DNA from: an uncultured Oscillospiraceae bacterium
GTDB lineage: Bacteria; Bacillota; Clostridia; UMGS1883
Direction of reading: 5' to 3'
Length of the DNA: 56,861 nt
Assembly (NCBI GenBank): GCA_964604405.1
Contig: CAZRYW010000001.1
Location: forward strand, 1 to 56,861
The notes beneath the pieces were generated by a model. It worked only from the letters and a program-made list of their open reading frames with translations. It searched no databases and was not told where the DNA came from. Positions within the stretch are counted from its first letter, which is position 1. Each line of letters begins with the position of its first letter. Made by a program: the position numbers and the translations under genes. This document shows positions 1-56,861 of this stretch, one piece after another.

Positions 1-971
1 CGATTGTGTTTATGCTGATATATCTTGCGATAACGGCGGGAGTTGTATATCTTGGCGTTGAAAAAGGTATTGAAAAGTTTTCGACAATCGTTATGCCGTG
101 TCTTTTGGTGCTGATTGCGGGAATTGCGATTTATTCGTTGACTCTTACCGATCCCGAGACGGGAAGAACGGGTCTTCAGGGTGCGGCAGTATATTTTGTG
201 CCGAATTTTGAGGGATTGACGTTGAGTAAATTCGCAGACGTTGTTTTGGACGCAATGAATCAGATGTTTTACTCGTTGTCGGTTGCAATGGGTATAATGA
301 TAACTTACGGTTCTTATGTTAAAAAAGACGTTAATATCAACAAATCGGTTACGCAGATACAGTTGTTTGACACGTTGGTTGCAATATTGTCGGGTATGAT
401 GATTGTGCCTGCGGTATGCGTGTTCTTCGGTGCCGAACAGATGACACACGAAGCCGGTGCGGGATTGATGTTTGTGACGCTGCCGAAGGTATTTAAACAG
501 ATGGGCGCAGCGGGAAATATTGTGGGAATATTGTTCTTTGTGATGGTTGCTTTTGCCGCTTTTACAAGTTCGGTTTCGATTATGGAAACGGTTGTTGCAA
601 GCTGTATGGAATATTTCCATAAAACACGCAAGCAGATGAGCATTATTGTTACCGTTATAGCAGCGGCTGTTGCGGCGGTCATTTGCCTGGGATACAATGT
701 GCTTTATTTTGAAATCAAGCTTCCGACAAGCGAAAACCCCGGTCAGCTTTTGGATTTGTTTGATTATGTAAGTAACAGCGTTATAATGCCTGTTATTACG
801 ATTTTGACATGTGTTTTGATAGGCTGGGTGGTAAAACCCAAGTGGGTTATCGACGAAGTATGTCGTAACGGAGAAAAATTCGGAAGAAAAGGATTGTATG
901 TGGTAATTATTAAGTTTGTGGCACCTGTTGTAATGACAATTCTTCTTTTGAAAGCATTGGGAATAATTTAA
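1..971 (+). CDS. Sodium-dependent transporter, neurotransmitter:sodium symporter (NSS/SNF) family; 5' end outside window
   Basis: ORF 6..971 is open to the window edge. It is a polytopic hydrophobic protein with NSS-like segments (GLMFVTLPKVF, FAAFTSSVSIMETVV). An intrinsic terminator follows. Confidence 0.75.
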   Translation, partial: IVFMLIYLAITAGVVYLGVEKGIEKFSTIVMPCLLVLIAGIAIYSLTLTDPETGRTGLQGAAVYFVPNFEGLTLSKFADVVLDAMNQMFYSLSVAMGIMITYGSYVKKDVNINKSVTQIQLFDTLVAILSGMMIVPAVCVFFGAEQMTHEAGAGLMFVTLPKVFKQMGAAGNIVGILFFVMVAFAAFTSSVSIMETVVASCMEYFHKTRKQMSIIVTVIAAAVAAVICLGYNVLYFEIKLPTSENPGQLLDLFDYVSNSVIMPVITILTCVLIGWVVKPKWVIDEVCRNGEKFGRKGLYVVIIKFVAPVVMTILLLKALGII

Positions 972-982
972 GAAAATTATAC

Positions 983-1011
983 AAAAAACTCGCATTTTGC
1001 GAGTTTTTTTG
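983..1011 (+). terminator. Rho-independent terminator of the transporter gene
   Basis: Stem ctcgca/tgcgag (989-994 / 998-1003) with a ttt loop, followed by a T-run at 1004-1010 and preceded by an A-run. Confidence 0.8.
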
Positions 1012-1073
1012 TGTCTGAAAAAGAATTTGGAGAAAAATAAAGGAAAAAATTTACATTATTTTAAAATAAATAC

Positions 1074-1102
1074 TTGATTATTCTGTAAATAAATGGTAAT
1101 AT
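1074..1102 (+). promoter_or_regulatory. Candidate sigma-A promoter for spo0A
   Basis: TTGATT (1074-1079), 17-nt spacer, TAATAT (1097-1102), with an extended -10 TG at 1094-1095. Confidence 0.4.
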
Positions 1103-1150
1103 ATAGGCACAGAGAGAATTAACAATTATTTACAGAAAGGATGTAGCGGT

Positions 1151-1930
1151 ATGGAAAACATTATTAAAGTTATTGTGTGTGATGACAGCAGAGGAATCAG
1201 AGAGGGAATCGAAAGCTGCTTTGCGAAAAAGTCTGATGTAAAAGTGGTGTGCTCGCTTTGCGACGGGTCGGAGGTTGCGGAAAAAATCAAAGAATACAAT
1301 CCCGATGTGTTGCTGTTGGACGGTATAATGCCGAAAGTTGACGGCATAGGCGTATTGACTCAGTTGAACAAAGAGGATATCAAGAGGCCGACGGTTATTA
1401 TGATGCTGGATAATCTTTGCGACATGGTTTATGAAGAATGTGTTGCCCTGGGAGCGGACTATATTGTGATGAAGCCGTTTGAAACGGAGTTGTTGTACGA
1501 AAGGGTGAAGATGCTTTCGAGAAGAAACCCCGTGAAAATAAAAGAAAGCGCAATGTATCCGAATACGCAACTGAGCGACAGAAGTTTGGAAATTTCGGTA
1601 ACGAATACGATTCATTCCGTGGGAGTACCCGCAAATATAAAGGGTTATCAGTATTTGAGAGACGCTATTATCATGAGTATTAAAGATACGGAACTGATAA
1701 ACGCGGTGACAAAGCAGTTGTATCCGCTTGTTGCACAAAAGCACAAAACATCTCCGTCGAGAGTTGAAAGGGCGATTAGACATGCAATCGAGGTTGCATG
1801 TGTGAGAGGAAACGGCGAGGAGTTGTATTCGCTGTTCGGTTATACGGTCAACGATGACAAGGGCAAACCCACAAACAGCGAATTTATTGCGATGATAGCG
1901 GATAAGCTGAGATTGGAAATGGTATCTTAA
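1151..1930 (+). CDS. spo0A: Sporulation master regulator Spo0A (receiver domain plus Spo0A_C DNA-binding domain)
   Basis: The C-terminal half carries Spo0A signature strings ([38 protein letters not shown]). The N-terminus is a CheY-like receiver ([16 protein letters not shown]). Confidence 0.95.
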
Positions 1931-1951
1931 CGTAAATTATACTTAGAATCA

Positions 1952-1998
1952 AAAATTCCCAACCGAAGGATAAAAGCCTTCGATTGGGAATTTTGATG
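1952..1998 (+). terminator. Long hairpin terminator after spo0A
   Basis: About 18-bp stem with one mismatch, aaaattcccaaccgaagg / ccttcgattgggaatttt, running into T residues. Confidence 0.75.
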
Positions 1999-2011
1999 TG
2001 TGAAAAAATGA

Positions 2012-2060
2012 TGGCAAAAACAAGAAGAAACCCCGAAAACATAGCGTTTTCGGGGTTTTC
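2012..2060 (-). terminator. Rho-independent terminator of rpmE
   Basis: 13-bp stem aaaccccgaaaac / gttttcggggttt (2028-2058). On the minus strand it is followed by ttcttgttttt. Confidence 0.8.
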
Positions 2061-2074
2061 GTCTTTGTCTTGAA

Positions 2075-2275
2075 TTAGTCGATGTTGAACTTCTTCTTGA
2101 ACTTTTCAACACGTCCGCCTGTATCAACAAGCTTCTGCTTACCTGTGTAGAAGGGATGGCACTTGGAGCAGATTTCTACATTGATTGTTTCCTTAACGGA
2201 ACCTGTTTCGAAAACAGCACCACAAGCACACTTGATAACAGCAGGACCATAGTTGGGATGGATACCTTCTCTCAC
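2075..2275 (-). CDS. rpmE: 50S ribosomal protein L31
   Basis: The sequence REGIHPNY...CACG...[13 protein letters not shown] is classic L31. I place the start at GTG 2275 because AAAGAGGTGA lies 6 nt upstream and it gives the usual 66 aa. The ORF track extends to TTG 2293. Confidence 0.93.
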
Positions 2276-2338
2276 TACGTTCACCTCTTTCAAAAATTTG
2301 TGTATATAAATAATTATAATCCATTACAGACAACGATG

Positions 2339-2367
2339 ATTATACCATAGGAGTGTAAAGATTGCAA
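2339..2367 (-). promoter_or_regulatory. Candidate sigma-A promoter for rpmE
   Basis: On the minus strand: TTGCAA (2367-2362), 17-nt spacer, TGgTATAAT (-10 at 2344-2339). Confidence 0.55.
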
Positions 2368-2395
2368 GAGTTTTTTGAAAAAAATTTGGGAAAAT

Positions 2396-2962
2396 ATGAG
2401 GGTGAGAAAATGGGCTGGATTTTTTAGGGGACGAAATGATACTTGGAATTGTGATATTGTTTATGCGAAGGGAGGAGATAAGATTACCGATAAGCAGAAA
2501 AAATTTTGTGACGCATATATAAGAGAGCCTAACGCAACAAAGGCATATATGGAGGCGTACTCGATACAGGACAGAAAAGCGGCGGGGAAAAAAGCAAGTG
2601 CTTTGAAGAAAAACAAAGAGGTGAGAGACTACATTAACAATGCGCTCAGAGAGGCGGGAGAAATGGCGAAGGTTGACGCAAAAAAAGTGATGGAGTTGTT
2701 GAGCGATATTGCTTTTACGTCGCCGGCAAGTTTTGTGAAAATAAAAACGGAAGACGGAAAACAGAAAATTGTTTGGAAAGACGTTTCGCATTTGCCAGAC
2801 GATGTTAAAAACGCAATAGCGACTGTCAAAAATACTCCCGGAGGAATTGTGGTGGAAACTCTTGACAGAATGAAAGCAATTGATTTGTTGATGAAGTATA
2901 TGGGGATTACTTCGTCGGGCGAGGGCGGAGTTTTCTTCAGCGGAGAAGATGAGATAGAGTGA
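2396..2962 (+). CDS. Phage terminase small subunit (start uncertain: TTG 2375, ATG 2396, or an internal non-canonical start near 2483)
   Basis: The segment ITDKQKKFCDAYIREPNATKAYMEAY is typical of terminase small-subunit N-termini, and the gene sits directly upstream of terL. Confidence 0.7.
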   Translation: MRVRKWAGFFRGRNDTWNCDIVYAKGGDKITDKQKKFCDAYIREPNATKAYMEAYSIQDRKAAGKKASALKKNKEVRDYINNALREAGEMAKVDAKKVMELLSDIAFTSPASFVKIKTEDGKQKIVWKDVSHLPDDVKNAIATVKNTPGGIVVETLDRMKAIDLLMKYMGITSSGEGGVFFSGEDEIE

Positions 2963-2980
2963 TATGCGGGTGGTGACGGT

Positions 2981-4219
2981 TTGGGGAAAAATATTTATAT
3001 GCCGGATGTTATAGGAAGCGGGTATGGCAAGTTTTGGCGTTTTAAAGGGCGTTACAGAGTCGTAAAAGGCTCAAGAGCGAGCAAGAAAAGCAAAACGACG
3101 GCGCTGTGGTTTATATATAACATGATGAAATATAAGAAAGCAAACCTTTTGGTTGTGAGAAAAACGTACAGGACGCTGAAAAATTCGTGTTTTGCGGAGC
3201 TTAAATGGGCAATGAAAAGGCTGGGCGTGGAGAAATACTGGCTTTTGAAAGAAACTCCGATGGAAATGATATATTTGCCGACGGGGCAAAAGATTTATTT
3301 TTACGGACTGGATGACCCGATGAAAATTACGAGTATAACGGTCGGAGTGGGAGTTTTGTGCTGGATGTGGATTGAGGAGGCTTATGAAATTAAGGATGAG
3401 GCAAGCTTTGATATGCTGGATGAATCCATCAGAGGCGGAACGGAAGACGGGCTTTTTAAGCAGATTACATTGACTTTTAATCCGTGGAATGAACATCATT
3501 GGCTGAAAAAACGGTTTTTTGATACGGAAAACGAAGAAGTATTGGCAATGAGCGTTAATTATACCGTAAACGAGTTTTTGGATGACGCCGACAGAAAAAT
3601 GTTTGAAATGATGAAAAAGAACAATCCTGCGAGATACCTGGTGGCGGGGCTCGGAAACTGGGGAGTAACGGACGGATGCGTTTATACAAACTACAGAGAA
3701 GAGGAGTTTTGTTTGGAAGAGGTTTTAGAAAGAAAATCGGCGAAAGCGGTTTTCGGATTGGATTTCGGATATGTAAACGATCCGTCGGCACTTTTTTGCG
3801 GAGTTGTTGACGAAGATGAAAAAAAGATTTTTGTGTTTGACGAAATGTATGAAAAGAATCTTTCAAACGAAGCTATTTTTGAAAAAATATGCCGTATGGG
3901 TTACAGAAAAGAAAAAATATATGCGGACAGCAGCGAACCGAAAAGTATTGACAGATTGCGTGTGTTGGGACTTGAGAAAATCAAAGGTGCAAAAAAAGGT
4001 CCCGACAGCGTGAGGTTTGGGATTGATTTGATAGGAGAATACGAGATAATAGTGCATCCGAGATGCGAAAACTTTTTGACGGAGATAGGAAATTATGTTT
4101 GGGAAACAAATTCGGAAGAAAAAAAGACGAACAGACCGAAAGACGAGTTTAATCATTTGATGGATGCGATGAGGTATGCGATGGAAAGTGTCGGAGAGGA
4201 AGAAAGTTTTTCTTTTTGA
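2981..4219 (+). CDS. Phage terminase large subunit, PBSX/XtmB-like family
   Basis: N-terminal ATPase region (RYRVVKGSRASKKSKT, a Walker-A-like string), a C-terminal nuclease-like region, and its position after terS. The start is TTG 2981 or ATG 2999. Confidence 0.85.
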   Translation: MGKNIYMPDVIGSGYGKFWRFKGRYRVVKGSRASKKSKTTALWFIYNMMKYKKANLLVVRKTYRTLKNSCFAELKWAMKRLGVEKYWLLKETPMEMIYLPTGQKIYFYGLDDPMKITSITVGVGVLCWMWIEEAYEIKDEASFDMLDESIRGGTEDGLFKQITLTFNPWNEHHWLKKRFFDTENEEVLAMSVNYTVNEFLDDADRKMFEMMKKNNPARYLVAGLGNWGVTDGCVYTNYREEEFCLEEVLERKSAKAVFGLDFGYVNDPSALFCGVVDEDEKKIFVFDEMYEKNLSNEAIFEKICRMGYRKEKIYADSSEPKSIDRLRVLGLEKIKGAKKGPDSVRFGIDLIGEYEIIVHPRCENFLTEIGNYVWETNSEEKKTNRPKDEFNHLMDAMRYAMESVGEEESFSF

Positions 4220-4230
4220 AAAGAGGAGTT

Positions 4231-4878
4231 ATGGGAAAATTAAAAGAATGGAGTCGGATTTTTGATGTGGCGGACAATGCCGAGTTATTCGGTGCGAGAT
4301 TGTACGAGAATAACAACAAGAATGACGGCGTTTTGTACGAGATGAAAGAAGAGGAGGGAGAGAGAAAAAGGAGCAAAGAAAAGCGGCGGAATACGCATGG
4401 CGAAACGGGAAACGGAGCATATGAGGAGTGTGTGAATTTTCGGGAAAAGATTGAAAGGAATATTGTCGAAAATATTTTGATGCAAGAGAGGTTTGAAAGA
4501 GAGGAGGCGAAAAACGATGTTTTTTACGGAATTGATGAAAGAGAAATAGGTGAAAAGCGGGCGTATGATTTGAATGAGGAACAGGAAGAGGGGTTAAGTG
4601 AAAAAATAGCGGAGTTTGCACAAAGAGGTGAAGCGGAAAAAATCGTTCGAAGAGAGGAAGACTTTTCGGGAGAGGGGATTGCAAAGGTTAAAAGAGGGCA
4701 GAGAGAAAAAATTTTGAATACGGTGACTCAAAAATATGCAGAGGCTTTGGGTAACGTGAAAATTGAGGTTACGAACAACAATACAATCGAAAAAGAAAGC
4801 GATATTGACGAGATTTCGTATCGCTTGACGCAAAAACTGTGTGAAATGATGACAAGAGGCGCAGACGGTTTGTATTGA
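4231..4878 (+). CDS. Hypothetical highly charged (E/K/R-rich) protein between terminase and portal
   Basis: ORF 4216..4878 overlaps the terL stop and the start of the portal ORF. ATG 4231 follows AAGAGGAG. I recognise no family. Confidence 0.5.
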   Translation: MGKLKEWSRIFDVADNAELFGARLYENNNKNDGVLYEMKEEEGERKRSKEKRRNTHGETGNGAYEECVNFREKIERNIVENILMQERFEREEAKNDVFYGIDEREIGEKRAYDLNEEQEEGLSEKIAEFAQRGEAEKIVRREEDFSGEGIAKVKRGQREKILNTVTQKYAEALGNVKIEVTNNNTIEKESDIDEISYRLTQKLCEMMTRGADGLY

Positions 4879-4895
4879 CGGAAAGGTGGATATGT

Positions 4896-6254
4896 GTGAG
4901 TATCTGGAGAAATGTGACGGAAGAAGTTGTTGAGAAGCTTGAAAGAGACGGCGCTTGCATGAGCGAAAAGGAATTTTTTGAAGCGGAGATAGCTTATTGG
5001 AAGAGGGACAAGCGATACAAGAGCATGATTGACGGTGAAAGGTATTTTCGGGGAGAGCACGATATATTGAAAAACGAGAGAACCGCAATCGGTCGTGACG
5101 GAAAACTGAAAAAAGTGGATAATTTGCCGAATAATCGTGTGGTGGACAATCAGTACCAGAGAATGGTGAATCAGAAAGTGAACTATTTGATGGGGCGGGA
5201 ATTTGTGATAGAGGGCGAAAACGACGATTACGTGCGTATTTTGAAGAAAAATCTCGGACGTGATTTCAGAAGATTGATGAAGTGTGTTTTGAGAGATGCC
5301 ATAAACATGGGTATCGGTTGGCTGTATTTGTATGCCGATGAACAAGGGAAGTTGAAGTTTAAAAGAATTCCGTCGTATGAAATGATTGCGTATTGGAAAG
5401 ACGAAGAACATACCGAATTGGACTGCGCGTTGAGAGTGTATACGATAGAGGGGTATAAGGGAAAAGAGAGTTGCACTCGTGAAATTGCCGAGCTTTATTC
5501 GAAAGATAAGGTCGAAGTTTTTGAGATTGAAGACGGAATACTGAAAAAGACGGGAGAAAGCGGGTATTTTACACAGGGGAGGATTCCGATTGCGGCATTT
5601 AAATACAACGAAAAAGAAATACCGTTGATAGATCGGGTGAAGCCGTTGCAGGACGCATTGAACAAGACGCTGTCGGATTTTAAAAACAACATGGAGGAAG
5701 ACGCAAGAAATACGATATTGGTGCTGCAAAATTATGACGGAACGGATTTGGGTGAGTTCAGACAAAATCTTGCCGCATACGGAGCGGTTAAAGTGAAGAG
5801 CGTGGACGGAACGCCGGGGGATATTAAAACTTTAAATACAGAGTTTGACTGCGAAAACTATTCGGTATTAACGAATTTGCTTAAAAATGCCATTGTGGAG
5901 AATGCGATGGGATATGACGCAAAAGGTGACAAGATGGGCAATAATCCCAATCAGCTTGTTATGAAAGCGATGTTCTCGGATATTGACCTTGATATGAGTG
6001 AGGCGGAAATCGAGTTTGAAAGCGGTTTTTACAGATTGTGTGAAATCGTGAACGAGTATTTGGAAATATTCGGGCAGGGATATTTTGAAGAGGAACGGGT
6101 GCGAATCATATTTAACAAAGATTGTTTGATAAACGAGAGCGAAGCTATCGACAACTGTATAAAAAGCAGTGATATGCTAAGTGAGGAAACGGTGCTGTTG
6201 ATGCATCCGTGGGTAAACGATGTGAAAAGAGAATTGAAAAATAAGGGGTGCTGA
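4896..6254 (+). CDS. Phage portal protein (SPP1 gp6-like)
   Basis: About 450 aa, in portal position, with typical N-terminal strings (YFRGEHDI, NNRVVDNQY..VNQKVNYLMG). The start could be TTG 4875, GTG 4896 (after AAAGGTGGA) or ATG 4959. Confidence 0.8.
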   Translation: MSIWRNVTEEVVEKLERDGACMSEKEFFEAEIAYWKRDKRYKSMIDGERYFRGEHDILKNERTAIGRDGKLKKVDNLPNNRVVDNQYQRMVNQKVNYLMGREFVIEGENDDYVRILKKNLGRDFRRLMKCVLRDAINMGIGWLYLYADEQGKLKFKRIPSYEMIAYWKDEEHTELDCALRVYTIEGYKGKESCTREIAELYSKDKVEVFEIEDGILKKTGESGYFTQGRIPIAAFKYNEKEIPLIDRVKPLQDALNKTLSDFKNNMEEDARNTILVLQNYDGTDLGEFRQNLAAYGAVKVKSVDGTPGDIKTLNTEFDCENYSVLTNLLKNAIVENAMGYDAKGDKMGNNPNQLVMKAMFSDIDLDMSEAEIEFESGFYRLCEIVNEYLEIFGQGYFEEERVRIIFNKDCLINESEAIDNCIKSSDMLSEETVLLMHPWVNDVKRELKNKGC

Positions 6255-6255
6255 A

Positions 6256-6678
6256 ATGGAAAGAGAAGAACTTTTGGAGTTGGGTATCGAAGAAGATGTC
6301 TGCGAGAAGATAATGGAAAAAATTTCGAAGATGGAAGAAGATTGTGAAAGAAAAATCTCGGATGTGAAAAAGGAAAGTGAAATAGAGATTGCGCTGTATG
6401 AAAGCGGAGCGAGAAATATTAAGGCGGTGAAAGCCCTTATAGACAAGGAGGGAGACGTAAAGGAGCAACTGCAAAGACTAAAAAGCGAAAGCGAGACAAG
6501 TTTTTTGTTCGGAAGCGAAAGACGAAGCTTTAAGCCGGGAACAAGCTCTAATAGATTGCCCGATACAAAGAAAAACGATTTTGAAGCGAGACTTTCGAAT
6601 GCGAGAAAACAAAAAAACACGCTCGAAGCGATAAAAATTAAGAAGCAGGCTGCCAATGAGGGGATAATGCTTCTTTGA
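6256..6678 (+). CDS. Phage scaffolding protein (GP20-like)
   Basis: 140-aa acidic, coiled-coil-like protein containing NIKAVKALIDKEG, located between portal and capsid. Confidence 0.65.
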   Translation: MEREELLELGIEEDVCEKIMEKISKMEEDCERKISDVKKESEIEIALYESGARNIKAVKALIDKEGDVKEQLQRLKSESETSFLFGSERRSFKPGTSSNRLPDTKKNDFEARLSNARKQKNTLEAIKIKKQAANEGIMLL

Positions 6679-6741
6679 CAATGTTGACAATGGGGAAACC
6701 CGTTGATTTTATAAATTAATTTTTTTAGGAGGAATTTTATT

Positions 6742-7698
6742 ATGGCAGTAGTAACAGGAGTAGGTACAAGTTGGAATTTGCCCAATTATGCGGGGGAATT
6801 GTTTACGGCGGATGCGAGTCAGACACCGCTTCTTTCGATGATAGGCTCTCTTACGGGAGGCAGACAGACGACAACAAGCGAATTCCCCACGGCGGTGCTT
6901 TTTGATTATCCGGAAGCGACACAACCCGCTATTTCGGAATCGGCATCGGTAAACGCACCGGCATCGACACTTATTGCAAGAGAACAGGAGACGAATGTGG
7001 TTCAGATTCATCAGGAGGTTGTAAATCTTACATATATGAAGATGTCGAACAGCTCCAATATGTCGGGACTTAATTCGAATGAGGCAAACAGCGTGGAGGA
7101 TGAGAAAGCGTTCCAGATTCATCATAAGCTTGTGAAAATAGCACGTGACGTTGAACACAGTTTTATAAACGGTGTGTTCAACAAGGCGAAAAACGCACAG
7201 GACGCAAACAAGACAAGAGGTTTGATAGAATTGACGAAAAGCGGCACGACAATCGACGCGGAGGGCGGAGTGCTCACGAAGAGTATGCTTGATTCGCTGT
7301 TTCGTAAAATGGCCGAAGCGGGAGCGTATTTTGATAACATGGTGATGCTTTTGCCCGCTTATCAGAAACAGATGATTACGGATATTTATGCGAGTCAGTT
7401 TAATGCGACGATGGGTGCGAGAGAAAATATCGGCGGAGTTAACGTGACGGAAATCGAGACGGATTTTTGTCGTATGGGCATTGTGTGGGACAGATTTATG
7501 CCTAAGGATACGATTTTGGTTGCAGACGTGGCACATATTGCACCTGTGTTCCAGGCAGTACCCGAAAAGGGCGTTGTTTTCGAAGAACAACTTGCGAAAA
7601 CCGGTGCAAGCGATATGATTCAGATTTATTCTCAGATCGGACTTGCGCACGGACCTGCGTTCTTGCACGGCTCGATAACGAATCTCAGCGCTGAATAA
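6742..7698 (+). CDS. Phage major capsid protein
   Basis: 318 aa. A strong RBS (AGGAGG) precedes it, it sits in capsid position after the scaffold, and its N-terminus (NLPNYAGELF...TPLLSMIG) is typical of one major capsid protein family. Confidence 0.75.
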   Translation: MAVVTGVGTSWNLPNYAGELFTADASQTPLLSMIGSLTGGRQTTTSEFPTAVLFDYPEATQPAISESASVNAPASTLIAREQETNVVQIHQEVVNLTYMKMSNSSNMSGLNSNEANSVEDEKAFQIHHKLVKIARDVEHSFINGVFNKAKNAQDANKTRGLIELTKSGTTIDAEGGVLTKSMLDSLFRKMAEAGAYFDNMVMLLPAYQKQMITDIYASQFNATMGARENIGGVNVTEIETDFCRMGIVWDRFMPKDTILVADVAHIAPVFQAVPEKGVVFEEQLAKTGASDMIQIYSQIGLAHGPAFLHGSITNLSAE

Positions 7699-7707
7699 GG
7701 TGATTGA

Positions 7708-8055
7708 ATGGATTTGGATGCATTGAGACAAAGGCTCTCGGACATGGGTTTTGAGGTTGAAGAAAACGAAGAGGAAGAGCTTGAAAGAGCATGGGAAAGA
7801 GCCGAAACGGGAATCAGAAATACCGTGAATTGCGAAAAAGTTCCGGAAGAATTGAGGTTTACGCTTTTGGATATTGCGGCGGGAGAATATCTTCTTGCCG
7901 CCAAGAGCAAAACCGGAGGCGACGGAGTGAAGAGCGTTTCGGAGGGGGACGTGTCGGTAACGTTTGAAGAAATGAACGATACCGACAGGTTGATAGACCG
8001 TCTTCTCGAAAGCGGAAGAGAGGAAATGCTCTCTTTCAGGAGGCTTGTATGGTAG
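7708..8055 (+). CDS. Head-tail connector / DNA-packaging (gp6-like) protein
   Basis: 115 aa, acidic, located immediately after the capsid gene. The call rests on position and size. Confidence 0.5.
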   Translation: MDLDALRQRLSDMGFEVEENEEEELERAWERAETGIRNTVNCEKVPEELRFTLLDIAAGEYLLAAKSKTGGDGVKSVSEGDVSVTFEEMNDTDRLIDRLLESGREEMLSFRRLVW

Positions 8056-8417
8056 AAAAAATGAAAAAGGCTATTGAACCTTTGTACACAGAGACATGCA
8101 CGGTTTACGAAAGAGAAGCCGAGCTTGAGGACAGAAGGACGGTTTTTAAAGAAACGGTGAGATATGAGAATATCCCGTGCAGGGTTTCGATGAAGGCATA
8201 TCTTTTCGGAGAAAATGCGGGAAGCGAGAAAAAGGGGTATTTGAACGTCGGCAAGAAAGCGAAGATTTTTGTGCCGCCCGAATACGAAATAAAACCCGGA
8301 AGCCGAATCGAAGTGAAATCAAACGGCAAATCGGTTGTGTATGCAAAAAGCGGGCAGATGAGCTTTTATGCATCGCACAACGAGGTGACGGTGGAAACGG
8401 AAAAGAATTTTGCATAG
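8049..8417 (+). CDS. Head-tail adaptor / head-closure protein (XkdH-position)
   Basis: 122 aa, overlaps the previous stop by 7 nt. The call is positional. Confidence 0.45.
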   Translation: MVEKMKKAIEPLYTETCTVYEREAELEDRRTVFKETVRYENIPCRVSMKAYLFGENAGSEKKGYLNVGKKAKIFVPPEYEIKPGSRIEVKSNGKSVVYAKSGQMSFYASHNEVTVETEKNFA

Positions 8418-8428
8418 GGGGATGAAAG

Positions 8429-8866
8429 ATGCCACATGAGCTGAGAAAAGCCGTTGCGGAGAAGATTTTTGAACATTTTGAGGGGAAATATCCCGTATAT
8501 ACGGAAAAAATCAATCAAAATCTTGTGAAGCCGTGTTTTTTTGCAAAGATAAGCAATATTGAAAAGATTAATCTTTTGGGCGGAAGATTTTTTTTGAGAT
8601 GTGAGGTTGAGGTGAGCTTTGTTTTGCAAGGCGAAAGCGAAAACCATTTGGCGGAAAGTGTTTCGGGAGAACTTTTCGGTGTTTTGAATTTTGTGAAAAT
8701 AGGTTCGGTGAAGCTTTTCGGAAGAAGGATGAATTGGACGAAGGAAGACGGATATGTTACGGTGCGAGTGAGTTACGATATTTTCGAAAAGGAAGAAAAA
8801 GAAGAGACGGCTATGATGGAAAAAATAGTTTTGGAGGAGAAAATCGGTGGAATATACGAAGGATGA
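8429..8866 (+). CDS. Tail completion / tail terminator-like protein (XkdI/J-position)
   Basis: 145 aa. The string YPVYTEKINQNLVKPCFF resembles tail-terminator family N-termini. The call is largely positional. Confidence 0.45.
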   Translation: MPHELRKAVAEKIFEHFEGKYPVYTEKINQNLVKPCFFAKISNIEKINLLGGRFFLRCEVEVSFVLQGESENHLAESVSGELFGVLNFVKIGSVKLFGRRMNWTKEDGYVTVRVSYDIFEKEEKEETAMMEKIVLEEKIGGIYEG

Positions 8867-8996
8867 GTTGAAAAAAAGTGAGCGATTCAAACACAAAAGA
8901 GATCTTATAGAAGCATTGTTTGATGAAGACGAAACATATGAAATTGAAGAAGTGGAAGAAATGACGGAGAGATTTTTGAAAGGAAGTGTGCGATAG
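8847..8996 (+). CDS. Small (49 aa) acidic hypothetical protein upstream of the sheath gene
   Basis: This ORF is not in the track because it is under 60 aa. GTG 8847 lies 7 nt after GGAGGAG (8833-8839). The frame stays open to TAG 8994-8996, which abuts the sheath ATG at 8997. Confidence 0.4.
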   Translation: MEYTKDELKKSERFKHKRDLIEALFDEDETYEIEEVEEMTERFLKGSVR

Positions 8997-10301
8997 ATGG
9001 CTTTGGGCGGAGGCACGTTTACAAATTACAATAAGGTTTTGCCGGGCACGTATATAAATTTTGTGTCGGCACTTTCGGCATCGGGAGAGGTGTCGGAGCG
9101 AGGCGTGTGCGCAGTTGCGATGGAGCTTGACTGGGGAGAAGAAGATGACTTCTTTTGTGTGACGGCAGAAGATTTTTATTCGAAAAGCGTGAAAATTTTC
9201 GGGTATGATTATACGCATAATAAAATGAAATGTTTGAGAGATTTGTTTTTGAATGCATCAAAGGTTTATGTGTACAGACTCGGAAACGGTGTGAAAGCAA
9301 GTAACGATTTGGCGCAGGCACTTTATGCGGGAGTGTGCGGAAACAACATAAAAATCAAAGTGAGCGAAAGCATTGATGACGACGGATTTTTTGATGTGTA
9401 TACATATTACAATAATGTGTGCAAGGACAGACAAACTGTGAAAAATGCGGCGGATTTGAAAGACAATGATTTCGTGACATGGAAAACGGAAAAAGCGCTT
9501 GCGATTTGCGGAGCGACAGCTTTGTCGGGAGGAACAAACGCCACCGTTACGGGGGAGGATTATCAGAAGTTTCTCGATAAATGCGAGAGTATCAGCTTTA
9601 ATGTGCTGGCGGCGGCAACGAAAAACGAGAGCGTTAACTCGCTTGTTGCGGCGTATACAAAGAGAATGAGAGAAGAGAGAGGAATTAAATTCCAGAGCGT
9701 ACTTTACAAAACGGAAGCGGACGACATGGGCGTAATCAACGTGGAAACGAGTGTGTCGGATAAAGCTTTCGGAGAGGAAAGTTTTGTGTGGTTCGTTGCG
9801 GGGGCCGAAGCGGGATGTGAGATTTCGAAAAGTCTTACAAACAGAGTGTATAACGGCTCTTTTACATTGGGACCGTCGCTGTCGCAGAGCGATTTGGAAA
9901 AAAGCATTGAAAAAGGCAAATTCGTCGCACACAAAGTTGACGACGAATGGAGAATTTTGTCGGATATAAATTCGCTTGTGACACTCTCAAGTGAGGTCGG
10001 TGATGTTTTTAAGGAAAATCAAACAATCAGAATCATAGATCAGATTGCATGTGATGACGCAAAGCTTTTCAAGACGAAGTATTTGGGAGTGGTTCCGAAT
10101 GACGAAGCGGGAAGAATATCGCTTTGGAACGATATTACGGAGCACAGAAAGACGTTGGTGCAGATGAGAGCCATAGAACCGTTTAAGGATGAGGACATAG
10201 AAGTTAAAAAGGGAAAAAGCAAAACAAGCGTTGTTATACAAAGTAAGATTTGTCCGATAAATTCGATGACACAGCTGTATATTTCAACGACGGTGGAATA
10301 G
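8997..10301 (+). CDS. Contractile tail sheath protein (XkdK-like)
   Basis: 434 aa with the N-terminus GGGTFTNYNKVLPGTYINF, characteristic of PBSX-type sheath proteins. The tube gene follows. Confidence 0.85.
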   Translation: MALGGGTFTNYNKVLPGTYINFVSALSASGEVSERGVCAVAMELDWGEEDDFFCVTAEDFYSKSVKIFGYDYTHNKMKCLRDLFLNASKVYVYRLGNGVKASNDLAQALYAGVCGNNIKIKVSESIDDDGFFDVYTYYNNVCKDRQTVKNAADLKDNDFVTWKTEKALAICGATALSGGTNATVTGEDYQKFLDKCESISFNVLAAATKNESVNSLVAAYTKRMREERGIKFQSVLYKTEADDMGVINVETSVSDKAFGEESFVWFVAGAEAGCEISKSLTNRVYNGSFTLGPSLSQSDLEKSIEKGKFVAHKVDDEWRILSDINSLVTLSSEVGDVFKENQTIRIIDQIACDDAKLFKTKYLGVVPNDEAGRISLWNDITEHRKTLVQMRAIEPFKDEDIEVKKGKSKTSVVIQSKICPINSMTQLYISTTVE

Positions 10302-10311
10302 GAGGAATAAA

Positions 10312-10785
10312 ATGGCGACGATTACAATGAACGGCAGCGACGCTGTCTCCGCATCGCTTGCGGAATGTTATGTGACGGTCGGATCGAACCGATACAATTT
10401 TATGCAGATGATTAATTTTAAGGCATCAATCACGAAAAACAAAAACACGATACCGATTTTGGGGCAGACGGGTCGAGGAAACAAGGCTAACGGTTGGAGC
10501 GGAGTTTTTAAAGGCAAAGCGCACTACAATCAGTCGATTTTCAGAAGTATGCTGATGGAATATAAGGAAAGCGGGGAGGATATTTATTTTGATATTCAGG
10601 TGACAAACAACGACCCCGCAAGCAGCGCCGGAAATCAGACGATGGTGTTTACGGGATGCAATATCGACGGAGGTATTTTGGCGGCATTTGACGCAGAGGG
10701 TGATTATTTGACGGAGGAAATCACGGGAACGTTTGAAGATTTTAAAATGCCGAAGAAGTTCGGATTGCTGGACGGAATGATGTGA
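10312..10785 (+). CDS. Tail tube protein (XkdM-like)
   Basis: 157 aa, immediately after the sheath, with XkdM-like size and sequence character. Confidence 0.8.
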   Translation: MATITMNGSDAVSASLAECYVTVGSNRYNFMQMINFKASITKNKNTIPILGQTGRGNKANGWSGVFKGKAHYNQSIFRSMLMEYKESGEDIYFDIQVTNNDPASSAGNQTMVFTGCNIDGGILAAFDAEGDYLTEEITGTFEDFKMPKKFGLLDGMM

Positions 10786-10794
10786 TAAAAAAAG

Positions 10795-10818
10795 ACCTGC
10801 GGGACTTTTCCCGCAGGT
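10795..10818. promoter_or_regulatory. Perfect 10-bp hairpin between the tube and chaperone genes
   Basis: acctgcggga (10795-10804), cttt loop, tcccgcaggt (10809-10818). The A-run lies upstream and there is no T-run downstream on the + strand. Confidence 0.6.
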
Positions 10819-10834
10819 TAAAAAGGAGTTTTAA

Positions 10835-11248
10835 ATGGACGGTTTGAAATATTTTTTGAAAGAGAACAAGGCGAGAAGCGAAAACGTTTTTTATAAGGCG
10901 ACGGAGTCGATGAAAGACGAGAACGGTGAAACGCTCGCCTGGGAAATAAGACATATCACGACGAGTGAAGACGAAAGAATCAGAGAAGAATGTACGAAGC
11001 GCGAAAACGGTAAAGTGAGAATAGATTACGGAAAATATTTGAAAAAGCTGGCGGTGGCAAGTGTCGTTTATCCTCCGCTTTACAATGCTCGGTTGCAGGA
11101 TTCGTACAATGTGAAAAATCCCGAAGAATTGTTGAATGAAATGATAGACAATCCCGGAGAATATCAGGAGTTTGTGAGGTTTTTGCAGAAGATTAACGGA
11201 TTTGACGTGAGCATGACGGAGAGGGTGGAAAAAGCAAAAAACTCATAA
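10835..11248 (+). CDS. Tail assembly chaperone (XkdN-like), zero-frame product
   Basis: 137 aa in the position between the tube gene and the expected tape-measure gene. It ends in the slippery sequence A AAA AAC (11236-11242). Confidence 0.75.
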   Translation: MDGLKYFLKENKARSENVFYKATESMKDENGETLAWEIRHITTSEDERIREECTKRENGKVRIDYGKYLKKLAVASVVYPPLYNARLQDSYNVKNPEELLNEMIDNPGEYQEFVRFLQKINGFDVSMTERVEKAKNS

Positions 11249-11394
11249 GTGAAGGTGACGGAGACGCAGTTTATGCGTACTGGTGCCTTCACAATTTGAA
11301 GATGCTTCCGAGTGAATTTGTGAACTTGGATAAAAACGAAAAAGCTTTTATCATTGCCGCTGTGGAAGTTTTTTTGGAAAGGACGGATGTGTGA
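10835..11394 (+). CDS. Tail assembly chaperone, predicted -1 frameshift fusion product (G-T type)
   Basis: A -1 slip at A AAA AAC (11236-11242) opens a 51-codon frame (LISEGDGDAVYAYWCLHNLKMLPSEFVNLDKNEKAFIIAAVEVFLERTDV) that ends at TGA 11392-11394. Confidence 0.6.
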
Positions 11395-12030
11395 ATGTAC
11401 ATGCTCTATATTGACAAAATACTTTTTCCCGTTGCACCGGGGAAAATTGTTGTCGAAACACAGATGGGGAATAAAACGATACGACTTGCGGACGGAAGCG
11501 AGGCGTCGCTGAGAGGCGGAAAAGGATTGAGAAAAATTTCGTTTGAAGTTTTGTTGCCACAGGTGCAATACCCTTTCGCACGATATGAAAGCGGGTTTAA
11601 GGACGCATTGTATTTTGCCGACGAACTCGAGAGAATCGCAAGCGAAAACAAACCTGTTTGGCTTGATATATACAAAACGTTTCCCGATATGAGCAAGACT
11701 TATTTGACTAACATTCAGGTATTGATTGAAAATATAAAAATCACGGAAGACGCCGAAAACGGGGCTGACGTGAAAGCGGAAATTGTTTTGAGGGAATACA
11801 GAAATGTTCAAACAAAAATCACCGAGGATAAAAAAAGCGTATCTGCCCAAACGAGGACGGACTCGTTTGAAGTGCCGCAATACTATACGGTTTGTTCGGG
11901 AGACAGTTTGTGGTATATTGCGAAAAAATATTTGGATGACTCGTCGATGTATACATATTTGGCGCAGATAAATTCGATAAAGTATCCGTATACGATTTAT
12001 GTGGGGCAAAAGTTGAAGTTGAGGGAATGA
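11395..12030 (+). CDS. LysM-domain tail protein (XkdP-like)
   Basis: C-terminal LysM motif (YYTVCSGDSLWYIAKKYL...YLAQINSIKYPYTIYVGQKLKL) and a position ahead of the XkdQ-like gene. Confidence 0.8.
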   Translation: MYMLYIDKILFPVAPGKIVVETQMGNKTIRLADGSEASLRGGKGLRKISFEVLLPQVQYPFARYESGFKDALYFADELERIASENKPVWLDIYKTFPDMSKTYLTNIQVLIENIKITEDAENGADVKAEIVLREYRNVQTKITEDKKSVSAQTRTDSFEVPQYYTVCSGDSLWYIAKKYLDDSSMYTYLAQINSIKYPYTIYVGQKLKLRE

Positions 12031-12031
12031 T

Positions 12032-13063
12032 ATGCAGACGAACATAAAAACGAGGTTGAATTATTATAAAGGGGTATACAGAGACGGATTTTCGGCAGAG
12101 TCGGACGGCGACAGACTTGAAATTTTCGTGAAAAGCAAGCTTAAGGTTTATAAAATAATTCCCGTGGAAAAGGTGAGCATAGATATGGAAGAGTTTACGG
12201 CAACCAAAGCGAGGTTCACGGTGAAAAAAGACGACGTGATAAGCTTTAATCAAGGGGATGGCGTGAGCATAAAGTACATGGGCGAAGGATTGTTTTTCGG
12301 ATATGTGTTCACAAAATGCAGAGAAAGAGAAAATTTGATAGATGTTGTTTGTTATGACCAGCTGAGGTACATGAAAAACAGACGCACGTACACGAGAGGG
12401 AAAATGAGACTCGATGAAATCGTCAACAAAATCGCAGACGACTATTTTTTGAAAAAAGGTGAAATAGAAAAGTGCGGCGTGAGTTTAGAATCGGTTGCGG
12501 CAGACAACGTCAGTTTGTTGGATGTGGTGAAGAAAGCCTGCAAGGACGTGAAAGACAAGAGCGGGGAAAAATATATTGTCTTTGACGATTGCGGTGAAAT
12601 AGTGCTGAAAAACGAAAAAAACATGATGACGGATATTGTGATAGATGAAGAGTGCGTCGGAAATTACAAATATACGGATACAATAGACGAAGGCGTTTAC
12701 AACATGGTTGAGGTGTATTCGGATAAAAAACGATACAATACGAGATATACGGCGACGGTGAGCGATAAAGAAAATATGGAAAAGTGGGGAACGTTGATTT
12801 TGTCGAAAAAAGCGACAAAGTTCGGAGAAGAATTGTCGGAAGCGAAAACTCTTTTGAAGGAATATAACAGAATACAAAGAGAGATTATCGTGAAAAACGT
12901 TCCCGGAGACACAAGAATAATACCCGGAGGAAGTTTGTATGTCGGATTCAGTATGGGAGATCTGAATTTGGACGGATATATGCGGGTGAAAAAAGCGGTG
13001 CATGTTTTTGAAAACAATACGTATTTGTGTGATGTTTATTTGGACGGGAGTGAGCTGGAATGA
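12032..13063 (+). CDS. Baseplate hub / late-control-D-like protein (XkdQ-like)
   Basis: 343 aa in a position and at a size matching XkdQ/YqbQ. Confidence 0.65.
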   Translation: MQTNIKTRLNYYKGVYRDGFSAESDGDRLEIFVKSKLKVYKIIPVEKVSIDMEEFTATKARFTVKKDDVISFNQGDGVSIKYMGEGLFFGYVFTKCRERENLIDVVCYDQLRYMKNRRTYTRGKMRLDEIVNKIADDYFLKKGEIEKCGVSLESVAADNVSLLDVVKKACKDVKDKSGEKYIVFDDCGEIVLKNEKNMMTDIVIDEECVGNYKYTDTIDEGVYNMVEVYSDKKRYNTRYTATVSDKENMEKWGTLILSKKATKFGEELSEAKTLLKEYNRIQREIIVKNVPGDTRIIPGGSLYVGFSMGDLNLDGYMRVKKAVHVFENNTYLCDVYLDGSELE

Positions 13064-13359
13064 ATATTGCGGAGGCGATAAAAAAATGTGCGCTTGACGC
13101 ATATAATGCGGCGCTTCCTTGTGAAGTTTGTGTGGGGAGCGTTGTGTGCGAAGACCCGATTGAAATAAAATGCGGGGAGTTTTGTTTGTCGGGAGATTTG
13201 CTCGACGTTTGCGATCATCTTTTGAAAAAAGAGTGTTCGTTTAAGTATGCGGGTACGGAAAAAGTGATTGTGGTGAACGAGGGGATAAAAAAAGGTGACG
13301 AAGTTGTTCTCATGAGGAAAAACGGCGGAGTGGGGTATGTTGCGATAGGGAAAATGTGA
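13060..13359 (+). CDS. Small baseplate/spike-associated protein (XkdR-like, DUF2577-type), unusually Cys-rich
   Basis: 99 aa, overlaps the previous stop (ATGA), has a C-terminal GDEVVLMRKNGG..YVAIGK pattern, and contains 8 Cys. Confidence 0.6.
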   Translation: MNIAEAIKKCALDAYNAALPCEVCVGSVVCEDPIEIKCGEFCLSGDLLDVCDHLLKKECSFKYAGTEKVIVVNEGIKKGDEVVLMRKNGGVGYVAIGKM

Positions 13360-13373
13360 TGGGAGAGTGAAAA

Positions 13374-13763
13374 ATGTTACCGATAAGCTCGATTGATGCG
13401 ACGGATGAGAGAAATAGCGAAACAAACAAGACGTTTGAAATTGATTTTGAAAACGGAAAAATCGGCGGCGTGATAGACTCGAAAGAGGCTTTGAAGCAGG
13501 CGGTGCATATTGCCGTTATTACAGAAAGATATAAATATGCGATATTTCCTCACAGCTACGGAACGGAGCTGGAAAGTGCTTTGGACGAAGGGTACGTGAA
13601 GGGGATGGGAAGAGTTAAAAACGCAATTTGCGAAAGTTTGCTTTGCGATGAAAGAATAAAAGCGGTGGAGGATTTTGAGTTTGAGCGGCACGGCGGTGCA
13701 ATGAGCGTGAAGTTTAAGGTTGTAAGTTCTTTGGGAGATATTGATGTGACGGAGGTGATTTGA
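13374..13763 (+). CDS. Baseplate wedge protein (XkdS-like, DUF2634 / gp25-W-like)
   Basis: 129 aa with the strings EALKQAVHIAVITERYKYAIFPHSYG and ERIKAVEDFEF, typical of this family. Confidence 0.7.
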   Translation: MLPISSIDATDERNSETNKTFEIDFENGKIGGVIDSKEALKQAVHIAVITERYKYAIFPHSYGTELESALDEGYVKGMGRVKNAICESLLCDERIKAVEDFEFERHGGAMSVKFKVVSSLGDIDVTEVI

Positions 13764-14803
13764 TGGCGATTACGTATGAATCGTTGCGTGAAAGCTTTTT
13801 GAAGGATATATCAGACGAGTATGACAAAAGAGAGGGTACTGTATCGTATATGATGGCGTCTGCCGTGGCGATGGCTACGATGGATATGTATGATTATATA
13901 GATAAGATGCAGAGCGAGTGTTATTTGGAGACGGCGACTGGGGCAAACCTTGAACGACTTTGTGCGATTACGGGTATCGAAAGACGGGGAGAAACGAAAG
14001 CAATCGTGAAAATCGAGGGCGGTGACGGCTTGCGATGCGGAGACAAGGTTGCTTGTGAAGATATGAGCTATACCGTGATAAGCGAGGAAGACGGTTGGTT
14101 TAAAGCGGAGGCGGATATTGCAGGAAGTGCGGCTAACGGTTATATCGGAGAGGTTGTTGCCGAAAACAGAGCGGATATTACGGATGAGATTAACATAGTG
14201 TCGATTATCGCAAAAGGAAGTGACAAAGAGGATGACGACTCTTTCAGAAAAAGATTTATCGATATGGTGAAATGCCCGGTTTGCCCCGGAAATGTGAGAT
14301 ATTACAAAGAGATTGTAGATACGATTGCGGGAATCGGAGGACGAAGAATAATTCCCGCAGAAGAGGGAGCGGGCGAAATAAGAGTTGTGATTACCGATAC
14401 TGATTATGCTGTGGCATCGGAAGATTTGGTGGATTATGTGCAGGAGGTTTTGGACCCGAAAGATAAGTCGGGACTGGGTTACGGGTTGGCACCGATAGGG
14501 CATAAGGTGAAAGTCGAAAGCGTTGAAAAGGTGAATGTTGATATTAAAGTGGAGCTGAAAGGTGTAACTACGGACGCATATTATCTGCGCTTGGCGAGAA
14601 GTCGATTGCCTGCTCTTTTTGAAAAAATCAACGAGGATTGGGATAAGACGGATTATATTGTGTTAAGAGACCGTGTAATCGAGGATTGCTTTTTGGATTT
14701 GGGTGTTGAAGACGTGAGCGTGGTATCCATAAACGAAAATGTAAACCGTTTGATTTTGAAGCCTAATCAGATATTGGGGGATGTGAGCATAAGTGGCACG
14801 TGA
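13760..14803 (+). CDS. Baseplate J-like protein (XkdT-like)
   Basis: 347 aa, overlaps the previous stop, and matches baseplate J in size and position. Confidence 0.75.
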   Translation: MMAITYESLRESFLKDISDEYDKREGTVSYMMASAVAMATMDMYDYIDKMQSECYLETATGANLERLCAITGIERRGETKAIVKIEGGDGLRCGDKVACEDMSYTVISEEDGWFKAEADIAGSAANGYIGEVVAENRADITDEINIVSIIAKGSDKEDDDSFRKRFIDMVKCPVCPGNVRYYKEIVDTIAGIGGRRIIPAEEGAGEIRVVITDTDYAVASEDLVDYVQEVLDPKDKSGLGYGLAPIGHKVKVESVEKVNVDIKVELKGVTTDAYYLRLARSRLPALFEKINEDWDKTDYIVLRDRVIEDCFLDLGVEDVSVVSINENVNRLILKPNQILGDVSISGT

Positions 14804-15227
14804 GATGGCGGTGTTTTATCCGGATTATCTGTCGGATTTTGAAGAATTGAAAGAGATATCGAATGCACAAAGAAGATGCTATCTTGCCGTACAAACCGCG
14901 GCATCGAGAGCGAAGCAGAGAATGACGTTTTATTTGAGAAGCGACGAATGGAAAGAGATACTGGAATTGAATTACGCTAATGCGGATTGGCGAGACAAAA
15001 CGTATACTATGTTGCACCGATATACGTCCGTATCGAAAGAAGAATACGAAAAGATGGTGTCAAGCAGGTTGGATGATGACTTTGTGCTGGATATTGATTA
15101 TGAAAAGAAGTCTGTTGTGCTGAAAACAACGGCGAAAAAGTACGATGTGAATAAAATCATGGGATACATCAGGGATATGTTTCCGTGCAATATGACTTTT
15201 GAAGCGGTGTATGTGAGCGAGCTGTAA
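14793..15227 (+). CDS. Baseplate/tail protein XkdU-like (DUF2313/YmfQ-type)
   Basis: About 140 aa with an N-terminal YPDYL motif, located after baseplate J. The start is GTG 14793 or ATG 14805. Confidence 0.6.
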   Translation: MAREMAVFYPDYLSDFEELKEISNAQRRCYLAVQTAASRAKQRMTFYLRSDEWKEILELNYANADWRDKTYTMLHRYTSVSKEEYEKMVSSRLDDDFVLDIDYEKKSVVLKTTAKKYDVNKIMGYIRDMFPCNMTFEAVYVSEL

Positions 15228-15233
15228 AAGATG

Positions 15234-15262
15234 TTGACAAATAATTTCTTCGGCTGTAAAAT
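15234..15262 (+). promoter_or_regulatory. Near-consensus sigma-A promoter for the lectin-metalloprotease gene
   Basis: TTGACA (15234-15239), 17-nt spacer, TAAAAT (15257-15262). Confidence 0.6.
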
Positions 15263-15294
15263 GGAGTCATATGAAAAAGGAAGGGGAAATTATA

Positions 15295-17385
15295 ATGAAA
15301 AAAGCAATATCTTTGATGCTTGCGGTTGTGATGCTGATAACTATGGCAACAATCGGAGTGAGTGCAGAGGAGATAAAAGGCTACAAGAATGCGATTTGCA
15401 CAATTGAAACCGAAGACGGGTTGTTTTTGATGCAATCGGGAAATGACAGAGGAAATGCTTTGACCGTGGGTGAAACATCCGTGAACTGGAGATTTAAAGA
15501 GTTTGCGGGCGGAAGTTATTCGATGATAAACCCGTTGGGTTTTGCCGCAGACGTTAACGGAGCATCTATGAACGAGGGCGTAAGTATCATACAATGGACG
15601 GCTACCGGTGCAAACAACCAGAGATGGATGATTGAAGAAGCGGAAGACGGCTATTGCTATATTAAGTCGGTTTTTTCGAATCTTTATTTGACATACACGG
15701 AATCTGTTGTGACACAGGAAGCGAAGGACGAAGAAAAGGAGCAACTTTGGAAAATCGAAATTGTCGGAGAATACGAACCGACGGTTGAAAAAATGCTCGA
15801 AAGCGAAGCTGCCAAGAGTCTTTCCGAATACAAGTATGAAAGACTTTGCGACTTTATCCTCTCCGGCGGAGAATTCAATCTTTTGACATATGACAAAATC
15901 GAAAAAATGATTGAAGAAAGAGATTATTTCAATTTGCCGTATGAAGAACAGGTAAGTTTTGTTGAGGAATGTTTTAAAGTTGAACCGACGAGTTTGATGT
16001 ACGGTTCGATGGCAACAAAGCTGAAAAAAGATATAAAGGTTGAATATGTCGGTATTGAAGAGGGTGCATGGCAGTCGTGGCACGGAATTCCCGAAGAAGA
16101 ACCGAGACTTTACAATATAACGATTACGGACACGGAATCCGGAGATGAGCATGTTGTGCAGTATATTTCACCGTATGATAATGATGAAGAATATGCGGCG
16201 ACAGTCGGCGAGGCGATTGCATGTTTTGAAATGCCGATAGTAAAGGTTTTGTGGAGATTTGTATACACAAGCATGAACACGTCCAGCTGGAACGGCGGTG
16301 ACGGAACTATTTGGAATAACACCGCTTACCGCGGAGACGTGAACAACATGGTGCAGATGTTTGCTCATGAGCTCGGTCATGTTATGGATAACGGCAGACA
16401 GGATACGAATGTTTGGTATCGTGCGATCGCACAGGACATGGTGCCCGTAACAGGTTACGGGAATACAAACAGATGGGAAGATTTGGCTGAATTTTCACGC
16501 CTTTATCTTTTGGCCAAGGGCGATGATGCGAGAATAGAGGCAATCGAAAAGACATATCCCGCAAGAACAAAGGCATACAAGGCTCTTTTGTATGTGCTTG
16601 ACAATGAATTTTACGCTTGTTATGAAGAAGAATACAAATCGTTGCAGTCAACAATGGGCGATTGGGACAAGAGTGCGCAGGTGATGATTTCGCTTGACGG
16701 ACAATATCTCACGGACGACAACGGAAGCCTTGTTTTTGTTGACAAAAAAGATGTAATCAAAAATTGGCAGACGTGGGAAGTATATACACAGAATGCTGGT
16801 GAAAGCGTTTTCAGAAACAAGGCAACGGGAAAATACATTACGCTTGAAGACGGAAAAGCAACTTTCGGAGAAAAGAGAGAATGGGGAATCCAATCATCGG
16901 AAGACGGATATTCGATAATAGATTCGGCAACGGGATTTGTGCTTGACGAAAATTTGTGCGTTGCATTGGAAAACGGATTGAAGATTGATATAGAGGAAGT
17001 CGGAAGAATTCCGTATACGGGAGATAAGACGATTGAACTTTCGGTAAACGGAGAAAAGATAGCTTTTACAGAGGGCGAAGGTCTTACGATGGGCAATGAA
17101 GATAACGCGTGGACTTTTGTTGCGGTGGATAAAGGATATTATCTTATTATGAACAAAGAAACTGGAAAAGTGTTTGATATTTCCGGCAACAGCACAGAAA
17201 ACGGTGCGAGTGCGATTTTGTACTCGATAACCGGAGGCGAAAATCAGCATTTTAAAATCGTTAACAATAACGACGGAACGTATAAATTGCAGCTTCGTCA
17301 CAGCGGATTGTATCTGACAAGAACAAATGACGGATTCTGTCAGAGCGACGGTTCGATGGGATATACAAACTGGATAATCAAATAA
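15295..17385 (+). CDS. Secreted multidomain protein: signal peptide, ricin-B-type lectin repeat, HEXXH zinc metalloprotease core (gluzincin, possibly ATLF/M34-like), and two further ricin-B-like repeats
   Basis: Signal peptide MKKAISLMLAVVMLITMATIGVSA. HELGH lies at 16366-16380, with EDLAEF about 40 aa downstream. QxW-type repeats are present (QRW, QLW, QTW, QHF). The start at ATG 15295 follows GGAAGGGG; the ORF track starts at 15271. Confidence 0.7.
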   Translation: MKKAISLMLAVVMLITMATIGVSAEEIKGYKNAICTIETEDGLFLMQSGNDRGNALTVGETSVNWRFKEFAGGSYSMINPLGFAADVNGASMNEGVSIIQWTATGANNQRWMIEEAEDGYCYIKSVFSNLYLTYTESVVTQEAKDEEKEQLWKIEIVGEYEPTVEKMLESEAAKSLSEYKYERLCDFILSGGEFNLLTYDKIEKMIEERDYFNLPYEEQVSFVEECFKVEPTSLMYGSMATKLKKDIKVEYVGIEEGAWQSWHGIPEEEPRLYNITITDTESGDEHVVQYISPYDNDEEYAATVGEAIACFEMPIVKVLWRFVYTSMNTSSWNGGDGTIWNNTAYRGDVNNMVQMFAHELGHVMDNGRQDTNVWYRAIAQDMVPVTGYGNTNRWEDLAEFSRLYLLAKGDDARIEAIEKTYPARTKAYKALLYVLDNEFYACYEEEYKSLQSTMGDWDKSAQVMISLDGQYLTDDNGSLVFVDKKDVIKNWQTWEVYTQNAGESVFRNKATGKYITLEDGKATFGEKREWGIQSSEDGYSIIDSATGFVLDENLCVALENGLKIDIEEVGRIPYTGDKTIELSVNGEKIAFTEGEGLTMGNEDNAWTFVAVDKGYYLIMNKETGKVFDISGNSTENGASAILYSITGGENQHFKIVNNNDGTYKLQLRHSGLYLTRTNDGFCQSDGSMGYTNWIIK

Positions 17386-17404
17386 AATCGAATAAAGTTG
17401 ACGA

Positions 17405-17441
17405 GGAGTCGGGAAAAATCAATTTCCCGATTCCTTTTTTT
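17405..17441 (+). terminator. Rho-independent terminator
   Basis: 12-bp stem ggagtcgggaaa / tttcccgattcc with a 6-nt loop, followed by T7 (17435-17441). Confidence 0.85.
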
Positions 17442-17489
17442 GCATAAAAAACGGTGAGGAAAAATAAAATGATTTATGGAAAATTCGGC

Positions 17490-17518
17490 TTGATTTTAGA
17501 GGTAAAGTATGCTTAAAT
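17490..17518 (+). promoter_or_regulatory. Candidate sigma-A promoter for glnN
   Basis: TTGATT (17490-17495), 17-nt spacer, TGcTTAAAT (-10 at 17513-17518). Confidence 0.35.
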
Positions 17519-17567
17519 ATATAGTATAAGTTTTTGTAAGAATTTCAGACAATGAGGAGGAGATGTT

Positions 17568-19661
17568 ATGGCAGAAAAGAAACCTTTGACGGAGTATTTC
17601 GGATGCAATGTGTTTTCCGATGAAGTGATGCGTGAAATGCTCAGTAAAGATACATACGAAGAGTTTAAAAAAGGCGGGCCTTTGACGATGAAAATTGCCG
17701 ATGAAATTGCGGAAGCAATGAAAAACTGGGCAATGAGTAAGGGTGCAACGCATTATACGCATCTGTTTCTTCCGCTGACGGGGCTGACAGCCGAAAAACA
17801 CGACGCTTTTATAAATCCCGACCCGACAACGGGAAAGGCTATTATGGAGTTTACGGGCGAACAGCTTGTAAAAGGCGAAAGTGACGCATCGAGTTTCCCC
17901 GCAGGCGGTATCAGAGCAACGTTTGAGGCGAGAGGATATACAACATGGGATACGACGTCTCCCGCATTTTTGAAAGAAGACGCTGCCGGTGTGACACTTT
18001 GTATTCCCACGGCATTTTGTTCATATACGGGTGAAGCACTCGATAAAAAAACTCCTCTTCTTCGTTCGTGCGATGCACTTTCGAATGCGGCGGTGAGAGT
18101 GTTGAGACTTTTGGGTGACGATGATGTGAAAAAAGTAATTGCAACCGTCGGCCCCGAACAGGAATATTTTTTGGTGTCGAAAGCACATGTTGAAGCGAGA
18201 AAAGACATAAAAATTACTGGAAGAACGCTTTTCGGAGCACCTGCGCCGAAAGGACAGGAAATGGATGACGCATATTACGGTACACTTCGTGAAAATGTTG
18301 CGCTCTTCATGAAAGAGGTTGACACGGAACTTTACAAGATGGGAATTTTCGCAAAGACGAAACACAACGAAGTGGCTCCTTGTCAGCATGAATTGGCGTG
18401 CGTATATTCGGCGGCAAATACGGCGGTTGACTCCAACTACATGGTTATGGAAACGCTGAAAAAATGTGCAGAGCATTACGGATTGGTGTGCCTTTTGCAC
18501 GAGAAGCCTTTTAAAGGGCTTAACGGTTCGGGCAAGCATAACAACTGGGCAATAAGCACGGATACGGGTAAAAATCTTTTGAAGCCCGGAAAAGACCCGT
18601 TGCACAATTTGGAATTTTTGGTGTTCCTTGCAGTTGTGATGGAAGCGGTGTCGCTGCACGGCGGACTTTTGAGAGCAAGTGCGGGAAACCCGTCAAACGA
18701 CCACAGACTGGGCGGACATGAAGCACCGCCGAGCGTGATTTCGATGTTTTTGGGAGATGCGCTCGACAAGGTTTGCGAAAGCATAATAAAAGGCGAGGAC
18801 GAAGTGAGACTGGATCGAGGAACACTCGATTTGGGGGCGTCGGCTCTTCCCGCATTCAAACGTGACGATACGGACAGAAACAGAACGAGTCCTTTTGCTT
18901 TTACTGGTAATAAGTTTGAATTCAGAACGGTGGGTTCATCGGCATCTATTGCCGGACCGAATACGGTTATCAACTCGATTGTCGCAGACGGACTTTGGAA
19001 GTTTGCGGAAAAAATCGAAAATGCCGAAGATAAGAGAAAAGCGGCATACTCTGTTGTGCGTGATATCATAACAGAGCATTATCCGAGAATAGTCTTTAAC
19101 GGCAACGGCTACAGCGAAGAATGGGCAAAAGAAGCCGAAAAGAGAGGCTTGCCGATACTCAAAAGTTCGATAGAATCTTACGGCGAATATACGAAAGAAG
19201 AAAGCGTGAAGATGTTCGAATCGTTGGGAGTTTATACTAAATCGGAGCTTGAGAGCCGTTATGAAATAAGAATGGAAAAGTATTTCAAGCTGAATAATTA
19301 CGAATGTTTGACGATGGTTGACATGGCGAGAAAGGAAATTATTCCCGCTGTGGGCAGTTATTTGAAAAGTCTTGCGAAGTCGGTGTGCGAGATGAGAGAA
19401 CTCGGAATGGCGGCAAAGGTTGAAAACGATCTTGTCGAAAAGATAAAACCTTTGTATGAAAAGCTTTATTTTACAACAAATGAGTTTGAAGTTGAAATAC
19501 GAAAAGCCGAAGAAATGAATGTGACAGACGGTGCACACTACATGCATGATGTTGTGTTGCCGCTTGCGGAGAAGGTGAGAGAGTATGCAGACGCCATCGA
19601 ACCGATGGTGAGCAAGGAATACTGGCCGATGCCGACATATGCGGATATATTGTTTTATTGA
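17568..19661 (+). CDS. glnN: Glutamine synthetase, type III
   Basis: 697 aa, which is GSIII length, with GSIII-like N-terminal (YFGCNVFSD) and catalytic regions (HNEVAPCQHE, NGSGKHNNWA). Confidence 0.9.
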   Translation: MAEKKPLTEYFGCNVFSDEVMREMLSKDTYEEFKKGGPLTMKIADEIAEAMKNWAMSKGATHYTHLFLPLTGLTAEKHDAFINPDPTTGKAIMEFTGEQLVKGESDASSFPAGGIRATFEARGYTTWDTTSPAFLKEDAAGVTLCIPTAFCSYTGEALDKKTPLLRSCDALSNAAVRVLRLLGDDDVKKVIATVGPEQEYFLVSKAHVEARKDIKITGRTLFGAPAPKGQEMDDAYYGTLRENVALFMKEVDTELYKMGIFAKTKHNEVAPCQHELACVYSAANTAVDSNYMVMETLKKCAEHYGLVCLLHEKPFKGLNGSGKHNNWAISTDTGKNLLKPGKDPLHNLEFLVFLAVVMEAVSLHGGLLRASAGNPSNDHRLGGHEAPPSVISMFLGDALDKVCESIIKGEDEVRLDRGTLDLGASALPAFKRDDTDRNRTSPFAFTGNKFEFRTVGSSASIAGPNTVINSIVADGLWKFAEKIENAEDKRKAAYSVVRDIITEHYPRIVFNGNGYSEEWAKEAEKRGLPILKSSIESYGEYTKEESVKMFESLGVYTKSELESRYEIRMEKYFKLNNYECLTMVDMARKEIIPAVGSYLKSLAKSVCEMRELGMAAKVENDLVEKIKPLYEKLYFTTNEFEVEIRKAEEMNVTDGAHYMHDVVLPLAEKVREYADAIEPMVSKEYWPMPTYADILFY

Positions 19662-19664
19662 TTG

Positions 19665-19705
19665 TGACTGCGAAGATTGCCCTGGGCAATCTTCGCAGTT
19701 TGTTG
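19665..19705 (+). repeat. Terminator-associated repeat, copy 1
   Basis: Shares the identical 20-mer ggcaatcttcgcagtttgtt and a similar left arm with 56795-56835. Confidence 0.7.
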
Positions 19706-19712
19706 TTTTTTT
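19667..19712 (+). terminator. Rho-independent terminator of glnN
   Basis: Perfect 14-bp stem ctgcgaagattgcc / ggcaatcttcgcag with a 3-nt loop, followed by the T-rich tail tttgttgttttttt. Confidence 0.9.
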
Positions 19713-19863
19713 GAAAGAAAGTGTTTGCGGATAAAAATTGTTTACAAATGTTTTTGAAAAAATTTATGTGCCGATGACAGTATGTTTAAAAAATTGTTGT
19801 AATATTTAAGTGACAGGATGAATATAATAGAATGTTCGATTGAAAAAAAGAAAGGGAAATGAA

Positions 19864-20502
19864 ATGTTGAAAGAAGCGATAAACAGCACTTATTTTGATT
19901 ACTACAAAGAGGATTTGTTCTGTCTTGAGGGCGGTATAGAAAAGCTTTTGGCGAGAATCGAAGAGATTGATTCCAGACGAGAGGGAAGAGGCAAAAGAAA
20001 ACTTGCCGACAATGTGCGCTACAGAATAAAAAGTCCCGAAAGCATGGAAGAAAAACTGAAAAAAAGAGGGCTTGAGCCGGGAGGGAAATCGGCTGTGACA
20101 AATATGTGCGATGCGGCGGGAATCAGGGTGATATGCCCGTATGTGGATGACGTGTATCAGATGGCAAAGGAAATAGAAAAATGCAGCGATATTGAAGTGC
20201 TCGAAGTGAAAGATTACATACGAAATCCCAAACCTAACGGATACAGAAGCTATCACATGATAGTCAAAACGGATATTTTGTACAAAGGGAGGACGTATTA
20301 TGTTACGGTGGAAATACAGATAAGGACGATGGTAATGAACTCGTGGGCTTCGGCGGAACATCAGCTGAAATACAAAAAGGATACTACCGACGAAGAAAGC
20401 TGCGCGCTACTGAAACGTTGTGCGGACGAAATGCTGAAAATAGATTATTCGATGATGAAAATACGAGATATGATGGACGGAAACGGACAAGACGAAAAGT
20501 GA
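19864..20502 (+). CDS. Small alarmone synthetase (RelA/SpoT-domain GTP pyrophosphokinase, RelQ/RelP type)
   Basis: Contains RVKSPESM-like IKSPESMEEKL, GIRVICPY, NGYRSYHMIV and VEIQIRTMVMNSWASAEH. The start at ATG 19864 follows AAAGGGA; the ORF track starts at TTG 19840. Confidence 0.88.
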   Translation: MLKEAINSTYFDYYKEDLFCLEGGIEKLLARIEEIDSRREGRGKRKLADNVRYRIKSPESMEEKLKKRGLEPGGKSAVTNMCDAAGIRVICPYVDDVYQMAKEIEKCSDIEVLEVKDYIRNPKPNGYRSYHMIVKTDILYKGRTYYVTVEIQIRTMVMNSWASAEHQLKYKKDTTDEESCALLKRCADEMLKIDYSMMKIRDMMDGNGQDEK

Positions 20503-20548
20503 AAAACGGCGGTTGTGGGTAAAACCATAATCGCCGTTTTCGTTGTTT
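20503..20548 (+). terminator. Rho-independent terminator
   Basis: Stem aaaacggcg / cgccgtttt with an internally paired loop, followed by ttttcgttgttt. Confidence 0.7.
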
Positions 20549-20563
20549 GGGATGAACTGTTAC

Positions 20564-20592
20564 TTGCAATGAAAGGAAATTTGACGTATAAT
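20564..20592 (+). promoter_or_regulatory. Sigma-A promoter for rimM-trmD(-addB)
   Basis: TTGCAA (20564-20569), 17-nt spacer, TATAAT (20587-20592). Confidence 0.6.
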
Positions 20593-20620
20593 GGAGAAAA
20601 GTGTACCGGGAGGGTTAACT

Positions 20621-21106
20621 ATGATTGAAATGATGAAAATTATAAACACGCACGGAGTGAAAGGCGAATTGAAAGCCGTGCATTATGCGGATTCGATGAG
20701 TTTTTTTAAGAAAGTTCCTTATTTGTATGATAAAAACGAAAAGAAATTTCATATAACGGCAATCAGAGAGGGAAAAAACTGTGTTTTGGTAACGATTGAA
20801 GGCATTGAAGATATGAATGCCGCAGAAAGAATGAAAAACGTATATCTTTACGCAAAGAGAGAAGATTTTCCGACTCTTCCCGAGGGAGAGTATTATCTCA
20901 TAGATTTGATAGGCTTGGACGCAGTAACCGTTGACGGTGAAGCAATCGGTCAAGTGAGCGATATTTTGGAACAGACGGCACAAAACCTTTTGGTTGTGAA
21001 AAACGGAGATAAAGAAATTTTGATACCCAAGTGCGACGCTTTTGTCGATAGGGTGAATCTTGACGAAAAGAAAATCTATATAAAACCTATTGAGGGACTT
21101 TTGTAA
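20621..21106 (+). CDS. rimM: 16S rRNA processing protein RimM
   Basis: Contains THGVKGELK, and has the RimM/PRC-barrel layout upstream of trmD. The start at ATG 20621 follows GGAGGG. The ORF-track start at 20591 lies inside the -10 box. Confidence 0.9.
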   Translation: MIEMMKIINTHGVKGELKAVHYADSMSFFKKVPYLYDKNEKKFHITAIREGKNCVLVTIEGIEDMNAAERMKNVYLYAKREDFPTLPEGEYYLIDLIGLDAVTVDGEAIGQVSDILEQTAQNLLVVKNGDKEILIPKCDAFVDRVNLDEKKIYIKPIEGLL

Positions 21107-21124
21107 TATGAAAGGAAACGAAAA

Positions 21125-21871
21125 ATGAAGTTTTCGGTGTTGACGCTTTTTCCGGAAATGTTTGAAAGCGTGCTTGGCGAAAGCATAATCGGAAGAGCTT
21201 TGAAAAAAGGTATCATTGAGACCGAATATGTAAATATAAGAGATTTTTCGGAGGGGAATTACAGACGTGTGGACGATTACCCTTACGGTGCCGGCGGCGG
21301 TATGGTAATGCAGCCGATGCCCATATATAAGGCATATAAGTCGGTTGCGGGGGATGAAAAGCCGTATGTTTGCTATATGTCGCCGCAAGGGGCGGTTTTT
21401 AACCAGGAAAAGGCAAGAGAGTTGTCGAAAAAAAATCACGTTGTAATCCTTTGCGGGCATTATGAGGGCGTTGATGAAAGAATCATCGAAGAAATTGTCG
21501 ATGAGGAAATATCGGTGGGAGATTATGTATTAACCGGCGGAGAATTGCCCGCAATGATTGTGATAGACGCAACGGCGAGAATGCTCGAGGGAGTTTTGGA
21601 CTCCGATGAAACAATGCAGGTTGAAAGCCATTATAACGGACTTTTGGAATATCCGCAGTATACAAGACCTGTGGAGTTTATGGGAAGACGGGTTCCCGAC
21701 ATACTTCTCTCGGGTCATCATGCGAAAATCGAAGAGTGGCGCCGTGAACAGAGCCTTATACGGACAAAACTGAAAAGACCCGATCTTATAAAAAAAGCGG
21801 ATTTGACGGAAAAAGAAAAAGAAATGCTTAAAAAAGTGAGAAGGAAACGGAAAAAGAAATGCTCAGAATAA
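21125..21871 (+). CDS. trmD: tRNA (guanine37-N1)-methyltransferase
   Basis: Contains [19 protein letters not shown]-like [13 protein letters not shown], and LTGGELPAM. Confidence 0.95.
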
Positions 21872-24800
21872 TTACAGGCAGAAGCGGAAGCGGAAAAACC
21901 GACGAAATATTGCGCATGATGAAAACGAGCGAGAGTCCGATATATATTGTGCCGGAACAGTACAGTTTTGCCGCCGAAAAGAGAATAACACGTGTTTTCG
22001 GAATGAGCGGAATGGGAAATCCCGAGGTGTACAGTCTGAAAAGATTGGCATATCATTTTGAGGAATTGTACGGAGGAAATACCTGCGAGGAGTTGTCGAA
22101 AGCGGGCAGAATAATGGTTCTTTACGATGTGACGAAAAAAAGAGCCGATGAACTGACACTGTACGGCAGAAGCGCAAAAAGAGGCGATATGGCGCAAACG
22201 AGTGCGGTTGTAATATCGACTTTGAAAAAATACGGCGTAACGAAAGAAAAAATAGAAAACGCCATGGAAAAGACGGAAAATACGCTTCTCTATAAAAAGC
22301 TCAACGATTGCAAGGTAATGCGTGAGGCATATGACGAGTTTCTCGCAGACGGATACCGTGACGGTGAAGATGTGTTGGAGAGACTTTGCGTAAATATTCA
22401 AAACACGGATTATCTGAAAGGAAAAGATGTTTTTATAGACGCATTTCAAGCGTTTACGCCGCTGGAGTATTCGGTAATATCGAATATGCTGAAAAAAGCC
22501 GAATCGGTAACGGTGGCTCTTTGTGCCGATGATGGAGCGGAAGAGTTTGAAACGGCGAACAGAACGAGACGAAATCTTATAAAAGCAGCGGAAAATGCGA
22601 ATGTAAGGTTCGGAGGAGAAATTAATCTCAGGGGTGCAATGTACACAGCTTGTGACGAGCTGAAAGCACTTGAGAGAAGTTTTTTTGAGGATGAAGTGTT
22701 TGACAAAAAAACCGACAGGATTCGCTTGCACAGAGCGAAAACGGTGAACACGGAGATTGAAAATGCGGCACTCGAAGTGGAGAGGCTTTGTCGTGACGAG
22801 GGATACAGATACAGAGATATCGTAATTATTGCACGAGACGCACAAAAATATATGAGAGATATCAAGAGGGTGTTTTTGAGATTTGACATACCTGTTTTTA
22901 TGGATCAAAAAACGCCGCTTTCGGGAGAAGCGGCGGCAGTTTTTCTGTTGAGTGCAATAAGGGTTATAACGAGCGGGTGGAGAAACGAAAACGTTTTTAC
23001 ATATATGAAAACGGCTTTTTCACCGCTTGATGCCCACGAAAGCGACGAACTCGAAAACTATTGCATTGCATCGGGCGTGACGAGAAAAGACTGGAGAGGC
23101 GACGATGATTGGAGAATGCCTTTGTCGGTCAAAGAAGAAAAAGAAGACGAAAATTATCTCAATACCGTAAATATGTTGAGAAGAAGGCTTGTCGGACCGA
23201 TAAAAAATCTGGAAGAAAAAATAAAGGGCAGACGCACGGGAAGAGAAATGAGCACGGCGTTTTACGAGTTTATGAAAGAGTGCGAAATCGAAGAGAAGAT
23301 AGCTCTCGTTGCCGACGAAGCCGAGAAAAAAGGCGAAGGTGATGCGGCAGGCCGCATGAGACAGGTGTACGATTTGATTGTCGGGGTGATAGAGAGCTTT
23401 GACAACGGATTTTGCAACAGAAAGCTCAATTCCGATGAGTTTGCGCAAATACTTGCCGCAGGATTTGAAAGCGTGGAAATCGGTTCGATACCTTCGAATG
23501 CGGATTCGGTTTGCGTGGGAAGTATTGACAGAGCACGCTCGCACGGAGCGAAGAATGTTATAATAATAGGAGCACGTGAGGGCGAATTTCCGTTGACGCC
23601 GAAAGAAACGGGTGTTTTTTCGAATGCGGACAGACGGGAACTCGAAAAATACGGTATAGAGCTTCCGCCCGATACCATGGGAAAAATATATATGGAAGAA
23701 AGCCTTATTTATTCGGCACTAACGTGTGCGACGGATAATTTGTACGTCAGCTACAGCGAGGAGGGGGAAAACTCCAATCCGTCGTCGGTTATTAAAAGAA
23801 TTTATCATGTATTTCCGAACGCATGTGTGACGGATGAAATTAACGGAGAAGATACCTCGGAGAAAATCGCAAACGCAAAAAGCACGTATGAAAAATTTGC
23901 GAGGAAATATGCCGAATACAAAAACGGTGAATCGGTAGATGAAAAATGGTTGACGGCATTTGATTATTATAAAAATTCGCCCGAGTGGGAAGATAAAGTG
24001 AGAGAAATAGAAAAATATACGACGTATGAAAACAAAAGTGCGTTGGTGAAAGAAGAGCTTTTGACGGCAAGATACGGAAAAGAGCTTGCAACCAGCGTTT
24101 CGAGCTTGGAAAAGTATGTGAAGTGTCCGTTTTCGTATTTTGCTCAGATAACACTCGGACTGAAAGAGAGAAAGGCTCTTTCGGTGACTGCGGCGGACAG
24201 CGGTACTTTTTTGCACGAATTTGTGGATATGTTCGGAAAAGGCTTGGAAGAAGACGGAAGAAGCTGGCGTGATATCGACAGCGCATATATAGACGCAAAA
24301 ACCGAAAAAATCACGTTGGAACTTTTGGACGGACTTAACAGGCATCTTTTGGAGTCGTCTCCGAGAATAAGGCATTTGTTTGCGGAATTAAAGCGGATTG
24401 CGAAAAAGAGCGTTACGGTTTTGAGCGAACATATGAAAAAAGGAAAATTCGAGCCGCTGGGATACGAGATTGTATTTGACCGTGACGGAAAATTCAAACC
24501 GATGACACTTGACTTGCCGAACGGACAAAAGTCCGTGTTGAGAGGCAGAGTGGACCGTGCGGATGTGCTCGAAACTCAAAAAGGAAAATTTGTGAGAATA
24601 ATAGACTACAAAAGCGGAAACAAAAAATTTTCGTTGTCGAATATTTATCACGGGTTTGACTTGCAATTGGCTGTTTATATGACCGCTGTTTGCGAAAACG
24701 AGGGTTGTAAACCCGCAGGGATGCTGTATTTTAAAATCGACGATCCCGTGATTGAAGCCGGCAGCAACGTGAGCGATGCGGCGATTGCAAAAGAAATCGC

Positions 24801-25194
24801 AAAAAAGCTGAAGATGGACGGATTGGTACTGTCCGACGAGGAAATACTCGAAGCGATGGACTCCGACTATGCGGCGGGAAGCAGCGTCATAAACGTTAAA
24901 AAGAAAAAAGACGGCTCTTTTACGGAGGCGTCGATTGTGGCATCGGAGAGCGATTTTGCGGCGCTGTCGAATCATGCGAAAAGCGTTGTGAAAAAGCTTG
25001 CAACGGAAATATTGTCGGGTTGTAACGATATAAAACCCGTGAAAGGTGCATGCCAATGGTGCACTATGAAATCGCTTTGCGGTTTTGACGTGTCGATTAA
25101 AGGCGCAAGCTATAAACAAACCGAAAAAATAAGCGATAAGGACGCACTAATGAAAATTATCGAAGAAGAAAAAACAGAACAATCAAACGATTGA
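21859..25194 (+). CDS. addB: ATP-dependent helicase/nuclease AddAB, subunit B
   Basis: 1111 aa. It has an N-terminal GRSGSGKT, a C-terminal RecB-type nuclease (IIDYKSG) and a 4-Cys Fe-S pattern (CPFSYF ... [10 protein letters not shown]). Confidence 0.88.
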
Positions 25195-25243
25195 ACAAAA
25201 AAATACTTTGCGGTTATAAAAATATCCGCAAAGTATTTTTTGT
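25195..25243. terminator. Bidirectional terminator between addB and the convergent aminotransferase gene
   Basis: Stem atactttgcgg / ccgcaaagtat flanked by an A-run and a T-run. Confidence 0.8.
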
Positions 25244-25248
25244 ATGAA

Positions 25249-26424
25249 TTATTTTTTGTGACGTTCGACAAAACGGGAGATTCGTTTGATTGCCTCTTCG
25301 ATGTTTTTGATGGAGTAGGCATAACTGCAACGAACAAAGCCTTCGCCCGATTGCCCGAAAGCATTTCCGGGAACAACGGCGACCTTTTCTTCTTGGAGAA
25401 GTTTGTTGGCGAATTCTTCGCTCGTGTAACCCAATGACGAAATATTGGGGAATACGTAAAACGCACCTTCGGGTTCAAAACACGAAAGCCCCATTTTTCG
25501 GAACCCGTCAACCATGACACGGCGGCGGTAGTTGTATTCTTTGCACATGTTGGCAACATCGTCATCACAGTTGCGAAGAGCTTCGACTGCGGCAAATTGG
25601 CTCGTTGTCGGAGCACACATGATGCCGTACTGATGAATTTTGTACATGACTTTTGCTATGGGCTCGGGAGCGAGAGCGTAACCGAGACGCCAACCGGTCA
25701 TGGCAAAGGCTTTCGAAAAACCGTTGATTGTAACCGTTCTTTCTCTCATGCCCTCAATCGAAGCAAATGAAACGTGCTTTTTGTTGTTGTATGTAAGCTC
25801 GGAATAAATCTCGTCCGACAAAACTATGATGTTCGTATCTTTGAGAACATCGGCGATTGCTTCCAAGTCTTCTCTTTCCATTATTGCACCGGTGGGGTTG
25901 TTGGGGAACGGAAGAATCAAGACTTTTGTTTTATCGGTGATTTTTTCGACAAGTTTTTCGGGAGTGAGACGAAAATTGTCTTTTTCTTCTGTTACGATGG
26001 GGACGGGAACGCCGCCTGCGAGGCGTGTACAGGGCTTGTAGCACACAAAGCTCGGCTCGGGAATCAAAACTTCGTCTCCGGGATTAATCAATGAACGAAG
26101 AGTGATGTCAATGGCTTCGCTGCCGCCCACGGTTACGATGATTTCGGATTTGGGGTCGTATGTGAGGTTGTATTTGCGCTCGGAATAACGTGCTATCTCT
26201 TCTCGAAGCTCGATCGTACCTGCGTTTGAGGTGTAGTGGGTTCTGCCTTTTTCGAGAGCCTTTATGCCCTCTTCGCGAATCGACCAGGGAGTAACGAAGT
26301 CGGGTTCGCCGACTCCGAGACTGATGGCATCTTTCATTTCACCTACTATATCGAAAAACTTTCTTATTCCCGAGGGAGGAATTTCGGAAGCGGTTTTCGA
26401 AAGTATATTTTCATAATCTATCAT
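25249..26424 (-). CDS. Class I/II PLP-dependent aminotransferase (aspartate/aromatic type)
   Basis: 391 aa with a PLP-lysine region SKAFAMTGWRLGY and NPTG. Confidence 0.88.
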   Translation of the reverse strand: MIDYENILSKTASEIPPSGIRKFFDIVGEMKDAISLGVGEPDFVTPWSIREEGIKALEKGRTHYTSNAGTIELREEIARYSERKYNLTYDPKSEIIVTVGGSEAIDITLRSLINPGDEVLIPEPSFVCYKPCTRLAGGVPVPIVTEEKDNFRLTPEKLVEKITDKTKVLILPFPNNPTGAIMEREDLEAIADVLKDTNIIVLSDEIYSELTYNNKKHVSFASIEGMRERTVTINGFSKAFAMTGWRLGYALAPEPIAKVMYKIHQYGIMCAPTTSQFAAVEALRNCDDDVANMCKEYNYRRRVMVDGFRKMGLSCFEPEGAFYVFPNISSLGYTSEEFANKLLQEEKVAVVPGNAFGQSGEGFVRCSYAYSIKNIEEAIKRISRFVERHKK

Positions 26425-26921
26425 AATGTAATAACCTCTCTGGGATCTGTTTCGGGATGTTCGAAAATAACATTTTCTTTTTTATAAGTTTTCAAGACGA
26501 AATGAGTCGTCGTAGCCGTTACGGAATCCATCTGCGAAAGCTTTTCGGAGACGAACATGGCAACGTCTCGAAGCGTTTCACCCTCTACTTCGAGCAAGAG
26601 GTCGTATGCGCCGCTCATGAGAGTGAGACTTTTTACCTGAGGGTATTTGTAAATCTTTTCGGCGACACGGTCAAAACCCTTTGCCGCCTGAGGCGTTATT
26701 TTAAGTTCGATATATGCTTTGATGGCATCCTTTTCAACGTGCTCCCAGTTGATGAGAGTGCGGTAGCCGAGGATGATTTTTTCGTCTTCGAGCTGTTTGA
26801 TTTCTTCTTTTACGCTATCCTCGGTTGTGCCGAGCATTACGGCGATTTCAGCAGGTGTAATGTGGCTGTTTTTTTCGAGAATGGAAAGTAAATCCTTGTT
26901 CATCAAATCAAATCCTTTCAA
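26421..26921 (-). CDS. Lrp/AsnC-family transcriptional regulator
   Basis: N-terminal HTH (LLSILEKNSHITPAEIAVMLGTTEDSV) plus a C-terminal AsnC ligand-binding fold. It overlaps the aminotransferase start (ATGA). Confidence 0.85.
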   Translation of the reverse strand: MKGFDLMNKDLLSILEKNSHITPAEIAVMLGTTEDSVKEEIKQLEDEKIILGYRTLINWEHVEKDAIKAYIELKITPQAAKGFDRVAEKIYKYPQVKSLTLMSGAYDLLLEVEGETLRDVAMFVSEKLSQMDSVTATTTHFVLKTYKKENVIFEHPETDPREVITL

Positions 26922-27022
26922 TAAAAGTCCAAATTACTTTCATTATATAACAGGTAAAAGCGAATTGCAATACAAAAAACAGCGTGATGATAAAAAATGT
27001 GAAATTTTTTTTGAAAAAGGTA

Positions 27023-27051
27023 TTGACAGGCGGAGAAAAGTGTGGTAATAT
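27023..27051 (+). promoter_or_regulatory. Sigma-A promoter of the infC-rpmI-rplT operon
   Basis: TTGACA (27023-27028), 17-nt spacer, TGgTAATAT (-10 at 27046-27051). Confidence 0.65.
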
Positions 27052-27057
27052 ATCTAA

Positions 27058-27195
27058 GAATAAAGCAGAAGTAGCCGCTTCTCACCTCAAGCATAAGGCG
27101 TATGGGGTTAATATGGAATTCCGGAAAAGTACCGGAGATTTATTTCGAGTGCGGTGAAAATGTCTTTTTCATCGTATTTTTTGTTTTGTTTAAAA
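27058..27195 (+). promoter_or_regulatory. Structured 5' leader with a terminator/attenuator hairpin (candidate L20 ribosomal-protein leader)
   Basis: About 150-nt untranslated leader. It has a hairpin cggtgaaaa / ttttcatcg (27152-27174) followed by tattttttgttttgttt. Firmicute infC operons are known to carry an L20-responsive attenuator here. Confidence 0.4.
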
Positions 27196-27214
27196 ATTTT
27201 CGGAGGTGTTACTT

Positions 27215-27724
27215 ATCAGTAAGGAATTGTTGATAAACGAAGAAATTCGTGAGAAAGAGGTTCGAGTAATAGGCAAGGACGGCGGTCAGCTCGGTATTAT
27301 GCCTATCAAAGAAGCATTGGAGTTGGCAGCAGGTCAGAACATGGATCTTGCACTCATTGCTCCTCAGGCAACTCCGCCCACGTGCAAAATCATGGATTAC
27401 GGCAAGTTCAAGTTTGAAGAATCCAAGCGTGAAAAGGAAAACCGTAAAAATCAGAAGGTTGTTGACACAAAAGAAGTCAGACTTTCGCCTTCCATTGATA
27501 CACACGATTTTGAAACAAAACTCAGAAACGCTATTAAGTTCCTCAAAGGCGGCGACAAGGTAAAGGTTACGGTTCGTTTCAGAGGAAGAGAGGTTCATCA
27601 CAGCGCTGTCGGTGAAGAGCTTTTGAACAAGTTCGCAGAGGGTGCTCAGGAAGCGGGTATTGTTGATAAAAAGCCCAAACTTGAAGGCAGAAACATGGCT
27701 ATGTTCATGTCCCCCAAGAAATAA
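27215..27724 (+). CDS. infC: Translation initiation factor IF-3 (probable non-AUG start)
   Basis: Contains ISKELLINEEIREKEVRVIGKDGGQLGIM and KIMDYGKFKFE. GGAGGTG (27202-27208) overlaps the ORF-track GTG at 27206, so ATC 27215, 8 nt downstream, is the better-spaced start. Confidence 0.9.
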   Translation: MSKELLINEEIREKEVRVIGKDGGQLGIMPIKEALELAAGQNMDLALIAPQATPPTCKIMDYGKFKFEESKREKENRKNQKVVDTKEVRLSPSIDTHDFETKLRNAIKFLKGGDKVKVTVRFRGREVHHSAVGEELLNKFAEGAQEAGIVDKKPKLEGRNMAMFMSPKK

Positions 27725-27781
27725 GGTTTCAACGCCTATGGCGTGAATAATAAATACAAAGATTATGAGAGGAGAGGTATT

Positions 27782-27979
27782 ATGCCTAAAATAAAGACAC
27801 ACAGAGCAGCAGCAAAGCGCTTTAGTCTTACTAAGAGCGGCAAGGTAAAGAGAGCTAAAGCTTTCAAAAGTCACATTCTCAATAAGAAGGACACAAAGAG
27901 AAAGAGAAGACTCAGAAAGGTTAGTTATGCTTCCGTACCCAACGCAAAAGTTATCAAGAAGCTTATACCTTACAAATAA
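27782..27979 (+). CDS. rpmI: 50S ribosomal protein L35
   Basis: Begins [14 protein letters not shown]. The start at ATG 27782 follows GAGAGGAGAGG. The ORF-track N-terminal extension from 27743 is unlikely. Confidence 0.93.
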
Positions 27980-27998
27980 TTGATAGGAGGATTTACCA

Positions 27999-28352
27999 AT
28001 GGCTAGAGTAAAAGGTGCACTTAACACCAGAAAACATCATAAAAAGATTTTGAAGCTTGCTAAGGGTTACCGCGGCGGTAAGAGTAAGCTTTACAGAACA
28101 GCTAATCAGGCTGTTATGAAGTCTCTTTCCTATGCATATGTAGGAAGAAAGCTCAAGAAGAGAGATTTCAGAAGACTTTGGATCACAAGAATCAGCGCAG
28201 CTTGCAAAATGAACGGCATGAACTATTCCAGATTCATGAACGGTCTCAAGAAGGCTAACGTTGATATCAACAGAAAGATGCTTTCCGAAATCGCTATTAA
28301 CGATGCAGCAGCTTTCACAAAGCTTGTAGAGACAGCTAAGGCTGCCCTTTAA
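27999..28352 (+). CDS. rplT: 50S ribosomal protein L20
   Basis: Contains [26 protein letters not shown] and RRLWITRI. Confidence 0.96.
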
Positions 28353-28359
28353 TCAATAA

Positions 28360-28396
28360 AAAACGAGAGGTTGTTTATTCGGCCTCTCGATTTTTG
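28360..28396 (+). terminator. Rho-independent terminator after rplT
   Basis: Stem cgagagg / cctctcg followed by atttttg. Confidence 0.7.
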
Positions 28397-28456
28397 CATT
28401 AAAAGACTAAAGAAAAACATATACCGTTTTTTAAGTGAAAATACAGGAGAAAAAAT

Positions 28457-29236
28457 ATGGAACAGTTGATTACCGCAAGAGACAACAAATATGTTAAACT
28501 TACGAAAAATCTTCATACAAAACAGGGCAGAGACAAAGAAGGTATGTTCATTATCGAAGGATACCGCAATGTAAGAGACGCATTCAAAAAGGGTGCGAAA
28601 ATAGAATTTATTCTTGTGAGTGACAAGTGCGAGTACGACCTTTCGCATTTTAAAGGTACAAAGCTTTTGACTCTCGCACCTCGTATTTTCGACTATGTTT
28701 CGGATACGGTAACGCCGCAGGGAATTATGGCTGTTTGCCGCATTGAAGAGGTGGAGTTTGCGGACATATCCGTTGATGATAAAAGCATGATAGTTGTCTG
28801 CGAAAATTTGCAGGACCCCGGAAATGCGGGAACTATTATCAGAACGGCGGATGCGGCAGGCGCAAAAGCCGTTATTATGGCGAAAGGCTGTGTGGATATT
28901 TATAATCCCAAAGTTGTGAGAAGCGTTATGAGCAGCCTGTTTTCGGTGAAGGTTGTGCGTAACAAAAACATGGATTCGATTTTCGGATATTTGAAAAACA
29001 ACGGATTTAAATCGGTTGCCGGTGCATTGAACGAAAAGTCTTCGGATTTGTTTGATGCGGACATGAAAGGAAAATGTGCAATCTTTATCGGCAATGAGGG
29101 AAACGGCCTTTCTCTCGAAACCGTTAAAAGATGCAATCAATCGGTTGTCATACCGATGATCGGCGGTGCCGAAAGCCTCAATGCTTCCGTTGCCGCGGCG
29201 ATAATGATGTATGAGCACGTGAGGGTTAATAAATAA
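28457..29236 (+). CDS. TrmH/SpoU-family RNA 2'-O-methyltransferase
   Basis: Contains SpoU motifs (NLQDPGNAGTIIRTA, IFIGNEGNGLS, IPMIGGAESLNASVAAAI). Confidence 0.88.
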   Translation: MEQLITARDNKYVKLTKNLHTKQGRDKEGMFIIEGYRNVRDAFKKGAKIEFILVSDKCEYDLSHFKGTKLLTLAPRIFDYVSDTVTPQGIMAVCRIEEVEFADISVDDKSMIVVCENLQDPGNAGTIIRTADAAGAKAVIMAKGCVDIYNPKVVRSVMSSLFSVKVVRNKNMDSIFGYLKNNGFKSVAGALNEKSSDLFDADMKGKCAIFIGNEGNGLSLETVKRCNQSVVIPMIGGAESLNASVAAAIMMYEHVRVNK

Positions 29237-29252
29237 AAAAGGGCTGAGGAAA

Positions 29253-30347
29253 ATGAAAGATAAGATTGCGTGGGCGGTTTTGACAAAAACGAACAGGTCA
29301 TGTAAAAAGATAAAAGAACTTGCCGATAATTTTGAAAAGAAAAAGAAAACCGTGGACTTTTCGGGTGATGAAGCTCTCAAAGTAATGTACGATATGGAGA
29401 AAGCGGCGCAACGAGGCGTGAAAATCGTTACGTATCTTGACGAAGAATATCCGGATGAATTGAAAAACATAGCATATCCGCCTCCGTATTTGTATGTGAG
29501 AGGGAGAGTCGGACTTTTAAAACATCCGCTCAAACTGACTATGGTTGGCAGCAGAAAGGCGAGCGTTTACGGAATTAACGTTGCCGCAACCGTAGCTCAT
29601 GAAGTTGCGGCAAATAAAATTTGTGTTGTATCGGGCGGTGCGGAAGGTATTGATACGGCATCTCTCAGAGGTGCGATGAGAGTATCGGACGATGTGATTG
29701 CCGTAATCGGAACGGGGATTGACGTTGACTATCCGTCGGAAAATAAAAAGCTTTTCGATGAAATTGCGTCAAGAGGTGCGGTTGTGTCGGAATTTCCGCC
29801 CGGAATGGGACCTCTTGCTCAAAATTTTCCTGTGAGAAACCGCATAATGTCGGCACTCGGAGACGCTGTGGTAATTGTTGAGGCGGCAAAAAGAAGCGGA
29901 GCTCTGATATCCGCAAAATATGCGGCAGAACAGGGGAAAACCGTATTTGCCGTGCCGGGAAACATAGACAGTCCGAACAGCGTGGGCACAAACGAGCTTT
30001 TGAGAGACGGCGCAATGTTTTGTACGTCGTCGGCAGATATATTGGAAGAATTTATGGAAGCTTTCCCGTATAAATATCGTATGGCGCAGGGATATGTGGA
30101 AGAGGAAGAAGATGAAGACAAAGTTGAAATTGATGAAAAGCACGAAGAGACAAACGAAAAACGAGAAATTTTGACTCCCTCCGAAGCGGCGGTCGTAAAT
30201 GCCATAAAATCGGGAAAAGATACGTATGAGGAAATACTGGATTTTTGTGCTTTGGAAACAAATCATCTAACTTCGCTCTTGACAATTATGGAAATCAAGG
30301 GCATAATAAAGCTTGCTTTCGGTAATCATTACAAACTGAATAATTAG
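29253..30347 (+). CDS. dprA: DNA-processing protein DprA (Smf)
   Basis: Rossmann-like DprA core (GSRKAS.YG, VSGGAEGID, NFPVRNRIMSAL, VVEAAKRSGALISA), located upstream of topA as in most Firmicutes. Confidence 0.9.
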   Translation: MKDKIAWAVLTKTNRSCKKIKELADNFEKKKKTVDFSGDEALKVMYDMEKAAQRGVKIVTYLDEEYPDELKNIAYPPPYLYVRGRVGLLKHPLKLTMVGSRKASVYGINVAATVAHEVAANKICVVSGGAEGIDTASLRGAMRVSDDVIAVIGTGIDVDYPSENKKLFDEIASRGAVVSEFPPGMGPLAQNFPVRNRIMSALGDAVVIVEAAKRSGALISAKYAAEQGKTVFAVPGNIDSPNSVGTNELLRDGAMFCTSSADILEEFMEAFPYKYRMAQGYVEEEEDEDKVEIDEKHEETNEKREILTPSEAAVVNAIKSGKDTYEEILDFCALETNHLTSLLTIMEIKGIIKLAFGNHYKLNN

Positions 30348-30373
30348 ATACCTAACAGAAAGGAAATGGGAAG

Positions 30374-32470
30374 ATGGCAAAATCTCTTGTCATAGTTGAG
30401 TCGCCGGCAAAGGCGAAAAGCATAAATAAATATCTCGGCAAAAATTATACGGTAATGGCATCAGTAGGCCACGTAAGAGACTTGCCCAAGAGTACGCTTG
30501 GGGTCGATATCGAAAACGATTTCGAGCCTAAGTACATTACAATTCGAGGCAAAGGCGATTTGATTGCAAAAATGAAAAAAGCGGCAAAAAGTGCCGATAA
30601 GATATATCTCGCAGCCGACCCCGACCGTGAGGGGGAGGCAATCAGCTGGCATTTGGCGAATATTTTGGAACTGGATGAAAAGTCGCCGTGCCGCATAACG
30701 TTTAACGAAGTTACGAAAAGCGCCGTAGTGGCATCCATAAAAAATCCGAGATGCATCGACATTGATTTGGTAAACAGTCAGCAGGCAAGAAGAATTCTCG
30801 ACAGAATAGTGGGTTATAAAATCAGTCCGCTCCTTTGGAAAAAAGTAAAAAGAGGATTATCGGCCGGAAGAGTGCAGAGTGCCGTAACGAAAATGATAGT
30901 TGACCGTGAAACCGAAATAGATAATTTTGTACCCAAGGAATATTGGACAATTACGGCGCATCTTGCGGATGAAAAGGGCAAGCATCCTTTTGAGGCACGT
31001 TATTACGGAATAGACGGTAAAAAGAAAGAAATCGCAACAAAAGAAGAAGCCGACAATATTCTCGCATTGGCGACAAATTCGGAATATGTCGTTACGAAAG
31101 CGGTTTATTCCGAAAAGAAAAAACATCCGTTGCCTCCGTTCACGACAAGTACGCTTTTGCAGGATGCGAGCAGAAAAATAGGATTTACGTCGCAGAGAAC
31201 GATGGGTGCGGCGCAGACTTTGTATGAAGGCGTAACGGTTCCCGGAAAGGGAACGATGGGTCTTATCACGTATATGAGAACAGACTCGATGCGTATCTCA
31301 AACGAAGCTCTCGACGCCGTGAGAGATTTTATCGGCGAAAAGTACGGAGACGAGTATTTGCCGACAAAACCCAATTATTACAAAACGGGAAAAGACGCTC
31401 AGGATGCGCACGAAGCGATACGTCCCACGGATTGTACAATCACTCCGGAATCTGTTCAAAAAAGCGTTACTCCCGACCAGTACAAGCTTTACAAGCTGAT
31501 TTGGGAAAGATTTGTCGCATGTCAGATGACACCTGCGATTTATGACACGGTGCAGGCCGATATTACGGCGGCGAATGTGACGTTTAAAGCATCGGGAAAT
31601 GCAATAAAGTTTTACGGTTACCGTGCGGTATATATTGAGGGAAGCGACGAAGCGACGCAAAAAGACTCGAAAAAACTTTTGAAGCTCGAAGAGGGCGAAA
31701 AGCTGTCTTTGAACAGTCTTGAGCCCGATCAGCATTTTACGGAGCCTCCTGCAAGATTTACGGAAGCAAGTCTTATCGAAGCTATGAAGGATGCGGGAAT
31801 AGGTCGTCCGAGTACGTATACTCCCACAATTACCACGATTATAGCACGAGGATATGTAGCAAGAGAAAAGAAAATGCTCAAACCCACGGAGCTGGGAAAA
31901 ATAGTTAACGATATTATGCAGGCAAATTTTGAAGATATTGTTGATGCGGAGTTCACGGCGGATATGGAAGGTCAGCTTGACAGCGTTGAACAGGGAGAGC
32001 GTGACTGGGTCGAGCTTTTGAAAGAGTTTTACACTCCGTTCGCAAAGACTCTCGAAGAAGCCGAAAAGAATATAGACAAAGTGCAGATTGCCGATGAAGT
32101 AAGCGATGAAATATGCGAAAAGTGCGGCAGAAATATGGTTGTCAAGGTAAGTAAGTTCGGAAAATTTTTGGCATGTCCGGGATTTCCCGATTGCAGAAAC
32201 ACAAAACCCGTTATAAAGGATACGGGGGTAAAGTGTCCCAAGTGCGATTCGAGAATTGTTGAGAGAAAGAGCAAAAAGGGCAAAAAATATTTTACGTGCG
32301 AAAAAGCACCCGAGTGCGATTTTTTGCTTTGGGATCAGCCGATCGATATGAAATGCCCCACATGCGGAAGCTTGATGATAAAAAAATATCTTAAACGCGG
32401 AACACTTACCATGTGTTCGAACGATGATTGTCCGTCTCTTGCAAAAAAGACGGAATCTGCGGAAAAATGA
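30374..32470 (+). CDS. topA: DNA topoisomerase I
   Basis: Toprim N-terminus (LVIVESPAKAKSI), DPDREGEAISWH, the active-site region YMRTDS, and C-terminal Cys4 zinc ribbons. Confidence 0.96.
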   Translation: MAKSLVIVESPAKAKSINKYLGKNYTVMASVGHVRDLPKSTLGVDIENDFEPKYITIRGKGDLIAKMKKAAKSADKIYLAADPDREGEAISWHLANILELDEKSPCRITFNEVTKSAVVASIKNPRCIDIDLVNSQQARRILDRIVGYKISPLLWKKVKRGLSAGRVQSAVTKMIVDRETEIDNFVPKEYWTITAHLADEKGKHPFEARYYGIDGKKKEIATKEEADNILALATNSEYVVTKAVYSEKKKHPLPPFTTSTLLQDASRKIGFTSQRTMGAAQTLYEGVTVPGKGTMGLITYMRTDSMRISNEALDAVRDFIGEKYGDEYLPTKPNYYKTGKDAQDAHEAIRPTDCTITPESVQKSVTPDQYKLYKLIWERFVACQMTPAIYDTVQADITAANVTFKASGNAIKFYGYRAVYIEGSDEATQKDSKKLLKLEEGEKLSLNSLEPDQHFTEPPARFTEASLIEAMKDAGIGRPSTYTPTITTIIARGYVAREKKMLKPTELGKIVNDIMQANFEDIVDAEFTADMEGQLDSVEQGERDWVELLKEFYTPFAKTLEEAEKNIDKVQIADEVSDEICEKCGRNMVVKVSKFGKFLACPGFPDCRNTKPVIKDTGVKCPKCDSRIVERKSKKGKKYFTCEKAPECDFLLWDQPIDMKCPTCGSLMIKKYLKRGTLTMCSNDDCPSLAKKTESAEK

Positions 32471-32486
32471 TGTACGAGGTGAAAAA

Positions 32487-33800
32487 ATGGAAACGGTGAA
32501 AATCATAGGCGGAGGACTTGCGGGCTGCGAGGCGGCATGGCAAGCGGCAAACAGAGGAATAAAGGTGAAGTTGTATGAAATGAAGCCTGTGGAGTTTTCG
32601 CCGGCGCATACATCGAATTTTTTGTGTGAGCTGGTTTGTTCGAATTCTTTGAAAGGTGCGGGACTCGACAATGCCTGCGGCCTTTTGAAAGAAGAAATGC
32701 GGAGAATGGATTCGCTTTTGATGGAATGTGCGGAGCTGACAAAAGTTCCCGCAGGCGGCGCATTGGCGGTTGACAGAGAAAAGTTCGCAAAAGCGGTGAC
32801 GGATAAAATATATGCTCATGAAAACATCGAAGTTATAAACGAAACCGTAAAAGAAATAAATACGGACGAATATACGATAATTGCCACGGGACCTTTGACT
32901 CACGATGCACTCTGCGATTCTATAGCAAAGCTCACGGGCGAAGAATATCTGTCGTTTTACGATGCGGCGGCACCCGTAATAGAAACCGACAGCATAGATT
33001 TTGACAAGGTGTACAAGAGCGCACGTTACGGAAAAGGTACTGCGGATTATATCAACTGCCCGATGGACAAAGATGAATACGCGGCATTTTACAATGAATT
33101 GATAAATGCGGAAAAAGCCGATATTCACTCAAACGTGGACAAACCCAACGTTTTCGAGGGATGTATGCCGGTTGAAATAATGGCATCGAGAGGCGTGGAC
33201 ACGCTTCGCTTCGGACCGTTGAAGCCGAAAGGTCTTCCCGACCCCAAAACGGGAAAAGAGCCGTATGCGGTTGTGCAGCTCAGACAGGATAACACAGAGG
33301 GTACAATGTTTAACATGGTGGGATTTCAGACGAATTTGAAATTCGGAGAACAAAAGAGAGTTTTTTCGATGATTCCCGGACTTGAAAATGCGAATTTTCT
33401 TCGTTACGGCGTTATGCACAGAAATACTTATATCAATTCGCCCGAGGTCTTGAAAAATACTTTCGGAATGATAAAATATCCCAAAATTTATTTTGCGGGA
33501 CAGATTACGGGCGTGGAAGGATACGTTGAGTCTGCCGCAAGCGGTCTTATGGCGGGAGTCAATATTGCGAGAAAAATTCTCGGGCAGGAAGAACTCGTTT
33601 TGCCGACGTCAACGGTAACGGGCGCACTTGCCGATTATATTACGGTGGGAGCGGTCAAGGGGCGTTTTCAGCCGATGAATGCGAATTTCGGAATTATCGA
33701 GCACCACGTGGGCAGGATAAAAAACAAAAAAGAAAGATATCTCGCAATTGCCGAGGAGGCATTGGAAAGTCTCGATAACGCATTGAATAAAATGAAATAA
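32487..33800 (+). CDS. trmFO: Methylenetetrahydrofolate--tRNA-(uracil54-C5)-methyltransferase
   Basis: Begins METVKIIGGGLAGCEAAW and contains SNSLK and GQITGVEGYVESAASG. I use ATG 32487; the ORF track extends to 32424 inside topA. Confidence 0.93.
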   Translation: METVKIIGGGLAGCEAAWQAANRGIKVKLYEMKPVEFSPAHTSNFLCELVCSNSLKGAGLDNACGLLKEEMRRMDSLLMECAELTKVPAGGALAVDREKFAKAVTDKIYAHENIEVINETVKEINTDEYTIIATGPLTHDALCDSIAKLTGEEYLSFYDAAAPVIETDSIDFDKVYKSARYGKGTADYINCPMDKDEYAAFYNELINAEKADIHSNVDKPNVFEGCMPVEIMASRGVDTLRFGPLKPKGLPDPKTGKEPYAVVQLRQDNTEGTMFNMVGFQTNLKFGEQKRVFSMIPGLENANFLRYGVMHRNTYINSPEVLKNTFGMIKYPKIYFAGQITGVEGYVESAASGLMAGVNIARKILGQEELVLPTSTVTGALADYITVGAVKGRFQPMNANFGIIEHHVGRIKNKKERYLAIAEEALESLDNALNKMK

Positions 33801-34109
33801 TCACTCTTCGGAAATGACCAAAATAATGTCTTCTCCGATTTTGCGGATGTTTTTCCAAGGTATGGCGATATCTTCTTCGGGAGGCAAAAAACCGAAAAAA
33901 CGCCTTTTACCCGGGACTATTACGGAGTTGACGATACCTTTGTCAAGGTCGATGTCAACGTCCGCTATAAATCCGAGACGTTCGCCGGTGGTGATGTTGA
34001 TAACTTCTTTGTGACGAAAATCCGAGGCATGGTTTGATATGTGAGACAAAATATCACTCTTTTCATAGGAATTTTCATAGAGATTTGGATAAAATGGGAT
34101 GATCTGCAT
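33801..34109 (-). CDS. YlmC/YmxH-family (PRC-barrel) sporulation protein; start uncertain
   Basis: Contains KEVINITTGERLGFIADVDIDLDKGIVNSVIVPG and IPWKNIRKIGEDIILV. The family is usually about 80-90 aa, so the true start may be internal. Confidence 0.75.
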   Translation of the reverse strand: MQIIPFYPNLYENSYEKSDILSHISNHASDFRHKEVINITTGERLGFIADVDIDLDKGIVNSVIVPGKRRFFGFLPPEEDIAIPWKNIRKIGEDIILVISEE

Positions 34110-34205
34110 GGGCGGGTCATCTTATTTTTTTGAAAAAATACTGTACAAACAGGGTGAATTGTTATATAATCTATTATGTATATGTATGAACTTTAAGGAG
34201 TTACC

Positions 34206-36182
34206 ATGAATAAGAAAGACGGATTTTTGAATTCAATATTGAAAAGCGGTATTCTTTTTTATTGTTTGCCGATTGCCGTTTGCGGTTTGGCGGTATGCTT
34301 TTACAATGCTTTAATAGGCGTGTTGATTGTGATTTTGTCTTTGGTATTGCTGTTTAAAGGCACGGATGAAGACAAGGACGATTACGGCGGGGGGATTCAG
34401 TATTATTCCTCGATGAGCGAGGTCAACGACAAGTTCGATATTACAAAAGGTATAACGACGGCGATGATTTCGGTCGGAACGGACGGCAAGATAAATTGGT
34501 GGAACGACGCTTTTACAAAAATATGCCCGCTTGTGGCGATGCATGACGGGATAACGGAGCATATTCCCGAAATTACGATGGATATGCTTTACAATATGGA
34601 AAGCACATCCGAAGTGAAAATCGGATACAAAGAACATTCTTATGTTTTGTCAAATGTTCCGTTTAAAGCAAATAATGCTGCGGACAGTGCATTTGTATTG
34701 ACGCTTAGAGATGTTACGGAGCTGGAACATTACAAAAAAGAGGCGCAAAACCTGAAAACGGTTATCGCTCATGTTTTGATTGACAACTATGATGAGCTTT
34801 TGACCGAAGAGGGAGACGACGTTTCGTACAAAGCCGAGAAAAGCATTGAATCGCTGATTTTCGAATGGACGAGAAAACTCGGCGGAACGGTGAGACATAT
34901 CGAAAAAGGCAGATATATGTGTCTTTTCAACTCGGAAATGCTAGACGAAATAAAAGAGGCGAAATTTGACGTGCTCGAAAAAGCAAAAACGTTGGGCGAG
35001 GGAAGCGCCATCGAACCTACGCTGAGTATCGGGGTCGGGATTGACGGCGACGATATAAACGAAATTGACACGTTTGCGAAAGCGGCACTCGATATGGCGC
35101 TCGGCAGAGGCGGAGACCAGGCGGTTATAAAAGACAAAGAAAACTTTTCCTACTACGGCGGTAAAAGCCGTGAAACGGAAAAGCGAACAAAAGTTAAGTC
35201 GAGAGTAAAAGCACTTGCTCTTTTGAATTTGATAGACGAATGCAGTAACGTTATCATAATGGGACACGTTAATGCGGACGCCGACTCTTTTGCATCTTGC
35301 GTGGCACTTGCGTGCTCGGCAATGGCGAGAGGCAAACAGGCAAAAGTGCTTATCGAAACATATGACAGAACGGTAAAGGCAATACTTGAAAGTTTCGAAA
35401 AGAACAAAACAAATTTGGGACTTTTCGTAAACAAGATGCAGGCGAGAGAATTGATGGGGGCAAAAACGCTTGTGATAGTGTGCGATACCCACAGACGAAA
35501 TCTGGTGGCATCGACGGAAATTCTCGATGAAGCGGCAAGCGTTGTGTTGATTGACCATCACAGACGAAGCGAAGATTTTATTTTGAATACAGATTTGCTC
35601 TACCATGAACCGTTTGCGTCAAGCAGCTGTGAAATGGTTGCAGAAATGCTTCAGTACATGGGCAGAGGCGGTATAAACAATCTTGTTGCCGAAGCGATGT
35701 ATGCGGGAATTGTTGTTGACACAAACAATTTTATTTATAAAACAGGTGTGAGAACATTTGAAGCTGCGGCATATCTCAAGCGCCTCGGTGCGGATACCGT
35801 CAATGTGAGAAGACTTTTCAGAGAAAACAAGGAAGCATATGAAGAAAAATCAATGATTGTTGCAAATTCGCGTATGTATTCCGAAAATATAGCACTCAGC
35901 CATGTGTACGAGACTGTTCGCCAGGACGTTATCGCAAAGGCGGCGAACGATTTGCTCGAAATGGAAAACGTCGAAGCGGCATTTGTGGTTGCGCCTATAG
36001 GCGAAAACCGAATTTCCGTGACGGGAAGAAGCTTCGGAGATATAAATATTCAGCTTATTTGCGAAAAGCTCGGCGGCGGCGGTCATATGCTGGCGGGTGC
36101 GGCACAGCTTGAAGATGTCGATGTTGACGAGGCTGTTTCGAAGCTCTACGATGTAATTGAAGAATATAAACAGGAAAGATAA
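34206..36182 (+). CDS. gdpP: GdpP-type cyclic-di-AMP phosphodiesterase (2 TM, PAS-like, degenerate GGDEF, DHH/DHHA1)
   Basis: 658 aa with two N-terminal TM helices, DHH motifs ([20 protein letters not shown]), and the conserved gdpP-rplI-dnaB context. Confidence 0.88.
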
Positions 36183-36199
36183 ACGAAAGGAAGATAAAT

Positions 36200-36646
36200 A
36201 TGAAAGTAGTATTGTTGGCAGATGTTAAAGGACACGGTAAAAAAGGCGACGTTGTGGAAGCAAGCGACGGATATGCGAGAAACTTTCTTTTCCCGAAAAA
36301 GCTTGCGAAAGAAGCCACAAAGGAAGCGTTGAACGAAGTTCAGAGCAAAAACGAAGCAAAAGCTTATCATAAAGAACAGGAAGTGCTTGCGGCAAAAGAA
36401 ACAAAGGCGAAGCTTGACGGCAAGAGCGTAAATGTTAAATCAAAAGCAGGCGACAACGGCAAGCTTTTCGGTAAAGTTACAAACCAGAATGTTGCCGATG
36501 CGATAAAGTATCAGCTTCATGAGGTTGTTGACAAGAGAAAAATCCAGCTTTCGGACGGATTGAAAACTGTGGGAAGCCATGAAGTCGAAGTTAAAATATA
36601 TCCCGAAATTACAGCAAAAATCACAGTTGTAATCGAGGCGGAATAA
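36200..36646 (+). CDS. rplI: 50S ribosomal protein L9
   Basis: Begins [36 protein letters not shown]. Confidence 0.96.
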
Positions 36647-36675
36647 TTCGTTCTCCACGAAAGGAGGAATAAAAA

Positions 36676-38007
36676 ATGGAACTTCCCGTGGGAAAAACCA
36701 TGCCGTACAACATCGAAGCGGAGCAAGCCGTGCTCGGCAGTATGATATTTGACGAAAAAGCATTGATATCCTGCGTTGAAAGTCTTTCCGCAGATGATTT
36801 TTATACAAAAACTCACCAGACGATTTTTAATGCGATATCCTCGCTTTTCGAAATGGGCACCCCGGTGGACATTGTAACGCTTTCGGATAAGCTCGGAAGC
36901 GATATTGACTCGGTCGGCGGTATAGGATATATATCGGGTATAGTGCAAAACGTTCTCAGTACGGAAAATCTGAGTCATTATGTGAATATCGTACAGTCGA
37001 AGAGCATATTGCGTCGTCTTGTAAATGCGGCGGGTGAAATTATTGATATTTCGACACGTGACGAGGACGAAATTACGCAGATTCTCGACAGGAGCGAACA
37101 GCTGATTTTCAATATATTGGACAAACAAGGTTCTAAAGGCTTTTATCACATCAGCGAAGTTGTAAAAAGCTCCATGGCGCTTTTGGAAGAGTTGAAAAAA
37201 AGAGGTTCTTCCGTTACGGGCGTACCGACGGGGTTTAAGGAATTGGATCAGCTGACGGCGGGATTGCAAAAAAGTGCGCTTATTATTGTGGCGGCACGTC
37301 CCGGTGTCGGTAAAACTTCGTTTGCGTTGAACATTGCGGAAAATGCGGCAATCAACCACAAGATACCGGTAGCGGTTTTCAGCTTGGAAATGAGCAAGGA
37401 AGAACTTGTTAACAGAGTTTTGTCGAGTGAAGCTTTGGTATCAAGCGAAAAAATGAGAATAGGCGATTTGAGCCCTGCCGAAATGACAAAGCTTGCACAT
37501 TCGCTTCCCGGCATAATCAACGCGCCGATTTATATAGACGATACTCCGGGTATTTCGATATCGGAAATACGTGCGAAGTGCAGACGATTGAAGCTGGAAA
37601 AAAATCTCGGACTTGTTGTAATCGACTACTTGCAGTTGATGGAAACAAAGGGCGGCGGAGATAACCGTGCTCAGGCTGTTGCCGAAATTTCACGTGCCTT
37701 GAAGATAATGGCGAAAGAACTGGAAATTCCGGTTATTACACTTTCGCAGCTTAACCGTATGAGTGAAGCGAGAAAGGACAAACGCCCGCAGGCAAGCGAT
37801 TTGAGAGAAAGCGGTTCAATCGAACAGGATGCGGATATCATCATGCTTTTGTACAATCCCGATACGGCAAACGAGGATGAAAATGCGGAAAAGAGCAATA
37901 TTGTCGAATGTATCGTGGCAAAGCACCGCGGCGGTGAATGTAGGACGGTGAACCTCGCTTGGAGAGGCGAATATACGAAATTTATGAATCTGGACAATAG
38001 AAATTAG
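36676..38007 (+). CDS. dnaB: Replicative DNA helicase
   Basis: Contains PYNIEAEQAVLGSMIFD, Walker A (ARPGVGKTSFALN), IDYLQLM, and SQLNR. Confidence 0.96.
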   Translation: MELPVGKTMPYNIEAEQAVLGSMIFDEKALISCVESLSADDFYTKTHQTIFNAISSLFEMGTPVDIVTLSDKLGSDIDSVGGIGYISGIVQNVLSTENLSHYVNIVQSKSILRRLVNAAGEIIDISTRDEDEITQILDRSEQLIFNILDKQGSKGFYHISEVVKSSMALLEELKKRGSSVTGVPTGFKELDQLTAGLQKSALIIVAARPGVGKTSFALNIAENAAINHKIPVAVFSLEMSKEELVNRVLSSEALVSSEKMRIGDLSPAEMTKLAHSLPGIINAPIYIDDTPGISISEIRAKCRRLKLEKNLGLVVIDYLQLMETKGGGDNRAQAVAEISRALKIMAKELEIPVITLSQLNRMSEARKDKRPQASDLRESGSIEQDADIIMLLYNPDTANEDENAEKSNIVECIVAKHRGGECRTVNLAWRGEYTKFMNLDNRN

Positions 38008-38015
38008 GTGGAAAT

Positions 38016-39386
38016 TTGATTTCACGTGTACTGGAAACGATTGAAAACAAAAAAATGTTCAAAGCAGGGGACAAGGTGTTGTGCGCCGTCAGCGGAGGTG
38101 CGGATTCCATGGCTCTGCTTTGTGTGCTTTATGAATTGAGAGAAAAACTCGACATAGAAGTTTGTGCCGCCAATGTAAATCACTCGATAAGAGGTGAAGA
38201 GGCAGACTCGGACAGCGAATATGTGCGAAAGTTTTGCGAAGAAAGAGGGATAGAGCTTTTTTATGAAAAAGTTGATATTCCGAGTATGGCAAAAGAGGCG
38301 CAGATAGGCGAAGAAGAGTGCGGCAGGAGAGAGCGTTACCGTTTTTTCGATTCGATAATAAACGAATGGGGAAGCGGGGTTATAGCCACGGGTCATCACA
38401 TGGGTGACAATGCGGAGACTGTGCTTTTTAACCTTTTCAGAGGAAGCGGAGGCAAAGGAATAGGCGGCATACCGTACAAACGGGACAATATTGTGAGACC
38501 GCTGTTGGACGTGACGAAAGAAGATATCAAAAAATATCTTGTCGAAAAAAATATCACGTGGTGCGAAGATTCGACAAACGGAAATTGTGACTACACGAGA
38601 AACGGTATTCGAAACGTTATACTTGTCGAAGCGGAAAAAATGTTCCCGAAAGCTATGGAAAAAATTTCGGCTGCGTCGAACGCAATAAGGGAAGACGATG
38701 AATATTTGACAAAGACGGCGGCAGATTCGAAAGCTTTCGAAAACGGGGTTTTGTACAAAGAGAGGCTTTCGGCATTGCCCGACTGCATAAAAAAACGAGT
38801 GATTTTGCAGGCTTTGAAAGAATGGAACGTCGAAAATATCGACACAAAAAAGACCGATGCCGTGCTGAAAATCGCCATGGGCGAGACCGGCAAAGGAATT
38901 GATGCAGGAAACGGAATAAGAATTGTGAACGGTTACGGAGAAATCCGTGCACAACAAAAAGAAACAAAGGCGGACGAAGAATATTATTTTAAAAACGGTG
39001 AAAGCCTTGAAATATCGACTTTGAGCGGAGTTTGGAGCATAAAAACAGTTGACAAACCGAGTAAAATGAGGGATAATAAAACAATGGCGGTTTTTGATGC
39101 GAATCTTTTGCCCGAAAAACTGTGCGTGAGATTGCGTCATGACGGCGACTATATGTATCCTTACGGTATGGACGGAAAAAAGAAAATTAAAAAAATTTTC
39201 ATTGATTTAAAAATTAGGAAAGAATTAAGAGATAAAATTTCTATGCTGGCGACAGATGACGAAATTTTATTTATTCCGGGAGTAAGGAAAAGCGCAAGGT
39301 ATCAACCGAGCGAGAAAACAAGCAGGTATTTATATATTAAGTTTTTTCAAAAGACGGAAAGTGAGGATAAAAATGGAGCAGAATAA
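38016..39386 (+). CDS. tilS: tRNA(Ile)-lysidine synthase
   Basis: PP-loop (AVSGGADSMAL), the tilS-hpt-ftsH context, and a TTG start after AGGTGGA. Confidence 0.9.
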   Translation: MISRVLETIENKKMFKAGDKVLCAVSGGADSMALLCVLYELREKLDIEVCAANVNHSIRGEEADSDSEYVRKFCEERGIELFYEKVDIPSMAKEAQIGEEECGRRERYRFFDSIINEWGSGVIATGHHMGDNAETVLFNLFRGSGGKGIGGIPYKRDNIVRPLLDVTKEDIKKYLVEKNITWCEDSTNGNCDYTRNGIRNVILVEAEKMFPKAMEKISAASNAIREDDEYLTKTAADSKAFENGVLYKERLSALPDCIKKRVILQALKEWNVENIDTKKTDAVLKIAMGETGKGIDAGNGIRIVNGYGEIRAQQKETKADEEYYFKNGESLEISTLSGVWSIKTVDKPSKMRDNKTMAVFDANLLPEKLCVRLRHDGDYMYPYGMDGKKKIKKIFIDLKIRKELRDKISMLATDDEILFIPGVRKSARYQPSEKTSRYLYIKFFQKTESEDKNGAE

Positions 39387-39930
39387 GGAAAAAATAACAG
39401 ACGTCATCGAAGAAATTCTTGTCAGCGAAGAACAAATCAGCGCAAGGGTTAAAGAACTCGGAGCGGAAATCAGCCGTGACTACGAAGGCAGAGAAGTTTG
39501 CGTTCTTTGCGTTTTGACGGGAAGCTTTATGTTTGCTGCGGATATTGTGAGAGCTCTTACGGTTCCCGCAAGAGTTATGTGCGTATTCGCATCAAGCTAC
39601 GAGGGCACGGAGTCCGTCGGCAAAGTTGATATAATCAAAGGAAAGGGCTTTAACGTTAAGGATAAGGATATACTTATCGTTGAAGATATCGTCGATACGG
39701 GAAGAACTCTTACTGCGGTACGTGAAATTCTTCTTAAAGAGGGTGCAAAGAGCGTTGAAATCTGCACTCTTTTGGATAAGCCCGAAAGAAGAGTTGTGGA
39801 GCTTGTTCCCAAGTATATCGGTTTTGATATTCCCAACAAGTTTGCGGTCGGATACGGTTTGGACTACGATCACCGTTACCGTCAGTTCCCCTTTGTCGGA
39901 GTACTTAAACCCGAAATTTACGAAAACTAA
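39373..39930 (+). CDS. hpt: Hypoxanthine phosphoribosyltransferase
   Basis: PRPP-binding motif ([14 protein letters not shown]) and FVVGYGLDY-like [14 protein letters not shown]. The start is ATG 39373 or GTG 39361. Confidence 0.93.
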
Positions 39931-39947
39931 GCCAAGGAGGCACTATT

Positions 39948-41792
39948 TTGAAAAAAGGCATTAAAAACTTGGGCTTTGTGCTTGCGTTTGTAATGGTTGT
40001 TTTTGTGGTATCAAACCTTTTTACGCAACAGCAATTGCCCGAAAACGAACCGGTTTATTCGGATCTTATTTTGGATATCGAAAAAGGAAACGTAACGGAG
40101 CTTGTCATCGGAGACAGCGAAGTTGTGGTTACTTATAAGGACGAAAGTGTGAAAAAGGTGGAAGCACCCGGAGCGTATGTGCTCAATAACGACACCGTGC
40201 AGGAATTGATGGAAAACGAAAAAATCAAGGTTACGGTTCCCGCTCCGGAGGAAACATCGTGGATTTTGTCGATGCTTCCGACGCTTATCTCTCTTATTCT
40301 CGGAGTTTTTCTGCTGATGTTTGTTATGCGTCAAGCACAAGGCGGCGGAAAAGGAATGTCGGGGTTTGGTAAGAGCAAGGTGAAATCGCCCGACGAAAAC
40401 GGAAAAAGAGTAACATTTGCCGATGTTGCGGGCGTTGACGAAGAAAAGAAAGAACTCAGCGAAATCGTTGACTTTTTACGCAATCCCAAGGCGTTTACCG
40501 ATTTGGGTGCGAGAATTCCCAAGGGTGTGCTTTTGGTGGGACCTCCCGGAACGGGTAAAACGCTCCTTGCAAAGGCCGTTGCCGGCGAAGCGGGAGTTCC
40601 GTTTTTCTCGATGTCGGGTTCGGACTTTGTGGAAATGTTCGTAGGTGTCGGAGCCTCGAGAGTGAGAGACCTTTTCGAACAGGCGAGAAAAAATCTTCCC
40701 GCAATCATATTTATTGACGAAATCGACGCCGTGGGCCGACAGAGAGGCACGGGATTGGGCGGAGGTCACGATGAACGCGAACAGACGCTCAATCAGCTTT
40801 TGGTGGAAATGGACGGTTTCGGCACAAACTCGGGGATTATCGTTATTGCCGCAACAAACAGAGCGGATATATTGGACCCCGCACTTTTGAGACCCGGCAG
40901 ATTTGACAGACAGGTTGTTGTGAATTATCCCGACCAAAAGGGCAGAGAAGAAATACTTGCGATTCATGCGAAAAACAAGCCTCTCGACGAATCGGTAAGC
41001 TTGGAAAAGGTTGCAAAATCGACATACGGATTCGCAGGTGCGGATTTGGAGAATATTCTCAACGAAGCGGCAATTTTGGCGGCAAGAGCAAAGAAAACAA
41101 AGATTACGCAAGCCGAGATGGACGAAGCGATTTTGAAAGTTGTGATGGGTCCCGAAAAGAAGAACAAGGTTATGAAAGATTCCGACAAGGCTCAGACGGC
41201 ATATCACGAAGCGGGTCATGCGATTTTGTCGCACATATTGCCCACTCAGGACAGCGTGCACCAAGTGTCGATTATTCCCAGAGGTGCGGCGGGCGGATTT
41301 ACGCTTTCGCTTCCCGATATGGATAAAATGTATGTATCCAAGGAAGAAATGCTTGAATACATCATCGTTACAATGGGCGGACGCATGGCCGAAAAGATTA
41401 TTTACAATCAGATTAACACGGGTGCGTCAAGCGATATCGAGCATGCAACAAATACCGCACGCAAGATGGTAATGCGTTACGGTATGAGCGAAAAACTCGG
41501 ATTTATGAATTTCTCGGGAAGCGAACATGAAGTGTTCTTGGGAAGAGATTTCTCACAGGGAAATAATTATTCTCCCGAGACCGCGGCGCTTATAGACGAA
41601 GAAATAAAGGGTATTATAGATTCGTGTTATGTGCGTTGCGAAGAGCTATTGAGAGAAAACATCGACAAGCTTCATGCTGTGGCGCAAGCTCTTATCAAGT
41701 ATGAAAAGCTTGACGGAGAAGAATTCGTAAAAGCATTTGACGGCACACTTGACGAAGAAAAGACAGCGGAAGAAGGAGCTGACGGAAAATGA
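39948..41792 (+). CDS. ftsH: ATP-dependent zinc metalloprotease FtsH
   Basis: AAA+ domain ([19 protein letters not shown]), SRH motif, and HEAGHA zinc site. The TTG start lies 7 nt after AAGGAGG. Confidence 0.96.
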
Positions 41793-42664
41793 AAAGCATG
41801 ACAGGTTACGGTACTGCCGAAACTATGTACAAAGGCAAAAAGATAACTATCGAGATTAAAAGCGTGAACAGTCGTTACAGCGATATTTCGGTTAAAATGC
41901 CACGTTTGTACGGATTTTTGGAAGCTCCCGTCAAAAAAGCCGTTACAGGATATACATCGAGAGGTAAAATCGACGTTTTCATAAACGTCGATTCCTCTGC
42001 GGATGAAACAAAAGAGGTAAACGTAAATGTAAATCTCGCAAAGGCATATCACGAGGCGATAGGAAAAATTTCCGATGCAACGGGCACATCCTCAGATGTG
42101 AATGCGGTTACTTTGGCAAGGCTTCCCGATGTTTTAACGATTGATTCGGAAGACGAGGATGCCGAAGAAATGACTCGTGTGGTGCTTGAAGCATTGGACG
42201 AAGCGGGAAAGATTTATGTTAAAATGCGTGAGGACGAGGGATACAATATGTTGCTTGTTCTCACGGAGCATTTGAACGTGATTGAAAAAACCGTAAACAT
42301 CATCGAAGAAAACGCTCCCGAAATCGTTACGGCTTACCGAGGCAGAATAGAAGCGAGAATGAAAGAAATCATGGGAAATGTTCCGTATGATGAATCTAGG
42401 CTTCTTACGGAGGTTGCGCTTTTTGCGGATAAGGTGAACGTTGACGAAGAAATCGCAAGATTGAAAAGTCATATTGACCAGATGCGTGAAATGTTTAAGG
42501 CACAAGAGCCTATAGGACGAAAAATGGACTTTTTAATCCAGGAAATGAACCGTGAAATCAATACAACGGGTTCGAAATGCAACAATCTTTCGATTGCGAG
42601 AAACGTTATAGACGTTAAGGCGGAAATAGAAAAGCTCCGTGAGCAGGTACAGAATATCGAATAA
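41789..42664 (+). CDS. yicC: YicC/YloC-family endoribonuclease
   Basis: Begins MKSMTGYG and has a C-terminal [17 protein letters not shown] motif. Confidence 0.9.
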
Positions 42665-42679
42665 TCCGGGAGGAAAAAG

Positions 42680-42946
42680 ATGAAGTTAATCAACATCGGT
42701 TTCGGTAATATGGTGGCGGACGGAAAGATTGTCAGTATTGTAAATCCCGATTCGGCACCTGTAAAAAGACTTGTCAGGGATGCATCCGACAAAGGCATGC
42801 TCATTGATGCATCTTACGGGCGAAAAACAAAAAGCGTAATCGTCGCATCGTCGGGGCACGTTATATTGTCGGCTTTGACCGCCGATATAATATACGAACG
42901 CAACGAAACGGAAGAAAAACAGACTATCACAATAGGTGAAGAATAG
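42680..42946 (+). CDS. remA: RemA/YlzA (DUF370) regulator
   Basis: Begins MKLINIGFGNMV and contains SAPVKRL and DASYGRKTKSVIV. Confidence 0.9.
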   Translation: MKLINIGFGNMVADGKIVSIVNPDSAPVKRLVRDASDKGMLIDASYGRKTKSVIVASSGHVILSALTADIIYERNETEEKQTITIGEE

Positions 42947-42956
42947 GAAGTGTGCT

Positions 42957-43571
42957 ATGAGAAAAGGAACATTGCTTGTACTCTCGGGGCCTTCGGGCTC
43001 GGGAAAAGGAACAATGGTGAAAGAATATACCGATAAGTATTCGGACGTGTTCGTATCGGTGTCCGCAACAACGAGAGCACCTCGTGAGGGCGAAGAACAC
43101 GGAGTGAACTACTTTTTCCTTTCGGTTGATGATTTTAAACAAAAAATCGAAGAGAACGGGTTTCTCGAACACGCTTCGTTTTGCGGAAATTATTACGGCA
43201 CACCACGTGCGAGCGTTTACGAAAAGCTTGACGAGGGGTTGGACGTGATATTGGAAATCGACGTTCAAGGTGCTTTTCAGGTGAAGAAAAACTGCCCTGA
43301 GGCGGTTTTGGTGTTTACGATGCCTCCGTCATATGAAATTTTGCGTCAAAGACTTATCGGCAGAGGTACTGAAAGCATGGATGTTGTCGAAAAAAGACTT
43401 TCTGCCGCAATCGAAGAATTTAAGCAGGCGGAAAAGTACGACTATATTATAATAAACGATAAAATCGAAACTGCGGCAGAAGAGCTCAGAGCGATTTTTG
43501 TATCGGAAAAATGCAAAATAAGCAATAATAAAAATTTTACAGAAGGAGTTTTGAAAGATGTTATATCCTGA
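42957..43571 (+). CDS. gmk: Guanylate kinase
   Basis: Contains LSGPSGSGKGT, SATTRAPREGE and YFF. I use the start at ATG 42957. Confidence 0.95.
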   Translation: MRKGTLLVLSGPSGSGKGTMVKEYTDKYSDVFVSVSATTRAPREGEEHGVNYFFLSVDDFKQKIEENGFLEHASFCGNYYGTPRASVYEKLDEGLDVILEIDVQGAFQVKKNCPEAVLVFTMPPSYEILRQRLIGRGTESMDVVEKRLSAAIEEFKQAEKYDYIIINDKIETAAEELRAIFVSEKCKISNNKNFTEGVLKDVIS

Positions 43572-43734
43572 AATCGGTAAACTTATGGAGGGTATGCCCT
43601 CAAGATATTCTCTCGTTATTGTTACGGCGAAGAGAGCAAGACAACTTGCCGAAAGCGAAAACGCAATAAGCGATAAGCACGTGAGCGAGGCTGTTCACGA
43701 AATCAGCGAAGGCAAGGTAAGAATTAAGAAGTGA
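43558..43734 (+). CDS. rpoZ: DNA-directed RNA polymerase subunit omega
   Basis: 58-aa ORF absent from the track because it is under 60 aa: MLYPEIGKLMEGMPSRYSLVIVTAKRARQL... ATG 43558 follows AGGAG, and the gene sits in the conserved gmk-rpoZ-coaBC position. Confidence 0.85.
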   Translation: MLYPEIGKLMEGMPSRYSLVIVTAKRARQLAESENAISDKHVSEAVHEISEGKVRIKK

Positions 43735-43753
43735 TTTTAAAGAGGGGTTTGTA

Positions 43754-44953
43754 ATGCTTAAAGGAAAAAACATTGTTTTGGGTGTAACGGGAGGAATAGC
43801 CGCATACAAAGCGTGTGATATTGCATCCCGACTGGTGAAGCTGGGCGCAGACGTTCATGTTGTAATGACGAAAGCCGCCTGTGAATTTGTCACGCCGTTA
43901 ACATTCAAAACCCTCACGAATAATCGTGTACACACCGATATGTTTGACGAAAACGATATCGGTGTACCGCACATTGATTTGGCACAGGGAGCGGATTTGC
44001 TTCTTGTTGCCCCGGCAACGGCTAATTTTATAGCAAAGGCCGCAAACGGTATCGCAGATGATATGCTCTCTACGACCGTTTTGGCGGCGAGCAATAAAAA
44101 AGTGATTATTTCCCCCGCTATGAACAGTCATATGTACGCAAATAAAGCCGTACAGGAAAATCTTGATAAGCTCATAGACAGGGGTTTTGTCGTAATTAAG
44201 CCGGAGACGGGCAGACTTGCGTGCGGAGATACGGGAATGGGCAAATTGCCGAGTCCCGAGGACATTGTGGAAAGGGTTCTCTCGGAAATTTGTTACGAAA
44301 AAAATTTGGTGGGCAAAAGAGTGCTTATAACGGCGGGACCCACAAGAGAAAAAATAGACCCCGTAAGATATATTACGAATAATTCGACGGGTAAAATGGG
44401 ATATGCCCTTGCACGTGTTGCAAAAGCCAAGGGAGCAACGGTTACTCTCATTACGGGAAAAACAAATCTCAAGAAACCGTTGGGAGTAGATACAGTCGAA
44501 ATTGTAAGCGCAAAAGATATGTTCCGTGAAGTGACTGAAAGATATGCCGACACGGATATTGTGATAAAAGCGGCGGCTGTTGCGGATTTCAGACCGAAAA
44601 GCGTAAATGACAATAAAATCAAAAAAGAAAATGCGTCGCTTGAAATTGAATTGGAAAAGACCGATGATATACTGAGTTATCTCGGCAGAAAAAAGGACAG
44701 GCAAGTGCTTGTGGGATTTTGTATGGAGACGGAAAATCTTCTCGAAAGCGCACAGAAAAAGCTCGAAAAGAAAAATCTTGACATGATTTGCGCAAATTCC
44801 ATACTTGTTCCGGGTGCGGGATTCGGTACCGACACCAACGTTATTACATTGATTGAAAAGGACGGCTCGGTGACGCCGTTGCCTATGGATACGAAAGAAA
44901 ATCTTGCCTCGGTAATACTCGATAAAGCATTGAGCATATCGGAGGAAAGATAA
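43754..44953 (+). CDS. coaBC: Bifunctional phosphopantothenoylcysteine decarboxylase / phosphopantothenate-cysteine ligase
   Basis: N-terminal flavoprotein domain (GVTGGIAAYKA) and C-terminal DFP ligase domain (ITAGPTREKIDPVRYITNNSTGKMG). Confidence 0.95.
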   Translation: MLKGKNIVLGVTGGIAAYKACDIASRLVKLGADVHVVMTKAACEFVTPLTFKTLTNNRVHTDMFDENDIGVPHIDLAQGADLLLVAPATANFIAKAANGIADDMLSTTVLAASNKKVIISPAMNSHMYANKAVQENLDKLIDRGFVVIKPETGRLACGDTGMGKLPSPEDIVERVLSEICYEKNLVGKRVLITAGPTREKIDPVRYITNNSTGKMGYALARVAKAKGATVTLITGKTNLKKPLGVDTVEIVSAKDMFREVTERYADTDIVIKAAAVADFRPKSVNDNKIKKENASLEIELEKTDDILSYLGRKKDRQVLVGFCMETENLLESAQKKLEKKNLDMICANSILVPGAGFGTDTNVITLIEKDGSVTPLPMDTKENLASVILDKALSISEER

Positions 44954-45017
44954 TATATACATGAGTGATTTGAAAATACTTTAAAAATCACAAATTGAGT
45001 TTTTTGCGGAGGATGTT

Positions 45018-47450
45018 ATGTACGCAGAGGTTTATATCAATACTCCTTTGTTGAGCCTTGACAAGCCCTACACGTATAAGATTCCGAAAAAAATGGAATC
45101 GGAGGCCGTTAAAGGGGCGAGAGTGAAGGTGCCTTTCGGGTTTACGAACAGATTGTCGGAAGGTATAGTCACGAATTTGACGAGTGAGTGTGAATATGAA
45201 AGCGTTAAAGAAATAAAAAGTGTTACGGATGCAATGCCGCTTTTGAATGAGCGTGATTTGGAGCTGATTTTCAAAATGCGTGAAGACTATTATTGCACTT
45301 TTTACTCTGCGGCAAAGCTCTTGCTTCCCGTGGGAAGCGAACAGAAAAAAGAAGAATGGGTAAATATTACCGACAGATATACCAAAGAAGAGATTTTCGA
45401 AAAAGTCAAAAAGAGTGCCATGCAGGAAAGGCTGGTAATGCTTTTGGAGAATGCCTCGGGAAGCATGGAGATGACCGCAATACGGGCGGAAATGGGAAAA
45501 GCGGCTCGCAGTTATGTTAACTCTTTGGTTAAAAAAGGCATTGCGGATGTGGAAGTGAAAAGCATACGCAAGGTGAAAGACAAAAAAGTGAAAGTCGCTT
45601 ATTATGCGGCAGCGGAAGACCCCGAACAATTGAGCGCTTCGATTGAAAAAAAATCTCCCATGCAGGCAAAAATTGTGAGATTTTTGTCGGACGGCGGAAA
45701 ATATACTCTGTCGGATATAATTGTGAGTTGCGCCTGTTCGAGAAACAGTATAGAAGCACTTGAAATAAAAGGGATTATAAAAATCGAAGAAAAAGAGATT
45801 TTGCGCTCTCCCAAGAGCGATATAGGAGAAAGAACAAAGGCGTTTGACGCTACAGAAGAGCAGAAAAATGCCATCAATACGATACAAAACGACCCTCACG
45901 GGACGTATCTGATACACGGAGTGACGGGAAGCGGAAAAACCGAGGTGTATTTGCAACTGGTTGACTCCGTAATAAAAAACGGAAAACAGGCGATTGTTCT
46001 CGTACCCGAAATATCGCTGACACCCCAAATTACGGATCGCTTTTACAAAAGATTCGGTTCGGTTGTTGCCGTGATACATTCGGCATTGTCGCTCGGAGAA
46101 AGATATGATGAATACAAAAGGATAATTTCGGGCGAAGCTAAAGTTGTTGTGGGTGCGAGAAGTGCGGTTTTCGCACCGGTGAGAAAACCTGGGATAATAA
46201 TTGTGGATGAGGAACACGAGTATTCGTACAAGTCGGAAACGACACCGAAATACCATGCAATTGCAATTGCGAAAATGCGTGCGGAGAGTTATGACTGTCC
46301 GCTGGTATTGGCATCGGCAACACCTTCTGCCGAAAGCTACTACAAAGCAAAATCGGGTGAATACAAGCTCATTGAGCTGACGAAAAGATATAATGACAAT
46401 CCTCTGCCGAAAGTCGAGATTGTCGATATGCGCCGTGAATTGAACGAGGGAAACCGCATGGTTTTGAGCCGTGCGTTGGCGCGGAACATGTATGAAAATC
46501 TGAAAAACAACGAGCAAACGATACTTTTTTTGAACAGACGAGGATTTTCGACGTTTGTGTCGTGCCGTGAGTGCGGATTTGTGTATATGTGTCCCAAATG
46601 TAGCGTTTCGCTGACGTATCACACATCAAACGATACGTTGAACTGTCATATGTGCGGTTACAGACGAACTCGCGACGAAAACTGTCCCGTTTGCAAAAGC
46701 AAAAAGATACGTGATTTCGGAACCGGTACGCAAAAGGCGGAAAAGCAAATTGCGGAGATTTTTCCCACGGCGAAAATCGTCAGGATGGATGCCGACACGA
46801 CGGGAGGAAAAAACGGTCACGAAAAAGTATTGGATGAGTTTGAAAAAAGCGGTTCGGACATACTTTTGGGAACACAGATGGTGTCCAAGGGATTGGATTT
46901 TCCGCACGTAACGTTGGTTGGCGCACTTGCTGCGGATTCGTCGCTGTATTCGGACGATTTCAGAGCGCAGGAGCGAACGTTTGCATTGATAACACAGGTT
47001 TGCGGACGTGCGGGACGAGGCGAAAAAGCGGGAAGAGCAATCATACAGACGTATTCACCCGAGAACAGGGTGCTGAAGCTTGCTGCAGTACAAGATTACA
47101 AAACGTTTTTCGAGGAAGAGATTGAGTTTAGAAAAGCGTTCGGATATCCTCCGTTCGAGCATATTGTGAATATAATAATAAGCGGAGAAGAAGAGGATAA
47201 GTGTGAAATTGTCGCAAACAAATGCTACGGAGAATTGAGAGTGGCATCGTGTGTGAGACAAAGCGGAGTGACGATTTTTCAGCCGCAGGACGCACCGATA
47301 AAAAAGATACAGGGCAGATACAGAAAGAGAATATGGTTTAAAACAAAGGATATAGATTCTTTCGCTCGGACTTTCAGAAAAATTTTGGCGGCGAAAAGAG
47401 AAAACGGAGTTCAGATAAGCATTGACGTTGACCCGTATTCGATGAGCTGA
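45018..47450 (+). CDS. priA: Primosomal protein N' (replication restart helicase)
   Basis: Walker A (GVTGSGKTEVY), DEEH box, and a Cys-rich zinc-binding insert (CRECG..CPKC..CHMCG..CPVC). Confidence 0.95.
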   Translation: MYAEVYINTPLLSLDKPYTYKIPKKMESEAVKGARVKVPFGFTNRLSEGIVTNLTSECEYESVKEIKSVTDAMPLLNERDLELIFKMREDYYCTFYSAAKLLLPVGSEQKKEEWVNITDRYTKEEIFEKVKKSAMQERLVMLLENASGSMEMTAIRAEMGKAARSYVNSLVKKGIADVEVKSIRKVKDKKVKVAYYAAAEDPEQLSASIEKKSPMQAKIVRFLSDGGKYTLSDIIVSCACSRNSIEALEIKGIIKIEEKEILRSPKSDIGERTKAFDATEEQKNAINTIQNDPHGTYLIHGVTGSGKTEVYLQLVDSVIKNGKQAIVLVPEISLTPQITDRFYKRFGSVVAVIHSALSLGERYDEYKRIISGEAKVVVGARSAVFAPVRKPGIIIVDEEHEYSYKSETTPKYHAIAIAKMRAESYDCPLVLASATPSAESYYKAKSGEYKLIELTKRYNDNPLPKVEIVDMRRELNEGNRMVLSRALARNMYENLKNNEQTILFLNRRGFSTFVSCRECGFVYMCPKCSVSLTYHTSNDTLNCHMCGYRRTRDENCPVCKSKKIRDFGTGTQKAEKQIAEIFPTAKIVRMDADTTGGKNGHEKVLDEFEKSGSDILLGTQMVSKGLDFPHVTLVGALAADSSLYSDDFRAQERTFALITQVCGRAGRGEKAGRAIIQTYSPENRVLKLAAVQDYKTFFEEEIEFRKAFGYPPFEHIVNIIISGEEEDKCEIVANKCYGELRVASCVRQSGVTIFQPQDAPIKKIQGRYRKRIWFKTKDIDSFARTFRKILAAKRENGVQISIDVDPYSMS

Positions 47451-47482
47451 GAGAATGGTTAAAAGATAAAGGAGAAATTGAC

Positions 47483-47947
47483 ATGGCTATAAGAGAAATA
47501 AGAAAAGAAGGCGATCCTTGCCTTACGAAGGTTTGCAGAAAGGTTGAGAAATTTGACGAAAGACTGCATATTCTTTTGGATGACATGAAAGATACATTGA
47601 AGCTTTCGGAAGGGGTAGGACTTGCGGCACCGCAGGTAGGTATTTTGAAGAGAATTTTTGTAATAGATGTTCCCGATGAAGGAATGGTTGAGTTTATCAA
47701 TCCCGTTATCGTAAGCACGGAGGGAAGCTACGTTGATGCCGAGGGTTGTTTGTCGCTTCCCGGAAAAGCGGGAAACGTGGAAAGACCGATGAAGACGACT
47801 GTTCGTGCTTTTGACAGAGACGGCAACGAGTTTGAATTTACGGGCGAAGAGTTGTATTCAAAATGCCTTTGCCACGAAAATGACCATTTGGACGGTATTT
47901 TGTATGCATCCAAGGTTATCGAATGGCTTGATGTGGAAGAAGACTGA
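47483..47947 (+). CDS. def: Peptide deformylase
   Basis: Contains GVGLAAPQVG, EGCLSLPG and HENDHLDG. Confidence 0.96.
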   Translation: MAIREIRKEGDPCLTKVCRKVEKFDERLHILLDDMKDTLKLSEGVGLAAPQVGILKRIFVIDVPDEGMVEFINPVIVSTEGSYVDAEGCLSLPGKAGNVERPMKTTVRAFDRDGNEFEFTGEELYSKCLCHENDHLDGILYASKVIEWLDVEED

Positions 47948-47959
47948 TTGGAGAAGAAT

Positions 47960-48886
47960 ATGAAGATTTTATATATGGGTACGCCGGATTTTGCGGCGGT
48001 TTGCTTGGAAAAGCTGATTGAAAACGGATATGATGTGGCGGGCGTTGTCTCGCAACCGGATAAACCCAAGGGCAGAGGCATGAACATGGTGCCGACTCCG
48101 GTAAAACAGGTTGCGGTAGACCACGGGATTCCCGTGTTTCAGCCCGACAAAATCAAAAACGGTGAGCTGATGCCTTTTTTGAATGAAATTTGCCCCGATT
48201 TGATAATTGTTGTGGCATACGGAAAAATTTTGCCTGAAGACGTTTTGAATTATCCGAAATACGGATGTGTAAACGCACATGCGTCGCTTTTGCCGGAATA
48301 CAGAGGCGCCGCTCCGATACAGAGAGTTATTATCGATGGAAAAACCGAAACGGGTGTTACGGCGATGTATATGGAAAAGGGATTGGACACGGGTAATATT
48401 ATTTTGGCGGAAAAAATCAAAATAGAGGATACCGATACGGGCGAAACTCTCCACGATAAACTCGCTTTGGTGGGTGCCGACGTTTTGATGAAAACAATCG
48501 AGAGATTTAAAAAAGGAGATTTTTCATCGGTCAAGCAGGATGACGAAAAGGCGACATATGCCAAGATGCTGACAAAGGCAGAGGGAGAAATCGACTGGAG
48601 TAAGACAAATACCGAAATTTACAATTTTATCAGAGGTATGGATTCGTGGCCCATGGCGTATACCTATTATGCGGGAAAGAGATTTGTTTTGTACGAATGT
48701 GAGAAAGTCGAAGGAAAAGGACAATGCGGAGAAGTGATTGCAGTCGAGAAAGACAGCTTCACGGTTGCCGCAGCGGAGGGCGCAATAAAAATCGGTGCAG
48801 TTAAATTCGACGGAAAAAAGCGTATGAGCGTAAGAGAATATTTTGTGGGAAACAAAATCGAAAAAGGTGCTTTTTTGGGCAGATGA
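47960..48886 (+). CDS. fmt: Methionyl-tRNA formyltransferase
   Basis: Begins MKILYMGTPDFA and contains NAHASLLPEYRGAAPIQ. Confidence 0.95.
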   Translation: MKILYMGTPDFAAVCLEKLIENGYDVAGVVSQPDKPKGRGMNMVPTPVKQVAVDHGIPVFQPDKIKNGELMPFLNEICPDLIIVVAYGKILPEDVLNYPKYGCVNAHASLLPEYRGAAPIQRVIIDGKTETGVTAMYMEKGLDTGNIILAEKIKIEDTDTGETLHDKLALVGADVLMKTIERFKKGDFSSVKQDDEKATYAKMLTKAEGEIDWSKTNTEIYNFIRGMDSWPMAYTYYAGKRFVLYECEKVEGKGQCGEVIAVEKDSFTVAAAEGAIKIGAVKFDGKKRMSVREYFVGNKIEKGAFLGR

Positions 48887-48900
48887 GAAAGGTGATTTAA

Positions 48901-49596
48901 ATGTTTGATATTTATTATATCGTGCTTGTATTGCCCGCGGTAATATTGTCGATGTGGGCACAGTCGAAGGTGAATTCAAATTTTAAAAAGTATTCGAAAG
49001 TTTATACGAGACGCAATATGACGGGGTTTGACGCGGCAAGACAAATTCTTGACTCGAACGGACTTTTCGATGTGAAAATCGAAAGCGTGAGAGGCAATCT
49101 GACAGACCATTACGATCCGAAAGAAAACGTCATCAGACTGTCGGATTCGGTACGAAACAGCACGTCGGTTGCGGCGGTGGGTGTTGCCGCTCACGAAGCG
49201 GGTCATGCGCTGCAACATGCACAAGGCTATGCTCCGATAAAATTACGCAATTCGCTTGTTCCGGTAGCGAATATCGGTTCGCAGATGGCGATTCCGTTGA
49301 TTATATTGGGATTTGTGCTCATGGGGATGGAAAGCGTATTCGGCTCAACGTGCGTTTGGGCGGGTATTATACTGTTTTCGGCGGCGGTGCTTTTTCAGGT
49401 GGTTACGCTCCCGGTTGAATTTGATGCGTCGAACCGTGCTATTAAGGTTTTGAGCGGATACGGATATATCGAAGATGACGAAAAAGCTCACGTCAAAAAG
49501 GTGCTCGGTGCTGCGGCACTCACCTATGTTGCGGCTGCCGCTACGAGTATAGCGCAGCTTTTGAGATTGATTTTGATTGCAAGGGACAGAGATTGA
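48901..49596 (+). CDS. Membrane zinc metallopeptidase, YugP-like
   Basis: Contains HEAGHALQH, several TM segments, and an N-terminal TM helix. Confidence 0.8.
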   Translation: MFDIYYIVLVLPAVILSMWAQSKVNSNFKKYSKVYTRRNMTGFDAARQILDSNGLFDVKIESVRGNLTDHYDPKENVIRLSDSVRNSTSVAAVGVAAHEAGHALQHAQGYAPIKLRNSLVPVANIGSQMAIPLIILGFVLMGMESVFGSTCVWAGIILFSAAVLFQVVTLPVEFDASNRAIKVLSGYGYIEDDEKAHVKKVLGAAALTYVAAAATSIAQLLRLILIARDRD

Positions 49597-50888
49597 TGGC
49601 AAGTAATTTATCGCCGGCGAGAGAAGCGGCATTGAAAACTTTATATGCCGTGGAAAAAGACGGCGCATATTTGAACATAGCATTGAACGATATTATCGCA
49701 GAATGCAAACTCAGTCAACCCGATGCGGGACTGTGTACGGAATTGGTGCTCGGAGTTGAGCGAAACAGACTCTATATTGACAATATTATTTCGAATCTTT
49801 CATCAATAAGATTGAAAAAAATATCGGTATGGATTTTGAATATTTTGAGAATCGGGATTTATTCGTTGAAGTTTTTGGAGAAAATTCCCGAAAGCGCTAC
49901 GGTAAACGAATGTGTTAAATTGGCAAAAAGATACGGACATGCGAAAAGCTCGGGCTTTGTTAATGCGATTTTGCGAAAAGCGGCATCGTCGGGCGACTTT
50001 TTGCCGAATAAAGACAGCGACGAATACCTGTCGGTTTTTTATTCGTACCCCGATTGGATGGTGCAAAAGTGGAAAAGCGAGGGCGTCGGCAACATAGAAG
50101 ATTTGATGCATGCGGGAAATGTGACACCGCCCACGTATCTGAGACGAAATGCTATCAAAGGAGATTTTGAAATCCCTGACGGAATAGAAAAAGCACCTTT
50201 GGGAAAAAATTCGTATATATATACAAAGAGCGGTGCTTTTAACGGAACGAAACTCCAAAAAGAGGGATATTTTTCGATACAGGATGTTGCAAGTCAGCTG
50301 GCGGTTGAAGCCTTGGAGCCGAAAGCGGGCATGGAGGTTTTGGATCTTTGCGCCGCACCCGGAGGCAAAAGCGAATATATAGCGGAGCTTATGGGAAATT
50401 CTGGCAGAGTGATTGCGTGCGATTTGTATCCGCATAAAACAGAGCTGATTGACAAGAGCGCCGAAAGACTCGGCATTGAAATCATAGAGACGCTCGTAAA
50501 CGATGCGGAAAAATTTGTTCCACGTTTCGAAAACAGATTTGACAGGGTTCTTCTCGACGCACCGTGCTCGGGACTCGGCATTATTCGCCGAAAGCCCGAT
50601 ATAAAATGGACAAAAGATGCTTGCGACTGCTCGTCGCTTGCGAAGACACAGTTTAAGATGCTCAGTAATGGCAAAAGATACGTGAAAAAAGGCGGAATAT
50701 TGGTATATTCGACCTGCACGATAAGCAAAATGGAAAATGAGCAGATGGCACAGCTGTTTTTGAGAGAAAACAAGAATTTTGAGGCATTGCCGACAGATTA
50801 CATGAACGAAAAGGGTTACTGCCAGCTGTTGCCGAATATACATAACACAGACGGATTCTTTATTGCGAGGTTTATACGCCGTGATTAA
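49596..50888 (+). CDS. rsmB: 16S rRNA (cytosine967-C5)-methyltransferase
   Basis: NusB-like N-terminal domain, a SAM-methyltransferase core (DLCAAPGGKS, DAPCSGLG), and the catalytic Cys region YSTCT. Confidence 0.92.
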   Translation: MASNLSPAREAALKTLYAVEKDGAYLNIALNDIIAECKLSQPDAGLCTELVLGVERNRLYIDNIISNLSSIRLKKISVWILNILRIGIYSLKFLEKIPESATVNECVKLAKRYGHAKSSGFVNAILRKAASSGDFLPNKDSDEYLSVFYSYPDWMVQKWKSEGVGNIEDLMHAGNVTPPTYLRRNAIKGDFEIPDGIEKAPLGKNSYIYTKSGAFNGTKLQKEGYFSIQDVASQLAVEALEPKAGMEVLDLCAAPGGKSEYIAELMGNSGRVIACDLYPHKTELIDKSAERLGIEIIETLVNDAEKFVPRFENRFDRVLLDAPCSGLGIIRRKPDIKWTKDACDCSSLAKTQFKMLSNGKRYVKKGGILVYSTCTISKMENEQMAQLFLRENKNFEALPTDYMNEKGYCQLLPNIHNTDGFFIARFIRRD

Positions 50889-51903
50889 TCTTGGAGATTT
50901 TACACTTGAACAATTAACTGAATATTTTGTAAACGCCGGAGAAGCGAAATTCAGAGGAAAGCAGGTTTTTTCGCTTATCAATAAAGGTGCGGAAAGCATT
51001 GATGATTTGAAATGCCTCTCAAAGGCTTTGAGAGAAAAGATGAAAGAAGATGCAGAGGTTTATTTGCCGCAAATTGAAAGAAAGCTGACAAGTAAGATAG
51101 ACGGTACGGTGAAATATTTGTTGCGTTTATCCGACGGAAATATTATAGAAACCGTGGCGATGCGATATCATCACGGAATTTCCGTGTGCGTTTCAAGTCA
51201 AGTAGGATGCGCTATGGGATGCAGTTTTTGCGCTTCGACATTGGGAGGCAAGGTCAGAAACCTTGCTCCGCACGAAATTACGGGACAAATTATAAGGGTT
51301 ATAAAGGACTTGGGCGAGAGAGTGTCGAATATTGTTGTGATGGGAATAGGAGAACCGTTTGATAATTACGACAATTTGATGGTTTTTCTCAAAAACATTA
51401 ACAATCCCGACGGGGTGAATCTGGGATACAGACATATAACGGTATCTACCTGCGGATTGGTGCCCAAAATAATAGATTTTGCAAACGAGGGTATTCAGGT
51501 GAATTTGGCGGTGTCGCTTCATGCACCGACGGATGAATACAGAAAGGCTATAATGCCGATTGCAAAAAGATACTCGATAGAAGAATTGATAAAAGCGTGC
51601 AGATATTATTTTGATAAAACAGGCAGACGAATTACATACGAATATGCACTAATCGAAGGCAAAAACAGCTCGGATGAATGTGCAATGAAGCTGATAGAGC
51701 TGTTGAGAGGCGATAATTGTCATATTAACCTGATACCTGTCAACGATGTTAAGGAACGGGGAAATGTGAGAGTGAGCAAAAAGAGAGTGGAAGAGTTTAA
51801 ATCACTCTTGGAAAAAGGTCACATTGCGGCAACGGTGCGTCGTGAATTGGGTAGCGATATATCGGCATCGTGCGGTCAGCTTCGCAACAGCGTAATAGGT
51901 TAA
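50881..51903 (+). CDS. rlmN: 23S rRNA/tRNA (adenine-C2)-methyltransferase, radical SAM
   Basis: Contains CAMGCSFCAS and GMGEP-like GIGEPFDN. A GTG start at 50881 gives a typical N-terminus; the ORF track starts at TTG 50863. Confidence 0.92.
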   Translation: MINLGDFTLEQLTEYFVNAGEAKFRGKQVFSLINKGAESIDDLKCLSKALREKMKEDAEVYLPQIERKLTSKIDGTVKYLLRLSDGNIIETVAMRYHHGISVCVSSQVGCAMGCSFCASTLGGKVRNLAPHEITGQIIRVIKDLGERVSNIVVMGIGEPFDNYDNLMVFLKNINNPDGVNLGYRHITVSTCGLVPKIIDFANEGIQVNLAVSLHAPTDEYRKAIMPIAKRYSIEELIKACRYYFDKTGRRITYEYALIEGKNSSDECAMKLIELLRGDNCHINLIPVNDVKERGNVRVSKKRVEEFKSLLEKGHIAATVRRELGSDISASCGQLRNSVIG

Positions 51904-51922
51904 ACAACCGGAGGTGGTCAAC

Positions 51923-52657
51923 ATGGAATACAGAGCTTTGACGGATGTTGGATTGAAAAGAACAAACAACGAGGATTCCTATCTCATTAATGACGGCGGC
52001 GACAGAAAGCTGTTTGTCATTGCTGACGGAATGGGCGGTCATAATGCGGGCGAAATCGCATCAAGCGAGGCTTGCTCAATGATTGAAAAATATATAAAAA
52101 CTCATGATGGCGCTATTGATGAGGTACTGAGGGATGCTGTTTGCCATGCCAACCGACAGCTTTTTATTCGCGCGTCTGAAAACAATGCCATGAGCGGTAT
52201 GGGAACAACGATTGACGCATTGATTGCCGAGAAAAACAAAATTCATATTGCTCATGTGGGGGACAGCAGAGTGTATATTGTATCACATGATGCAATCAGA
52301 AAGATTACGCACGATCACAGCGTTGTGGGGATGATGGTGGATTCGGGTTCGATTACGGAAGAGGAAGCTCGTGTTCATCCGCAACGCAATCTCATTACGA
52401 GAGCTGTCGGAACGGCGATGACGCTCGAAGTGGATATTGTAGATGAGACGATACATAACGGAGAATGGATACTCATGTGTACAGACGGATTGACAAATAT
52501 GGTACCGAAAGACGAAATCCACCGTATTATCACTACCGCTTCAAACATTGATGAGGCGGCTGAAAAACTGATTGAAACGGCAAAGAAAAACGGAGGAGAT
52601 GACAATATTACAGTTATTCTCCTGAGCCGACATGCCAAAAAAGGGAGGAATAAGTGA
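51923..52657 (+). CDS. stp: PP2C-family Ser/Thr protein phosphatase
   Basis: Contains NEDS, ADGMGGH, and DGLTN...GGDDNITV. ATG 51923 lies 8 nt after GGAGG. Confidence 0.93.
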   Translation: MEYRALTDVGLKRTNNEDSYLINDGGDRKLFVIADGMGGHNAGEIASSEACSMIEKYIKTHDGAIDEVLRDAVCHANRQLFIRASENNAMSGMGTTIDALIAEKNKIHIAHVGDSRVYIVSHDAIRKITHDHSVVGMMVDSGSITEEEARVHPQRNLITRAVGTAMTLEVDIVDETIHNGEWILMCTDGLTNMVPKDEIHRIITTASNIDEAAEKLIETAKKNGGDDNITVILLSRHAKKGRNK

Positions 52658-54576
52658 TTATGATAGGCACTGTATTGGGAAACAGATACGAACTTGAGGA
52701 AAAAGTCGGCATAGGCGGTATGGCAGTTGTTTATAAGGCTATGGACCGTCTTCTCAATCGCTATGTTGCGGTAAAACTTTTAAGAAGCGAATTTCAGGAT
52801 AACGAAGAATTTATAAGAAGATTTAATATAGAAAGTCAGGCGGCGGCAAGCTTGTCGCATCCGAATATCGTTTCGATATATGATGTGGGTCAGTCGGGAC
52901 CGCTGCAATACATTGTAATGGAATATATCGAGGGCGTTACGTTGAAAGATTATATTGCCGAAAAAAAGGGCGGCATCTATTGGAAAGAGGCCACCGATAT
53001 TGCCATGCAAATATGCTCCGCACTCGAACACGCACATTCGAAGCATATTATACATAGGGATATAAAGCCTCAAAATATTATGATTAATACAGACGGTGTG
53101 ATAAAGGTTACGGATTTCGGCATTGCGAGAGCGGCAACGGGCGGTACTACGACGATGGAAGCAATGGGCAGCGCACATTACCTTTCGCCCGAACAGGCAC
53201 GAGGCGGTTATACCGATCAGAAGAGCGATATATATTCTTTGGGCGTTGTGCTTTATGAACTTTATACGGGCAAGCTGCCTTTTGACGGCGAAACACCCGT
53301 GGCGGTTGCAATGCAGCATATGCAGACGGAGCCTATTAAGCCGAGGGTGATTAATCCGGACATACCCAAAAGCGTGGAAAATATTATTTTGAAAGCGATG
53401 AGCAAAGAACAGAGGCTTAGATATGACAGCGCAAGCAGTATGCTTGCCGACATAAAGAAGGCATATACAGATCCCGAAACAAATTTGGAAAACGGTGATG
53501 ATGACGATAAATTCGGAACGAAAAAGTTTACGCCTATTGTGAATATTACCGTACCCTCGCAGGAAAAGCAGGTCATAAGACGCAGCGAGGAAGAAAGAGC
53601 GAAAAAGCAAAAACAGAAGAAACAATCAAAGGGAAAAGAGATTACGGCGATTGTGTGTGCCGTTGTTGTCTGTTTTACTCTTGCGTGTGCATTGGGTGTC
53701 ACAGTTGCGAAATTTGCAAAAGAAAACGGCGGAGAGGTTGTAAGCGAAGAATACGAAATGCCCAATCTCAAAGGCTTGACGAAAGATCAGGCAAAAGTCG
53801 AAATCGAAGATTTGAGAGAAGCGGGCTTTGAAATTGAGTTTGTGAGAGAATTCAGCACGACGGATAAGGACGAAGTTATAGAACAGTCTCCCGCAATGGG
53901 AAAAATCAAAGAGGGAACAAAAATAGTAATTACCGTGAGTGACGGCAAGGAACAGATTAACCTCGACGACTACACGAATATGCTCTCCGAAGATGCCATA
54001 AGCAAAATGGAAGAGCAGGGTCTTATTGTAAATACGAGTGAAGAAATGAGCAATGATATCGAAGAAGGATATGTTATCCGTCATCTTCCGTCTGCGGGTC
54101 AAATTGTGGAGACGGGAACAAAGGTGAGAATTTTTGTGTCATCCGGACCTAATAAATTCGCACTTTCGGATTACAGCGGAATGAGCATTGCAGATACAAA
54201 ATCCGCACTTGAAGAAATGGGAATTACGGTGACGGTTGAAAACATGTCGTCGGAAAGCGTTAAAGCGGGTCTTGTTATCAATCATTCGCCCTCCAGCGGT
54301 ACGGAAATGAAAAAGGGCGATAAGATAACGCTTTATGTGAGTACGGGACCTGAATTGATAGTTGTTCCGTCGCTTTTGGGACAGACGAGAGAACAGGCGG
54401 AAAACACTTTGAAAAACAACAACCTCAAGCTCGGAGACGTAAGAGAAATTACGTCGGGAGCACAGGCGGGCACGGTTGTGAAGCAGAGTGTCGATGCGGG
54501 AGTTAAAGTCGAAAAGAATACTGTTGTCGATATATCCGTGGCACTTGATATAAACGGATCGGAAACAGGTTTGTAA
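52654..54576 (+). CDS. prkC: Ser/Thr protein kinase with four PASTA repeats
   Basis: Hanks kinase motifs (GIGGMAVVYKA, HRDIKPQN, DFGIA), one TM segment, and four repeats of about 65 aa ending in ..G. The start is GTG 52654 or ATG 52660. Confidence 0.93.
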   Translation: MIMIGTVLGNRYELEEKVGIGGMAVVYKAMDRLLNRYVAVKLLRSEFQDNEEFIRRFNIESQAAASLSHPNIVSIYDVGQSGPLQYIVMEYIEGVTLKDYIAEKKGGIYWKEATDIAMQICSALEHAHSKHIIHRDIKPQNIMINTDGVIKVTDFGIARAATGGTTTMEAMGSAHYLSPEQARGGYTDQKSDIYSLGVVLYELYTGKLPFDGETPVAVAMQHMQTEPIKPRVINPDIPKSVENIILKAMSKEQRLRYDSASSMLADIKKAYTDPETNLENGDDDDKFGTKKFTPIVNITVPSQEKQVIRRSEEERAKKQKQKKQSKGKEITAIVCAVVVCFTLACALGVTVAKFAKENGGEVVSEEYEMPNLKGLTKDQAKVEIEDLREAGFEIEFVREFSTTDKDEVIEQSPAMGKIKEGTKIVITVSDGKEQINLDDYTNMLSEDAISKMEEQGLIVNTSEEMSNDIEEGYVIRHLPSAGQIVETGTKVRIFVSSGPNKFALSDYSGMSIADTKSALEEMGITVTVENMSSESVKAGLVINHSPSSGTEMKKGDKITLYVSTGPELIVVPSLLGQTREQAENTLKNNNLKLGDVREITSGAQAGTVVKQSVDAGVKVEKNTVVDISVALDINGSETGL

Positions 54577-54600
54577 TTTTTACAATCAGGGGGAAAAGCC

Positions 54601-55491
54601 TTGCTTTTGAAAGGAACTATAGTCAAAGGTATCGGCGGGTTTTATTACGTTGATACAAAAGACGGATTGATTGAATGTCGTGCAAGAGGAAAGTTTAGGA
54701 AAAACGAAATTTTGCCGATGGTAGGCGACAATGTGACTGTTGAAACAAACTCGGCTAGTACGGGAAGCGTTAAAGAGATTGACGAAAGGCATAATTTTTT
54801 GGTGCGTCCCGCAGTCAGCAACATTGATATGCTGATGATTGTGGCGGCGATTTCGAATCCGACTCCCGATACGGCACTTATTGACAAAATGCTGGTTATT
54901 GCCGAACAAAAGGGAATAAAAGGAGCGTTGTGTATTAACAAGAGCGATCTTGACAGCGACGGAAGCGTTGAAAAAATTAAATCGTGTTACATAAATGCCG
55001 GATATGAGGTTTTTGTGACGAGTGCCGAAAAAGACGAGGGCGTAGAAGAGCTGAAAGCGGTTTTGAAAGGGAAAACCACGGCTTTTGCGGGATTGTCGGG
55101 AGTAGGCAAGTCGAGTATTTTGACTCGCATAACGGGAAGAGAACTGGAAACGGGAGACACGAGCAAGATTGAGCGAGGGAAACATACGACAAGGCACGTG
55201 GAGCTGATAAAAACAGACGGCGGATATGTTTTTGATACACCGGGGTTTTCGCAGCTTGATGTTGAGAACATAAAGTGCAACGAACTGGAAAACTTTTTCC
55301 CGGAGATGGAAAAGTACAGAGGAAATTGCAAGTACAGAGGTTGCAGCCATATATCGGAGCCTGAGTGTGCCGTGAAAAAAGCCTTGGAAGAGGGTGCAAT
55401 CGCACAGTCGAGATATGAAAGCTATGTTAAAATGTACGAAAAACTCAAATTGATAAAAGATTGGGAAAGAGGCGGTTCAAATGGCAGATAA
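54601..55491 (+). CDS. rsgA: Ribosome small-subunit-dependent GTPase A
   Basis: Circularly permuted GTPase (NKSDL ... GLSGVGKSS ... DTPGF) with a C-terminal Cys zinc knuckle; TTG start. Confidence 0.93.
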   Translation: MLLKGTIVKGIGGFYYVDTKDGLIECRARGKFRKNEILPMVGDNVTVETNSASTGSVKEIDERHNFLVRPAVSNIDMLMIVAAISNPTPDTALIDKMLVIAEQKGIKGALCINKSDLDSDGSVEKIKSCYINAGYEVFVTSAEKDEGVEELKAVLKGKTTAFAGLSGVGKSSILTRITGRELETGDTSKIERGKHTTRHVELIKTDGGYVFDTPGFSQLDVENIKCNELENFFPEMEKYRGNCKYRGCSHISEPECAVKKALEEGAIAQSRYESYVKMYEKLKLIKDWERGGSNGR

Positions 55492-56152
55492 GCGTGAATT
55501 CAAATTGGCACCGAGTATTCTTGCTGCGGATTTTTCGATTCTCGGTCAGCAGATTAAAGAAGCCGAATGCGGCGGTGCAAAGGTTTTGCATATTGATGTG
55601 ATGGATTCGAGATTTGTGCCGAATTTTACGTTCGGTGCAATGCTTGTCAAATCCGTAAGAAAATGCAGCGATATGTTTTACGATTGCCATTTGATGGTTG
55701 AAAGACCGAGTGATTTTATAGATGCTTTTTATAAAGCGGGAGCCGATAATATTACGGTGCATTACGAAGCCCTCGGAGAAAAGACGGGAGATACTCTCGA
55801 CTATATTCATTCTCTCGGAATAAAGGCGGGGCTTGCGATCAGCCCCGATACAGAAGTCGAAAAAATCAAACCGTTTTTGGACAAAACGGATATGGTGCTT
55901 GTGATGTCGGTTTATCCCGGTTTCGGAGGACAAAAGTTTATTCCCGAAAGCTTGGAGAGAATCGGAAAAGTCAGAGAAATGACGAAAGATTACGATATTG
56001 ATGTCGAAGTTGACGGCGGAGTTTATGAAGAAAACATAAAAACCGTTGTAGAGAGCGGAGCGAATGTTATTGTTGCGGGAAGTGCGGTTTTCGGAAAAGA
56101 AGATGTTTGTGAAGCAGCAAGACGGCTGATAGGAAAAGTTAAAAATGAGTAA
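55481..56152 (+). CDS. rpe: Ribulose-phosphate 3-epimerase
   Basis: Contains APSILAADF, HIDVMD, MSVYPGFGGQKF, and VDGG. Confidence 0.95.
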   Translation: MADKREFKLAPSILAADFSILGQQIKEAECGGAKVLHIDVMDSRFVPNFTFGAMLVKSVRKCSDMFYDCHLMVERPSDFIDAFYKAGADNITVHYEALGEKTGDTLDYIHSLGIKAGLAISPDTEVEKIKPFLDKTDMVLVMSVYPGFGGQKFIPESLERIGKVREMTKDYDIDVEVDGGVYEENIKTVVESGANVIVAGSAVFGKEDVCEAARRLIGKVKNE

Positions 56153-56759
56153 AGCTGTTGTTATATGTGCGGGAAGCATTGAAAATTATGAATACATAAA
56201 ATCGTTTATAAATAAAGACGATTTTGTGATATGTGCGGACGGAGGAGTTTCTCATGCGAAAAAAATGGGCGTTGTGCCGAATTTGACTGTGGGAGATTTT
56301 GATTCGTACAATGGGAAATTGACGGGCGAAGTCAGACGTTTCAAACCCGAAAAGGATTTTACCGATTCCGATATTGCCGTGAAAGCGGCAATCGAAAAAG
56401 GGTATGACGAAATATTGCTTTTGGGAGCATCGGGAACAAGGCTTGACCATACGCTCGCAAATATAGGATTGCTGAAATATATTTGTGAGCACGGAGCTAA
56501 AGGAACTTTGATTGACGAAAACAATATAATAAGCGTCATAAATTCGGATACGGTTGTGACAAGGGAAGAGGGTTGGCATTTGTCGTTGATACCCATCGGA
56601 AGAGTTGAGGGATTGACTTTGGAAGACCTGAAATACACACTCGAAGATTATACACTTGACTTTTCGCAGTCTTTGGCGGTGAGTAACGAATTTACGGACA
56701 AGGATGCAATTATAAAAATAAAAAAAGGAAGCTTGATTGTTATAAAATCAAGAGGTTGA
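56145..56759 (+). CDS. thiN: Thiamine pyrophosphokinase
   Basis: Contains ADGG, GDFDS, EKDFTDSD, and GASGTRLDH, in the conserved position after rpe. Confidence 0.9.
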   Translation: MSKAVVICAGSIENYEYIKSFINKDDFVICADGGVSHAKKMGVVPNLTVGDFDSYNGKLTGEVRRFKPEKDFTDSDIAVKAAIEKGYDEILLLGASGTRLDHTLANIGLLKYICEHGAKGTLIDENNIISVINSDTVVTREEGWHLSLIPIGRVEGLTLEDLKYTLEDYTLDFSQSLAVSNEFTDKDAIIKIKKGSLIVIKSRG

Positions 56760-56771
56760 GAAAAAATTGGA

Positions 56772-56840
56772 GCGTGTCGAATTTTTCGACACGCAACTGC
56801 AAATCTTGCCAAGGCAATCTTCGCAGTTTGTTATTTTTTA
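56772..56840 (+). terminator. Two tandem hairpins after thiN; the second carries a T-tract
   Basis: The first hairpin is a perfect 10-bp stem, gcgtgtcgaa ttt ttcgacacgc (56772-56794). The second is an imperfect stem, ctgcaaatcttgcc / ggcaatcttcgcag (56797-56826), followed by tttgttatttttt. Confidence 0.75.
56795..56835 (+). repeat. Terminator-associated repeat, copy 2
   Basis: actgcaaatcttgccaaggcaatcttcgcagtttgtta compared with actgcgaagattgccctgggcaatcttcgcagtttgttg at 19665. Confidence 0.7.
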
Positions 56841-56861
56841 TAAAGAATAAAGTGGTGATTT

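Follow-up and report, generated by a model that had tools for sequence, protein, structure and literature searches.

A vertically inherited, phage-derived structural gene cluster between rpmE and glnN in uncultured gut Clostridia, probably a domesticated particle locus

A 12.9 kb cluster of phage structural genes between rpmE and glnN is probably a domesticated, vertically inherited particle locus (a 'viriform' of the GTA/PBSX kind) and not a dying prophage. It is kept in at least a dozen species of an uncultured, spore-forming, Oscillospiraceae-labelled lineage of Clostridia from herbivore guts. The cluster is fixed at this site, co-diverges with the host genome and is held intact by purifying selection. 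It encodes a packaging machine, a capsid, a reduced neck and a contractile tail with baseplate, and has no means of its own for excision, replication, cell lysis or self-regulation. A domesticated element of this type had been proposed in an earlier note on the sequence; the proposal is now supported by locus conservation, intactness, dN/dS, dS and the correlation with glnN.

The cluster and its neighbours

Nineteen intact, co-directional phage structural genes, terS to XkdU, occupy positions 2375-15227 of the window (the whole 56.9 kb stretch of DNA analysed, one contig of the genome) in an operon-like arrangement. Genes were assigned by Pfam, PHROGs and NCBIfam profile matches at the coordinates below. 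The ORF in the XkdU position (14793-15227) has no Pfam match and was assigned by profile-profile comparison with the Mu-Gp48/XkdU proteins of phage relatives.

2339-2367, minus strand: divergent rpmE promoter, TTGCAA-17-TATAAT with TG extension; left border of the conserved block
2428-2460, plus strand: clade-specific promoter-like element (conservation upstream of terS)
2483-2962, plus strand: terS, small terminase, Terminase_2 (Pfam, PHROGs); probable start ATT 2483, mechanical ORF from TTG 2375
2981-4219, plus strand: terL, large terminase, PBSX family (Pfam Terminase_3, Terminase_3C; TIGR01547, 185 bits)
4216-4878, plus strand: putative mini tape measure (mini-TMP), between terL and portal (phrog_1068, E 4.7e-6)
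4875-6254, plus strand: portal, SPP1 gp6-like (Pfam SPP1_portal)
6256-6678, plus strand: scaffolding protein, shortened (profile matches)
6742-7698, plus strand: major capsid protein, MCP (Pfam SU10_MCP)
7708-8055, plus strand: head-tail adaptor (with the next gene phrog_132/phrog_615, homologous to the phiC2 p09/p10 pair)
8049-8417, plus strand: head-closure protein (second of this pair)
8429-8866, plus strand: tail terminator / tail completion protein (PF20765; homologous to phiC2 p12)
8847-8996, plus strand: conserved 49-aa ORF directly upstream of the sheath gene (conservation)
8997-10301, plus strand: contractile tail sheath (four sheath Pfam domains)
10312-10785, plus strand: tail tube, XkdM / DUF2001 (Pfam)
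10835-11248, with extension to 11394, plus strand: XkdN-type tail assembly chaperone (PF08890)
11395-12030, plus strand: LysM baseplate protein XkdP (Pfam)
12032-13063, plus strand: hub protein YqbQ/XkdQ (Pfam)
13060-13359, plus strand: XkdR/DUF2577 (Pfam)
13374-13763, plus strand: sheath initiator XkdS (Pfam)
13760-14803, plus strand: baseplate J XkdT (Pfam)
14793-15227, plus strand: shortened XkdU/Mu-Gp48-like protein (profile-profile match, 98.6% probability, E 7e-16)
15271-17385, plus strand: neighbouring secreted lectin/HExxH gene, 704 aa, ricin-type lectin domains and HExxH motif

These matches confirm the assignments of the earlier note and the gene order of the PBSX late operon that it had recognised, except that XkdO is absent and 4216-4878 appears to be a tape-measure remnant. 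The gene junctions it quoted are correct and no ORF of the cluster is interrupted. The interval 8866-8997, an apparent gap, holds the conserved 49-aa ORF; the relative L013 has a called gene at this position, and the ORF resembles a 67-aa ORF of the phage relative L026. TerS, TerL and portal make up a complete DNA-packaging machine. The scaffolding protein has 140 aa against 208 aa in L026, and XkdU 144 aa against 176-265 aa in phages. In the chaperone gene the slippery heptamer A_AAA_AAC lies at 11236-11242, and the -1 frame extension ends with TGA 11392-11394, abutting the XkdP ATG. All relatives, and the ordinary phage L011 too, retain this slippery site and the 47-aa extension, and the chaperone is probably subject to frameshifting.

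The remaining 41 kb of the contig carries core genes exclusively. As noted earlier, no integrase, repressor or other phage control, replication, lysis or integration gene was found elsewhere on it, nor any tRNA or att-like direct repeat, and no integrase or att site lies just beyond the borders of the cluster. Searches of this one contig for lysis, fibre and regulator genes were also negative, and no fibre or receptor-binding gene lies within the locus. The left flank is rpmE, as previously described, and its promoter is conserved in all relatives whose sequence includes the 5' end. On the right, the immediate neighbour is the lectin/HExxH gene and glnN, formerly given as the flank, lies beyond it. 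The lectin gene forms a unit (15234-17436, plus strand) with its own sigma-A-type promoter (15234-15262) and terminator (17403-17436), and adjoins the cluster in every relative but L007. It is treated here as a neighbour, and its membership of the cluster is only putative.

Promoter region, small terminase and tape measure

No sigma-A promoter had been recognised before the first ORF. There is indeed no TTGACA-like -35 in 2428-2460, but this stretch is a conserved promoter-like element in which the invariant box GGGACGAAATG (2428-2438) covers the -35 region and is followed by an extended -10 (TG at 2452-2453, TATTGT at 2455-2460). The element is present as a single copy at the same place in the window and in 8/8 distinct relatives with upstream DNA; L014, which also has it, is a duplicate of L013 and was not counted. 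Judged by its conservation, the element appears to be a promoter. The start of the first ORF, previously placed close to the rpmE promoter (TTG 2375), is most likely ATT 2483 downstream of the element, preceded by the SD GGAGGAG at 2471-2477. In L005 no canonical start codon is possible for terS. The DNA-binding (HTH) half of TerS is lost in two lineages, L005 and L010, where the C-terminal 100 aa are kept and the shortened protein is still under purifying selection (dN/dS 0.08).

No member has the tape-measure protein (TMP) XkdO at its normal place. The 146 nt between the chaperone stop and the XkdP ATG in the window are occupied by the chaperone frameshift extension; this distance is 146-157 nt in all members except L007 (423 nt), and 2.1-7.8 kb in 47 phage relatives. 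The tape measure is not merely unlinked, as the earlier note had suggested: in all members its normal site is cleanly vacant, and between terL and portal there is a short derivative. This ORF (4216-4878) has no PBSX counterpart and encodes in the window an acidic protein of 215-220 aa with a conserved start, MGKLKEW, at 4231; across the clade its length is 153-324 aa. In the family alignment a hypervariable middle separates a conserved N-terminal motif from a conserved C-terminal stretch of ~45 aa. The C-terminal domain shares homology with the very C-terminal end of tail TMPs (hhalign 96.9%, E 1.3e-10) and matches residues 722-761 of the 762 of the phiC2 TMP. An HMM of this block matches solely mini-TMPs and 40 full TMPs, always at the C-terminal end of the latter. 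Judged by these matches, the ORF is a relocated C-terminal remnant of a TMP. Its AF2 model is mostly helical, with low confidence. The gene evolves fast (dN/dS 0.30 between the window and L013), and the hypervariable length and rapid evolution of the middle (dN/dS 0.3-0.5) are odd for a ruler. Since only the C-terminal domain of a TMP is retained, the tail is predicted to be much shorter or differently measured. Retention of the chaperone with its slippery site argues that a TMP-like client still exists. With the full TMP, the gp10-like neck protein and the fibres lost, complete tails could fail to form or to join heads.

Inheritance, selection and alternative readings

The cluster is present in 11 GTDB species representatives (species-level MAGs) and in further assemblies. 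Comparison of the rpmE-glnN interval placed it at the same locus (rpmE, cluster, lectin gene, glnN) in 10/11 species-level genomes, those with sufficient flanking DNA, and closer Logan assemblies have identical synteny (SpoU-SNF-spo0A-rpmE, cluster, lectin-glnN-relQ). By sheath identity 49 clusters group at 60-91%, and the next ones outside the clade reach 55% at most; in IMG/VR only one short contig belongs to the clade. Intact copies account for 196/197 cluster genes in the relatives (193 full-length single matches and 3 full-length ORFs with divergent ends), and the sole frameshifted copy is the tube gene of MAG L008.

Selection was assessed on the pair window and L013 and repeated in five independent pairs. 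For every cluster gene dN/dS is well below 1 and comparable to flanking core genes: 0.005 (tube) to 0.17 for all except the mini-TMP, with 0.04-0.07 for terS, terL, portal and sheath, against 0.02-0.07 in the flanks (glnN 0.018, spo0A 0.038). MCP (81-99% aa identity across the clade) and tube are the most conserved genes. Values of dS range from 0.5 to 1.15 for cluster genes and from 0.5 to 0.87 for protein-coding genes of the flanks, leaving aside the short rpmE (0.12). Distances of the cluster proteins correlate with those of glnN (Pearson 0.70-0.89), and codon usage agrees with that of the host (RSCU r = 0.94; 0.96 between two halves of the host). Together with the intact copies and the low dN/dS, the similar dS inside and outside the cluster and the distances that track glnN indicate vertical inheritance and domestication and not recent truncation.

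A recently truncated or slowly decaying, functionless prophage remnant, the alternative named in the earlier note, would account for the incomplete set of modules, the frameshift in L008 and the fast-evolving mini-TMP. It is nevertheless very improbable. Lineages with up to 24% difference in glnN share this architecture, with dS near saturation, and ORFs decaying neutrally would not have survived such divergence, whereas these are intact and under purifying selection; co-divergence with glnN and identical flanks argue against recent horizontal copies. Hardly more credible is a fixed, satellite-like module that depends on infection by, or induction of, a related myophage to be induced, completed (with fibres, lysis and a full tape measure) and released. 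The missing activator, lysis and fibre genes would fit such dependence, and related phiC2-like myophages, whose tail proteins show ~50% identity, abound in similar habitats. However, the locus lacks the integrase, replication or interference genes typical of satellites, encodes its own full baseplate, sheath and tube, and is inherited strictly vertically at one locus. Moreover, in 80 phage-relative loci the region before terS showed no GGGACGAAATG box, which makes recognition of the box by a phage late activator unlikely.

The most serious rival, though still unlikely, is a PBSX-style killer particle, in which the contractile tail is selected as a bacteriocin against related strains and DNA-filled heads are a by-product that delivers nothing. 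The PBSX-like gene set and order and the purifying selection on sheath, tube and baseplate genes are in its favour. So is the behaviour of PBSX, the closest studied system, which packages random 13 kb pieces of host DNA but reportedly injects none and acts like a tailocin (PMC12946183). Against it, the head genes here are constrained at least as much as the tail (MCP 0.011, portal 0.05, terL 0.07, window and L013). Tailocins selected for killing are not known to retain head genes. The locus has no fibre or receptor-binding gene, its XkdU, a fibre anchor in related baseplates, is truncated, and the TMP remnant predicts a very short tail.

If the locus is a domesticated particle locus, the host would turn the operon on from the clade-specific promoter, with its extended -10 and the GGGACGAAATG box replacing the -35, through an activator or sigma factor assumed to be encoded elsewhere. 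TerS would be translated from the weak AUU start, and TerS/TerL would fill capsids by headful packaging with the DNA at hand. That DNA would be mainly host DNA, since the element cannot amplify itself and TerS can dispense with its DNA-binding half. Tail assembly would take place on the baseplate formed by XkdP-U, aided by the XkdN chaperone and its frameshift form, and the short acidic protein, which retains the hub-binding C-terminal domain alone, would stand in for the tape measure. Unlinked genes would have to supply release and any receptor-binding fibre, as they do in RcGTA and FpGTA. Released particles may deliver DNA, like a GTA, or only puncture cells, like PBSX.

Comparison with known systems

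PBSX of B. subtilis and the related skin-element module share with the cluster the PBSX-family terminase (TIGR01547) and the order sheath XkdK, tube XkdM, chaperone XkdN and XkdP-Q-R-S-T-U; both are chromosomal elements incapable of self-propagation. PBSX carries in one locus its repressor xre, the late sigma-like factor xpf, the lysis cassette xhlAB-xlyA, a full tape measure XkdO at the normal place and the fibre genes XkdV-X. All of these are absent from the locus described here, which differs further in the mini-TMP between terL and portal and in its SU10-type capsid, and has the lectin gene in the place of the PBSX fibre gene. R-type tailocins (pyocin R, diffocin) are likewise domesticated, chromosomally fixed contractile tails with a baseplate. 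They are not known to carry genes for a terminase, portal or capsid, and they retain a complete tape measure, fibres and lysis genes; in the present cluster, by contrast, conservation is highest in the head and packaging genes.

The nearest true phages are the Clostridioides difficile myophages phiC2/phiMMP01/CDMH1 (sheath 48-53%, tube 54-58% identical) and uncultured IMG/VR relatives such as L026 (terL 63%, MCP 67%). These nearest phages have the same tail gene order and chaperone slippery site, in genomes of 35-56 kb with a TMP of 640-1220 aa between chaperone and XkdP. They carry a MuF(-toxin) minor head protein, an HK97-gp10 neck protein (its gene preceding the tail terminator) and a long XkdU, all three absent from every member of the cluster, as well as fibres and lysis and lysogeny modules, which the cluster also lacks.

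With the RcGTA type of Alphaproteobacteria and with FpGTA of Faecalibacterium (Borodovich et al. 2026, PMC12946183), which likewise resides in Oscillospirales gut anaerobes, the cluster shares a structural core of ~10-15 kb that has no genes for replication or integration, is inherited vertically and is under purifying selection. No sequence relationship to RcGTA or FpGTA was found, and none was expected. RcGTA is siphovirus-like and FpGTA podovirus-like, whereas the cluster encodes a contractile tail. In both GTAs fibres and lysis genes lie elsewhere in the genome, and the same is expected here. Their TerS proteins have no DNA-binding domain (PMC12946183), which the HTH-less TerS of L005 and L010 parallels. 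In gut Oscillospiraceae and Christensenellaceae GTA-like packaging has been observed, with no gene cluster assigned to it, and other gut Clostridia are reported to carry core-cluster candidates of 12.7-14 kb, of which one (Coprocola) has its lysis locus apart.

Gene content of the cluster and its contig

The window is a single complete contig of an NCBI MAG (56,861 bp) with a strongly positive GC skew, and its + strand carries nearly all genes. Between the divergent rpmE gene and a lectin gene followed by glnN lie 19 co-directional ORFs. The left border, the last ORF and the adjoining lectin gene are as follows.

2075-2293, - strand: rpmE
14793-15227, + strand: XkdU-like last ORF of the cluster; no Pfam match; its orthologue profile matches Mu-Gp48/XkdU of phage relatives with 98.6% probability
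15234-17436, + strand: secreted 704-aa lectin/HExxH protein with three ricin-type lectin domains and a signal peptide ending VSA, followed by EE

Searches against Pfam, PHROGs and NCBIfam assigned a small and a large terminase (PBSX family, TIGR01547), a head set (SPP1-type portal, scaffold, SU10-type MCP, adaptor, head-closure protein), a tail set (tail terminator, sheath, DUF2001/XkdM tube, XkdN-type chaperone) and a baseplate set (LysM XkdP, YqbQ/XkdQ, DUF2577/XkdR, sheath initiator/XkdS, baseplate J/XkdT). A conserved 49-aa ORF occupies the seeming gap 5′ of the sheath gene. These searches and the XkdU profile match upheld the gene assignments and PBSX-like order proposed in the earlier note, and the ORF junctions quoted there were correct. 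The spacer that separates the tube gene from the chaperone gene contains a strong GC-rich hairpin, ACCTGCGGG-AAAA-GTCCCGCAGGT (10795-10818); no T-run follows it 3′ on the + strand, and its role may lie in attenuation or in RNA stability.

The other 41 kb of the contig is housekeeping (relQ, rimM, trmD, addB, infC, dprA, topA, dnaB, ftsH, priA, def/fmt, prkC and others). No genes for replication, integration/excision or self-packaging preference were found in the cluster or elsewhere on the 56.9-kb contig, which bears out the earlier claim that integrase, repressor, replication and lysis genes are missing beside the cluster. The window likewise holds no xre/xpf-type control, XkdV fibre or holin-endolysin cassette, no tRNA or tandem repeats, and no att-like direct repeats, only weak direct-repeat matches at chance level. 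An Rfam scan of the window returned zero RNA families; the leader is thus no known riboswitch.

The lectin gene has its own strong sigma-A-type promoter and terminator, and its position is exactly that of the PBSX fibre gene. It adjoins the cluster in all relatives except L007, at 56-87% amino acid identity. The HExxH motif (FAHELGHVMD...EDLAEF) lies in the central domain, and this part weakly resembles a region of the phage relatives L037 and L075, at the place where the uncultured IMG/VR phage L026 has a MuF-type minor head gene. A role as tail fibre was considered and rejected; because of the signal peptide, the separate promoter and the absence of phage homology, the protein is not assigned to the cluster.

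Conservation and selection at the rpmE-glnN locus

A sheath search returned 49 clusters graded from 60 to 91% identity, after which identity falls to 55% or less. When one genome per GTDB species was scanned, the cluster was found in 11 species-level MAGs, labelled uncultured Oscillospiraceae or Clostridia, several of them from goat, buffalo and roe-deer gut. The flanks sufficed to place the locus in 10 of the 11, and the comparison of the rpmE-glnN interval suggested in the earlier note showed the cluster kept at the same locus. By tblastn, gene order and borders are identical wherever contigs extend to them, with rpmE on the left and the lectin gene, glnN and relQ on the right. In the closest relative, from Logan assemblies (sheath 91% identity), the entire SpoU-SNF-spo0A-rpmE, cluster, lectin-glnN-relQ neighbourhood is repeated. 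The conserved block runs from rpmE to relQ, since neighbours farther upstream differ among relatives (spoIIAB-sigF-DUF6062 in L005 and L009, other genes in L010). A search of metagenome contigs for an empty site with GlnN of the window gave no GlnN relative above 56% identity and none with cluster genes or rpmE nearby, and no sister lineage with an unoccupied rpmE-glnN site was seen.

The hosts of the cluster are spore-formers. In L005 (1055-2967) and L009 (212-2382), spoIIAB, sigF (both named from sequence) and the DUF6062 gene lie 5′ of rpmE, and spo0A stands at that place in the window and in L013; the particle locus thus adjoins different sporulation regulators according to species.

Selection was estimated between the window and L013. 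The dN/dS ratios were 0.005 for the tube, 0.011 for MCP, 0.04 for terS, 0.05 for the portal, 0.06 for the sheath and 0.07 for terL; the other structural genes gave 0.08-0.17, with the exception only of a short ORF between terL and portal, the mini-TMP (0.30-0.50). All cluster genes are therefore below 1, the outcome on which the earlier note had asked for a check. Flanking genes gave 0.018 (glnN), 0.038 (spo0A) and 0.068 (SNF), and dS was 0.5-1.15 in the cluster versus 0.5-0.87 in flanking protein-coding genes, the short rpmE apart (0.12). Five further pairs gave the same picture, often with saturated dS. Across 13 relatives, 193 of 197 gene copies had full-length matches and another three are complete ORFs whose ends diverge, so that 196 are intact. 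The sole exception is the tube gene of L008, which is split by a single frameshift (9451-9917), perhaps an error in the assembly of the MAG. Cluster proteins and GlnN diverge in step: their pairwise distances correlate (Pearson 0.70-0.89) and yield identical subgroups, and codon usage of the cluster is that of host genes.

Tape measure, packaging and promoter region

Chaperone and XkdP genes lie 2.1-7.8 kb apart in 47 phage-relative loci, with a tail tape-measure protein (TMP) of 640-1220 aa encoded between them. The same distance is 146 nt in the window and 149-157 nt in its clade, that is, the carriers of the cluster at this locus (14 clade loci), L007 excepted. The 146 nt consist of a predicted -1 frame extension of the chaperone, entered at a conserved A_AAA_AAC slippery site and ending one base ahead of the XkdP ATG. 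In L007 the junction is 423 nt long owing to a GC-rich insert. This locus is the sole relative with a lengthened junction, and it is also the one without the lectin gene; its GC-rich inserts (about 9100-9500, between chaperone extension and XkdP) include two REP/MITE-like copies of GCGGG...CCCGCCCCTACGACC, and another GC-rich stretch follows terL (about 1190-1400).

Every clade member has an extra ORF between terL and portal, where the spacing is 613-1301 nt versus 30-500 nt in nearly all phage relatives (920 nt in one). The encoded acidic protein, the mini-TMP, ranges from 153 to 324 aa across the wider family; its N-terminal motif, MGKxxEWxxIF...FFEA, and a C-terminal block, VKIEVxNNNxI..DID..LTxRLCExMxRGADGLY, are conserved, and the stretch between them is hypervariable. 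This block matches positions 665-705 of the 706-position profile phrog_1068 and aligns to residues 722-761 of the 762-aa TMP of the Clostridioides difficile myophage phiC2. When 1573 ORFs from all fetched loci were searched with an HMM of the block, the matches were short mini-TMPs and 40 full-length TMPs only, in the latter always within 17 residues of the C-terminus. A profile-profile comparison gave 96.9% probability (E 1.3e-10). Judged by these matches, the block is evidently the C-terminal domain of tape-measure proteins. An AF2 model of the mini-TMP is mostly helical, with low confidence (pLDDT 59). A simple internal deletion that kept both TMP ends was ruled out, because full TMPs begin with a conserved N-terminus, MATIxTAI..., which that of the mini-TMP does not resemble. 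C-termini of TMPs act at the baseplate hub; with this role and the retention of the TMP chaperone in mind, the mini-TMP may serve as a tube-initiation plug or a short ruler. No description of a relocated mini tape measure was found in literature searches.

A second lineage lacking the tape measure is represented by the IMG/VR contigs L069, L097, L174 and L178 (sheath 47-51% identical to that of the window). Its chaperone-XkdP junction is also empty, measuring 173 nt in L069 and 170 nt in L178. Between terL and portal, in a block placed downstream of the tail genes, the lineage encodes a protein of 360-385 aa whose C-terminus resembles that of the mini-TMP. It still has a fibre-like gene (278 aa) and a full Mu-Gp48-like XkdU, and its XkdQ carries an NlpC/P60 domain. 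After the portal no terS or capsid genes were seen in these contigs, of which only L174 extends far; there host genes come after the block, namely a GGDEF gene and, judged by sequence alone, genes like fabH and fabK. A common origin of the two lineages was considered but finds no support in a sheath NJ tree, where the L069 type is not sister to the clade; mosaicism or independent origin may lie behind the resemblance.

The small terminase is of the Terminase_2 family. In L005 and L010 it has just 100 aa and is without the N-terminal half that bears the DNA-binding helix-turn-helix in the family; dN/dS for this shortened form is 0.08. In this respect it resembles TerS of RcGTA and FpGTA, which is without a DNA-binding domain (PMC12946183).

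Upstream of terS an invariant box, GGGACGAAATG (2428-2438), is common to the window and all eight distinct relatives with upstream sequence. It is followed by 13 nt, then TGnTATAnT, then a conserved GGAGG-N7-ATT. The box occupies the -35 region, where a TTGACA-like hexamer is missing, and it was not found upstream of terS in 80 phage-relative loci. The terS gene appears to start at a non-canonical ATT, 7 nt after the strong GGAGG (window 2471-2485). This start is likewise placed in L001, L003, L005, L008 and L013, and by eye in L009, L010 and L012, the codon in L009 being ATC; in L005 no in-frame ATG, GTG or TTG is available. No phage regulator is present near this promoter-like element within the 56.9-kb contig. 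The region would be a host-evolved promoter dependent on an activator or alternative sigma factor, combined with a weak AUU start. The box includes GGACGAA, which retains G2, C4 and G5, the contacted positions of the 0A box TGTCGAA (PMC3485338). Control by Spo0A through the box was considered but is a guess that lacks statistical support: the window contains 97 copies of TGNCGAA, and spo0A itself has no such box upstream. Between the rpmE -35 and the cluster promoter lies a near-palindrome, TTTTTT-G-AAAAAAA (2372-2386), kept in nearly all relatives (T7-G-A7 in most, though degenerate in L012); it might serve rpmE as an UP element or be a site like the CodY box (AATTTTCWGAAAATT).

Probable nature of the predicted particle and comparison with known systems

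Taken together, selection, intactness and co-divergence favour domestication and exclude recent truncation. The streamlined locus is probably under host control and encodes a domesticated particle of the GTA/PBSX kind that packages DNA and bears a contractile tail, accessory functions being located elsewhere in the genome. The reading preferred in the earlier note, a domesticated GTA- or PBSX-type element, is thereby supported by conservation at one locus, dN/dS, intactness and co-divergence with glnN. Against an intact or recently truncated prophage stand the lack of integrase, att and lysis modules on the contig, the shared locus in relatives and purifying selection; neither att repeats with an integrase at the borders nor neutrally evolving relatives with disrupted genes (the one L008 tube gene apart), named in the earlier note as evidence against domestication, were found. 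A decaying remnant, for which the missing phage functions might speak, is barely credible beside the intact gene copies.

A particle that only kills is unlikely. R-type tailocins consist of contractile tail genes without capsid or packaging genes; the cluster differs in having terS, terL, portal, scaffold and MCP, all strongly constrained. Dependence on a helper is more improbable still. Satellites of the cf-PICI type carry integrase, replication, helper-interference and their own capsid genes and take tails from the helper phage, whereas the cluster is without integrase and replication genes and carries a full tail and baseplate set.

For the domesticated particle a fuller scenario can be put forward only tentatively. 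An ancient, family-level domestication may have given gut Clostridia their first GTA-type particle with a contractile tail, with the ruler cut to a relocated 150-320 aa protein that retains only the hub-binding C-terminal domain, with a host regulator acting through the newly evolved promoter, and with the same solution persisting in the L069 type. If the TMP has indeed been so reduced, the tail would be ultrashort or measured without a ruler. The locus is a natural experiment in tail length: the canonical TMP is deleted in all members and a tiny TMP-derived protein is present, and despite this loss the chaperone, its frameshift, sheath, tube and baseplate are kept under strong constraint. The empty XkdN-XkdP junction, the terL-portal mini-TMP and the promoter box form a marker set for domesticated particles, applicable to MAG loci that prophage predictors call 'incomplete prophage'.

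To our knowledge, elements of the GTA/PBSX kind are rare in Gram-positive bacteria. Members of Oscillospiraceae and Christensenellaceae have been seen to package DNA in a GTA-like manner, the gene clusters not being identified, and in other gut Clostridia core-cluster candidates of 12.7-14 kb have been proposed, of which the one in Coprocola has its lysis locus apart. In Gram-positive gut anaerobes GTA-type particles have only just been recognised (FpGTA, 2026; PMC12946183). No description of the present cluster was found in literature searches; it adds a concrete candidate, validated by its evolution, which differs in morphotype through its contractile tail and belongs to a lineage that is common in the guts of ruminants.

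The nearest true phages are the C. difficile phiC2 group (sheath 48% identical), and the phage L026 has MCP 67% and terL 63% identical to those of the cluster. Phage relatives have a MuF(-ADP-ribosyltransferase) minor head protein, a 97-aa head protein, an HK97-gp10-like neck protein, fibres and the lysis, lysogeny and replication part, all of which the cluster is without. Its scaffold (140 versus 208 aa), portal (459 versus 507 aa) and XkdU (144 versus 176-265 aa) are also shorter. In L026 the minor head protein (3067-5580) joins a MuF domain and an ADP-ribosyltransferase toxin domain in one chain, and this gene is lost in the clade.

PBSX has a full XkdO, linked xre/xpf control, an XkdV fibre and a holin-endolysin cassette. 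The cluster shares with it the PBSX-family terminase and homologues of XkdK/M/N/P/Q/R/S/T/U in PBSX order, but it has no full-length XkdO between XkdN and XkdP, only a C-terminal remnant elsewhere, and no linked xre/xpf control, fibres or lysis cassette. With GTAs, as known from its genes alone, it shares vertical inheritance, purifying selection and the absence of self-propagation genes. GTA particles also package essentially random host DNA, in pieces too short to hold the entire gene set, and deliver it to recipient cells; for random packaging the shortened TerS of L005 and L010 is the one, indirect, hint, and neither a fibre nor a receptor-binding gene was found in the locus. The FpGTA of Faecalibacterium has a podovirus-like form and no sequence relationship to the cluster, which encodes a contractile tail. 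From its gene content the cluster is predicted to work like PBSX and the GTAs, and it is a strict member of neither family.

Follow-up and report, generated by a model that had tools for sequence, protein, structure and literature searches.

A gene cluster of ~15 kb (positions 2375-17436) encoding a head and a contractile tail, bounded by host rpmE and the type III glnA gene, has no tape-measure protein (TMP) gene in the canonical slot between the tail assembly chaperone and the LysM gene xkdP, and carries a 215-aa ORF, p215, which ends in a TMP C-terminal module, in the interval between terL and the portal gene. The cluster lies in a 56,861-nucleotide stretch of DNA from an uncultured Oscillospiraceae bacterium (contig CAZRYW010000001.1), the whole of which is referred to here as the window. 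We consider it probable that the cluster derives from a PBSX-/phiMMP01-type clostridial myophage and is now domesticated, fixed and under selection, with p215 most likely serving as its tape measure in a miniaturised and relocated form.

The cluster was compared with its counterparts at 14 other loci, drawn from genome and metagenome assemblies made independently for uncultured Oscillospiraceae/Clostridia, giving a set of 15 with the window included. A genome scan using single-sequence peptide patterns returned no relative, whereas an alignment-based scan found relatives. All 15 loci have a common gene order and common host flanks (rpmE to glnA-III). In the window, host rpmE (2075-2293, reverse strand) directly precedes the first gene of the cluster, which, like the genes that follow it, is on the forward strand and encodes the small terminase subunit (Terminase_2, 2375-2962; Pfam PF03592, E = 1e-25); terS orthologues likewise come after rpmE in L002, L004, L078 and others. 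The large terminase subunit (2981-4219; Pfam Terminase_3 and Terminase_3C), 68-82% identical across the clade loci, is followed by the acidic protein p215 (4231-4878) and by an SPP1 gp6-like portal protein of 459 aa (4875-6254; PF05133, E = 7e-79), the true start of which, as the sequence reads, may be ATG 4892. The scaffolding protein (6256-6678; Pfam Phage_scaffold) is shortened to 140 aa, compared with ~207 aa in related phages, and precedes the SU10-type major capsid protein (MCP; 6742-7698; PF17236, E = 2e-60), which is the best-conserved gene product of the element (81-94% identity across the clade; dN/dS 0.03-0.09). Next come genes for two head-tail adaptors (7708-8055 and 8049-8417; phrog_132 and phrog_615) and for the tail terminator (8429-8866; PF20765), and the slot between terminator and sheath holds a small 49-aa ORF from the ORF list (8847-8996); a gene of 50-51 aa occupies this slot in L001, L002 and L004, and there is a weak match to PF26160 in L004 and L005.

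The tail genes comprise a contractile sheath (8997-10301; four sheath Pfam domains), an XkdM/DUF2001 tail tube (10312-10785; PF09393, E = 7e-46; dN/dS 0.03-0.07), the XkdN-like tail assembly chaperone G (10835-11248; PF08890, E = 6e-42; phrog_389) and a 211-aa XkdP-like baseplate/hub protein (11395-12030; phrog_380) with a C-terminal LysM and a weak N-terminal Dit_like Pfam match, for which an exact-sequence lookup returned no record. Further baseplate genes identified by Pfam are YqbQ/XkdQ (12032-13063), DUF2577/XkdR (13060-13359), the sheath initiator XkdS (13374-13763) and Baseplate_J/XkdT (13760-14803). Homologues of XkdK, XkdM, XkdN with its -1 frameshift, the LysM protein XkdP, XkdQ, XkdR, XkdS and XkdT are thus all present in PBSX order, and none of the genes for sheath, tube and baseplate is disrupted, as a first-pass annotation of this DNA had stated. 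After Baseplate_J come a fast-evolving 144-aa protein (14793-15227; 23-45% identity to relatives), which has no Pfam or PHROG family match, and, ending the cluster, the gene for a 704-aa ricin-type lectin repeat protein (15271-17385; three stretches of RicinB_lectin_2; 56-69% identity to relatives) which is probably a tail fibre or receptor-binding protein. A terminator-like hairpin with a T-run (17403-17436, forward strand) closes the cluster upstream of host glnA type III (17568-19661; GS-III Pfam domains). No integrase, repressor, replication or lysis genes were found between rpmE and glnA, the ORFs scanned in the remaining window were all housekeeping genes with none TMP-like, and an Rfam scan of the entire window gave no match.

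The absence of a TMP gene from its usual slot can be read directly from the junction between the chaperone and LysM genes. The zero-frame chaperone ends at TAA 11246-11248, shortly after a slippery heptamer, A_AAA_AAC (11236-11242), at which a programmed -1 frameshift is predicted; the -1 frame (KKLISEGDG...FLERTDV) runs on to TGA 11392-11394 and provides the 52-aa T part of the GT chaperone (11236-11394), recognised from its translation and PHROG matches, with 69-84% identity and a length of 51-53 aa across the clade loci. Positions 11389-11400 are occupied by gtgTGAATGtac, in which the TGA stop is followed by ATG 11395 of the LysM gene, and since these two codons abut, there is no TMP gene in the interval, in agreement with the first-pass annotation. 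The XkdN-to-XkdP interval measures 152-156 nt across the 14 related loci, with one exception of 422 nt that contains a non-coding insert, compared with 1.8-4.8 kb in seven outgroup PBSX-like loci, where it contains a TMP of 530-937 aa; related phages and prophages overall carry a TMP of 530-940 aa in this slot. The expectation that PBSX-like clusters have a TMP between the orthologous chaperone and LysM genes therefore held for the outgroups, whereas the clade loci have no XkdO-type long TMP between xkdN and xkdP. The first-pass annotation had further claimed that no ORF between 2.4 and 17.4 kb has the size or character of a TMP: as regards size this stands, the longest ORFs being those of the 704-aa lectin protein and the 459-aa portal, but as regards character it does not, given the TMP C-terminal module at the end of 4231-4878. 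The same annotation would have been refuted had the LysM protein or the XkdQ-like protein been a bona fide TMP, but as judged by Pfam neither is one.

The claim that the chaperone retains its frameshift signal was borne out. The heptamer is invariant in 15/15 loci and a stimulating hairpin (11250-11291, forward strand; RNAfold), 7 nt 3' of the slippery site, is conserved, with predicted folding energies of -19 to -23 kcal/mol in all 15. In this hairpin 96.9% of cells are paired, compared with 34-46% in slid controls, and one pair is perfectly covarying (GC 8, CG 4, UA 3). The signal thus looks functional and appears to have been kept across the clade.

An ORF with the TMP C-terminal module is found between terL and the portal gene in 13/13 loci that cover this interval, window included, and the family ranges from 205 to 472 aa. 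Its members have a conserved N-terminus (MGxIxEW..F.A), an indel-rich, variable middle and a conserved C-terminal region of ~65 aa, and the 472-aa member carries 12-residue tandem repeats. With its conserved ends, indel-rich middle, length variation and tandem repeats, p215 appears to evolve like a ruler. The C-terminal ~65 aa match the extreme C-terminus of real TMPs from end to end: residues 665-705 of the 706 in phrog_1068 (TMP) are matched by 12 of 14 p215 family members, BLASTP aligned p215 with the C-terminal 66 aa of a TMP of 937 aa (E = 3e-4), and hhalign gave 94% probability for the p215 family against outgroup TMP C-termini and 93% (E = 2.6e-7; 40% identity over 43 residues) for p215 against residues 719-761 of the 762-residue phiMMP01 TMP. 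A profile search of 1.84 billion representatives returned just the short family and long proteins matched at their extreme C-termini. Of these long proteins, P0178 and P0180 are Pfam TMP_3 proteins matched only at their last ~45 residues, and P0179 (674 aa) occupies the canonical TAC-TMP-XkdP slot. A scan of JGI metagenomes found two loci only (L083 and L084), in both of which the p215-like stretch forms the end of the ORF immediately upstream of xkdP, i.e. of a canonical TMP. On the strength of this homology p215 is, as far as its C-terminal module can tell, a TMP derivative.

The detectable homology to TMPs is confined to the C-terminal ~65 residues of p215 (up to ~145 against P0179). A likeness between its N-terminus (MGxIxEW...) and those of TMPs (MGSIRSS..., MATIRTA...) was not significant by hhalign and was dropped. 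No Pfam TMP core domain (TMP_3, TMP_2 or PhageMin_Tail) was found in p215, and the ORF at 4216-4878 matched no Pfam family at E <= 0.01. Nor does p215 lie in the canonical TMP position, from the chaperone to the distal-tail and hub genes, where the interval holds only the 52-aa T part, and amongst the TMPs examined there is no precedent for one encoded between terL and the portal gene. TMPs are typically long, extended and mostly alpha-helical, lie in the tube lumen as a trimer and determine tail length, at about 1.5 A per residue. The AF2 model of p215 places helices at residues 63-99, 123-131, 156-172 and 189-211 with low confidence (mean pLDDT 48, pTM 0.16), so that an extended helical rod is not demonstrated by it, and there was no clear TMP-like signal of aromatic-residue periodicity across the family. 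Searching PDB sequences with a profile of the family gave no match even at E = 10, none of 50,697 phage records matched p215 by tblastn, and an IMG/VR scan returned no relative.

The first-pass annotation had offered, as one account of the missing gene, a clean and recent deletion expected to prevent tails from assembling, and in the window alone the abutting TGAATG does resemble a precise excision. That the cluster is a decaying, non-functional prophage remnant from which the TMP was recently deleted is nonetheless extremely unlikely. The same junction is present in 15 orthologous loci despite an XkdP identity of only 49-73% (27-51% divergence; 81-94% identity at the other extreme, for MCP), the structural genes are all intact with pN (0.01-0.25) far below pS (0.4-0.85; dN/dS about 0.03-0.25), leaving out the terS dN/dS of the window-versus-L008 comparison, which is unreliable because the tblastn segment crosses a stop, and the element co-diverges with its host, the distances between elements correlating with those between the host GS-III sequences (Mantel r = 0.78, p = 2e-4). 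An assembly artefact, in which a repeat-rich TMP has collapsed out of the contig, is the least credible reading of all: TMP genes can hold repeats that break short-read assemblies, but 15 independent assemblies from various studies and assemblers agree on this junction with a difference of no more than a few bases, and the reading frames run unbroken across it. Taken together, a TMP-less junction common to diverged orthologous loci, selection and host co-divergence argue strongly against both a recent deletion and an assembly error, and, judged from these comparisons, the loss of the TMP from its canonical slot is old and falls in the common ancestor of the clade.

A full-length TMP might alternatively be supplied in trans, encoded either elsewhere in the same genome or on a co-resident prophage. 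Two points leave some room for this reading: inspection covered about 10 kb either side of each match as well as the 57-kb window, and some of the structural or auxiliary genes of GTAs often lie apart from the main cluster, FpGTA having two operons (PMC12946183). We regard it as decidedly improbable, given that the remaining window has no TMP-like ORF amongst its scanned housekeeping genes, that the cluster itself already has a TMP-derived gene in cis, kept in every locus covering the terL-portal interval, and that a TMP from a prophage would be no stable supply for 15 diverged species. Somewhat less improbable, though still unlikely, is that no tape measure is used at all, p215 being a leftover hub plug or having another role (e.g. 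as a head or packaging accessory) and tail length being set otherwise or not set. The confinement of TMP likeness to the C-terminal module with no TMP core domain, the location of the p215 gene within the head and packaging part of the operon and the uninformative AF2 model are all in keeping with this. Against it stands the strict conservation of the G/GT chaperone, frameshift signal included, since the established job of lambda-type G/GT proteins is to hold a TMP. The conserved ends of p215 and its length-variable middle with tandem-repeat expansion are also TMP-like, and RcGTA shows that a TMP of ~216 aa is workable (PMC7296036). Both a TMP in trans and assembly without one, which the first-pass annotation had listed as possibilities, have thus become less probable than a miniature TMP that has been relocated but is still encoded in cis.

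The element is a head-tail structural cluster set amongst host genes, lacking genes for integration, lysogeny and replication, and is found at one chromosomal locus across species with host co-divergence and purifying selection, as for a GTA or other domesticated element. Terminase, portal, scaffold and MCP are all present, which speaks against an R-type tailocin, and the lack of integrase and replication genes, the full tail module and the fixed locus speak against a phage satellite (PICI or cf-PICI). Chromosomal fixation in the clade and upkeep by selection argue for a domesticated GTA-like or PBSX-like particle rather than a decaying prophage.

Under the preferred reading, the common ancestor of the clade would have lost the long TMP gene from the slot between the G/GT chaperone and xkdP, and p215, retaining the TMP C-terminal module that in phages is encoded immediately upstream of xkdP, would have taken the tape-measure role. 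This module would dock in the baseplate hub, the conserved N-terminus being separated from it by a short, variable, charged and putatively helix-prone middle. The chaperone, made as G and GT via the conserved -1 frameshift (AAAAAAC plus hairpin), would hold the mini-TMP on the XkdP/XkdQ hub whilst tube and sheath polymerise, and polymerisation would end after a few rings, ~215 residues when fully extended spanning at most ~30 nm. A very short contractile tail should be expected, with a predicted length of about 20-35 nm, or 5-8 tube rings. We infer that p215 occupies the lumen of the tube and determines how long the tail becomes, and likewise that particles are made and carry a cargo. More tentatively, and with rather less confidence than in the role of p215, the cluster may represent a previously undescribed family of contractile-tailed GTAs or PBSX-like killer particles of uncultured gut and rumen Oscillospiraceae/Clostridia, in which a TMP of ~215 residues has moved to the head-gene block and for which a contractile tail shorter than any known from a particle with a head would be predicted.

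If this is true, the element would be a natural case of contractile-tail miniaturisation, in which the ruler has been cut to little more than its end modules, with a bearing on tail-length control, and the variable middle of p215 would provide a handle on the coupling of TMP length, the G/GT chaperone and sheath and tube polymerisation. It would also be a clear example of phage domestication in Gram-positive bacteria, combining a fixed locus, host co-divergence and purifying selection with the loss of genes that its identifiable phage relatives possess. For annotation, a TMP-less canonical slot need not mean a defective tail, and the rest of the operon should be checked for a conserved TMP C-terminal module.

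To our knowledge, few GTA-like elements are known outside the Alphaproteobacteria. No description of a clostridial GTA that lacks a TMP or has a contractile tail turned up in a literature search, which, its coverage being incomplete, is weak evidence of novelty only. The RcGTA cluster of Rhodobacter capsulatus is about 15 kb, vertically inherited and under purifying selection, and in it the TMP gene follows the chaperone genes, as is canonical. The element described here resembles it in being a head-tail-only structural cluster with a very short TMP, RcGTA g11 having 113+83+20 = 216 residues for a tail of five tube rings or hexamers (PMC7296036), but RcGTA has a non-contractile, siphovirus-type tail, is built from unrelated protein families and belongs to another host phylum (its host being alphaproteobacterial), and its packaging and transfer of DNA have been shown experimentally, whereas for the present element both are putative. 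GTA-like DNA packaging is reported to be abundant amongst the Oscillospiraceae, Ruminococcaceae and Christensenellaceae of the gut, and for most of it the gene clusters that bring it about have yet to be identified (PMC12946183); the cluster could be one of those behind such packaging in gut Oscillospiraceae and Christensenellaceae. The candidate GTA of Faecalibacterium, FpGTA, is similar in coming from Gram-positive gut anaerobes of the same order and in having a compact terS-terL-portal-scaffold-MCP operon; it differs in being described as podovirus-like, with two operons and holin and endolysin genes, and the text consulted makes no mention of a sheath, tube or XkdN chaperone (PMC12946183).

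The tail module finds its closest counterpart in the xkdK-xkdT genes of PBSX, a defective GTA-like myophage element of Bacillus subtilis, which are homologous and in identical order, and both elements are chromosomally fixed and have kept their head genes. PBSX is about 28 kb in size, and differs from the present cluster of about 15 kb in having an XkdO-type long TMP between xkdN and xkdP, where the latter has its TMP-derived 215-aa gene in the terL-portal interval; the cluster here also contains no regulatory or lysis cassette and has a different head module with an SU10-type MCP. PBSX particles package 13-kb fragments of host DNA (PMC7667829, PMC12946183). In phiMMP01/phiCDMH1-type clostridial myophages and prophages the TMP gene (762 aa in phiMMP01) is directly upstream of the LysM gene, and phiMMP01, L007 and L077 have a Gp48/YmfQ-like gene after Baseplate_J which is absent here. 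The closest phage relatives found, the uncultured L080 and L081, are 68% identical in MCP, 65% in TerL, ~50% in sheath and 55-58% in tube; L081 encodes a D5-type primase absent here, and both carry a Mu-F minor head protein and a gp10-like protein, likewise absent here, and a scaffold of 207-208 aa compared with 140 aa. In both, the portal gene comes directly after terL and a TMP of 709-881 aa occupies the canonical slot, and this arrangement in the closest phages points to relocation and streamlining in the lineage described here, with loss of the Mu-F and gp10-like proteins and shortening of the scaffold from 207 to 140 aa.

The ~15-kb cluster (2375-17436, all genes on the + strand) lies between rpmE and glnA-III, and its gene order was assigned using Pfam and PHROGs: terS (2375-2962), terL (2981-4219), an unannotated ORF (4231-4878) encoding a 215-aa protein, here p215, an SPP1-type portal (4875-6254), a scaffold (6256-6678), an SU10-type major capsid protein (MCP; 6742-7698), two adaptors (7708-8417), a tail terminator (8429-8866), sheath (8997-10301), tube (10312-10785), the XkdN-type chaperone (10835-11248), the LysM/Dit-like XkdP (11395-12030), YqbQ/XkdQ (12032-13063), DUF2577 (13060-13359), a sheath initiator (13374-13763), Baseplate_J (13760-14803), a 144-aa unknown protein (14793-15227) and a 704-aa ricin-lectin protein (15271-17385), with a terminator-like hairpin (17403-17436) at the 3' end. 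Host genes in the window are, upstream, spo0A (1151-1930), which places the host in an endospore-former lineage, and rpmE (2075-2293), and downstream, type III glutamine synthetase (GS-III), a RelA/SpoT-domain gene, rimM, trmD and addB; the remaining ORFs scanned are housekeeping (topA, dnaB, tilS, ftsH, priA, rsmB, a PASTA kinase and others). The gene 5' of rpmE varies among relatives (spo0A here, DUF6062 in loci L002 and L078, AcnX in L004), so rpmE is the sole conserved left flank. The ricin-type lectin repeat protein, last in the cluster, is probably a receptor-binding fibre; a strong promoter-like site (TTGACA-17-TAAAAT, 15234-15262) lies immediately 5' of its gene, and its 888-aa orthologues in L004 (13880-16546) and L005 (8885-11551) carry an additional SLH (S-layer homology) domain, which suggests that the protein attaches to Gram-positive cell-wall polymers. 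The tube-chaperone gap holds a perfect 10-bp GC-rich hairpin (ACCTGCGGGA…TCCCGCAGGT; 10795-10818) that has no T-run on the + strand; it may stabilise or attenuate the mRNA and so tune the tube-to-chaperone expression ratio.

Re-reading the chaperone-XkdP junction confirmed the first-pass annotation, which had seen no room there for a tape-measure protein (TMP) gene. The chaperone ORF stops at TAA 11246-11248; beyond a canonical slippery heptamer, A_AAA_AAC (11236-11242), the -1 frame runs for 52 codons (KKLISEGDGDAVYAYWCLHNLKMLPSEFVNLDKNEKAFIIAAVEVFLERTDV) to TGA 11392-11394, and ATG 11395 opens the LysM gene. Cluster annotation and an ORF scan found no TMP-sized gene, either inside the cluster or in the rest of the window; the LysM protein is not a TMP, and nor is the XkdQ-like one. 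By identity to the LysM protein, its homologues form two groups, a tight clade (49-86% identity) and the rest at no more than 40% (Lysinibacillus, Lachnospiraceae and others). From the clade we took 14 loci from independent assemblies labelled uncultured Oscillospiraceae or Clostridia bacterium, many from ruminant guts. The XkdN-to-XkdP match interval is 152-156 nt in 13 of these 14, whereas in seven outgroup PBSX-like loci the same slot spans 1.8-4.8 kb and holds a 530-937 aa ORF (broken into pieces in L006), and in phiMMP01, a cultured phage of C. difficile, an annotated 762-aa TMP lies immediately 5' of the LysM gene; the proposed comparison with related clusters found a TMP in the outgroup slot and none in the clade.

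Two loci depart from these patterns. In clade locus L009 the interval is 422 nt, owing to a non-coding, GC-rich insert (9235-9510, ~277 nt) placed exactly between the stop of the -1 frame extension (T part) and the xkdP start; within it a motif is present in two similar copies (…CCCCGCCCCTACGACC… and …CCCCCGCCCTACGACC…). The insert may represent a small repeat element; it is not a TMP remnant. In outgroup L006 (Lysinibacillus sp. B2A1 chromosome, 6388-10008) the TMP region consists of three ORFs of 333, 414 and 390 codons stop-to-stop and may be pseudogenised or segmented, another way to alter the ruler in a chromosomal PBSX-like cluster.

Gene order is identical in all 14 clade loci, and the host flanks (rpmE ... 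glnA-III, the RelA/SpoT-domain gene, rimM, trmD) are the same wherever contigs extend that far. Identity within the clade is 81-94% for MCP, 79-89% for tube, 68-82% for terL and 49-73% for XkdP; pS is 0.4-0.85, with synonymous sites near saturation, pN is 0.01-0.25, and dN/dS of the structural genes is about 0.03-0.25 in the pairs examined with estimable dS. Distances between elements follow those between the neighbouring host GS-III genes (Mantel r = 0.78, p = 2e-4). The clade-wide junction, purifying selection and host correlation together indicate that the TMP-less junction came from a common ancestor and that selection has since kept the cluster intact. These data support the architecture, its age and its selection outright, and the junction is almost certainly an ancient, selected state. 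The recent deletion entertained by the first-pass annotation is refuted by the same junction in 15 diverged loci, by pN far below pS and by the GS-III correlation, and recurrence across independent assemblies likewise disposes of an assembly artefact.

The recoding signal is intact. All 15 loci (the window plus 14) carry the heptamer AAAAAAC without variation, the T part (51-53 aa) is 69-84% identical, and it ends 0-5 nt 5' of the xkdP start in every locus except L009. A 42-nt hairpin (11250-11291) begins seven nucleotides 3' of the heptamer, with a folding energy of -19 to -23 kcal/mol in every locus; across the alignment of the 15 sequences the proportion of paired cells is 96.9%, compared with 34-46% for slid partners, and one pair covaries perfectly (GC 8, CG 4, UA 3), with changes at codon third positions on both sides. 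The pS of the T-part region (11236-11394) is 0.29-0.55, below the 0.5-0.85 of neighbouring genes, probably because of this hairpin, and possibly also because of further RNA structure downstream. Such careful conservation of the chaperone (G) and its frameshift product (GT) argues for a client still present.

A candidate client is p215, which has a net charge of -12, 18.6% Glu and no family in Pfam. Its last 41 residues match the C-terminal end of PHROG 1068, annotated 'tail length tape measure protein' (positions 665-705 of 706; E 5e-6). An ORF of 205-308 aa with the same C-terminal module lies between terL and portal in each of the 12 other clade loci that span this interval, and the corresponding ORF of L078 (3764-5182, protein P0163) encodes 472 aa with this module; phrog_1068 is matched by 12 of 14 family members. 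The family has a conserved N-terminus (MGxIxEW..F.A), a charged, indel-rich middle, which in the 472-aa member contains about four copies of a tandem 12-residue repeat (EKAEKLYPEMLE), and a highly conserved C-terminus (..IKIE..N.....D.D.I...LT.RLCEMM.RGADG.Y). BLASTP aligned residues 144-215 with residues 871-936 of the 937-aa TMP of outgroup L007 (E 3e-4), and hhalign matched the family to outgroup TMP C-termini (94% probability, E 1.4e-7) and to the annotated phiMMP01 TMP (93% probability, E 2.6e-7, 40% identity, residues 719-761 of 762). When 1.84 billion representatives were searched exhaustively with a profile, 58 proteins came back, mostly short family members; in the few long ones the match is confined to the extreme C-terminus. 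Among these, a Pfam TMP_3 domain is present in P0178 (707 aa) and P0180 (720 aa), and P0179 (674 aa), where the match covers the last ~145 residues, is encoded in a PBSX-like cluster at the canonical TMP position between chaperone and XkdP. Two loci from JGI metagenomes have a p215-like stretch at the end of the ORF immediately 5' of xkdP. No relatives were found among 50,697 phage records or in IMG/VR, hhalign gave no significant resemblance between the N-termini of p215 and TMPs, PDB held no sequence match, and the AF2 model was partly helical and of low confidence. The protein has the C-terminal module of a TMP, and neither its position nor its core domain. TMP ancestry of the C-terminus is firmly supported, and p215 very probably derives from a TMP.

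The first-pass annotation had also offered, for the missing gene, a TMP supplied in trans or a tail assembled without one. Both lose ground to the conserved, relocated, miniature TMP derivative inside the element itself, and we lean towards p215 functioning as the ruler. G/GT would bind p215, whose C-terminal module would dock in the XkdP/XkdQ hub, as presumed for the homologous end of full-length TMPs; with p215 in place, tube and sheath would assemble around a rod no longer than about 30 nm (215 residues x 1.5 Å), giving a very short contractile tail. If p215 is a ruler, the tail in the L078 lineage is expected to be about twice as long. RcGTA, with a working TMP of 216 residues and a tail of five tube rings (PMC7296036), is a direct precedent for a TMP of this size.

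The closest MCPs outside the clade (about 68% identity) are in the phage/prophage clusters L080 and L081, to which TerL is 65%, sheath 47-52% and tube 55-58% identical. Their order is terS (GP3_package), terL, adjacent portal, Mu-F minor head protein, a 207-208 aa scaffold, MCP, gp10-like, terminator, sheath, tube, chaperone, a 709-881 aa TMP, LysM, YqbQ and onward. Relative to them, the Mu-F and gp10-like genes and the canonical TMP have been lost from the element, a TMP-derived ORF has been inserted after terL and before portal, and scaffold (140 against ~207 aa) and portal (459 against ~502 aa) are shorter; unlike outgroups L007 and L077, the element has no Gp48-like gene 3' of Baseplate_J. 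The short scaffold and portal and the absent Mu-F hint at a smaller or simplified capsid, like other GTAs. No integration, lysis or replication gene, such as the D5-type primase of L081, was found inside the cluster. The changes relative to L080/L081 are those expected of an element that has been streamlined and domesticated for particle production, and the cluster is likely to be one.

Any particles made may either transfer DNA, like those of a GTA, or kill, like those of PBSX. The element's tail module is of the PBSX kind (XkdK-T), but it departs from PBSX at xkdO, and the cluster contains no regulatory or lysis cassette. Retention and high conservation of the head genes speak against a tailocin, which was rejected, and a phage satellite was also rejected. 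A description of the element or of a relocated mini-TMP was not found in the literature searched, which is weak evidence of novelty. By its genomic features the element corresponds to GTAs. FpGTA is podovirus-like and encoded in two operons that include lysis genes (PMC12946183), unlike this single, contractile-tailed cluster without lysis genes; the same source also mentions GTA-like packaging in gut Oscillospiraceae and Christensenellaceae, from clusters it leaves unidentified. For the shrinking of phage tails the element supplies a specific model that can be tested, and it is a candidate GTA-like cluster of Gram-positive bacteria.
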